A DNA stretch of 55,128 nucleotides, filler included, from Sphacelaria rigidula (Eukaryota), in NCBI GenBank assembly GCA_964200075.2. It is 5 parts of 5 records of this genome, joined end to end, with 100 filler letters (N's around TTAATTAATTAA, not from the genome) between each part and the next. Parts side by side here need not be neighbours in the genome. Positions count along the whole stretch, not along the records: positions 1 to 10,946 come from CAXNAA020005640.1; 4 more parts are not named here. One strand, written 5' to 3'. Below the pieces are notes generated by a model. The model did no database searches. It had not been told where the DNA came from and saw nothing but the letters and a program-made list of their open reading frames with translations. The position numbers and the translations under genes were made by a program. Shown here piece after piece: positions 1 to 55,128 of the stretch. Positions within the stretch are counted from its first letter, which is position 1. Each line of letters begins with the position of its first letter.

Positions 1-170
1 AGCAACGGTTGTTTTAACAGGCCTGTGGTGGAGCAATAACGCTCATCCATACTGTCTGACACCGTTTGGGATCAAATACAAGCGTAACGCAAGTGTGGAA
101 GGATGACCGACACACATATGAGCCTCGTTTCTCGTGCAACCAAATACCCCCCCCTATCGTAGGGTGACTC
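1..170. mobile_element. MITE family A, right part (truncated by window start)
   Basis: Similar to 33566-33735 and 43696-43864. Ends in CCCCCCCTATCGTAGGGTGACTC, the inverted complement of the GAGTCATCCTA(C/T)GATAGGGGGGG left end of those copies. Confidence 0.8.
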
Positions 171-2284
171 TGATGCAGTTGCAAAGGGCAATGCTATGTT
201 GTCCTCAGCCATCGTGTTACCGTTACGATAGTCTACCGGTGAGACAGGCGACCCTGTGATTGTTAAATGCGGGGTATCACGACATATGGACACTCAATTA
301 TTCCAAAACTGGGTCGTGACCTTAAATTATACCCTCTACAGACTACCGGTTGATTGAGTTGTTACTGCGCTTACGAGGAGGGCGGTATATAATGACTGTA
401 TTGACTGTTCACAGCCCAGTACGAGAATATCGCTCAACTCCTTGACTCTGTATTCAATCTAGTAATGCAAATGTAGTGTGCTTTTCAAGGAAGAACAAAA
501 AGGGTCCTTTGGGATTTTAGCTATTATACTAGGTGGTACTGTATTATTGATCGATTTGCGCACACGATGCGGGGCAATTGAGAGAGTTTGGAGAAACTTA
601 TCATGGGCGTACACCACATCAAGCAGACCCATGATGATTGAGTGATTGTACGGTGGTTTGATATCACTGCATGTGATTAGCTTCACGACGCAAGCACTGT
701 AATAAGACCGGTAGTCGGGACCGGATGTTCCAGTTCATTCACTGAAGCCAGCTACGCTTAGAATGTGTTGTTATTTCAAATCATTACGTGCAGCCACAAA
801 GCCGCCGCGTGTTGTTATCTGTCTTGAACCAGCAGTTTTAGAATGCTGCCTCGTGTTGAGTAGGGTGTTGAGGAGGATTGCGGTTAGCTTTTAGACAACG
901 AGAGCAGGTCATCTGTTGAATGAACATCAATTTCACGCAGTGGTGTAGAATGTCTGCGTCTTTAACTAAAACGCGTTGTGACTTGTCTACAGTGAATCTC
1001 TAGTGAATCATTCATTACCCAGGTTACCACACATGAGGCATTTACCCTACCTCCTGGTCAGGGGGGGTAAACACTGATAGTCGGAATGCTTATTGTCAAG
1101 AAAATGGAAGTAACCTCAACGTGGTTTTCACTGCCAGGATAGCTTGAGGCTGTGGGATATATTTCTATGATGTTGAATAGACCAGACCCAACGGTGTATT
1201 GTAGTTAGTTCATGGCTTTAAATACATGAAAGGATCGTATCCAAATGTACTCAAACACTGACCATAATCTTGTTTTCTCTTCCGCAATATTGATTCGACG
1301 ATTCCTGGGGAGGCGAATTATCTATCCAGCAGTCATGGATCCCCTAAGTCTTCCACCCATGGCTGCGTTGATCACCTCAACACTGCCGCAATTGGGCAAC
1401 TACTGAGAGTGTTGCAAGCCAAAAGACCTGCACAAGGCTACCCGACGAACGTTACCCCCCCGATTCCCGTTGTCTGTCTACTCTGCACGCGCTGGCGACC
1501 AACTACAAGAGTTGATTGTCTAATCGGGCATGTTTTGACCACCTTCAGGTTCTTCTGAATGGGGCTTCTGGTCTTGAGGGTCTACGGCCTTCACGCATCA
1601 TTTTGCCGAAATATATATCAAAGAGAAACCGACAGAGTGGTTGGCTGGTGCTGAATAACGAGAGTAATAATTGAGGAAATTATGCACTTTGCTAGAATGT
1701 AAGCCAGACAACGTGTGAATGAATTGGAAAATTCGTGTGATTTCGTAGTATGAGTGCGTTCTACAATAGGCTCACCCACAAACAGGCAGGAAATTACTAC
1801 ATACAGGAAATGAAGGAGGGCGGAGGTCCAAGATAGCAAGACCGTGCTTGTTCGAACAGATTTATGGGAGCCATATTTTTCCCCGCGTGCTCTTCCAGCT
1901 TGACAGGAGGCCGAAGCCTCGGAGAACATCCTTGATTATTCCCCATTTAGGGAAATCCGAGCCGAATGCTCACATGAACCCGTCCCGCGCGATCAATTTT
2001 TTTGTCATGCTTTCCTGCTTTCCGGTTTCCCCTTGTTCACCTTCCCTTTCTGCTTTCCACTCTTGTACCATGATGGAAAATTGAGGCTGTCAGTTTTATC
2101 CCGTTTCACTGTTGATGGGTTAAGGACGTTTCTCACCCCATTCTGCCCAACGCGCCCACGAGACGGTGAGGTACTGTGTCGATATTATGAAATACGTTTG
2201 ACTGATGTTATTATATCCATGTGGCATATGTGTGCAGGTTATCGTTTCAAGTACCGAATAGCCAACTCGAAAATCGGCAAAAGG

Positions 2285-4537
2285 ATGAGCGGAAACCCCC
2301 TGAACCCGCAAGCCCAACCCTTCTACCCATCCGGGTCGAGTCAACAGCCTCCAGTGCAAGCCCCTCAGCAGCAGCAACCTTTTCGTCCCGGTTCAGCAAC
2401 AACAGGCTGTTGCACCCCCTCAGCAACAGTTTGTTGGACCTGTTCAGCAACAGCAGGCTGTCGCACCCTCTCAGCAACAGTTTGTTGGACCTGTTCAGCA
2501 ACAGCAGGCTGCCGTACCCTCTCAGCAACAGTTTGTTGGACCTGTTCAGCAACAGCAGGCTGCCGTACCCCCTCAGAAGCAGGCTGTTGGACCGCTTCCG
2601 CAGCAACAGGTGGCCGCACATCCTCATCAGCAGGTTCTGCAACGGCAACAGCAAGGGCACTTTGGCCCGATGCCTCAGCATGTCCCGCCGTCTGTTCTTC
2701 CGCCTATTCAGCCGGCAATGCCAGTTTCTGTGCCTCAGGGGGCTCATCCAGCCCCGGCCGCTGGAAATTTCACTCATTCCCAGCTGCCACCTCCACCGCC
2801 GGTGCCCCCACAGTGCCGCTCGAGGTTTACGGTCGCGCCAGACTCGGTTAGTCTTTACTGCAGTCCGTTCTACGGATCTCTCAATCTCTCTGGTGTAACC
2901 CCGGCAGCCCAATCTAGGCTGGATGGGCTGACTCCGTATGGGGCCACGTACCCTCGTGTTCCCGCACCATACCCATCTGATCACAACTGGTCGGCTGTAC
3001 TGAAACACCAGCAAGCGATGTCCCGTCAAGCAAACACTTTGGCCAAGCTTCTCGGTTCCAAAGACACCGACACCATCGTTTACAAGGGACGGTCTGTAGA
3101 TCACAATGCAGAACTAACTTATCATAACTCCGCGGTCTTGTTTGCAAACCATTTTCGTACCACGCTCGTGGCGTATGAAGGGGGGAACTGAAGGGTCCCT
3201 ACTGATGCACACGTGACCAGTAAGCCGCTGAAACCACAAGCGGATCAGTACACAGATAGACGCAGGGATCTTCTGATGCGTGTAATGCTGCCTACTTCCG
3301 CGACGTATACGGAGATGACAAGTTGGAGGGAGAACCAGATCTCGGTACCTGGCGTAACAGGAAATTTCATACACGTACGTTTTGGAGACGTAACTGCTCT
3401 GGAGTGGCTCCGGAAGCTAGTAGCAGAAGAAGCGAGGATGGGTGTAAGCCATGCACAGACTGCACTGCACAACATGAAACTACTCAAGAATGAGAGTTAT
3501 GTAGCAGCCGCTCATCGGGTGATACTGTTAACTATGGCGGCCACGGTTTCTTCAACCTCTCCACACCTCGCAGAGGAGGAACACTTCTGGAGGACAGCCT
3601 CGGAAGTTTTGGTCTTACAGATGTGCAGCACTTTCCATAAGTTGGTAATCCCCGACCAGACTGCACAGATCGTATCACATACGTTACTACAAACACCCAA
3701 CAAAGCCTTAGAGGACGACATCCGATCCTTACCAGTTCACCATGGAGACCCGTGCAGCCCCGATATGAAGGAGCGAGGGCACCGCACGTATCATATATAT
3801 ATAGTGAACTTGTATCGGCCATTCAACGTCACTGTGAATGTTCTAGAACATCTACTGAGGCGATGAACAGTATTACTGCAGCATTAACACGCCCCGCACC
3901 CAAGCCCATATACGCGGGGTTGGTAGAAGTTAAGAAGCGACTCATGCAAGATGCAGAGGAAGAGAACCAAGGGCAAGACTTCGCCTCCGCTGCTGCCTTC
4001 AGCAACCAAGAGGCGTCAACACCACGAGGCGGCACGCCTTTCGGGACATCCTCATCTACTCGTGGAGCACAGAAGCGCCCGTGGGAAGAATCAGCTAAGC
4101 CCACCAAGTGTGTCAATTTTGACACGCGAGGAAAAGCACCGGCGACCGGGTTCCTCCCTGCCCGCAATGCGCCCAAGGGGGAGCGCGACATCGCCATCCG
4201 TTTGCTGGGGGGGTGTTTCAACCACGCATATGGACGAGACTGCAGCAGCAAGGACTCAGAGGACGGCTGCAATTACTCCCTTGATCAAGATCGAACTCCC
4301 TTCGGTCATTACAAGCAACCGGAGCAGAAACAAGCAAAGCCCAAGACGAAGAGGGACAGGCTGATGAGCCTACGACTGGGGGAGTTGTTCGGGTTGATTG
4401 ACAGCCAGTACGAAGATCGGGGGTTCAACCACGGGCTGGACAAACCAGAAAGCGGCGACGACAGCGGCGACGACGAGGAGGGAGTCGAGATGGTTGATGC
4501 ACTGAGCAACCGTTTCGACGCCACAAGCGAGGAATGA
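2285..4537 (+). pseudogene. gag: gag-like ORF (disrupted)
   Basis: ATG at 2285 (MSGNPLNPQAQPFYPS). Frameshift near 2385 into the Q/P-rich repeat frame (continues as ORF 2610-3191), in-frame TGA at 3189-3191, ORF 3213-3866, then a frameshift near 3795 into ORF 3752-4537. Lies directly upstream of the protease. Assigned mainly by position; no capsid motif recognised. Confidence 0.65.
2391..2594 (+). repeat. Four tandem 51-bp units encoding about VQQQQAVAPPQQQFVGP
   Basis: Units start at 2391, 2442, 2493 and 2544 (gttcagcaac..ttggacct), in frame with ORF 2610-3191. Confidence 0.95.
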
Positions 4538-4543
4538 GGGTGA

Positions 4544-7500
4544 GCCCTGGGACCGCAGTCCCCGGGGGACAGCGTGTACGTAGATAGTTTATCAGCAGTA
4601 AAGGGTGGCGATGCACAGCAACTGTGGGTGCAAGCTAGAGTTTGGCACCACAGCAAAAGTAGCCACGGCTTACCAGTAACGGTGTTACTGGACACCGGGG
4701 CGGGGGGGGAGGGGGTAGCTATGCATCGAAGCAGTGGTGGAAGTCGTTGGTGACGTGGGGTAATATCACAGGCAAGCTGCAGCGACAGGGAGCAGGAGTT
4801 TTGAGGGCAGCGAACTCTAGTGACAGCCGGACGCCACCGATGAAGATTCTAGGGTCAATGGTAATCCCGATTCGGTTCCACGCAAAGGATAGAATAAGGA
4901 AAGTATGGGTCAGGGTGGTCGATGGATTGCCGTACGGATTTATTTTGGGGGCAAGTTTCTTTAGAAGGAACAAGAGTACACTGTCTTTTGAAGGTCGATC
5001 AGGATTTCGACCTTCGCCGAAGGCTCCGTGGGTAAGGTTCGTGTCTAATGGTTCACCAAAACTCGGAGCTGTTGACACCGATGACCTCAACGGCCAAGGA
5101 GATTTGGCAAGGTGGAATCTCTTCTGTGCTGTCAAGCCAAGAGCGCTCAGTGACGATCCGACGGGGGTGTTGTCGGAAGAGAGCGATCTGGCAGCATGGG
5201 ATGAGGTGTGGAAGAGCCTTGGAACGGCGTGGGAAGACGACGCTACACTTCAGTGGCTTATGCGGCTGACCGAGGACGCAAGGGTAGAAGACTTCGTTAG
5301 CGAGCTAGTTCCAGGCTATGTGCGAGGTCCTCAACCGCAGGAACGGCAACTCGTGTTGATCGAACCTCGAAAGTTGTTCGATTTAGATGAGGAAGCCGAG
5401 ATAGGGGTAGCCAGGGGAGTGCAGTGGTGGGACCCACAGTTACCGTTAGTATGTAAGGTGGTCAACACGGCCAAGAGTGCTCGCCTAGTGAAGAAATGCA
5501 TAGTAGTGGCGAAGGTGGTGGCCGTGAATGTTCGAGATCGCAAGCGGTTGCAAAATCTTCATGTGTCCGACACGGGTACCACGCTGAAGTCGAGGCTGGA
5601 GGATCGAGGGACTACGCCAGCCCCTCCCCAACCGCCGCCGGAATCAACGAAAGTGGAGAAGGACACAACTGGAGCCGCAGGAGTAGATCTCACGGAGGCG
5701 AACATGGCCAGTTGGGTCCGGTGCAGAAGACCCAGCTGTTATCCGTGTTGAGAGACTTCAACCAAGCAGATCTGTTCGCGGTGGACCCCAAGCGGGTGAG
5801 AGCAGCGCGTGGGGAGCCATTGCATCTACGACTGAAAGATCCCCGGTGCCGACCATTCGCTGCTGGTACCAGACGATACTCGCCGGAACAAGAAACTGCT
5901 ATACAAGACGAGATCCAGAAACTCGCGGAGCGGGGGATCATTGAGCCGTCGACGTCCGCATGGGCAGCTGCTTGCGTCACGGTGCGGAAGAAGGACGGTA
6001 GTTTAGGGTTGTCTCAGGATTATCGTGGACTAAACGAACTTCTCGAGTCGTATAGTGGTGGTTTGGGGGATATGCAGACCATGTATAGTGGCCTAGCGGG
6101 ATCCAAGTACTTTACGAGTGTGGATTTAGCGAGTGGGTTTTTCCAGTTGGAAGTGGCGAAAGAAGACCGACACCTTACCGCCTTTCGCGATGCAAGGGGA
6201 CACTTATGGCAATATCAACGCTGTGGATTCGGACTCAAGGTACTACCCGCGACATTCCACCGAACAGTATCTGAAGCGTTGTTGTCGGCGCGAGGTGTCA
6301 AGAACTGGTTGGATGATATCTTGTGGCCTAGTGCGACTTTCGCCAGCCACATCACGGGGTTGAGAGTTGTGCTCTATTGCTTGCTGAAGGCTGGCCTCAC
6401 TGTGAATTTCCAGAAATCACAATGGTGCACTCAGCAACAGGACTTCGTAGGGATGACGATCGACGCGTCGGGAATACGACCTTCCCAGTCTAAGATTGAA
6501 GCCATCGCCCGGTTGAGGGAGCCACAGGGGGTAGAAGAGCTAAGGTCGTTCCTAGGTATGACTGGATATCTGCGGAGGTACATGAAGGGGGTACAGTAAC
6601 ACGGCAGCACCGCTCACGGACTTGCTGCGTGACCCGAGGTTCGCTTCCAAGCGAGCACGGAGGATGAAGATTCCGTGGGGAGAACAGCAGCAACAAGCAT
6701 TCCTAGACTTGAAGAGCGCTCTGATGTCATATCCGATCTTGGCGTACCCGGATTGGAATGAACGGTTTGTGCTACATTCAGACGCTTCAGAGTTCGCAGC
6801 AGGGGCCGCCCTGTCCCAAGAGGCGGATGAGAGGGAATGGGTCATCGAATACGCTAGTCATAGATGGTCGCGAGCAGATGAAGAAAGATCAGCATCAGAG
6901 AGAGAAGTGGTTGCTGTTTTGTGGTCCGTGGAACGATTCAAATCGTACCTTTGGGGGCGAGAGTTTACGCTGGTTACGGATTGCAGTGCGTTGACATGGC
7001 TGTTTCGTAGTCAGAACTTGTCGCCTAAGTTCCACCGGTGGGCGCTAAGATTGATGGAGTATGATATGGTCCTCAAGTGGAGAGCTGGACGCGAACACCA
7101 GTTGCCGGATGCCCTGTCTCGGCTGCAAGGGAGCCAACCTCGGGGAAGTGACATTGACGTGTCATTCCCTGACGATGATACCGAAGCTGGACCCGGCGGA
7201 GGAGGAGGACCGCAAGGACTCAAACTGGACGGAATGTTGTTAAAGGAGTTGGAGGCGGAGTACCCGAAGGAATCCGCGGATGTGATGGCATTGGCGTTTA
7301 AGGAGGTCAGCGCGTTGTATCCACCGGAAACGAGGAACGGGGTTGACCCAGAGAACACTGTGGCAGGATCGGTCAAGCAACGACCCCCTGCTTTGATTGT
7401 ACATTGTGGAGGCGGGGGAAGCATTCTTGCCGCACAGAAGTTCTTGAAGGTGGTGGCAGCTACTGATACAAATTGGAAGGCGCTTGATTGTGTCAGAATG

Positions 7501-10337
7501 AACCAAATTGTGAGGGGAGTGAAGCTGTTACGTACGACTCCAGGGCGCCCTTCTTTCCACAATTTGGTGGAAGAGGTGCAACCAGGAGTGCTGGTAGGAG
7601 ATACCACTAGGGTTACTTCCGTTGATAATAGTGCGGGAGAGTTGGAATCGGCAGATGGTGTCCGAGAATTGGTCGAGTCATTCCTCTCCTCAGTCCCGAC
7701 GACAACACTGATCTTGAAAAGTACGGGTGTGATGGTACACTCTCCGGGTTGGACGGAGAGCGTAGCCCCGTTGCTGCACAAAGCCGGATGCTGCGTTGAG
7801 CAGGCTTCTATCTCAGCCGTGCAGGTGGGTCCCCGTACAGGAAGCGACGGACCTATGTGGTCGCTCTGAAGGCTGGCAGGCAGGTGGAAGAATCACTACG
7901 AGCATGGAGGCAGCGAGTGGAAGCGTATGCTATTACCTGCCCCTCGTTGGGCCAGCTCTTGGGGCGAACCGGCACCTATTTCTTGGAGCCTACGGGGCAA
8001 GGCAAGGCTATTCATAGTTTCGATGATCCGATGCCCAGGTTAACTCGTTCTCGGCTGATGAAAGGGAAACCTCGGCGCGACGACTTTACACCCCACGAGG
8101 CGGACGCGGGGGTATGGGAGGAAGCAGTAGAGTTGAAAAGAGTCGACTTCGTCAGAGTCGCGACCACCCTCGACCACTACGAGACTCCACCAACGGTGAA
8201 CCCCGATGCTATGCTAGATCTTGAGGCTAATTTCGTTCATCCGTGGATGTTAGGGGTAGTCTTATCAAGCTTGGAAGCGGAAGGTTTGTTAAGCTTGACT
8301 CGGATTAAGAGTGAGGACGTAGGTTTAAATGCACCAGCTGCTATATGGCCGCATGAAGATGAGTTGCCAGAGACGTGGGGAGCCGCAGTAACTCGCTCTT
8401 CGGTTTCCGAAGCGGAACATAAGTTGGACCAGGACTTTGGTGGGGGGGAGGCCTCGGCTGGGGAACCAGTACCAGGTAAAGGTAAACCCAGAACCGTTCT
8501 CGAACAAACGCGGGCGATCCTGATGGACAAATCACAACTCGTGTCATAACAAGAGCGGGACTTCCGTCTGGGACCCATCAAGGATAGGTTGAGAAAGGAG
8601 TCTAAGGATGAAGGAGCTAGCAAGAGACGGGATGCGTATGTGCTAGATGAGAATGATCTTATATGGCATACCTCCCCTAAGGAGCCAGCCAAGTTGGCTA
8701 TCCCACGCAGCTTAGTGCCAGGGTTGCTGGCGTGGGTGCACACTACGCATGGGCACGCTGGAGTGATGAGGACGACTGCCGTAGTCAACGCACGGTACGA
8801 ATGGCCTGGTCTTTTTGTTGATATTCGCAAATACGTGTTATCTTGTGGATGTCGTCGACGCAAGCGTACCAACAGTTACACCCTAGCGATGCGGCCTGCT
8901 CGATTTCTGCGAGCATGGGAGGTGTGAGAGATGGACATATCGGGCATGAAGCAGGTTTCTGCCTCAGGTAACAGGTATTTGTTGATCATCGTGGACCGAG
9001 CAACCAAGTTTCTCTTTGCTTCCCCATTGGCTGCCAAGATCGCGGTACCCGTGGCGAAATGTCTACTGAAGCTCTTCTTGACGTTTGGGGTACCCTACAT
9101 TTTGAGGAGTGACGCTGGGGGGGAGTTCACGTCGGAGGTAGTGAACCATATATGCCAGTGGATGAAGGTGAAACTGGACCATGGTCCGGCAGAGCACCCT
9201 CGGGGTCAAGGCACGGTAGAGAGGGACGGAGGATGGTTGCACGACGTTCTGGCCGAGCTTTGTAAGCAATGGTCGAAATGGTGGGATGAGTGCGTAGACC
9301 CCGCTGTGTGGGTTCACCGTACTACTCCCGATCCTTCATTACCTAATAACCCGACTCCATTCAAGCTACCTTTTGGGCGCGAACTACGCACCCAAATAGA
9401 CGTTGTGTCACCTGAAGCGGAGTCTCCACCGTTGAACAACATGGTGGAACAACAACGCCAAAACCTGAAGGAAGTTCACGAGCTGCTGATCCAACGCCAC
9501 AAGCAAAGGGAAGAGGTAGGATTGGCTAGAAATGCCGAGCTGAGTCGCCAATCGGTGGGGTCGCGAGCTCAGGTAGGAGATTTGCTATTAATAAAGGAGT
9601 CCGACAGCTCCCTTGTACACGAGGATGTGCCGACTAAACTCGTGCACGACTTGTGGACGGGACCATGGACGGTGCAGCAAGTGGTGATACCCGGTCTCAG
9701 CCTTAAGGTCAGTATGCAGGGACGCAAAGTACGAGAACGGACGGTGTCGGCAGCCAATGTGAAGAAATTTCATGTGCGCCCTGAACAGCTGCGACACCCG
9801 TTTCCGGACGAGTACTCTCAGTTAGCATGGGGGGCTGATCTGGGTTTGGCTGAGGGGATCGAGGTCGTCCCACAGCCGTACACATTGACAAATAGGAAAG
9901 TGGTGCTAGGAGCAGGATCGTCATGGGAGTGGGCCTATCGAGGGTTATTTCATGACGGAGCTGAATCTCATTGGCTTTCTAAGGAGGAAGTGTCGGACAG
10001 TTTCACTGGGTTGCAGCTGGACGTATTTCATGCTTTGTGGGAACTATATCACCCGCAAGCCAAACCACGCCCATCTGTTACGCCATCTCGAGCGGAAAGA
10101 GACTCTATTGCTCGGGATGAAGCTTTACGACAGATTCCTCGAGGGACTAAAATCCGTAAACAGTTCGTAGACAACTAAGGTGAGCAGCAGGAGTTCGACG
10201 GAGAGGTGTTCGATTTCCGTCAACCGTATTACCGTATCAAGTATGAGGATGGAGACTGGGAAGAGATGACGCCGTTGGAGGTGCGACAATATACGGTGAA
10301 TGGGCAAGATACCGGAACAGTTTCAGGGTCTAACTGA
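4544..10337 (+). pseudogene. pol: pol polyprotein (PR, dUTPase-like, RT, RNase H, DNMT-like, IN, chromo-like, Tudor-like), disrupted
   Basis: Joined from ORFs 4747-5751, 5496-6599, 6622-7869, 7857-8549, 8589-8927, 8931-10178 and the in-frame continuation to TGA 10335-10337. Frameshifts near 4705 (G run), 5705, 6590 (G run) and 7830. In-frame stops at 8547, 8925 and 10176. Protease D-T-G at 4691-4699, RT WLDD at 6306-6317. Confidence 0.93.
7381..8280 (+). other. C5-cytosine DNA methyltransferase-like domain inside pol, catalytic residues degenerate
   Basis: Motif-like segments in canonical order: I LIVHCGGGGS, II VVAATDTNWKALDCVRMN, IV position PGVLVGDTT, VI position TLILKST, VIII LHKAGCCVEQASISAVQVG/PYRKRRTYVVALK, IX ELKRVDFVRVATTLDHY, X LEANFVHPWMLGVVL. 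Confidence 0.72.
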
Positions 10338-10603
10338 TGGAGAAGAGACCGTTCCTGCACGGTGTTTAAATTCCCTGCGTGGTCTAACCCGGCACAGCAG
10401 TCAACAATACAGCGGACTCCCCCCGAGCGGGATGGAATCGTTCCTGCGCGGTATGGAAGTGCCCTACGCGGTCTAATTAGCAGAACGGTTATTCAGATCG
10501 ACGGCTACACCAAGACGCCGGGTACTCTGGAAGAGGGACATGGTATCGCGGCGATCCATCGTGTAAACCACGTTCAGTCCCAGGGTTTTTCAATCCCAGG
10601 ACT

Positions 10604-10612
10604 GAGGGGGGG
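10604..10612 (+). promoter_or_regulatory. Polypurine tract of the retrotransposon
   Basis: GAGGGGGGG immediately followed by TGTTACGG, about 270 bp after the pol stop. Confidence 0.75.
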
Positions 10613-10946
10613 TGTTACGGATCGCAGCGTGGCGTGATGGAGATAGTACGATGATGGGTCGTCGGTTTCAAAACGACACTATGCCCGGAGGGCTGATTGC
10701 GGGAACTAGCTAGTACCGTGGTCAGGGGTGAAGGCGGTGTAATTCGTCAAAAGACGGCATACATAAACATGCCTCTTTATATCTGATCGGGTTCGGTTTT
10801 TACAAGAATCGATCCAGCTGGCACCCTGGGATTCACTCTCTTTTGAGTGCTGAGGTAAATCCCTCCAAGTGGAAAAAGAAATCGAATCAACCTGAAGAGG
10901 TGATCAAGATAGCGTGACGTTCGTCGTGTATCGTTCTGCCTTGGAC
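10613..10946 (+). repeat. 3' LTR (partial, runs off contig end)
   Basis: Starts with TG directly after the polypurine tract. No matching 5' copy found in 1-2284. Confidence 0.65.
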
Positions 10947-11046
10947 NNNNNNNNNNNNNNNNNNNNNNNNNNNNNNNNNNNNNNNNNNNNTTAATTAATT
11001 AANNNNNNNNNNNNNNNNNNNNNNNNNNNNNNNNNNNNNNNNNNNN
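10947..11046. other. Artificial contig linker
   Basis: N44-TTAATTAATTAA-N44, a six-frame stop spacer. Confidence 0.98.
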
Positions 11047-13722
11047 GGTTTAAGGTTCCTTCCTGTCCTCTGGGGACAAAAAAAAAAAAGTTGAGTGTTG
11101 TTTTCAAGGACTTGTGTACAGGTCACTAGTTTCACCAGTTTCTCCTACACATCATAGTTGATAGTTGGACAGGGGGGTTGTTTCAAGTTTTTACCACTAC
11201 TTGTCTAGGTAAATAATATTATAGGACACACTGGCCGTATCTTATCGAGACGAAAAAATTGCCATTCCAAACCCACATCGCCCTACAATCGGTCGCGGCG
11301 ATGCCACCCTCCCCCAAAACTCGGGTGTGAATTTTTGAGGTTTCGTCTGCGTAGTGGTATGAGGTTCGAGTTTGGATAACACTTTTGGGGCCTTGGACGA
11401 TTACGGTGACATGGTTCCGTGGGGAAACATTACGTGGGGGCCACTATCAATAGGCGGCGTAAGCCTACGATACAGACCTGCTGAACAACCGCGAATGCAT
11501 GCAGTTCTGAGTTCTGAAACCCACCGCCCACGACTAAAATACAGAAGGCAGCTCGAGGGGTAGCTTTTGATTTTTGATCACTTCGAGCACACGATTCGCC
11601 TTGGTGGGATAAATCTCGTCGCGTTCATGACACAACTACTACATAATACCGCAAGTATAGTAGTAATAAGGAGTATTTAGTTGACAAGTAATATTTCGTT
11701 AGTTGCTGCTGCTCAACTAGTTGCCCAGGTTCCTAATACTCTCTGGTGGACGCAATGCTCTCCTCAGCCCAAATCACATGCCATAGCTGGTGAGACAAAA
11801 ATAACGTACGAGCAGCGTGAGACAAACCTAGACGGTAGGGTGGGTAAATACAGTTTCAGTTTACGAATACACCGCCGGCTAATGGTTTGTGTCCTCTTGG
11901 ATACAGGTGCTCCATGCGTTAGGGGGGAAAAAGAACGCCACGACCGATCGTCCACGGTCGGCCGGCGTGTGTACCTGGAATAGAGACTATTATAGAAGAA
12001 AACGAATAGCGGCTAGGGGAGGCGAACAATTACGTAATGCGAGAGAGGATCTTTACGCACGATATATGCATGCTTCGGAGTCTATGCTTGACCCTATCGC
12101 GCCTTCTGCGCGTTTGTGCAACCCGCGCGTGTGACAACTGCCGTGTGCTGTGGTCGACCGAAAACAGGGACTTCAACATGTGCAGTGGCGTACAGACTAC
12201 ACTAGGGAACGCTACATCATGCTACCATGCACTATACCACTCTACAGAGTACCGTCAACAGACTACGGGCAGTCGACTATTATTAGTAAGCACTTGTACC
12301 TGGTGTAGAGCGTACCCCCATAACAAGGACTGTCAGAACGAATTAGATTCAACATGGTGCAGGAACGACCCCCTCCCTCGTCCACTCCACACGGGGAAGG
12401 CTGACATCATACGCTCTATGGAAAACGTGTGCTCACCTTTATGCAGACAGAGAATTCGCCCACGGCATGATCTCGATTCTTGCCAAAGCGCCCGAACGAA
12501 GACATGCCTCCCTCCTGCCGCTCCTACCCTCCCAGCTCCCCCTCTCCAATACGTCGGAGTCGCCAGGTGCTGGTGTGGGCTGGTGCGGTAGTCCCTTGTA
12601 GATTGTTCTCTCGCTACAATACGGACTGGTGTGCGAGGTTTTCCTTGTATCCCCCGTGAAAAGTGTCACGCCGTGTGGCCGCTGAACCTTCGAAGGTGTA
12701 GGGGTTGATCGCCTTTGGCTAAAGCAGGTTGACCAAGGTTTTCCCCTACAGTATGTAATAATCGATCTATCACCTTTCTGTTGCTGGCTTCGCTGAATTT
12801 AGCCCAAGCTTTCGGACTTCTTCGTTGATTTTATACTTACTGCACTGTGCTACTATACGACTTGTGAACTGCTGATCTCTTTTGTCCTGGTGTGTTCCTG
12901 CTCTTCCCCTTTCTTTCCAGATGGGTGTATACAAACGGTTTCCTCTGGAGCAGCCGCTACTTACAATTTCCCCCCCACTCTGCCAACCCTCCTTAGTGTT
13001 GCCGCTGCGGCAGTCCTACGAAGTCTATTGAGGGAGCAGCAACACCCAGTCGATGATGATACTGTAGGTGGTCGGGCTGGGCAATTTTCACGGGGGTTGC
13101 AGCGGCGATCCCTCTTCGACCGCTCCCCCTCGAGACGTGCGACCATCCAGGGCCGGGTGTCCCGCAAGGCCGGCCGCGTGGGCGAGGTGGGCGGGGTCTT
13201 TTTCTACCCTAGCTTTCAGATGCCAGGGCAGAGATGGGATTGAATATGGCAAGCCCGGGTGACCTCTGTGTACGACCGAGTATGCTCGCTAGTTGCCCCT
13301 GGGGCAGATTGGGGAGATGAGTGATGTTCTGGAAAATGCCAAACGTACGCCACCCGCAACCAAGATGGCGATACGATATTTCCGAGGTAGGCAGTGCTGG
13401 GGAGTGTATCTGTGGATATGCTTATCTCGATTCGGGCTTCTTTATTCCTCTGTCTCCCTTATCCGTTGCAGTGTCTCCAGCGGAGTGCGTTCAGGGCGGA
13501 GTCTTTAATGAGAGCTCAGATGTTTTGTGTATGTAAACTTGCAAAATTGCTGAACAAGGAAGAGAGTCTTCGGGCGCGATGTTTTTGATAACTATTGCCA
13601 TGATCCAATTTCCCACTTCGGGTCTGAGAATTATGGGCATGAGAGATACGAATCTTAGCCGTCAGGTCGGCCACAGACAATCAGACCTGTCGTTGATGGT
13701 TGTTGTCACCACGGCTACTGCA

Positions 13723-16700
13723 ATGGAGAAACACAAGAAGCGTTCGTACGAAGAAGAGACTTCATTCGTGTCCAGAGAGGATGAGCAGCGATTCCGCATC
13801 GATCCGGGCTTTGTGCCAAATATGAGGGCGAGTGCATTGCATGTTGTTGAACACTCAGCGTTGATTTCTGTCCGAATTGGTCCGCAGGTTGGCTGCTGAT
13901 GTTGATCTGCTACCCCACTAGTGAAGGCAGGGGGCGCGCGGCGCGCGAGAAGGGACTCTCCTTGGAGATCCGAGTCATCACGTTAGCACATTGTCATTCT
14001 AGTTCGTCCACATGTCTACTGATTGCCTTTGAGTTCTTTGTTTCTGTCACGGTCTTGTGCACGTTGTATCCACATGGCCCTCAAACCAGTATATGATACA
14101 GACAGAGGTGATGTAACCCGCCCAGACCGACAACGGTGCCCTACCTTACATCACCTATCGCGAATTCTTGGAACTCGGTTTGCAACGTACATGCGCCACC
14201 GAAAATGGCACGCCCACGAACTGTGGTCTGCTTCCCGTGGTCTCTTGCTCCGCGGATGAACAGGGTTGAAGCTAGAGTTACTCTACTAGTACTTGAGAGC
14301 CAAGTCATATACATATTGCGGTACCAGTGCGTGTAAAGTGAGGCTGCTACCACGTCTCCTGCGACTCGTGAAAGCCTCCGTTTTTACCCTACATGACCTT
14401 GTAAAAAGTTCAATACGAGGTATTATGTAGAGCACCCACCGTATATATATATTCGTGGGTCAATGGTTTCATCCCCAGGGGTGCTGTATAGGGAGTGGAA
14501 TATAACATGTCAGGAAATGTCAGGACATGTTTAACCCTTAGACCGCGATGCGGGTAGTTCATCTGGATAACGCATACTTTTTCAAGTAAAATTGATGCCG
14601 ATTCAGCAGGTAACCTACCCTCGCGGTCAAAGGATTAAGTCCGATGGGTCGCCAGCCGGGTATGACCGCACTGTGCTGGGACCTGAATAGTGCCAAAAAT
14701 CCAAATAATACAGGCTGGACCGCCCAAGACGCGGACAGGGATGTGAACACGCGATTATGCAGCTCAATTTTGGGTCGACTTCTATGAAATTTTGACACGA
14801 TGTACAGAACGTATGTGCGAAGACTCCATCATCTACCCCCTACTTTTTGCTTTTTTTTCGTGAGTTATTGACGATTTAGTTCCGAAAAAGCTGTTCTGAA
14901 ATATTTAGCCGCCAAAAACCCACGGAGAAGAATAAATTGTAGGGGTTAAATGATAAGGTCTTCGCACGTACGTCCTGTACATCGTGTAAAAAATTCCTAG
15001 GAAATGACCCAAAATTGAGCTGCATTATCGCGTGTTCGTGTCGAATACCGGTTCCTACGTGGAGATGTACTATTAATAGCCACGAAAAAAAACGTGGTTA
15101 TGCTGTTCAATTTCGAGTCCTTTTCCACGAAATGTTGACGCAATACGCATGAGGTATGTTGTAAAGACTACTGTATTATCCCCCCTTGATTTTTTTCTTC
15201 AATGAGTTGTCGACGAGTTTGTACCGAAATAAATTGTTCCGAATTTTCGATCACCAATAACTCATGAGCGGAAACAGTAAAAAGTGAAGGGCAAACGAGA
15301 GGGGCTTCGCGCATACCTCATGTACATCGTGTCAAAATTTCATAGCAAACGACTCAAAATTGACCAGCGCAACCGCGCTTTTCCGATTAGAACAGCTTGA
15401 CTTGCTTTGAGGGTACAACAACCTCAGCCGGAACTTTGACGTTTTCTACAAGCTTTTTACACCCACTGCTCACCGGTTCGCACAGTATGAATACTACCAG
15501 ACGCCTTCGCGCGCTGGAGGTCTCATCTGGGTGCCATCTCAGACACTGCGCGCCTACAGTACGACATGCATTGTCGTACAACACACTTTGTGGGCGCGGC
15601 ACAATTGCGACCAACTTTTATGGCAGTCACGAATCTCGATTTTTTTTATCGTCGAGGGGGGGAAAAATCGGGGAACGCATTTATGGACACGGATTTTGAC
15701 CAAATCGGGGGCGAAAAAAACAGGGAGTCACGATCTCGGAACGTTTTTCCCCGAGTTTTTCCTAAACTCGGGGGAAATCGTTTCGAGATTGTGACTCCCC
15801 CCGATTTTTTTGAGGTGACATACGTGCATCGACGAACAATTCTAGAGTACGAGGCGTTTGATATTTTTGCAGCGGCAGCAAAAGACAGTCTCGTGAAAGC
15901 GCAGGGCGTGCCTACTGCCCGCGCCAACTTCTGAAGCACCTTCGCATGGGGTTTGACAAGCGGATAGTAAGTGCTGACGCCGTACCCTGCGATGATGGCA
16001 ATATGTATTACTGTAACGAACGCTACTGTACTCTCCTAGATGTTGTCGCTGTACTTGAGGGTGATGTACGGCACTGCACAACTGAATTCTGCTCGCGCAT
16101 TGTTTATTCTCTGTTCTCGCAATACCGACTGTACCATCATGTACTATCACACGGCATTATCATGTACTGTACTGATCTACTGTCCTGCACTGTATTACCC
16201 TAGGATACCTAGGTACGACACTGCACTCGAAGGATTGTTTATCGCCTGCCTGCTCCTTGTCTTCATGCATGAGTACGCAGTACCACATTCATGCAGAAAA
16301 TGACCGTCTGAGTTCAGAACCGTTTCATAAATCTGTGGCACTGTACTATATGTACCATAAAATGTTCCCCCCGATTTTGACTTTGCAAAATTGAGTTTCC
16401 CCGATTTTTTCAAAACCGGGATCCCAAAAAATATCGAGACTCGTTGCCATAAAAGCTGGTCTGGCTGTAACCGAAAATGCGATTTCAGCCATTTTTTCTC
16501 CCTAATTCCACCGCATATACCACCCTCAACTCTCTACACTTCGCAGCTGACTACAATTTAATAAGTCGTTTGATGGGAAGTTGTCAGATCGCAGTGCTCC
16601 GTCAAGTGAAAGACGCGCGTTGATTTGCAGATCACCACGACGTGTCATAGTAGGCACAACTCGCGATAGATCGTCAATTAGAACCGGCTCAAGGAAAGTC

Positions 16701-19698
16701 CGCTTCTTTGGCGGCCCAGCCTGTAGCTGTAATAACGGAGGGGGTATTATTTTCTGGAATTTTCCCCAGTATGTTGCCCAAGGGGGAGTGAAGCGGCCGC
16801 GAAGTGCTGGGGACCCCAAGATAAGTTCAGTACAGTGCTACACCAATGTCCTTCGAAAACCTCGGTGAAATATCCGATGGAGGTGGCAGCCCACAAGAAA
16901 ACTTTAGATTTTTGGAGGGAAAAGGAGAGGGATATCCTTTATCGCCAAATAGTCAACAAGCGATAACCGTACAACGCTCTCGTAGAAACAGTACAAGAGC
17001 CTCGTGCAGCGGGGGAAAGTTATGGACCAGATAATACCACAGTCAGGTCAGATTTTGAAATTCTGCAGTGTCGGGCTTTCAGCGTTTTACACATCTACGT
17101 CACAGAACGTGAGTGTCATGTCTGTGGGATCTTTCTGGCAACCACGCACAAACAGTATTCCTCACAACGCACACACAGGGCAGTCAAGAAGTTATAATAA
17201 GTTCCTAGTAAATTTCAGCACAAAATGTTCTGTCGGAAAGGACACGCTGTCGCCACCCGGTGTATTGAACACTGGCATGTTTTCTTCTGTTCGCTTGTGC
17301 CTGTGGACTGTGGATAGCAGCCGCAGGTTTCTGCAGAGAGCAAGCCACCCTTTTTGATAGACAGACAAAAATGGGGTGGACTTCAATGAATTGAGATTCA
17401 TCAATCGTAATCGTTCGCGTGGTTGATAAGCTGGTAGATTGGATGCTGTTGAGCAAGTTGTCCATTTTTTCTTTTGGCAGAACCAACACCTCGCCCCTTA
17501 GAAGTGGCACCCATGCCTCGCGCGGAGCCTCGGCCGGTCCGTTTACACGAAGCATGCGTTGCCGGTCCATTTTGTTGGCGTAGAAAATCACCCCGATGAG
17601 GTCGAAATTATTTGCCCCAGAGTACACCAGGCATGTACCGGTCCCCCAGAAACTACGGACTCATCCCGAGGAAGGAAAGGGGGTGTTGTTCAAAGTATGA
17701 CGAAATTGAAAAACGAAATACTGTACACTGTAACTCATATAGCGTGCACGCGATTGGTGAAACGGCCGGCTCCGTCCCCCTTGACGTGTGTGACAAATTC
17801 CAAAGGTGCCTGGGTTCTTTTACGCCAATGATCGCCTTCAGCAGCTGACTTTCGAGGAGCTCAGGGCCAGCGCAGGCGGGGGAAAAGGGGGGGGGTTCCT
17901 GCCGGCAGTAAAACAGATTGCGAACGTGGCAGCTTTGCCGGGCATCGTGAAGGTCAGCGCGCGAACAGAGTTACGGAGAACAAAGTTGACCACTGAGCCC
18001 ATCACACAGGCGGTGCCGACTTCTGTTGGGCTCACGTGAGAGGCCAATTCGCAACACAAAATCACTTGTGGTGACTGTTCGTGTCGTTCGCGACATTTGT
18101 GCAGGATATCCATATTCTGCCGTCCAACCTGATCCAAGCACAGTATCCGATATCAATCATGAACCCGTAATACGACCAAGAATGTTCTCGAAGCCGGATA
18201 CTTCCTTTGTAGTTATCAATCCGCCGCTCCTGAGGAGGAGTGCGTAGTCTAGGGGAACGAATCAATCCGTCTCTCCCCCGGTTCTTGCCTCGCACTATAT
18301 TTTTGAGAAGTGAATGATGACCACTCCTGCAGCCCATCGGCTTTCATCGACCTTTATTTTTTATCATTGTCGTCGTCACGTGCTCGAGTTCTTCGATAAA
18401 GGAACCAAAACAGTGAGAGGAACACAGACAGAGACAAGAGACAGAAAAGATAGCGAGGCTCAACTATCGGCATACAATTATCCAACATCTGTTTGCCCAT
18501 TGGAGTACGACGGGTCGTTGGTGAACTCTGATGACCATCAAACTTGTATGTGGTGGAGCATCTTATACCAGACTCAAAGATGCTCTACTGAGATATTGGT
18601 ACATCAATCGTGCAGTAACCGTTGCAAAATTTCACAGGTAACATACACATTTACCATGCTGGGAACTGTGGTTGTTTGGTTAATCATGGCGTTGTTGTAA
18701 TCCTCGCAACTCGGAGCGTTCATGGAACAATGTCCGCAGAGATCTCCCATCACACGCGAATTTCAGGTGGCAAAGCGACGATTTCGGCATAATGTGTGAG
18801 AATTGGGAATCAAGAAGGCTAGGATAGGGTCGGCGGCGGCTCACACATGCCTTGCCTTCAAGGAGGAACACTCAAAGGAGCAAAACACCGTGTTAATAAA
18901 ATAAAAAAATGTTCAGTCCGCGATTAGCACGCGACACATGCGACTTGCGAAACAGCACGACTGACATCTTCAGTACTTTCAGAGACGAGGAACATTGTGC
19001 GCTCATAGTTCCCTTGGTCGTCACCTATCGGCTCTCTCGACCCGGGCAACCGCTCCTGTACTCCAACCCACCCCGCTTTTGTCATGCACGTACGTGAACC
19101 GAATCGGATAGTGTTTATTCTGCCTCTCTCGTTGTGGACAGGGGTCGATAGGACTGCCCGATGTGCACTCCGGCTACGGGTTCGCAATTGGAAATGTGGC
19201 CGCTTTCGACATGTCTGATCCCGATGCGGTTGTATCTCCAGGTACGACCATTTGCCTCATTTGGATAGCTAGCTGTCTGTAGAGGTGATCTTAACCGTCC
19301 AATATATCGTTGTCGTTGGACGCTTGCTTTCGTTTTCACTGACGATATTTTCCGCCGCGTTCGTACCGCTCGTCCGCGTTGCCAACGCCCCCAGTCCCTT
19401 TGGCCTGCTTACGACTTGTTTAATTTATTGTCGCTATCTTGCCCGGCACATTTGTAGGAAATTCTCCCCTCAAATTCCGCATCCTTTCCTTTTCAATACG
19501 TGCTCTCATTTTCCTTCCCTAGGGGGAGTAGGGTTCGACATAAATTGCGGCGTTCGATTAGTCCGGACGAATCTGTCATTCGAAGACGTTCTGCCTGTCA
19601 AGGAGCACCTGACTCAGTCGCTGTTCGACCACATCCCCGTGGGCGTGGGTACCAAGGGCATCATCCCGATAACCGCCGCAGATCTCAACGATGCGCTG
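13723..19698 (+). CDS. RTCB: RNA-splicing ligase RtcB (tRNA ligase catalytic subunit), first four exons; 3' part not on this contig
   Basis: Exons 13723-13827 ([21 protein letters not shown] donor), 17806-17952 ([29 protein letters not shown]), 19142-19241 ([27 protein letters not shown]) and 19523-19698 ([26 protein letters not shown]). Phases join in frame. PDVHSGYG and DINCG are RtcB active-site motifs. Confidence 0.96.
14535..14634. mobile_element. 100-bp piggyBac-like MITE in RtcB intron 1
   Basis: Flanked by TTAA (14531-34 and 14635-38). Imperfect TIRs cccttagaccgcga / tcgcggtcaaagga. Confidence 0.65.
14745..15385. repeat. Two tandem foldback units with about 80-bp inverted arms
   Basis: 14745-14827 is the inverted complement of about 14957-15037. 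A diverged second pair lies at about 15088-15170 and 15303-15385. Confidence 0.7.
15609..16461. mobile_element. Non-autonomous TIR element
   Basis: Ends gaccaacttttatggcagtcacgaatctcgat and atcgagactcgttgccataaaagctggtc are inverted repeats. The terminal motif is shared with 53407-53866. Confidence 0.7.
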
Positions 19699-19920
19699 GT
19701 GAGATCAGTGTTCGTTTTTTTTTTTTTTTATTTTTTTTTTATGGTACTTTTTTGCCCTGATTTTTTCGAGTTTCGTCGCGTTCAGTGCCGTGCATGATGG
19801 AGTTGATTTTGATGTGTCCGGGTACGTCTATCACGAGACCACGGCTGGACCCCTGGGGGGTCAGTTAAAGTACGACAATCAAGCAATCAATCATCAAAAG
19901 CCAAACACCCTACGTCATGC

Positions 19921-19971
19921 GGTTACTGGTTACTGGTTACTGGTTACTGGTTACTGGTTACTGGTTACTGG
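19921..19971 (+). repeat. (GGTTACT)7 microsatellite
   Basis: Directly visible 7-mer array. Confidence 0.95.
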
Positions 19972-21992
19972 GATATGTCAGGTGGTCATGTGTACGGTTG
20001 GTCCAGTTATGATGAAGTCCTCGCCTTCATCTGTACGTACTGCAGTGTTTGCCTTGTCGTGCTATTGGAGATCATGTCGGTACCTGTGATGATCACTTCT
20101 CCCCGTGGTGCAGACTGGTACATTTCACATGATAAGTTGTAGTCGGCTGGCTGATTTTATGGGCGTGAGTTTTCCGCGATTTTTTGTTGTTTGTGATCTT
20201 CTGCGTCTGACAAGGTGTAAATGACAGTTGGCGAAAGAGGTGAGGTGGGTTTACCCGAGTTCGTGTCTCCAAATCCATGGGTAAGCACATGTTTAAAATA
20301 CCGCTAGGGTGGATTGTTATCGAGGATGATTATCATTGAAAAAAATTGGCTTTGGAGAAATGGTTGCCCCCCCCAATGATCAGTTTGAGTCTTATCGAAA
20401 AGCAGTTTTGTTTAGATCGAAGCCCAGATCTGCACAAAGGTTCATAAATGCAGTGGTTCTGGAAGTGATCGTTAGTCCAACATATCTGTATTGGTACAGA
20501 GGACGCAACAAGGCAACACAACACCTACACTCCGAGCCCCGACGTGACACGCACAGGCACCCAGCACTCGTGCGCACGGGACCTGGGGTAGTCGTTGCTC
20601 ATTTACACACGGTAATCTTTGTTTGACGGAAATCCACTGTGTTTTGGAGGAAGGGCGATCGAGTGCGTGTCGAATTCCAACCGAAAAATATACCGTTGCT
20701 GTCCGTCTGTGGGCGTGTGCTGTGCGTGCGTTTCACACAAGTCATAGATTCTCATTGAAGTCTCGACATATTTGAGCAAGGTCGCGCACAGCGTGCCCAG
20801 CAGCTCAGCAGCTCAGCAGCTCAGCAGCTGCGATTCGAGCTGTGTTTGGGTTTGAGAGGACAGCGCGTTCCTCAGGTCCACGTTTGATTGTGCTGAGTTG
20901 TGTGACAAGCCTTTTGCATGTGCTCCTGACTACGGGACGTGTATGTTCTCGTTCGAGGTCAACACAAGTCTTTTACAAAAGTGATTTTTGGGGTACATTT
21001 TGTTTTTGGGGGGGGAGGGGGGTCGTATCCAAATAACCACTCACAGGCCGTTTATATCACGACCGATTTTGTGAAAAATGATCATCATCTTCGATGAGAG
21101 CCCGCCTTACACTTCCGCCAACGCTACCCCCAACCCCAACCGCAATCCAAGACACACCAAAAACCCTCAGGCAAATAAAGTGCGAAGGGTGCCCTAGGCA
21201 AAGTGTGCCTTGGCAAACCTCTAATCAGGTGCGTTCTGCGCACGCTAGGAGCATCTGGGACTGCAGCCCCACTGAAGATCCGAATCTTCGTGTTGATCGT
21301 GAATTTCGGGATACGAACTGGAATTAAATCTACTGAAATAGTTGGACGAACGTCGATAGAAAGAAGGACTGCTGATCTACTGCTCCATTATGGAATGGAA
21401 AGTGTAAGGACATGAGTAAGCAAAAATAGGCGACTGGGTTGGTGTGACGTGAGTTGACGTGGAGCGGGAGTGCTGATCCAACCCGCGAGATCAAAATGAA
21501 AGGCACGTACCGGGGGAGAAATGGGTTGATCCCTTGTGACCACGGGCTCATCCCGAGGAAGGGGAGGGGTTCAAAGTGTGAGGAAAAAAGTATATATATA
21601 TATATATATACATATACAATGCAAAGCAAGCATGTCAGACCGCGGGACAGGTGGGGATTCAAACCTTTCGTTACGTCTACAGGCTCGTTCCGATGAAGAC
21701 GAGAGAGAGAGGGGGTGATATTCACGACAAGCGAACTGGCTCTAGAGTCATGCTACGATCTGGGGGCGGGATGTTTATTTCCACACAAAAAAGGATTCAT
21801 AGATGTGTCAGACGACCTAACACACCCGCGGCGCGCTTGTTTCGGGGCAAAAATGGTGTCAAGCAGTATGAATGAGCGTTATGTATCGGTAACAGAGCGC
21901 GTTTGAACGGCGATTTTAAGTGGATTTTTATGGAAAAAATGCCCCCCCCCTCCCTCCCACACCTCTAGACTCTTGGGTTGGCGTCGAGTGGC

Positions 21993-22092
21993 NNNNNNNN
22001 NNNNNNNNNNNNNNNNNNNNNNNNNNNNNNNNNNNNTTAATTAATTAANNNNNNNNNNNNNNNNNNNNNNNNNNNNNNNNNNNNNNNNNNNN
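21993..22092. other. Artificial contig linker
   Basis: N44-TTAATTAATTAA-N44. Confidence 0.98.
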
Positions 22093-23085
22093 TCGTTTAG
22101 ACGCCAGACACGTCATTCCTGACCAGCCTCATTGGTCGTTCTGGAGGTCCGGTCCCAAAAGGGTAAAAGTCTGATTGCGTGTCGGAAAAATGACTCGAAA
22201 ATCTCACTCGACTTGGCTTCAGTACAATCTGTGCTTAAGCAGCTATTATACGTCCTGGACACCTTTGTGCTGACAATAAATTCATAAATCAAATACAAGA
22301 ATGCGTAGGTGGTTTGCAGACCATCAAAATTCCGCTTGAAAAGGTTTGGCGGGATAGTATCTACGCCGCGAATTTAACAACGCGATAGAACTTGGACAGC
22401 CTTACAAATACCGGAACGTCACAGTGCACTTGTGTAGTACTCTCTGTCTGTATCCAACCCTTCGAAACACAACGGCTTGGCGATAGAACCCAAACTCCGG
22501 ATAAGTGCATGACTTATGTGGCACTTGCCTCAAAGAGCAACATACGGCGAAACCACTCATCATAAGTATATTACAAGGCAAAGAGCGATTGGATTCGCCA
22601 GCAAGAGTCATCTGCGGCAAAATCGCCGTGCTCACTATTATTTTGTTGATTTTACAGAAGTTATCGTTTCGACCACATCCTTGATCCTCAAACGCAATGA
22701 AAATAACTAGTGATTTCTTCATGCACACAGAGCCGACTGCGACAACTCGAAATCCGCTGTGTAGCTAAGCACATACCTACCCGTACCCTCCAGTGCTGGT
22801 GCTGCACACTACCGCACAGTAAAACACAATATTTGGCTTAGGTTCAAAGCTTTCTTTTGGCGAGAAGTTTAGCTAAATTTCGCGACGAACATGTTACGAA
22901 GTAGTGCCGGTTTCTCATCTCTTCGTTACATCTTCGGTGCCGGCCCTACCAGCGAACCTCATTTTTGCCATTCGTTGAAGACGTGGTCTGTATATGCGCA
23001 GTCGAAAATATAACACGTCAAAACCAATCGAGGCAGGGCGCCTGTAACATTTCCTGCAGGAGCCATGCCCCCCCCCCCCCGCCCT

Positions 23086-23880
23086 CTAGTCAACGTATTT
23101 GGTGTGGTATTTATGGATGACCTGATAATAGGAATGGAAGCAGCAAAAGCAAGGAATCAAGGTGGATAAAGATACGGTATCAGGATTTATGTTCGCGGAT
23201 GGTTTTGTGGGGATTTCAGGAACAACAAAAGGATTACAGAAACAGATAGACAAGGCACTAGAGTACACTAGGAAATGGAAAGTGACGGCGAACGTCAACA
23301 AATGCGCGGTACTCGTCTGTAAAACGAAGATGAGAAAAATACGGCAGAGTTCAAATGGAAGTGAAGAGGAATTGCCGCTCGTAGAGCAGTATGCATACCT
23401 TGGCGTAGAGATTTCAAGAAACCGTTGTTGGGATGCAAACATAAATGAAGTAATAGAAAAGGGTAAGGCACAGATGGGCAAGATGGACGTGGTCCTCATA
23501 GCACGTAAATACTAGGATTAAGAGATGTATCCTGATGGACGTGATTGTACCAAAGCTGGAATACCCAGGAGAAGTATGGGGAGGGAACGTGAAGTTGGTG
23601 AAGAAATTGAAAACAGTACAGATGGTAGCAGCTAGGAAGATACTTGGATGCTCGAAAACGACGAATATTACAGCAGAGTTGGGGATGCACTCACCTAAGA
23701 CTAACAGAGACACGAGTAAATTGCGATGGGAATGCAGCTCAAAAAACATGCAGAGAAAGAGATTGCCAGCTATAGTTGATGGGGCTGTATGGAAGAAAAT
23801 CACAAAAGGGAAGGCTGGAATAAGGTGGGATAAAGAAGTCGAGAGAGTATGGGAAGAGATGGGAGGAAATCGACAACACA
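23086..23880 (+). mobile_element. Non-LTR retrotransposon (LINE) reverse-transcriptase C-terminal fragment, decayed
   Basis: FMDDLI..GFMFADGFVGI (degenerate FADD), LQKQIDKALEYTRKWKVTANVNKC, YAYLGVEI, PKLEYPGEVW, AARKILGC: LINE RT palm/thumb pattern with frameshifts. Confidence 0.88.
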
Positions 23881-23915
23881 CGAAGCAACCACATGCCGCA
23901 CCCGACCCGCGAGTC

Positions 23916-24337
23916 CTGGCGAAATAAATCCGCGGCAAATTTGGTTTCGGGAATGATCTTATGGTAGCACACGGATTTTCACACTGTCCCTGCCTGGCGA
24001 GTGGTTCTGCGTCATCTCACGGATTTTCACACCACTCCGCCGACGGGTTCGACTTTAGCAGAAACAAGGGGGGCATGGTCGCTTACTGGTGTGCTCGAAA
24101 GAACCGGCAATGGTGTTGGTGGGGTGCTGATGACCTCTCTGTGGCAGTGACGCTAAATCACTACAGCACACCACAACACACGAGACACCTACGAGACTGT
24201 GAGCTGTTGAAACACGCTACACATGAAACTCGAAACCCTGGTGGAGGTATACAAATCAGAACAATATGGTATGAAAATCTGTGTGCTGCCATAAGATCGT
24301 TCCCGGACCCAAATTTGCCGCGGATTTATTTCACCAG
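23916..24337. mobile_element. MITE with about 65-bp terminal inverted repeats
   Basis: ctggcgaaataaatccgcggcaaatttgg..cacacggattttca at the left end and tgaaaatctgtgtg..ccaaatttgccgcggatttatttcaccag at the right end. Confidence 0.8.
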
Positions 24338-24387
24338 TATTCACAAATTTGTGGGCCAAAAATCTGTTGCCATAACATCCGGTCTAA

Positions 24388-24791
24388 AGCTGGATGTTAT
24401 GGCAAACCGATTTTTGGCCCACGGATTGTTTACCTCTGGGACGTTTGACCTACCTTTTGACCCCCAAACAGGGAAAACCACCAACACACGTCTAGGACAC
24501 TTTGCATCACCCCACAGAGAGGAGCCTAGCACACTTTTCAGATTCCCTTGCCAAAGTGGCGGGGGTCGGCAAGCACAGACTTGTATGCAAGAATTTTTGT
24601 TCAGCGGTCATTCTCGAAACCTCGGAGCCAAGGGAATCTGAAAAGTGTGCTAGGTTCCTCTCTGTGGGGTGATGCGAAGTGTCCAAGACGTGTGTTGGCG
24701 GTTTTCCCTGTTTGGGGGTCAAAAGGTGGGTCAAACGTCCCAAAGGTGAACAATCCGTGGGCCAAAAATCGGTTTGCCGTAACATCCGGCC
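24388..24791. mobile_element. Foldback MITE, PIF/Harbinger (Tourist)-like
   Basis: Inverted arms of about 160 bp. TAA on both flanks (24385-87 and 24792-94). The right end of a second copy abuts at about 24351-24384. Confidence 0.85.
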
Positions 24792-27700
24792 TAACTCCAA
24801 GAATCGGCGTGAGCGTTTGCGCGTTTGTTCCATCAAGTGACTTCGACAGGTACGAATTACCAACTTCTTGGCTTCAGTATAAAAACGACTTTTTGAGTAT
24901 TCTTAGCGTTCAAAAGGATCCCACTTGCACCAGTTCTCGTTTCACGATACAAAACTTTGGACAACTGTTACTTGGACTACCTCAGGACGCGTGCATTTCT
25001 AAGTATCATGTTGAGGCATTATTTCCCGACTTCCGGGGGTCTTCCTGTCGGGACCCCGGGAAGCGTCTAGAAAACGGAGAATCTCTGAAATATCTTTCAA
25101 AATACATTTTTTCATTTTAGAGAACCAACACCTACCGAATTACCAAGTTTGAGAGCGATCGGAGCTTTTCAACGATATATGTAAGGGACGCCGTCATGAG
25201 GCTTTCGCGGTCCCCGCCGCATACATCAGTGGCATCCGACGACGCCAAAACCCCGCGTCATGGAAATACAATGATTTGGGCATAATTTAATCCTGCGTTG
25301 ACCGCTCGTTCGTTTGTTTTTCCGTTAGATTCCCGAGATGATGGTCGTTACTATAATTTAAAGCATGTGGAGATCGGGTACAATTGGATCGGGAATTCGT
25401 TCTTCCATTTCAGAACAATTTGAAGGGCGCTGATTGGTCGAGGTACCTTTTTGCCTTCTTCACCACCGCTATGCCCTTGCCCAAAAATCCAGCTATGTCA
25501 CCCTCTTCAGTTGTACATGGCGGTAAGTATGATAACGTGAATGCGACTATTGAGTAGGTATCGCGATATGTATCTATCTTCTGACTATAGTAAGTTTCAG
25601 TTAGGGTGCGACAATCCAATAAAAGCAAATAAAAAATAGTGAATTTTGGGTCAAAATCGTGTACATAGCGTAGCGGGCCGGTGCTTTGTGTACCCTTCCT
25701 TGAATGCATCATCAGAGGTGAATTTGAAAGCACAAACAGCGAATATCGTACCATTTACTACTCCGTATTTACCAAGATTGTGAGCACGACTGTCGCCTGA
25801 AACGACCGCGCTACCAAGTGCGGCTCGCATGTACAAAGGCATCGCGTCGGGTTTCGTACAGCGGGGGTTATTTACGATCGCGTCTTGAGAGGGCAGAGCG
25901 GAGAATGACTCCGGAAATTTACAAAAATCCTATATCTGGTGTTGGCTGTTTCGACGAGGCATCCATCACTGGTTCGTGTGGCGTAGTCCGTGGAATTGGG
26001 CTAGAATTCTCAAAGGAAAACAAAGTTTTCGTGAGACCGAGAGTACTGTAGAGCGTTGGTCGAGAGTGGGTTGTAGAATTCTATTTGACCCTTTTGGAAC
26101 TCGCGAACAACAGTACAAACTCCCATATGCGAGCTTTCGTCACCGGATAAACGCCACTTCGAGTTCGGCGCACGAATCTGTCACATTGGCATACTTGGTG
26201 CAACGTTTTGGTGGGCTGCATCATCAACAGTTTTGGATGAAAACAGCCATATCTTGCCCACGAAAACGTTAATTGTGAATAATCATTTTCCCATCAACGG
26301 CTCCAAAAGGGTTAACTTGACCATTTATCCATTCTCCGTGTACATTTCGTTGCCTGTAACACTAGCGTGTGCTTACAGCTACACGTCGATATCCTACTCA
26401 GGGACATCAAGGGCTTCAGTGACAGCCTACTACAGAAAGCGAATCGGGCCTCTTTGAGGAGCATTTCGGAACTGAAACGATTCATGGATTAATTCACCGC
26501 TTGTGACCCTATCGTATCCTCTACTGTACTCTCAATCTCACGACAACATTATTGGAAACACATCCAGTGGTTATCTGCACATATCCCCCGTGCATTGGCG
26601 ATGGCATATCCGATCGAGTTCGGTAACTCCACTGCATCTTGTTGCGGACGGGCTGATACCTAAAGTGACGTTGTCACCGGCGCTACACCGTCGTTATATC
26701 GTGTCTGTAATTTGGACTCACATCTGCGTTATGCGTGGAAATGGTGGATCCATCTTTGGTCGCGTTCTTGCCTACGGCGATGGTCGTGCAGCCAATCGCC
26801 ACCGAGGGTCCCTTAAAGCACACCAGCGCTACCAGAAATGATGCTGCCGAGGCAAGCGGCGAGAGCCCAGCACCGGCCATTCTATCGTCCTGCAGCGCGA
26901 CGGAGACATGCAGACGGTGCAGTTAGGATCGATTGCATGATAAGTGTACTTTTGGAAACTCTCCACGCACTTTTCCCCCTTTTCCAACAGTGAAAAAGAA
27001 AACGGTCTGCTTCATGCAAAAAACGGTTTGGGACCGACGTCTTCATTCCACATCCCATCACACCGTGTCATGTCGGCAGCGTAAGGGCCCGAGAACATCA
27101 TGATTGCCACCAACAGCAAAATCATATCATGTGCAGTAGACGGGATGTGCGTGTCCCCAAACTGCATGAAACAAGCAGCAGCAGTGTGCTGATTTCCGGG
27201 TTTGCCCACTTTCCAAATTTGGAAATGGAAACGAACAACCCAGGACGAAAAAAAATGTATGTTTCCACTGTGAGGGGGAAAAAGAGAAGGAAAATGTGCA
27301 CGGAAAACGTGCAAATATGGCAACATGGCCCTTTGTTGCGTGCGCAGTTATGATAGGAGCCGGTAGTGCGACACAAGAGTACGTATCATGCCACACAACG
27401 GTGCTGACAGAGACGGATAGTATGAATTCGAATTGCAGTATATAAGCTGTAGATACTAAAGTAGATACTCGATACACCGCTAGCATGTATGTGCGGACGG
27501 TCCGCACCTTTACGACGATACTAACTGATTGTACGTCCTTGTACTCATACGCTTTTACTGGAGTACTGTACTGTCGCCCACTCAAACACCGTGAGACTGA
27601 CTGCCGCGCGTTTTCCAAACAAGAGATGTATACTACTTCGTATTATATTGACAAATAGTTTTACTTGCATCACCCATCCTTCTTCTCCGTTGATCCGGTT

Positions 27701-28785
27701 ATGCATCGATTTTGGCGATCATACATCTCTCTCAGGCGGAGCAATCGCAACACATTCGGGTGAGTGAAGGTCTTGCGGCGCCATGGTATGTATACTATAT
27801 TGCGAATCCAAGTTAACGGATCCTCCACGGACAAGGAACATGGCGACCCATGTACACAGGCTTGGAAACACATGCACGGATCTCCAAACATGTTGCAACC
27901 AAGAAATGACACCATGTACCAACCTCGGCTTATCGTAGAGCCAAGTGAATCCTTCACAACACACAAGGTACACTTTTTTGCAAACATCAAGACAATCACA
28001 AGCTACACACAAGGTAGATCAAGTAACGATACGAAACGAGGCTTGTTGTAGACAGCAATCAACCACCCACTCACCTGAATACAGCCCAGATCCTCAATTC
28101 TGAACCGCTGAAGGATAGCACCCCCCCACACCTGCCCAACTGCCCTGGTCAACTGTTTCATGATCACATTTACTACGTTTCTCAGATCCGTTATTTAAGA
28201 AGGAGTTTCGAAGCGCGGAAAGCTCAAAGCGTATCTATCAAGATCAGCAGCCATCGTTCAGTAGCGGCTCACCCCGACGGAGAGTCATCCTTTTAATATT
28301 CTCGAAAGAAGTCAGCGTATACGTTCAGCATTTATGGTCACACTAAAAGAAAAAGTAAGTGAAAATAATGCCGATCACGGGGGAAAAAAGGATCCTAAAA
28401 CTTACGTACGCATGTTCTACGGTGGGGGACGCCTCTATAATACTGCATGTACTTGAGCAGGGCACAACTACAACTGAACTGTGAACAACGGTTATTACGG
28501 AACTTCGAGTGCACGATTAGGGCTGTGTTGCTCAACGTAGTGCATTATTCTTTCCAGTTTCGAACATCATCACCGTCACTTTTGGCCTGCAACCCTCGGT
28601 GTAGAGAAGCGCCATCGCTGTGTAGTACAAACAGCAGTGGCCCCATCGGAGGTACTCCCAGTTGGACCACGATAGCATATTGTCCTGTTGTATACTGGTA
28701 TATTGAACTGTAGAGTAACAGCTAGTTCAGCACATACGTAGCACACACATACATCAACTTGGTACATAACCGCACAGTCAAACCT

Positions 28786-30461
28786 ATGCTCTCGGCAGTT
28801 GGACGAGCCGCGGGACGGTCAGCGGCGTCAAGACCCGTTTCGGGCTCGAAGGCAGCGGCGATTGCCGCTGCTGCTCGCCAACAACAGCGATGCGGCTTCG
28901 CTGCTGTAGGCAAGAATCACGAGATATGGCGAGATGACACCGGCGCGCACACGGACAACACCCCAAAAGTCAAGCGCAGGGACGGTACCTTTGGAGATAT
29001 CGATAAGACCCGCGGGTTCATCGATTACTATCGGAACCCCGACCCGTACCGTGACCCTCTGGAGCGCGTGTTTGACTGGGGTGAGATCAATGACCAGGAA
29101 GGGCACGATGAGGTAGAGCGCACGGTGCAGGCGGCGCGGTGCATGGACTGCGGTACCCCGTTTTGCCAAACGCACACTGGGTGCCCCATTAACAACTTGA
29201 TCCCGGAGTGGAATGAACTTGTCTTCAAGGGTGCGTGGAAGGACGCGATTGACAACCTCCACAAGGTACAGAACAGTACAGAACGGTTACGGTAAAGGTT
29301 AGTGGTGATGCAAGGCGTGCTCAGCTACTAGGATGATGAAATGGTGGACAAGTTGTGTTATGCCCACGGGCTTAGTTGTGTGCTACGGTGTACTTTGGTG
29401 GCTGAACTAGATTGTAATTTCATCCTGACTGAACTTGGCGTGTTCCATATCGTCTCATAAACAAATATCTTGAAACATGGCGTCAATCAGGCAAAACATG
29501 TACATTCCCGTAGCTCTGTACGTTCCTGCTTACGCACTTTGTATTGTAAATAATGTACTCTCTAGCCGTGTCCTGTATGCTCAGTAAACTTTTGTGCTTC
29601 TTGTAGCGGAAACGTGACGCCGACCAGCACCTGATACGGCAATCTGCTGCGAGATTTTTGCCAGCACATTCGCCGTACCTCATAGTCTGGGGGCTGAGAC
29701 AGTTAGTTGCTAATGCGCTGGCATACTCGGAGAGCAATCGGGTGTTGTGTTTCAAGAGATGCGTGCTGTGTCCTGCATATGCGATATACTTCGTATTTAT
29801 TTAGCTGGTCGTGCGGCAGCAGAAAAATACGAACGCATGTACGATATTCGCGAGGGAAACGTTATCTAACCGGGCCTATCAAGTACTCTGCCGTTCTGTC
29901 TCCATGTCCATGTGTCATCTAGACTCTAATGATGCTCGCTCTACGTCCCCCGCTCTCAGGAGTCAGCCGGTCTCCGTTTTCCCCCGTCGTGGTCCCATAT
30001 CGGGCCCGAGTACGACACCAACCGTGTATACAAATGTATGATTCGGTCGTATTACACGGTGCAGTACTTCACATCTAGTACAGTGAAGTAAATCAGCACC
30101 TGCAACCAACCGCCAGAAAACACCCCGCTTCTCATGAGCACGAGTTTCATCCCGCACCTTAAGACACCCCCGGAATACTTGCCTCGTGAATTTGAACGAT
30201 GACCAACAACAGACGAACAACTTCCCAGAGTTCACTGGGAGGGTTTGCCCTGCCCCCTGCGAGGGCGCGTGCGTGGCGGGCCTTATCGACTCTCCCGTTA
30301 CGATCAAGAGCATCGAGTACTCTATCATCGAGAGGGCTTGGGAGGAGGGATGGGTAGTGCCGCGTATTCCTACCCACCGCACGGGAATGAACGTGGCAGT
30401 GGTTGGCTCCGGTCCTGCGGGACTCGCCGCCGCCGACACGCTCAATCAAATGGGCCACAAG
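28786..30461 (+). CDS. gltD: Glutamate synthase NAD(P)H small (beta) subunit, GltD-like, with N-terminal presequence; first two exons
   Basis: Exon 28786-29265 (..[41 protein letters not shown]) and exon 30213-30461 ([43 protein letters not shown]): two Fe-S Cys clusters and the FAD GxGxxG motif, phase-0 GT-AG intron. Later exons not found. Confidence 0.93.
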
Positions 30462-32492
30462 GTGATTTTTGGTTTTGACGAGGTTTTCTTTTCTTGTGTT
30501 TCAAAAGTTGCGGACGGTATTCTGTGTATGAGATTGTCGTCATCGTCCGTCGATGTGTTCGAACGCATTTGGATTGGTGAGTCAAGTTAACGTCCAGTTT
30601 GTTTGCTCCGTCCGCGGCAAGTACGTACACGTAAAATACGGAATGTCGAACCCACCCTGGATTGCGGTGGTACGGGCTCGTTGTGCCCCGTACTCTGCAT
30701 TCTTGCACCATGTTTGTGAGATAACCTGGCTTACATTGTCTAGCATTCGGAAACAGGAAGTTGAAAACGCTTTGTTCTCGATGTACGAGAGTGAAAAGTA
30801 TGGTAGATTCAAGAGGACGGGTAGTTTTACGACCACTGGCAGCCGACCCCCAGACCAAGCGTGCGGCTACTGTCTGCAACCCTGAGTTTTTCGTAGGTAG
30901 TGGACAGCTGTAGCGCCGTCATGTATAATGTACTGCACAGCATGTTGGTGCAGTCTTGATCGTCGTTTTTACTTGAACTGCTCAATATCAATATAGATAC
31001 AAATCAGAGGAGTAGCGGAAAAAAACAATCAGCAAGTACTGCTCTACAGTACTCCCTGGTAGCTGAGTCGAAGTGGAAGTGGAAATCGGGCGCACTTCAG
31101 CAGCAGGCCATTTAATGGTACGCTGACGCAATGTTTCAGCTGTTTTCCTTGCCTACTTGTACCGTCAAGGTCCGAGTCCTGACATGTATATTGCATAGAA
31201 AGTGTTTCAGCGACATGTCCCCAACAGCAATACTGCACTTTTTGTACTGAAGTGTACCGTAGGATTAAAGTCTTACAGAACTGTCCCCGGAAATTGGACA
31301 TCGCCTGACTGTACTGCAGCGTAGAAAGTACAGTTGAGTGCAGCTTGCGTCACGTAGGCTCGTCCTCGCATCGGCAATGAAAGGGGTTGGATATTCCCTG
31401 TGTCAGTCGAGTGCTCATTCGAACAGAAGCGAGGGTGCTGTTGGACTAGTTGCTTGTACTGTGAGCTTTGCCGGCGTGAAACGATTGTGTTACGACAAGC
31501 CAGCACCGCACATACGAGAGATTCGCAGCTAACACACAAACACACACATACACGTTGTGGTCACCGTACGTGCCACTTTATCTTGGAAACCCTACAAGAT
31601 CAGATTCGCGTTGACAAACACAACCCACATCTGATGGAGCAACACTAGAAAGGCGCGAATATGATAAATGATGACCTCTCGGCGGGGAGGACCATGGGCT
31701 GAGCTGCAGAATCCTTCTTGCGCTATGTTTTCTTTTCATTGCGTCGCCACGTTGAATTTTGTTTTTCACACGAAGTAAGCTGGGAGTTCATGTCCAGAGT
31801 AATATTGCATGCGAGACCGTATTACTCTGCACCAGAGTGAGGTCGAAATGTAAGTTCCTTGGCGCGCACTATTGGCGGAAGATTTATCAGGCGCCTCAGT
31901 TTCTCTCCTCGAATAGTGCAACCTGCGCTCGCTGAGCTGTGATCGTTCTGCTTCACCTCCGTATATACGTCCGGGGGATGTCTAAACGCCTCCGTATAGC
32001 TTCTCTGCTCCCTGGAGCTGGGACCCAACGAGCTATCCGTGTGTCATAACTTAGCAGCAATGCTTCAGCAAATTTGGTGCAGTACGTATCACGGAGAAAA
32101 CATGACGTGTCGTGAAATTCCGCTCAAAATCGAGACATTTTCTGACTCGCGTGTGCATTATCTTCACGACCACTATAATAGTAGGGGGGGGTGAGCAAGC
32201 TTGCGCTTTCAATAGATGGCCAGCGAAAAAGGGATCCTCGAACGCGTCGATGCAATTCTCAACACACAAATGAGGAACATGTGTACACACACGCATGTAA
32301 TTTTTAGTTTTGTGAAGGTTCGAGGATGTGGCTTTTGTACCGTTGTCACTACCGTCCACCAAAGAAGTTTGTATTTGTCAATGGTGCTAACCTTGACCCT
32401 TTCATTTGATCATTTTTCACGTACTGTTGTTCCTCCCCCCCTCCTCCCCCTGGTCCGGCGAGAACCCGGCTTTGTAAAGGGCTGGACCCCGA

Positions 32493-33038
32493 TGGGGTTG
32501 GCGTCGGTTGGCGATGACGTTATAAAACACGCCATTCACTGCGTAAGCTAGGCAACCAGGTTACCGATTTTTTTGCGGTAGCCATGATTGTAGTCGAGCT
32601 AGATCATGGTATGCGGCGTGGGAAAACCCCCAAGTCCGCACAGTGGGGATGATCGTACTACGTGGTGTTTATAAGGTGAGACACCTTCGAGGCAGTGTAC
32701 AAGCCGTGGCTATCTCTGGAAGTGACGATACCAGCAAATGAAGCAACTGGTGAGAGGTTGTCATCCAAATGCAAGATAGTCAGTACGGTTCGGGCCGAGC
32801 AATCTTCGCAGGATGCAGCTCACCCTCCATGCGACTTGCCGAACACACCATGGGGCTTCGCGCTTGGTGATTGAGTGCGAGGCTGGTCCGGCGAAAACTA
32901 GGCGTGCTCCGTCCCGGCTTCGACGCGAGGTCAATGGTCTCATGGCTATGGCAAGCATGATCATGAGTACCTCCCCGGCACCCCGGCCCCAGCCCTCCTC
33001 ACCCTCCCGTGCATGCCAAACGATGTGCTGAGACGCCG
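32493..33038. repeat. Dispersed repeat, possibly the 5' region of a retroelement
   Basis: 32644-32873 matches 43855-44083, and 32494-32511 matches the end of contig 2 (21974-21992). Three contigs end within this repeat. Confidence 0.7.
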
Positions 33039-33138
33039 NNNNNNNNNNNNNNNNNNNNNNNNNNNNNNNNNNNNNNNNNNNNTTAATTAATTAANNNNNN
33101 NNNNNNNNNNNNNNNNNNNNNNNNNNNNNNNNNNNNNN
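33039..33138. other. Artificial contig linker
   Basis: N44-TTAATTAATTAA-N44. Confidence 0.98.
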
Positions 33139-33194
33139 GGATGGGACTTCAACCTCATTTTATGTTTCAACCCCAAAAATTAGGATCGGCTGTC

Positions 33195-33482
33195 AGATGC
33201 TGACACCTTGGAATGACTTGCTCTACTCGCCGAGGTCGTTCCAGAGCACCTCTACGCTTTCCGTAGGTCACGGTTTCGTTTTTGTTCGAACTTGCATTTT
33301 CAATAACGAACGGTCAAGTTACCGAAAAAAAGTCAGTTTTCACCCTGTTTTTTTGTAACTTGGCCGTTTGTTATTGAAAATGCAATTTTGGCCAAAAACA
33401 AAACTGTGACCTGCGGGAAATGCAGAGGTGCTCTGAAACCGTCTCGGCGAGTATAGCAAGTCATTCCAAGGTGTCAACATCC
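33195..33482. mobile_element. Foldback MITE (near-complete palindrome)
   Basis: atgctgacaccttggaatgacttgctctactcgccgag and ctcggcgagtatagcaagtcattccaaggtgtcaacat, with arms pairing inward to about 33325/33350. Confidence 0.85.
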
Positions 33483-33488
33483 GCCTAG

Positions 33489-33735
33489 GAGTCATCCTAC
33501 GATAGGGGGGGTGGTATTTTGGGCCGTTGTTGCTCGAAATTTCTAGTCAGATCGTCGTTGAAAGCAGCAACGGTTGTTCGAAGAAACTTGTTGGGGATCA
33601 ATAACGCTCATCTATACTGCCTGACACCGTTTGGAATCAAATACAAGCGCAACACGTGTGTGGAAGGATGTCTGACATACTTATGAGCCTCTTTTTTCAA
33701 GCAACCAAATACCCCTCCCCCTATCGTAGGATTCT
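33489..33735. mobile_element. MITE family A copy
   Basis: TIRs gagtcatcctacgatagggg / cccctatcgtagga. Internal similarity to 1-170 and 43620-43864. Confidence 0.85.
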
Positions 33736-36618
33736 GGCCCTCTTTTCGGGGGAAAAACGACGGAAAAGGGCCAAAAATGCACTTTTCAATAAGATTCATT
33801 TTTTTATACACAAGTAGCCTTAGCTCGATTATGTTTCTTCGAGGCCTTCCTGAACTCTGATGTTTTTGGAATTAGCGGCAATCGAGTCGGCTTCGCCGAA
33901 ATAGAGGGGGGTAGAGCCACTCAGAAAGTTGCTCTGACAAAAACTCGTACCCGGAAGATGATTTCAAATTTCTCGGAAATCTTCAAATGGCTCACGAAAG
34001 CCCAGCAGTTGTACACCTACAAGTCGATTGCATTGCCAAACAGGGTAATTTTGATGATTTATTCGTGATCCCCGACACAAAATTACCCTAGCATAGAGTT
34101 TGCAGAGCTTGAATCAACATGTGGAACGTATGCCCGGGGAAGGGATGATTGCCATCGAAATGTCATCCCAGGTTATCCCCACTTTCTTGCATAAACGTTG
34201 AAGGGGCATAAGTAGCGCAGAAATGTTTGGTTTCCATTTCTGACTTCCGAAATGTATTCAGCAATGTTACACTCATCCCCCCTGAAAATTTTATACGGAG
34301 GGGGTTGAATTTTTCTCGCGGGGCCCGCGGAGGCGAATTATGCCCAGATTGACCTACGTAATCGTGACTAACTCGCCACCACGATGACCAAATGAAATAT
34401 ATATAATATATACATATATAATTCGTAACCCTCGTGATCTAACAGACGTTGGTGCAAAATTCCAGAGCTTAGGACCCATTTCTCGCCGCGTTATGAAAAA
34501 CTCGTGAAAAATATTTAGCTCTACCGCGGAACCCGCCACAAGCAAAAAAATAGCACAAAAAAGCAAGTAGGACGGGATGCTGAAAACACATGTCATCCAA
34601 TAAACTAGTACGTCAGGGAAACAAATAACACAACGGCAACAGGGTTACCCCTACCGGGCAAAGCTCATCCTCTTCTTTTGTACGCGAACAAATACTCAAC
34701 CGCTCTGGCCCCCCTCTCCCCATTCAATCAATTTGGGGAGTTGTTACTTGTGGAAGCTCCAGACAGCAAAACGCACAACTCTCATCCACAAAATCAAGGG
34801 TTAAATGTAGGCAATAATGGATGTCTTCTACAAGACACCACTTCAAGTCTCTCTGCAGCACTACCGGCTGTTCTGTCTGGCGCCACAAAATACGGGGAAT
34901 AATCTTCACAGGACCCACTTGCTACAGTTCCACCTGCAACAGGAAACGTGCATATGACCAATATTATCACAACATGCATGGAATATAATCATGACAACAG
35001 CGAAACTATCGCCATCCATCCAAGGGAGGAAGATCCAACAAGCGTTTTGTTAGTACATACTGGATATATATATTTGAGCGAGTTCGATGCTCCTACTCAA
35101 GCCGGCAGTACCTTAACCACTCTACATCACTTGGTGGGTTCTCTAATATGCTCACAAATCTGCACACCAATACACGAACGCTTGTTCCAATATAATGCGT
35201 GTTTTGCAACAGACACAACCAGAAGGCAGAAAAATGTTCGTTTGAGCACAAGTATCTGTGCGTAAAAATAACAGTCTCTCTTTCGTCCCTAGATTACTAA
35301 TTTTTGTCTCTGTCATAGCACCATGGTCCCCTCTCCCCCCCCCACTGCACTATTGGCGTCGATAATCAACACTGGAGAACGACCAAAAAATGTAATCTTC
35401 TACATTCGTTCAAGTCAATGTGTGGCTGCTGCTACTGCTACCACCACATCTATTTTTATTATTTTCGTCTCGACACTTCTCATTCTCTCACTCCTGACCT
35501 GCTACGAGGGATATCAGTCATGCTCCATCAATCGCAACACATCATCTGGGAACGACAACCAATCGATGCTAGACATTCGCCCAGGGACATCGAGATGTTC
35601 CTCAGGACGTCATCCTACGGTGGTGTTGACATACTCTTTTGGGTAGGGGGTAATCCGCAGCAGGGGCGACGAATAAAACATGCGTCAAACTCTGTCCACC
35701 GTCATGATTCAAACAGGTTATAAACCACGAGTGGACGGCTCTACATTCGGCCGTGTGCACAAAAGGTAGCGCTCAGGATACGGGGCTTGCTTCAGCAGAC
35801 CTTGTACTGCACATACTGTACATACAACCTTGGCGCATTGCATCTCCCCATGTGGCACATTTACACTCAACAAATAGCCAACACTCTCGTACCTACGCAC
35901 TGCGGACAAGCAAACGCTGCTATCCAAGAATAAGGGAGTAGGCAAAACACGCACACAGAGAAACGTCGCTTGCATCGGGGCCCACGACAAAGCTCACGTC
36001 ATCGAAGGAAGACAGGGGGAGATACAAACATGACTAAAATGCTACTCGATTACTCACCTTTCCAATGTGGCCCTAATCCTATCTTTTTCTCACACACACA
36101 CAACGAATTCCCCAGGAAAGCCGGAAGGGCCAAGCTCTCACCAGCCTTGGTCAACCCTCTTAATCAGACGTTTCGGGAAGAGGTTGAAGTTGAATATCAG
36201 TACCTCGATTCAACACTGACAATGAAGGGGTAATAATGTAATACCGCATGTATTGGGGTGTCATATACGCCAGCAGTCAAGACCAGCTATTGTCAAGACA
36301 CGAACTCCTTCACAATACAACGGGATGGCAAACCGCAAAAACAAAAGCTCAAAATAAAAAAAAAAAAAAAAAGATACAACAGATCATGAATTCTCTCTGT
36401 CCCAATAACGGACCAAAACGAGCAACAGCACTAAACAGCAACCAATAACGGGATAAAACATACAGTGATACATGACGATACACGACACCACCATCATGAC
36501 AGATTATCCATGCACAAACTCCAACGCCAACGCCAGCAACAAGCACAACGCAAAGTCTAGTTACACGTGCACACTTGGACACATCAAAAACGAATCACGG
36601 AGGACACATCGACATCGC

Positions 36619-39600
36619 TCAAAAGGAAGCGTGTTGCTCGTCATGCTGCATGCCCCTCCCACCCCGTAAACTTCCTTGCGCAATCGTGTGGCGATAGCCC
36701 CCTCCGCCAGTCCCAGCCTGCATCTGACCAACACCCTGACCGAGCGATCGGTGGTGGTAGTAAGGCTCCATCCCAGCGGACGAATTCAAGGGGGACCGAG
36801 GGTCGTCAGCACGCATTCCTACATGATCACCGAATACATCCAGCGTTCCGCCATCTCCGCCACCTCTGCCATCGTGTCCGCCCGCATGACCGTCTCCAAT
36901 CCCATCGGCATTGGCTCGGCGGATGGAGTCCATGACACACACGGCTTCGGCTGCGGCCTTAGCCTCTGCTTCGCTCTCGTCCCCGCCCCTGTTGTCGGTA
37001 CCCTGCGACATGCTTTCTAGAGTTTCCCGCATGACGGACTGGAGCATCTCCAACGACGCTTGTTGCTCCAGGTGCTGCCGAATTGTTTTGGAAACGGTCA
37101 AAATTGTGGTAAGCTGGGCTACCGGCTGCGTGATCCCCATGACCACATGACTATACGTGCTGGTGTTGAGGCCGTGTGTCATAGAATTTGGCAGGACTCA
37201 TCCGCCATCAACAAAGTGACTCATAGGTACGGCTATCAACAACCGATAGCCGTGCCGTGCGCAAAGGCACGAATAAAATATATTGGCAAGACCGGGTGCA
37301 CTGCGGTCGCCTTCTCCAGGGTACACAACGTCTTACAGGGTACAGGGTAGGGAATGGTCTCAGGAACTGTCTCATGAATGGTTCCAGGAGGTGATGGAAC
37401 ACCACGCAGCAGCGCCAGCGGACACCCCCCGACACGATCATGAATCATCACTCGACAAAGGTGAGCTTGTCAGCCGTCCAAGCGGGCGCACTTGTTGCAT
37501 CATCAGCCACAGCCCCGACTCTCACCTTACGCTCTCCCGTAGGCTTGCCATCAGGAGCGATGTCCACAGTATCCAGAGTACCTCCTCCGTCCCCGCCACC
37601 CCCTTCCTCCAGAGCCCCGTTAGACGCCATGGAGTTCATGATGCTCGACAGCGAAGAGCGCCAATGCATCGGTATTTGCCGCAAATTATCGTGGAAGTCT
37701 GCTGGGTTTTCCTGTCCAGTGATTAGCGCAAGCACAACCACCAAACGGACGACAAAGTGCCCAAGAGGTCAACTACAGCTATAACACCACCCTCAATACC
37801 AGCAGTGAGTAATGCACTTGTCGGTATCTACAGCGCTGTGTAGCAATACGTACCAGGTCGATCCCCCTATCTAGTTATCATCACCTCTGGCCAATGACTT
37901 TGGGATCTCACAACATTTCAAATTATCATGCGGGGGTCGAGTACACAGTCATCTATAGTAAGTAGGTACAATATGGTACACTACCGTACAAGTCAGAGTC
38001 ACATGACACCGCAGAGAGCGGCTAACGAGGACAAGGCGGTTTCACGTACATCAAACGACATTTGGGAAGCGCCACCCCAGCTGAGGTATTGGGAAGTGCC
38101 GTGGTTCGAGTGGCAGTGCACGAGGGCCCCCTTGCCGCCATCTGGATTTGTGACAGGATCGCCATTCTCGTCTTCGAAGTCGAAGCCAAGGTGACCCAGC
38201 ACCTGTCGAGTAAGGGACCAACACGATGAAAAAAGAGTAGCATGTTGGGCATCGCGAAAACATTCACGTCCGACCGTTCGCAACGCTTCTTTATCCCAAT
38301 GCAACTAGGGCCCATCTCCGCAGAAGGCACAAAATGCCGTAAAATGTGAGGTACGCGATCGACGCATACATGGGAAAGCAAGAACTATGCGCGATGAAAT
38401 GCGCCTCAAAAACCCACTGGCATGCGGGTTTGACGCGACGTGTGAACGATTTCATGCGACCCTTCTCAAACTTACGGGTGTGGGTGGGATTTCGCACACA
38501 TGTGATGCGGCACACGGCGTTGTAAAGCGGTATGGTACAGTGCACGGCGCCGTACACCTACATCCTGCACCAACTTCGCACCTCCTTGCCCCCGTACTCT
38601 GGTATAGTCTTTACAAGGAGGTGCTGCAGCTGGGTCGTTACAAACGTCCACGCCTCTTCAAACTATGTCACAACCACTTCGCCAGGCGCACGGGAAGCGT
38701 CAAATCATTAATACCGCTGCCTACTAAACTATGCATAAGTTATGCAAATTCCTCGAACATGTGGACAGCACGTCAACTACATGTGAACACATTTGCGGCA
38801 GGAAGAACGCATATTTCATGCACCCAGGGGCAGAGACATCGCGAACTGTGCAATTGCGAACTATGCAAAGCAATCAATAAAACATGAGGGGGCTGGACAT
38901 TAATATGAAATATAGCCAAGACAATCCCAGACAATGTTAAGAGAGGGTTCATGAAAGTGCCATATTTCCTGACCCCTGCTTCGAAAACGAGAACTATGCG
39001 TAGATTTTCCAGTAGCATACAGTACAGCGATCGATATCCGCCGAAAAACTCCCGGACACGATGCGCCGCCTGTAAAACACAAGACGAGAGGGCATTCACG
39101 AGCAATGTGAGCGACGAGTCATGAGTCACCTTGGTGAGCGAGTTTCGCCAGCTATCAAACAGCGCGGGGTCGGTCTGATGCGTTCGCCCGCTCTCGAAGT
39201 CGTGCATACCGTCCGTCGCTCCCGACCCCGTAAGCAAACCAATAACCTCGTCCACAGAAGATCTGTGGGAAGATGGGCAAAAGCACGGCCACGAAAATAG
39301 TACAAAACATATGACGGTGAAGACACAAGACACAAGACACAAGACACAAGACACACCGAAGGCAGACAGCAGACAACACACAAGACAACGCTGGTGCTTC
39401 GGCAGTACGAAGACAGCAGCGCACCGTGGCAAGCAAAGAACCTCTTCGGCGGAGCAGTACGAGTTGACAACTTTGTACACATCTCAAAACACGCTTTCCG
39501 ACACAGAACCAAAGACGATGTCTACGCACCTCCGTCGCAACAGCTCTGCCGCCTCGGCAGCTGTTGGTCTTCGCGGGCTATTCCCAGACCCATCGCGGTG

Positions 39601-42600
39601 ATGGCCGGCACCAACTGGGCGTTCGTTACCAGCGGTCACCCTGGAGTCATCTCGATCGTCGCGTATAGGCTGGGTGTAGTGTGCGTTTTGGCGTCGGTGC
39701 GGGTGATGTTGCGCGCGATTTTCTTCGTGGCCAGCGCCTTGTTGCAGGTGCGGCGCTTGTCCCCGACGGTCGTAGTGAGTACCGCCGGGTCCCATGTCTC
39801 TCGTGTGCCGCGCGCCCTCCAGGCGGCTGCTGCTGTTTATTCCGGCGCCCCCGGCGAGATTGCCTCCTCTCACTGAGGGTCGCCCATTCGCCCCCGGTTC
39901 GCTGAGATCCAGCTGCGACAAATTCTCGCCGAGGGTGCTCACGCCGACACCGTTTCCGGAGGTCGCATGCGAATGCTGGGTGGAACCGTCTCCGGGTAGC
40001 ATCGGGTCTTGGCGACTGGTCTTCACCTTTTCCATCCTGCTCATGGCGTGCGCTGTCAACCCCAAGCCCCCCATCCCCCCCCCGGCACCGCCACTGGAAC
40101 CGCCGGAACTTTCACCACCTCCGCCACCAGAAGGCGAGGAGGATGGAGACTCTTCTTTTACGGCTGACACCCCTTCCGGCGATATCTCACCCGCTCTCCA
40201 CCCTGGCCCTGTTGTGCCCGAAGCTGACGAGTCTCGTCCGTGCCCATCGGCTTGCACGCTGCCGCCACCCGGCCCTTGTTGAGCCCCGCCCCCAGATAAG
40301 TTTTGACGATTCCGCCTGCCCCCTGAGAACCCACTGTACGCGGCGTTTACGGAAACTGGCGACACTGCAGCGAAAAATCCCTGTGCGGCGAAGTTATTCT
40401 TGCGGCTCCTGTGGCCCATTCCTGGCGGGTGGGCTGCGTCTTCGGCATCCATGGTACTCGTCTCTCCCAGATGCATCTGGTGCCCATGCCCACTGCCGCT
40501 GTCGCATCCGCCCGCAGACCCACCGCCCCCCGAGCTCCTGCCCAAACCCGCGGATCCGCTACCGCCGCCCCCAGTGACATTGTTGAAAGCATCCGGTCGC
40601 TCGGGTCGAGACGGAGTACTGTGTCGAGACACGAGCCGGCCCGGCGGGGCCGGCGGCACTTCGTCAGGCATGGCGTAAGAAACGGTGGCTACGGGAAGGT
40701 ACGGCACCCGCGTGTCGCCGGCTTCTCTACGGTCGAATCCTTCCAGCCCATCTGTGTCTCTTCGCGGGCTGCTGGCAAGGAAAGCCTGGGCATCGTCACC
40801 GCCGTCACCACTTTGGAAAGAAGGCCCCGTTCGCCGACTCTTGCGGGGACGGAGCGCGTCAAGGTCGTCTCTGGAATGCCTGTGCTGAAGCGGCCGCTGC
40901 CCACGAGCGCCGCCGCTTGAGCTGCCGTTGCTGCCGTACAAGTCCAAAGTGTGGTCCCAGCGACCTTGCTGCAGGTAGTAGCCGGCTGCCGCCTCGCGGC
41001 CGTAAGTTTCGGCCATGCTGACAGGAGGCTGCATGCCCATGATCTCCGGAAGGGTGGCCCGGGGGCTCAGTACCGACAGGTCATCTTGGCTACGACCGAA
41101 TGCCGGAAGACGATCTGGAGGCTGCAGAGTTTTGGAGAGGAAAAAAAAGTAATCAGAGTGGGGCATGGATGTGTACATGAGGCGTATGGAAGACGGACGA
41201 TAGCCGATGCCCCTCTAGATGGTGTTTGCGTGCGTTTACAGCATCAAAGCAAATTTCAACAAAGTCCCGAACTCATCACTCGTCACCACGTGTTGCGAGA
41301 CGGGAATACAAGCATGTCAGGCAAACGACGCGTACCTCCATGCTTATGGATCCATGTCGTCGGTGTCCATGCATCCGTCCACTACCGCCGATCGGAGACG
41401 ACTCGTGTGGGTCACCCAGCCGTCCCAGGGTAGCAGGCGGCATCTATTGCAAAGAAAGGAGCAACGAACAGTAGGATTGGATGAAAGTGGCTGCTCACTT
41501 CGGGTTTTCGAAAAAGCGACAAAGAGCAGACGATGACCTCAAATATGAGTAAAGCAGCCGCAAAACGGTGCTTCAGATGTTCAATCGCAGCCAACACGAC
41601 GGCACAGCTCCTTGTTGACACACGGCAACAACGTGTGCAGAGAGGTCGGGAAAATAAACCCGACCGATAGAACCGTAGTTGCAAATGGCGCACAAAGCTC
41701 ACAGGCAACGGACCCTAACCAGGAGACGTGAATCGCACACACCACCAGACTCCACCCAGTTGTGACATGAAGGTACAACATAAAAACGACAGCCAACCCG
41801 CACAGGCAATTCGTACCTCTCCTCCGCTTCCTTGCCCATTGATGTTCACGTGCATCCCATGCCCCCTCAGCCCCGATGTCAGCCCCGATGTTAGCACGTC
41901 CAGCGGAGGCAGGGGTCCGCCCACGCCATTCCAGTCCGTGTTCGTGCGTCTATTCCCCATGTGCCCATGCTGTCCCACCACGACAGATGCACTCCCAGAC
42001 CTCATGAGTACATGATCTGGTGGCTGGATCGAGCAGCCCTGACCGTCGGCGGCACCGGCGCCGCCACCCTGATAACCCCTCCCATCGCCCCCCAACTTTC
42101 CGTTCAGCACCCCCCGAGCACCATTTCCAGCTAGGGCGGACGAGGCTACACCCGCCGGGCCTCCCGATATGGATGCCAACATGCCGGGTGGTTGCGGGGA
42201 TCGGCCGACACTCGAAGACCGTGGGCCAATACCGCCGCCAGGACGGCACATGGTGTCGCCGTGCCTGGGGTGTGGCTGAGGTTCTGACTTGCGGCCACGT
42301 GGTGCGGTGCGGGAAGGCGTGCCGGCGGGCGTGGGCCCGGAAGAATCGCCTGGTTCTCCCATACCATGGCCGTGCACGTCGTGAGCGAATTCCGGGGGAA
42401 TCTGGCAAGAATCGGCGACGGAAGGCGTGCGTGCGTGCGCGCCCGGGGGGGGGGGATTAGGCGTTGGCGCAGCCATGGCATTGGTACAGCCAAGCTGAGC
42501 ACTATCCTGGTGTGCTTCCGGCGGGGTACTTGCACGGTACAGTACTGTCAATGCCTTTTATGAGATGAGCTATGGGTAAAAGCGGTCTCGGTCGGTCAAA

Positions 42601-43486
42601 CTTCACAGCATCATACCAGCGCTAGGTCACCAAGTGTCATCGAATGTAGTACAAGCGACCACGTGTGCCTTGCTAGTACCGTACAGTACCGTATCACGTG
42701 AAATATTCGACTCGCACGCCCACCCCGTGAGACCCGATGGCACACTCACATCAGGAAAGAAGCCTCTCCGGACTTGGCTGAGCTGTTCCGGCTTCCCCCT
42801 TTCAAAAAGGGGGTGCATGTAACCGCCTGCCTCATTTCCCCTGACTAGCTTACGGAAGCCGTACAGGTTTAATTGCCTCTGGAAGCTCGAGTACTTGTTC
42901 TCTGCGTGCCAAAACCAAAAACACGCAACACACATGCAGGCAAACACATGTACGCTAAATGATGAGACTCAGACTCAAACCAAAACGGAGCGGTGTGAAT
43001 TGGCGATTGGGATCGTACAAGCACCAGCTACAAAATACCGTTTCGAGGAGGAACTACAGGACGATGCAAGGCCTTGAGCACATCTCGCATGAAAGAGCTC
43101 AAAAGTTGAAAACAACGCGCATCGCCAGGTTCACACAGAATCCAACAGTCCACGACAGACAGTACAGCACCGTGGCGGAGAAGTGACGAGCCTTCGTGCT
43201 CCGCTCCGCCTACACAATCACTTTTGCAGAGCCAACAGTCAAGTGTAGAGTACAGTAAGAGTAAGCGGATGAACAACTCACGCTTGAAAAACCTGGGCAT
43301 GATGTCTCGACAGAACCTCTCGGAGTCGGTGATTCGGAAGGCCTTCCCCGAAGCTGACCATCCTATGATGGATGGATCTTCGGTTTTCAAAATCTGGAAC
43401 AGACCAAGCGCGAACGCTTGGCCCGAACCACGCTTGCCGAAACGCTGCTCCTGCTGCTGTGGGGTACCAGACACCGGGGTTCGTGG
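36619..43486 (-). CDS. HSF-type DNA-binding domain transcription factor (about 1280 codons seen; start exon missing)
   Basis: HSF domain FALGLFQIL..IIGWSASGKAFRI..IMPRFFKQNKYSSFQRQLNLYGFRK..YMHPLFERG over exons 43486-43282 and 42901-42750. Further phase-compatible GT-AG exons proposed at 42506-41817, 41443-41336, 41121-39530, 39262-39130, 39069-38974, 38662-38582, 38202-38050, 37711-37526 and 37074-36619. The HSF call is firm; the downstream exon chain is a manual model. Confidence 0.85.
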
Positions 43487-43619
43487 CTACCAACACACGA
43501 CGTGCGGAGAATAATGGGGAGCGGGAGAAACGTGCACGATGTCAGCAACAAATCTATGCGGTCTCGTGAACAGGATTGAAATGCGTATATCTACGGGACA
43601 TAGCATGGTGTCCAACGAA

Positions 43620-43864
43620 GAGTCATCCTATGATAGGGGGGGGTGTTTTGGGCCACTTCTGGAACGAAATTCCAAGGCAGATCGCCGCTGAAATCAGCAA
43701 CGGTTGCTCGAACGAGCTTGTTTGAGATAAATAACGCTCGTTCATACCGATTGACACCGTTTTGAACCAAATACAAGCGCACCGCGAGTGTGGCATCATC
43801 TGACACACTTATCAGCCTTTTTTTTTCGTGCGATCACATACCCCCCCCTATCGTTGGGGATGGT
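43620..43864. mobile_element. MITE family A copy
   Basis: TIRs gagtcatcctatgatagggggggg / cccccccctatcgt. Similar to the other two copies. Confidence 0.8.
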
Positions 43865-44083
43865 CGTTCCACGTCGTGTTTAAATGGTGAGACACCCATG
43901 AGGCAGTGTATAAACTATGGCTGTCCCGGGAAGTGGCGATACCAGAAAATGAAGCAGCTCATTGTAGGTCGTCATCCAAATGCAAGACAATCAGTAGGCT
44001 TCGGCTGAACAATCTTAGCAGGATGCAGCTCATTCTTCATGCGACTCGCCGAACACACCACGGCGCTTCAAGCTTGGTGATTG
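43855..44083. repeat. Second copy of the dispersed repeat at 32644-32873
   Basis: Shared ggtgagacacc..gaggcagtgta..gtcatccaaatgcaaga..gcaggatgcagctca..gcttggtgattg. Confidence 0.85.
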
Positions 44084-44183
44084 NNNNNNNNNNNNNNNNN
44101 NNNNNNNNNNNNNNNNNNNNNNNNNNNTTAATTAATTAANNNNNNNNNNNNNNNNNNNNNNNNNNNNNNNNNNNNNNNNNNNN
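44084..44183. other. Artificial contig linker
   Basis: N44-TTAATTAATTAA-N44. Confidence 0.98.
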
Positions 44184-47100
44184 AAAAATGGGCGGGGCAC
44201 AGCCATATTGGCGAGCGTTTGGCGTCTTGGCCGGCCCAGCTCGTATATGTCGATTTTTTGTTATGAAAATTTTGGCGACGAATAAATCTTGGGTTATTCT
44301 TTGTCGTGAGGTGGGTTGGTGAACAGGTCTTTTCTACTTGTGAACGTTTGTGGTGATAATTCTTGACTTTGTAATAAAAAAGCTGTCCGGTACCACCGTC
44401 GGTCAGGTTATCATCTCGAGGTTCCCGGCGACATGCAGGGCCACTTTGGTATCACAACACTGCGCTCCCGTAATGCGGTCTCGTCCCTGAGGGCGTGTCT
44501 TTGCAAGCAAACCATCGAAATCGAAAATCGAAAATATTGCGGTGGTTTTGGGAGTTGGCGGGGGGGACGGAGGATGATATCCGGCGAATGTCGTGCTCCT
44601 CCCCGAAGCGTTTCAAGTTATTCTCCAGCAAGTGGCAGGATACCAGCACCCCCACCTCGCCGACACCTCCCACCCAAGGACTCTAGCTCATCGGGATTGA
44701 GGTGCCCGAGCATGGTGGTTCATCGGCAGAAAGCTGCGCCTTTGGTGGGCGCAGGGGGGCTGATGAAGTAGTCTCGTCGGCAGTAACAGAAGAAAGACCC
44801 CCTCTCGCGATTTGCAGAGGGACATTTGACCAATCATGACTATCAAAATTGTCACTCTGCCCCCCTTCAGGCACTGTTGGTAGGCCCAGAAAATCCCTGG
44901 AAAAATACGTATTATTGTTGGTGTGTAAGGCGTTCTCTAACGCACGGGGAACCCGCACCTCTCTCCCCACAATAACGTAAAACACCTGGCCTGTCAGTCG
45001 ATGATGTTGTTCCGAAATAAAGCTGGAGGTCAAAGGGTCCAATTATCTGGGGGTACATATTATACCCTCTATTCCCCACCTGTAAATCCCACATCACGCT
45101 ACGCTCCATCCTCCACTGGAGTTTTCCCGCAGACGTTTGTTGCTCCCGACAACGTTGATACTGTTGTGCCTCGGGGGTGGTATCTAAAATTCCAATCCAC
45201 GGACATGCAAGGGAAGCAGAGGGAACACGGTAACATGGACAGAGAGACGCAAGGGCAACGTGCATTACTCTGTTATACCGGCTGCTGCAATTCTTGGAAT
45301 TCTTAACTTGCCCAGATATTATCATGTTTTTCATTTCCTGATAACGTTTTCGCTGCCGGCTCTGGACCCAAACCACGAAATTGACATCGAGATCACATTC
45401 GCTATCGCTGTCGCTATCGCTGTCGCTATCGCTGTCGATGTCGATGTCGATTTCGATTCATTCTTGTCAAGACATGCCCTAGGGTCAATTTTATCGCAAA
45501 AGTGCCTAGGACCTTCGATCGCAACGCGGTTGCGTCGTTTATCTGTGTGTCATTTTCGATGTACAGAAATTTCATCTCCTCACGGCGTCTTCTGTCATGA
45601 TTGAAGAGATGAGAGCAGTTGACTCACTCGAGCGCTCGCATATGGAAAATACGTCTGGCAATCTTGGCACCATGCTCGTACAGTACATCTATCAAACGAA
45701 CTGATGCCAATTCAACATGAAGCCTACCGTTCACCGACATGACCCGAGAAGATCTGAGGTCCGTTTGTCCCGGTGGGAGTTTATTCCGGAAAATTTCGAA
45801 AATAGTTGAAAGCTGCCTGATTCATGAGGGTCCTCAAGATTCAGATCTTTCATGGGCCGACACTACCAGGGGCCTCCAGCGTGAGCTCCAACCACTCGTT
45901 TTGGCTCAAATCGGCACCTACAACAACGCCGATTTGTAGAGCTCCGCAAACGCACACTGTACCTAGAACACTCGAAAGAGGAATTTCAAACTCGAGGCTC
46001 CAGGTTTATTTAAGAGCACTACGGTGCTCATTTTATCGAAAACCTGGAGTTTGAGATACCTTTTATGTCCCCACCTTATCCAAGGGTTCTTGGTATACAT
46101 CGGGTTGGGATTGGGGTCAGGGTCGGAGCTTTTAGGCTTGAAGAAAATTTGACCATGGATTCACGTATACCCCCAATCGCTGGTCCGCAGCCACAACGGA
46201 TCTAGGTTCTATGTGATATCTCGGACAAAAGCGGAAACCGGCCCATTTTTGCATCACCAGACAGATGGCTCACACAGTCACAATCGTCTAGGGCTTGCCC
46301 AGGGTGCTGCTGACCAGGTATGTTCTATTTTGCCTCAAATCTGCTATTAGACTTCCACGATCGCACACTTCACCTTCAGGGCACCCTCTGCACCTCCCAT
46401 TTGGGTTCGAATTTCTGTCGGGGTCAGTCTCAGGGTTGGACAGGAACGGAGTGAATCCAATTATGAACTTCTGCCGTTGAGTCCATTGAAAGCCACAAAA
46501 GTCCGCGTAAACCCCCCTGAAAAGAGATATCTTGAATTTAGTCGGAATCACTTTGGGTGAGCGCTTCGTCTTATTTCAAACTCGCCATGCATGAAGGGAC
46601 GAATCTGAAATGAGCAAGCCACCTAAACAGAAAAAAATAAAAGTTTTTGTGGCTCAACCTCTTCCCCCACTCTCACAGAACCGGGCACACAGCGTACACA
46701 CATCTCCACTCACAAGTCTCTTGTGGAAGGAATACGCAGGAAGGTGAGACGCGTGAGACGTTCATGTTTTGCCGCTGAATTGTGTACGTAGAGTTCACCT
46801 TTCACCGACGTCTTCGCCGCAGCTGTGTTGAGGAGTGGAACAAAGAGTCAAGCAAGATTCCGCCCACGGTAGATATGTGGGAACATGTGGAAACGGCCAG
46901 CCCGATCAACCAATGCGCCCCGATACTCCCGGTATGCGACCACACACGCAGTAGAGCGGGGCCGCGTTGTCGAAAACAAAGGTCACTGAGTGTAATGCTG
47001 TACTCCGAGGTTATCGACGCCGTGCCCAGCGAGTTTCTCTTTGCTCAGCGTGCGGTCAATGCCGCCGAAAGATCGCAAAAATGCGTATCATCTAGGACTT

Positions 47101-47943
47101 GGACCAACCAGGGGATCATCAGTACTTTTCTTCCGTTTGTCTTGACATTTGAACAGCGGTGGCTACTTCCCAACTTCCCGCATGATTCGGCCGAATCTCA
47201 TGCTTCGAAAACATGCGGGGTTGAGCTCTGCCAAATGTTTTTTTCCGTGTACTCGCGTATGCGCTGTTGGATGTGAGGGTGTGATGGGAATGGTGGTACT
47301 GGAAGCTCCCGCAGTAGATCGTACATTCTTGTCGCCAGTCCTTGCCTAGACGTGTCATGCAGAGCTCCCCATGTCGGTTTTTCGTGTTGCACGCTCATGG
47401 AGTCGCGCACGAGCCAACCTCAGTAATTCGCTACTTGTTCGTTCTCGCGTGTCAACCACGTACTACATGCATATCAACGCGTTTCTACGCACCATGTGCT
47501 GGCATCAGTACTCCTGTGCACGGGAGGCCTGCAATGTTGTCCGTGATTTCTTTCTTTCCACATGCAACAAGCGTGAATCTCGCGCGTTCACTAGAACGCG
47601 AGAAGGGCTCCACAATACAGGCGTACTCCCGTTCTTGGAGGGCGCGTATTACACAGAAAGTTATCCAAGATACTGTCGCCGATTCGAAAGAACGAAATAA
47701 TGTCAGATCCGTTGGCTTTCCGAAACAAGAGGCGACCTTCTGGCGCGATCGATCTTGAATGCGCCATTTCGAAATTTCGTACTCGGCGCGTCCCTTTGTG
47801 TCGTGGCCTGCCGCTCCCTACTTGCCACTACCGCTGTGCATGTCCTAGTTATCATGGTGTTGCCTCGTTTACGCGCTCGCTCGCGAAATAAATCGATTAT
47901 CTGTGCGTTCATTGTTTGCTGGTTCCCCCGTTGAAAAACAGTC

Positions 47944-50900
47944 ATGGCCTCGACGATGAGAATTGCCGTGATGGCATTGGCGACGTTGCATGTGGTCTGC
48001 GCCAGCGACAGTGCTTCCAGGGCGCTTCGGGGCGGTGCTGAGGTACAGATATCACGTTGGACTATCGTCCACGAGAGAGCAGATGACGACTGACCCCGTG
48101 TGTGATGTGTGATGCTTTTGTATCGCACCCTGCCGCTGGCATGGTGGGTCTTAATCTTGTTTCTCTCTGAGGGCAAATATGTCAAGTCGATTCAGCAGAT
48201 GGCCCTCTACGGCGGTCAAAGAATCAAGATACTGTACCCTATATTTAGTTGAGTTAGTTATTTGATTGGCGATATTTGGGGCCTTGAGTCTCGCCCGTAG
48301 TCGGACCCTTTGTTCATGTCTACCTGTCGCGCGTCGAGTTTGGAAAACCGAGTGCCACTCCCTGAAGTCCGAATGGGCACCTGCGGCACCGGATCTTCTG
48401 AGGTTTGCAGTATGTACTCCTTTCTTATTTATTCCTGTTTGCTTGTATCGCGTTTTGTGAGTTTTTTCACTCTGGATCTATTTTATTTTATTTTGGTTTC
48501 TTCTGCTAGCCTGTGACCACAGAAGGCGTCNNNNNNNNNNATGCCCAGTACCAATGTACCGCGCAGATATCGGAACGGTTTTTAATGTGAAGACAACAAC
48601 AACGATATGAGAGCAATGCTACGGTAGGGGTGCACTTTTCGCACAAAATTTTGTCTGGTTCAGGGGATCTTAACCATTCTTGACCGCACAAGAATATGGG
48701 TCAGGACATCCCCCTTTGCAAATTCATTCGGGACATCTCTAGTACATTGAAATAGTTATCTTGATGTACTCTGACAAATTCATGAGTCGTGTTTGGATGA
48801 TACAAAGAGCTCCTAGCAATTCTAACCCCTCAAAATATTTGTGTACCCCTATCGTAGCATCACCCGCAAGTGACTTGGCAACGTCTGCTGTCTGAAAGGG
48901 GAGGGAGTGGGAGGGGGGGGGGGGGGGTTGCCTTCGAGGAGTCGCGTGTCTCCAACCAACTAATAATCGTGCCATTAATTGTAGTTGTTGTCATCTGCAT
49001 GTCCGTCTTGCATCACTACCAATCGCTCGAATCACTGGACGTCATCCAGAACAGTAATCCACATGAAATCGGACACCCTGTGCAGGGTATCAATTGTTTG
49101 GAATCAGCTGACGCTTGTTGGACCAGCGACAATATAGCATGCATTTGGGATGTTTGGGAAGTCAGGTACGCGAGATTGTCAGGATCGTGATTCTTTGACA
49201 GTCACAAGTTCTGCGCACCCAGGGCATCGCTTGAACAGTGTTATCCTAGATCGACGATACGGCACAGGTGTATAGATGATCCTACTAAGCTGTTTTAGCA
49301 TAGAAAGAAGCGGTACGCTCACTGAAAAGTGCAGATGAGGCTCAGCCTGAGTTCCTCATTATCTAGTGCAAATGTTGATCATGGCCTACTGGTTTGGATC
49401 TAGCATAGTAGCCGTCGATGAGGCTGAGCACTGCCAAAATGTCCGTTTGATTACTCATCACAACGACGAATCTTCGAACAGGGCGCCACTGCACTGTTTC
49501 AATTCGAAATTTTGGTCTCGCCGTTTGTAGGAACCGTAACGGGGAAATCACATTACAAGGGCTCGAATGTATCGCGCAAATATCGGAACGGTTTTAACGT
49601 GAAGACAACAACAAGCACAACAACAACAACAACAACGATCGACAATTTGAAACCTGCGCAGCATCTTCCCGCCACATACACTGGGCAACGTGTTCGTAAT
49701 CCGTAATGAACCGGAGTCATTTATCAAGTAGTTTCTTCATCACACCTTTACCCCCCCCCCCCTCGGGACTCATCCATGATCCAAAGGCATTAGCCCACCT
49801 CCCCTCGTACTCGGTAAGGACGCCCCATTGACGCGTTGGATGAGACGCGTTGGATGAACACGAAGGCGTACCTGAATGCTCCAGAGTTTGGTAACTATCG
49901 ATTTCTCAAGAGTTGACTGTATCGAAATGTTGTAAATATGTCGACGATATCCCCTCAACACGTGCAGTATGCCGGTCGCTCCATTGGCTCAGTTGGTAAC
50001 CTCGAAACCTTCTGAAGGCTGAGCCGTGGGTCCGAATCTCGGTGCAATCACACGATCTTGATTTTTTTTTCACTCAAAACCCAACAATGGGGAGCATTTA
50101 TGTCGGGCACAAAAAAATCGACTTCATGGTCGACGAGGAAAAGGGACTGCTGAATCCCACTCGCGATAGAAAAAGGTAGGTGGCGCAGGAGGAAGGTGGA
50201 ATACCAAAAGAGCAAAGAAGGAGACTTCTGTGTTGGCGTTCCTCCTGTGTGACCCCGGCTGATTCACCCTCATACCGAAAGGTGAAGACTGGCGTCCAGA
50301 ATAGACGGGATGGCAACGCACATGAAACACATATATGCTGGTTGGCGTTTTGAGCGCCCGCATGAAGAAATAACCCTTGCGAGGTTCCACAGCAAATTAG
50401 CTGTGTGTAGCAGCCGCACGTTGTACGCAGAGAGCCGTGAAGGTGGGGTGTCAAGCCCGAACAACTCAACCACGCTCACCCCCATTAAGAATGTTCCATG
50501 ATTCTACTCGTATACCTTCATCTATTTCAAGCATTTTAGTGTACGTGACTGACCGTTGTCGTTGAGTATTGGTGTTTGGACGTTCACCCGCTCTTCCGCT
50601 CCTCCACCAATCGTCACGCGTCCTCCGATATGTTTATGGCACACCTCAACTAACGATCATTAGCGTGTCCTGTCAGAGGAGATGACGTGCGAAGGTGGCA
50701 TCCCCGGCATCCAGTCCAAAAACAGCTGTTGCATGCTAGAATGCGGACAGTGCGGTGGAACCGGATGCTCGAGTGCCGGTGGTCTTTCCGGTGCCGAGTG
50801 CTGCGAAAGTGGCGTCGAGGCATCAGGCCTGGTGTGCTCAGAAACGGAGCGGGCACCCTGCATCATTAAACCAGGCAAGCGACTGAACAACGAATGGACG

Positions 50901-53380
50901 GAAAATACGCGAAATCTTCGCGTGCCTCCTTCGCGGGATGATCCTCCGTGCTCACCACATATTTTTTTCACAAAACTTACCCGATAGCGTGCGCGAATAT
51001 TGCAGATTGAATCCTTCCCATCCTAAACAGGGTTCTCAAACTTACCGTTTCGATCATTTACGTTTGTCAAATAATTCGGGACCAATGTGCCCGGCATCCC
51101 TCACCCGTGGGCACCCCCGCCGTTGCCCTTCGTCCCTGACCGCGAATGTCTATACCTACCTACCTTGGGTCGTACAGGCGTCACCCCGGCGCCGGCTCCT
51201 GGCACCGCTGAGCCCGCTCCAAGCACCCCGGACCCTGCCCCGGTCTCGCCCACGCCAGCTAGTGAGTTTAGTTCCTCGCGTATCCGAGTAAGGCAATCGA
51301 TTAGTAATTATGAAAAATGTTGGGGGAGACCGCTTCGACGGTACAATGCCTTCCGTGGTCCGTGAAATTCGGTCTCCAGAGCGGTTGTTAATACTGCGGT
51401 ACGGTCCAGTGCAACGCTTCCATGGTCACTCGATAACGCTTTGTTTTCGTCGACACCCTACGGCCTCCTTCTCTCGCAGTAAAACGATGGAACACGGGAT
51501 AGCACCACACTTGGTGTGCCATGAATTCCGTAAAACCCGAAAGACAACGCGCTTGTGGATCGACTGCCGTGTCTCATTTGGTCCCGGGGGTGTGTGGGGG
51601 GGTGTCTGCATGATGACTGTCTTAATTTGTGATGTCGATAAAGAAGAAAGTACGTGCGATGGCGGCTTCCCCGGCATCCAGAGCAACGATATCTGCTGCG
51701 CTCTAGCATGCGGGCAGTGCGGCGGCAGCGGGTGCTCAAGCGCCGGTGGCCTCACCGCCGAGGAGTGCTGTACCAAGGATGTCGCGGCAGCTGACGTCCC
51801 GTGTACCATCGCTGGCGCCGGCCCGTGTGTCCTCGGCGGTGAGTTGTTTTTTCATCTAACCCTAGAGCTAGCACATGCAACATGCGTGCATTCCGTGGTT
51901 TCAAACGTTTTGCCCGTCTCACGTTTTTCACACATGTCAGTTGTTCCCGGGTTATTTCCATATATTTCCTGTGGTAGGTTCAGGATCGATCCGTGTCGTG
52001 TAACGCCCAAAGAGCTGGTACTATTTTGGGGCACCGAAGCACCAAGCGAGGGAAGCATATATTTCGGGAGTAGCTGGGTATCGATGGACCTGGAAAATGA
52101 TGCGGAATGCGTATTCAATGAAGAGACGTAATCATTTTCCGGTCTACATCTGAGATAACCGCAGATGCAGAATTGCGACGTACACCTGCTAGTACTAAAT
52201 CAGTATTCATCCGGTCTCCCGCCAAGTTTGGTAGTGGCTCAATTGTTTTCAACGCAGTCTTGCTAGTATGTTTATTCCTCACGCACGTTCGGATAGAAAC
52301 GCCCCGCTCTCCAAGAGAAACTCACGCTTCACCGTGCAGCAGCAGAGGTCAAACAGTGGTCGGATATAAAAATGAAAATACCTCGTATACCGAAAAGCTG
52401 TACTTCCTGTAATCATTGAGACGTTGGTTGTGAACAGCAGTATCGTGTCGTGGCTGTTTAGTAGAAATATTACTAGTGTACTTCATGGATTATCTGAATT
52501 GTCGACGCCCAGGTAAGTGTTCGATTCTCGGACTCCTTAGAGTACCTCATCCCGAGCACCTCTGGTTCTTTGGTTCTTCTATATTCAGCCGCCACGCGTC
52601 ACGTTGCCACATAGTTTGCGAGACGTTTGGTGTTTTGGTACTCGAGTCGATGTCGTGGCTTCCGTGGACGCCGTCAATGCACAGTGGGTGGAGCGCCTCT
52701 TCCCGTGTTCAACCCTCTATCGGGGTAGCGTGTTGGCTCGCGCGTAGTTTTCAACTCAAGACCGTGCACGGTAGGTGAGAGCAAGCGCGTCTCGTACCGG
52801 ATGACATGCCACTTCGTTGCCCTCAGCAAGCAAATGCGTATTACTGTAGTTGCAAACTGCACATGAACTGAATTCCGATATGCCTCATACGGTCTACGGC
52901 ATCGGTATTCAAAGGTTATATGAGGCCTTCGATCCGAGTGTCTCGCCGAGTCTATTCGCTGTTTGGTGTCCATTCTTGCCTCCCTTCTCCCTTCTCCTGC
53001 GTATGTGATTCGGTCACACTTTGTCGGGGTTTTATTTTGACCCTTCCTGGTTCTCGCCACCTTTTCCGTCGACGCGTCGTCCCTGTTTCCTGCTCCCCTT
53101 GTCTCATGTTTGGCTATCTTTCGTTACCTTTTGATTTCATGCTTCGTTTTTCGCAGATGGAGTTGTGTTGCCCCCCCCCTCAACCGACGAGCCTGCCGCC
53201 ACCCCTGCTCCCGTCGCCGAGTCTACTGCTACCCCTGTTCCCGTCGCCGAGCCTGCCGTCACCACTGCTCCCGTCGACGGGTCAACGGGCACCCAAGCGA
53301 CCAAGCTTGGTTGCTATGCTGACAGAGATGCTATGCGCATCATGCAGGAGAACACGGATGAGGCCGAGATGACTGTCGAG
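47944..53380 (+). CDS. Secreted/cell-wall protein with two Cys-rich repeats, Pro/Thr/Ala linkers and the start of a WSC domain (partial)
   Basis: Exons 50677-50874 and 51644-51838 are paralogous 10-Cys modules (TCxGGxPGIQSxxxCCxLxCGQCGGxGCSSAGGLxxxECC..C..PC). 51178-51261 is a PT linker. 53157-53380 has PT repeats then LGCYADRDAMRIM..MTVE (WSC N-terminal half). Candidate signal-peptide exon 47944-48042 (MASTMRIAVMALATLHVVCAS..RALRG) is less certain because a bridging phase 0-to-1 exon was not found. Confidence 0.75.
48611..48865. mobile_element. MITE with TIRs related to family A
   Basis: gagcaatgctacggtaggggtgcac / gtgtacccctatcgtagcatcaccc. A similar left end occurs at 54020. Confidence 0.7.
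49971..50490 (+). mobile_element. tRNA-derived SINE-like element
   Basis: Pol III A box TGGCTCAGTTGG (49985-49996) and B-box-like GGTCCGAATC (50029-50038) at tRNA spacing, with no intact cloverleaf. The 3' boundary is approximate. Confidence 0.55.
53189..53278 (+). repeat. Three 30-bp coding repeats (EPAATPAPVA-like)
   Basis: gagcctgccgccacccctgctcccgtcgcc and two variants inside exon 53157-53380. Confidence 0.9.
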
Positions 53381-53406
53381 GTGGGTCATCGCATGGGTCA
53401 GCATAA

Positions 53407-53866
53407 GACCCACTTAAATGGCAACGAATCTCGATTTGCACAAATATGAGGATTTCAGACCGTCTACAGGCGATTTTTACCCATGGATTTATTTTTCGGA
53501 CCCCAGTCCGCCGGGCAATCGTTTTCGCCTAGCTGTGAGCGAACCAGATCACTTCTCCGATTCCCTGGACGTTGACCTTTTGTTTATCACCTTTCTGCTG
53601 AAACCGGGACACTCCTGCATCTCCCTCGATTTTTTCGAAAAAATCGTGGGAGGTACGGGAGTGTCCCGATTTCAGCGGAAAGGTGATGTATCGAAAGTCA
53701 GCGCCCAAAAAATCGGAGAACTGATCTGGTTTGCTCGCAGCTGGCCGAAAAACAATTCCCGACGGACCGGGGTCCGAAAAATCAATCCACGGGATAAAAT
53801 TAGCTGTCGACGGGCTGAAATCATCATATTTGTACGCATCGAGATTCGTTGCCATGAAAGTGGATC
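53407..53866. mobile_element. Foldback MITE, PIF/Harbinger-like, 460-bp palindrome
   Basis: Arms pair over nearly the full length (atggcaacgaatctcgat / atcgagattcgttgccat). TAA on both flanks (53404-06 and 53867-69). Confidence 0.88.
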
Positions 53867-55128
53867 TAAGTGCTGTTCGTTATCTTGCGTGTGCATCTCC
53901 CCCCCAACCCCGATCTCCCACTCTGGGACGGGTTCTCAAAATATTTATCCGGGTCTTGGTGTCGGCTTAACGTACATGTGCGGGGTACTTCCTCTTCGAG
54001 TATCTCACCTGGGAGGGTAGAGCAATGCCACAGTAGGGGTGCAATTTTTTTCGGGGACTCCTTGCTGTGGGAACCTCTTAATGACAAATATCTGCGCCTT
54101 GGTGTGCAGCCTCAGAAAACTTTACCGTGGCAATTCTCCGTACACATGGTCTTGACATGTCCAGGATAGAACGGTGTCTGGTGCATGTATGCAGACAGGT
54201 TGTGTATTGTGATATACCATGCGGTTAAATAATGATTTTCAACTTTGTTTTCCGCGCGGGGGCGCACATCAAACCGGAAGAAGGCAAAGAAAACATGGCG
54301 ACGTGTCCCCGTGCGCTCTTGTGTGTTTTGTCCCGTGCTGCCTTTAACCTCATAACAGAAGTGTGATACGATCTGCGCCGGAAACAAGTTCTTCGGTCTA
54401 CAGTACGGTATCCAGGTGAGCTTGTGTCCTCCCTTTGACACGCCCCTTCAGTCACGCACATGTGTGTATACACATGTCGAAACGATTGAAAGGAGTTTTG
54501 AGGTGAAACAGGGGGAAATGAGAATTTGGAGAATGACCATTTTACGATGCCCTTTCATGTTGCCGGTAGCATTTTTTTCGGCGACGCGTTTCATCTGTCT
54601 CGAGGTATCAACCCATTTCTCCCGCGATGATGCACGCCTGTCTTTTTGGTACAGTAGTGCGAATTAATTGGGTCAGCACCCCATCATCGCATCGACGCTC
54701 TCCGTAGAAGAATCTTTGCCGCTGAGGTCCTCGCGTATTGGACATCGGAAATCAGATAAACTCGCCGAGAAGAACTCGTTGTACTAATTGTATCTGCTGT
54801 GATCCGGGCCCCCAACAGGACTCCGTCCTACCCGACTAAATAATGTACCATTAATTTCGACTACCGGGGCCTGGATTATGTTCCTCCGAAACCCGCAACA
54901 TAGTTTTGCTAAGAAATGTACTTTGACAAACACTTTCAACTATCCCCGTTGGGGCGGTCTGGTTGTACTTTACTAAGGCGACAACACACACACACAAAAC
55001 TGCCGACATCGTCAGCAATCACGAGTTATCATTGAATTCCCCCCCTCCCCCCCCTTCCCCCTACACCGTCTCGAAAGGGATGCGTGGTCAATGGTCACAC
55101 GACTGAGGCAAGCAACAAATGAGTACGC

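Follow-up and report, generated by a model that had tools for sequence, protein, structure and literature searches.

What did the integrase of this element carry at its C-terminal end, and does pol stop at an in-frame TAA at position 10176 that separates a chromodomain-like pattern from a Tudor-like one? The question concerns piece 1 (positions 1-10946) of the window, by which we mean the whole 55,128-nucleotide stretch of Sphacelaria rigidula DNA that was analysed. Piece 1 holds a Ty3/Gypsy LTR retrotransposon copy in decay, with no detectable 5' LTR. Its Pfam domains follow the order reverse transcriptase, RNase H, zinc domain and integrase core (rve), as in Gypsy elements (Table 1). We place it in the stramenopile Gypsy group that has the published Ectocarpus member Gypsy-10_Ec32, an assignment made only from shared architecture and host group. 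The region from 10338 to 10946, which includes the presumed 3' LTR, finds no repeat of itself across the whole window, and no 5' LTR was detected in piece 1. Contigs from four sequencing runs that align to the locus mark the family as highly repeated. The copy is interrupted by three in-frame stops and, near 6590 and at 7800-7869, by at least two frameshifts, so that it can yield no functional integrase. Because this copy is dead, its value lies in the family that it represents and not in the locus itself.

Table 1. Features of the retrotransposon copy in piece 1, in window coordinates
Feature	Positions	Strand	Basis
RVT_1	ORF 5457-6596		Pfam
RT_RNaseH	ORF 6586-7866		Pfam
Additional in-frame stop	8547-8549	+	translation
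Integrase_H2C2 zinc-binding domain	8700..8864	+	PF17921, E 1.6e-11, residues 51-105 of ORF 8550-8924
In-frame stop at the boundary of zinc domain and integrase core (copy decay)	8925..8927	+	translation, ORF list
Integrase catalytic core (rve), in ORF 8928-10175	8931..9200	+	PF00665, E 2.3e-8, 34.7 bits vs cut-off 32.6
GPY/F module (WTGPW), SH3/KOW-like small beta-barrel	9654..9779	+	model, VIA, Pfam
Conserved connecting segment, LRHxFxDE[FY]..AW..DLGL, one short helix	9780..9878	+	mean top-residue share 0.55
Predicted chromodomain-fold module (three strands and C-terminal helix), no Pfam Chromo match	9879..10049	+	AF2, VIA, ESM
Variable linker, partly helical (helix 154-168)	10050..10136	+	median identity, model
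PTM/DIR17-like Tudor, TAA-interrupted	10137..10283	+	PF21743, model, VIA
TAA nonsense codon within Tudor, at the boundary of first and second strand	10176..10178	+	sense codon in relatives
TGA, likely true pol end, ~17 aa past Tudor	10335..10337	+	translation; relatives P0002, P0006, L002
Polypurine-like tract GAGGGGGGG	10604-10612	+	read from sequence
Presumed 3' LTR, first letters TG (10613), truncated by the spacer (10947)	10613..10946	+	read from sequence

Translation of 8550-10340 places WTGPW (9654-9668), YTLTNRKVVLGAGSSWEWAYRGLFHDGAESHWLSKEEV from 9879, the TAA, and GEQQEFDGEVFDFRQPYYRIKYEDGDWEEMTPLEV up to the TGA in a single frame, exactly where the preliminary description had located the peptides that flank the stop. 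The 52 amino acids that follow the TAA match the Pfam profile PF21743 by themselves (E 4.1e-7; 30.1 bits against a gathering cut-off of 27.2), and the pattern beyond the stop is therefore more than chance. When the tail is read through, the match covers residues 172-219 (E 3.5e-7; 30.4 bits, same cut-off), and the TAA falls inside it, as X at residue 183. The same profile matches 41 of 150 relatives. In the structural model this segment forms a small barrel of four strands (174-180, 186-197, 200-205 and 210-213) predicted with high confidence (pLDDT 96-97). Its matches in the VIA structure search include the Tudor domains of SMN (Z 5.5, rmsd 2.5, 52 residues), PHF19 (Z 5.2) and RDM15 (Z 5.0), with BAHCC1 and FXR1 likewise at Z 5.0-5.2. 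Profile and structure together bear out the earlier identification of a Tudor-like segment past the stop. Alignment of the relatives points, at the level of sequence, to conserved positions F179, F/Y189, Y205, D207 and D209, and the motif Y-x-D-x-D-x-E is kept here as Y205, D207, D209 and E211. Searches of PDB chains with sequence profiles, whether of the Tudor or of the tail, return nothing relevant and no chromo or Tudor chain, and Foldseek with the whole-tail model finds nothing significant, its best hit being the SETDB1 triple Tudor (E 6.9e-3).

Interrupted in this copy, the Tudor coding sequence is intact across the family. Of 81 relatives that align just upstream of the TAA, 70 extend at least 20 amino acids past its position, and the three closest (P0006, which is 79% identical, P0020 and P0028) carry a glutamine there. 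P0002 has rve and PF21743 within a single protein, the frame of L002 is open across the Tudor, and in P0002, P0006 and L002 pol ends 10-25 amino acids past the Tudor. Judged by these relatives, pol does not genuinely end at position 10176, and the TAA there arose by mutation in this copy; its simplest origin would be a point change within the Tudor from CAA to TAA. The contrary reading, that pol really ends here and that the Tudor-like frame downstream is chance or a separately captured fragment, can appeal to the stop being present in this copy and to the contigs from the four runs, in which a T>C change at 10176 is not among the 40 differences listed, a further 132 lying outside that list. 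It is very improbable all the same: the stop sits in the middle of a Pfam match, the relatives continue through it, and two other in-frame stops together with two frameshifts speak for general decay. A conserved true stop followed by unconserved sequence, which the preliminary description had held open, is thus contradicted by the family. We attach next to no probability to a read-through or recoding of the TAA by which even this copy would still produce the Tudor. The frame that stays open downstream is all that speaks for it, whereas the relatives have an ordinary sense codon at this position and the same frame carries the two earlier stops and both frameshifts.

Upstream of the Tudor lies the second part of the tail that had been described as chromodomain-like. 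The AlphaFold (AF2) model of this domain (pLDDT 81.6, core 87-96) displays a three-stranded antiparallel sheet with a C-terminal helix packed onto it: residues 38-46 and 52-59 form two of the strands, the third is short, and 71-75 and 80-93 are helical. When this model was compared by VIA with 48,161 representative PDB chains, chromo or chromoshadow domains made up 34 of the 35 best matches (Z 6.5-3.8), headed by 7vrf (Z 6.5, rmsd 2.5, 59 residues aligned); these Z values, like all others that VIA gave for the tail, are below 8, a range in which a match can reflect a common arrangement. Only 8ylr_v, at rank 18, breaks the series of 35; it is an entry of the yeast ribosome with eEF3. Structures that are clearly unrelated appear only from Z 3.3 down. 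In a second VIA search the 50 matches listed all share this fold class, and 47 are chromo or chromoshadow domains. Residues 70-143 of the whole-tail model retrieve five matches, namely four chromodomain entries and eEF3 8ylr_v. The ESM neighbours are all Chromo or Chromo_shadow, at a score of 0.85, which is below the 0.9 line.

Sequence profiles see none of this. Pfam Chromo matches none of the 150 relatives at E<=0.1, and PF00385 none of 12 proteins at E<=10, the isolated domain included. Foldseek with the model of this middle domain is not significant either (best E 0.16, chemokines mixed with chromodomains), and the other pieces of the window hold no chromodomain gene usable as an internal comparison. 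The chromodomain-like assignment thus stands as far as the fold is concerned, but finds no counterpart in any sequence profile, and we describe the segment as a predicted, sequence-divergent chromodomain fold.

Taken together, the tail runs from a GPY/F SH3-like barrel through the chromo-fold module to a Tudor of the PTM/DIR17 type. The model of the GPY/F module has strands 13-20, 24-30 and 34-40, and its residues 3-48 match NdhS (Z 5.3) and the KOW domain of NusG (Z 4.7) by VIA; Pfam SH3_Tf2-1 is found in 4 of the 150 relatives. The segment that connects this barrel to the chromo-fold module is conserved and is modelled with low confidence (pLDDT 51-65 in the domain model). A search of 1.84 billion representative proteins gives 534 relatives of the whole tail at E<=1e-3. 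Both modules are present in 38 of 149 matches, down to 26-35% identity, and over these 38 the chromo-like module has a median identity to the window of 46%, the Tudor of 38.5% and the intervening linker of 28%. By this measure, which is one of sequence conservation, the tandem layout of chromo fold and Tudor is old and conserved to about 30% identity.

What might such a tail do? Integrase-fused reader domains determine where retrotransposons land. We think it probable that the window holds a decayed copy of a Gypsy lineage with a GPY/F, chromo-fold and Tudor tail, and that in intact copies the Tudor, perhaps with the chromo-fold module, would tether the intasome to nucleosomes of a particular methyl-lysine state. 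Such tethering may bias the landing sites of new copies, by analogy with chromoviral chromodomains. Histone binding, ligand and integration targeting are what we infer here for the intact members of the family.

The share of the chromo-fold module in this activity is the point on which readings divide. With somewhat less than an even chance, by our estimate, the Tudor is the sole chromatin reader, and the chromo-fold module is structural, dimerising in the manner of a chromoshadow domain, or binds peptides or nucleic acids, with no dual reading of methyl-lysine. The silence of the Chromo profile agrees with this, and so does the presence, among the structural neighbours, of chromoshadow domains and of non-histone chromo-like modules from cpSRP43, eEF3 and GEN1. 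Canonical chromodomains carry a cage aromatic right after a conserved glycine, here Gly105, and the position directly after Gly105 is R, K or L in most relatives. On the other hand, aromatic residues at cage-like places are conserved: Y84 in 70% of relatives, an aromatic at Y103 in 83% and one at position 107 in 62%. These three may correspond to the canonical three-residue cage, by a motif alignment with an offset of one residue. The best structural matches, moreover, are histone-bound chromodomains (7vrf, 3g7l and MPP8), which also speaks against this reading. Returning to the Tudor as the only reader, the accessible portions of two reports describe H3K9 and H3K27 methylation, the canonical chromodomain ligands, as scarce or absent in brown algae (PMC13076208; PMC7784034), in line with a module that does not read them.

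The preliminary description had placed a DNMT-like fold in the same Pol. That claim is not supported here: region 7336-7866 draws only Pfam Methyltransf_15, at E 0.22, and its ESM neighbours are class I SAM methyltransferases of the MTS/PrmA type (0.90). No homologues were found at near or longer lengths, and no PDB sequence match. We regard the region as a weak lead, from sequence comparison, to a putative SAM-methyltransferase-like fold. It enters the most ambitious reading, in which intact members of the lineage bear a two-module reader (a cryptic chromodomain and an RDM15-like Tudor) of combined histone methylation states, and a third epigenetic module might be supplied by the insert that separates RNase H from integrase. 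We consider this unlikely. Were the two-module part true, the elements would serve as natural probes of the brown-algal chromatin code, in hosts largely without H3K9/H3K27 and cytosine methylation; were the third module real, brown algae would possess an EpiLTR-like toolkit.

EpiLTRs/DAM-LTRs are LTR retrotransposons that join reader and methyltransferase domains, and in one of their clades, to which an ochrophyte belongs, the methyltransferase lies between RT and integrase (10.64898/2026.05.21.726589); a term search of that preprint listed no occurrence of 'Tudor'. Unlike in these elements, the insert here is weakly methyltransferase-like, lacks detected homologues and lies in a decayed copy. 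A further parallel is offered by chromoviruses and chromodomain Gypsy elements (MAGGY, Chronos), which, like the present lineage, have a reader-type module on the integrase C-terminus after GPY/F. For MAGGY this module is presumed to tether integration to marked chromatin (10.1101/2021.11.30.470311), and the introduction of 10.64898/2026.05.21.726589 presumes likewise. Here, in contrast to chromoviruses, the Chromo profile is blind to the module, and a second one, the Tudor, is then added. The analogy with chromoviruses that had been drawn from the sequence can be kept for mechanism, but not for descent: the Ectocarpus lineages are placed phylogenetically apart from chromoviruses in the available part of their description (PMC12477816).

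For the Tudor, a known counterpart is a host protein. The Tudor of Arabidopsis RDM15 (PDS5C; PDB 7de9) is reported as an H3K4me1 reader in which Y641, D643, D645 and E647 make up part of the cage, coordinate a lysine of low methylation and also bind an adjacent arginine (PMC8184781, as far as its accessible text goes). The window's Tudor resembles it as a single barrel (VIA Z 5.0, rmsd 2.9, 55 residues, 18% identity), and its Y-x-D-x-D-x-E spacing is that of these four cage residues, which suggests, by analogy, a ligand of the Kme1/Kme2 type. F179 and F189 may likewise correspond to RDM15 W616 and Y623, a pairing made by hand from the motifs rather than computed. Unlike RDM15, this Tudor belongs to a transposon, has a longer loop between its first two strands, and has no significant sequence match in the PDB.

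The nearest published system is Gypsy-10_Ec32 (Repbase synonym Gypsy-10_ES), described as the Tudor-bearing Gypsy lineage of Ectocarpus, with a homologue in Tribonema minus; its integrase-Tudor fusion was described in 2025 as having no precedent in any transposon (PMC12477816). It is listed there with 87 copies, one of them full-length (supplementary table), a consensus of 11,528 bp and 636-bp LTRs. The present element shares with it a brown-algal host, a Tudor at the integrase C-terminus and a state of decay, Gypsy-10_Ec32 having gag and pol disrupted by a frameshift and many degraded copies. The Tudor part is thus already known. The available portion of that report mentions the Tudor alone for Gypsy-10_Ec32 and assigns chromodomains to three other Ectocarpus Gypsy lineages, whereas in the present tail the Tudor comes after a chromo-fold module. 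If this chromodomain works, the lineage would have a tandem-reader integrase, not one in which a Tudor replaces the chromodomain. That would alter the published picture, in which three lineages have a chromodomain and one has a Tudor, and would provide testable candidates for reading the repressive or genic marks of brown algae.

The window is a composite of five ~10.9 kb pieces with spacers between them, so its features should not be read across the joints. Piece 1 (1-10946), the site of the finding, bears a Ty3/Gypsy-type pol belonging to a family that is highly repeated, as seen from contigs of four public sequencing runs placed on the window. This copy is decayed. In the ORF list, one frame holds the reverse transcriptase and the integrase and the RNase H block lies in a different frame, which implies frameshifts, one near 6590 and another within 7800-7869. 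The TG directly after a polypurine-like GAGGGGGGG (10604-10612) suggests that a 3' LTR starts at 10613; this presumed LTR is truncated by the spacer at 10946, and repeat comparison revealed no second LTR in piece 1. The window copy itself cannot act.

Coordinates of spacers, pol domains, in-frame stops and tail modules in the window
Feature	Positions	Basis or content
Spacers	10947-11046, 21993-22092, 33039-33138, 44084-44183	N44-TTAATTAATTAA-N44
RVT_1 (ORF)	5457-6596	Pfam
RT_RNaseH (ORF)	6586-7866	Pfam
Integrase_H2C2 (ORF)	8550-8924	Pfam
rve (ORF)	8928-10175	Pfam
In-frame stops of the integrase frame	8547-8549, 8925-8927, 10176-10178	
GPY/F (WTGPW)	9654-9779	
Predicted chromo-fold module	9879-10049	
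Linker	10050-10136	
Tudor domain	10137-10283	

Several other repeats accompany this copy. A Gln-rich repeat (QQQ.V.P) is encoded ahead of the gag-like ORF, at 2337-2642, by a 51-bp unit present five times in tandem. Just 3' of the pol stop, at 10338-10480, two ~40-nt motif copies (cgttcctgcRcggt...ccctRcgYggtctaa) lie ~87 nt apart; their summed word depth in the public run X1 is 113,567-325,907, above the 3,603-34,781 of the tail bins from 10160 to 10334, and this jump suggests a motif common to many other repeats. Bases 1-163 recur in pieces 4 and 5 (33566-33730, 84% identity; 43696-43858, 76% identity) and are an unrelated dispersed repeat. Other pieces hold exon-like host-gene fragments (19273-19794, 28726-30587 and, on the minus strand, 43031-43486) of an RtcB ligase, a Fer4_20/Pyr_redox_2 oxidoreductase and an HSF-type DNA-binding domain.

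Translation reproduced exactly the elements of the integrase tail named in the preliminary description: both quoted peptides, WTGPW, and the two stops, TAA at 10176 and the final TGA at 10335. We searched 1.84 billion representative proteins by a full HMMER scan with the tail (9630-10334), the stop read through as X, and obtained 534 relatives at E<=1e-3, of which 32 reach E<=1e-30. The alignment of the best 149 includes 81 sequences with residues immediately before the stop, and 70 of these 81 run at least 20 residues on into the downstream domain. Gln stands in place of the TAA in the closest relative, P0006 (79% identity), and also in P0020 and P0028; a CAA to TAA change is the simplest reading of how the stop arose. 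A 464-amino-acid relative, P0002, unites rve and the Tudor family in a single protein, and in L002, a contig from a marine metagenome, a single open frame spans both modules and ends ~20 amino acids past the Tudor. The stop, residue 183 of the tail, also falls inside the Pfam Tudor match (residues 172-219). Because the relatives read on and the stop lies within this match, the TAA is not the conserved end of pol. Rather, it is a private mutation of the window copy.

The proposed Tudor-like segment proved to be a genuine Tudor domain. The curated Pfam cut-off for PF21743 (PTM/DIR17-like Tudor), 27.2 bits, is already exceeded by the 52 residues that follow the TAA (E 4.1e-7, 30.1 bits) and likewise by the tail read through (30.4 bits). 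Members of the alignment that match the family at E<=0.1 number 41 of 150. AlphaFold modeled the tail at a mean pLDDT of 83.4, with the Tudor part reaching 96-97 and forming four strands and a short helix. A Foldseek-independent structure search matched it to the SMN Tudor (Z 5.5, rmsd 2.5, 52 residues), PHF19, the BAHCC1 tandem Tudor, FXR1 and the H3K4me1-bound RDM15 Tudor (Z 5.0, 18% identity); 50-residue domains commonly give Z values in this range, which are not strong alone, and they agree with the Pfam call. No PDB chain matched the Tudor sequence profile. Conserved positions in the alignment include F179, G191, V193, Y/F196, P199, Y200, W201, R202, Y205, D207, G208, D209, W210 and E211. 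In RDM15, W616, Y623 and Y641 are described as holding H3K4me1 (PMC8184781), and a motif comparison, as distinct from a computed alignment, finds the same spacing in Y205-E-D207-G-D209-W-E211 of the tail. By this likeness, the ligand may be a lysine state of low methylation. A 637-amino-acid protein, P0095, carries the same Tudor type in four tandem copies (F.G.V..Y..PYYKV.YEDGD.EE), with no transposon-like sequence visible on inspection, and may point to the source of the domain.

For the chromo-like segment, the resemblance stood at the level of predicted fold but not of sequence family. Pfam Chromo matched none of 150 alignment members at E<=0.1 and none of 12 proteins at E<=10, the domain alone among them, and no relevant PDB chain matched the tail profile. 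We modeled 9771-10073 alone from an 83-row alignment (mean pLDDT 81.6, core blocks 87-96), which gave three strands, the third of them short and the others long, and a helix at the C-terminal end. Foldseek returned nothing significant for this model (best E 0.16), its list intermixing chemokines, which have the strand-strand-strand-helix order in common with it, with the chromodomains of Chd1, Swi6, CHD6 and MPP8. Of the 35 best rows in a structure search against 48,161 representative chains, 34 were chromo or chromoshadow domains, a count that takes in the chromodomain modules of cpSRP43 and GEN1. The leading match was the H3K9me3-bound Oxpecker chromodomain (Z 6.5, rmsd 2.5, 59 of 61 residues), followed by Chd1 (5.8), Chp1 (5.7), SUV39H1 (5.6) and HP1 (5.5); clearly unrelated rows start at Z 3.3. 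The sole exception, at rank 18, is a yeast ribosome/eEF3 entry (8ylr_v), whose aligned stretch we take to be the chromodomain-like insertion of eEF3. A second comparison within Foldseek's top 1000 chains yielded 50 rows of one fold class, 47 of them chromo or chromoshadow (MPP8 6.3, Rhino 5.8) and the remainder cpSRP43, eEF3 and GEN1. For the whole-tail model, residues 70-143 were covered by five rows: four chromodomain entries and the same eEF3 entry. Language-model neighbours of the 74-amino-acid stretch all fell in Chromo or Chromo_shadow clusters (score 0.85, which the method itself rates as a lead only). On these models, the segment very probably adopts a chromodomain-like fold, and the claim covers this predicted fold, the Chromo sequence family being unmatched by profile. 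Candidate cage residues are conserved in the alignment: Y84 is kept in 70%, and positions 103 and 107 are aromatic in 83% and 62%, respectively, the third presumably offset by one residue from its canonical place.

The tail thus reads SH3-like (GPY/F), chromo-fold, Tudor. Foldseek's best match to the whole-tail model, the SETDB1 triple Tudor, may echo this series of small barrels. Among the best 149 of 534 relatives, 38 hold both modules at 80% occupancy or more, 48 the first alone and 31 the second alone, the one-module relatives being mostly fragments that start or end between the modules. The two-module set extends down to 26-35% identity (P0041, P0046, P0076, P0083, P0088, P0101, P0147), indicating an old tandem layout. 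Measured against the window, median identity is 46% in the chromo-fold module, 28% in the linker and 38.5% in the Tudor. Five of these relatives (P0076, P0083, P0088, P0101 and P0147) have a further conserved module after the Tudor, in the C-terminal 90-130 amino acids, and P0046 has its N-terminal part (G..[IVL].[YL].[FY]..GW..G.L...........F.V.F......L....Y....SW..L.). Pfam gave nothing at E<=10 in the three scanned (P0083, P0088, P0147); the module may be a third small barrel.

An insert of ~400 amino acids (7336-7866, continuing in another frame to 8546), which had been likened to a DNMT, separates RNase H from integrase. The signals fall short of showing a cytosine methyltransferase: the stretch 7336-7866 has a GxGGG-type SAM-binding-like motif (around 7399-7524), Pfam gives Methyltransf_15 alone and weakly (E 0.22), and the language-model neighbours belong to the class I SAM methyltransferases (MTS/PrmA type, 0.90). 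The PDB sequence search and word-index searches found no match and no homologues, respectively, and P0010, a related polyprotein, has a low-complexity spacer in its place. A 2026 preprint describes LTR elements with adenine methyltransferases placed between reverse transcriptase and integrase, along with "EpiLTRs", in which methyltransferases and chromodomains occur together (10.64898/2026.05.21.726589), which makes the insert a lead worth following.

The reading of the tail as a chromatin-sensing module is partly supported, and we infer its function as a whole. By analogy with the chromodomain-bearing integrases of MAGGY and chromoviruses (10.1101/2021.11.30.470311, 10.64898/2026.05.21.726589), it would most likely tether the intasome to marked nucleosomes. 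Ectocarpus transposons are reported to be marked by H4K20me3 and H3K79me2, with H3K9me2/3 barely detectable (PMC7784034), and H3K9 and H3K27 methylation is described as largely missing from brown algae (PMC13076208). This scarcity makes canonical H3K9me reading by the chromo-fold module doubtful; the module may instead read another mark, dimerise or bind nucleic acid.

Four Ectocarpus Gypsy lineages, unrelated to chromoviruses, have been described, three with putative C-terminal chromodomains and one, Gypsy-10_Ec32, with a C-terminal Tudor (PMC12477816, Genome Biol 2025). The Tudor half of our finding, though real, is therefore already in print. In a full-text literature search, no further paper on Tudor-bearing transposon integrases came up, and the reader domains fused to transposon domains in the accessible part of another study include Chromo and PHD, without Tudor (10.1101/2021.11.30.470311). 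Gypsy-10_Ec32 is listed as 11,528 bp with 636-bp LTRs and 87 copies, a single one full-length, its gag and pol broken by a frameshift (PMC12477816 supplementary table). The predicted chromo-fold module is the new element: the accessible text on Gypsy-10_Ec32 mentions no chromo-like module (PMC12477816), whereas the window tail is predicted to have one before its Tudor.
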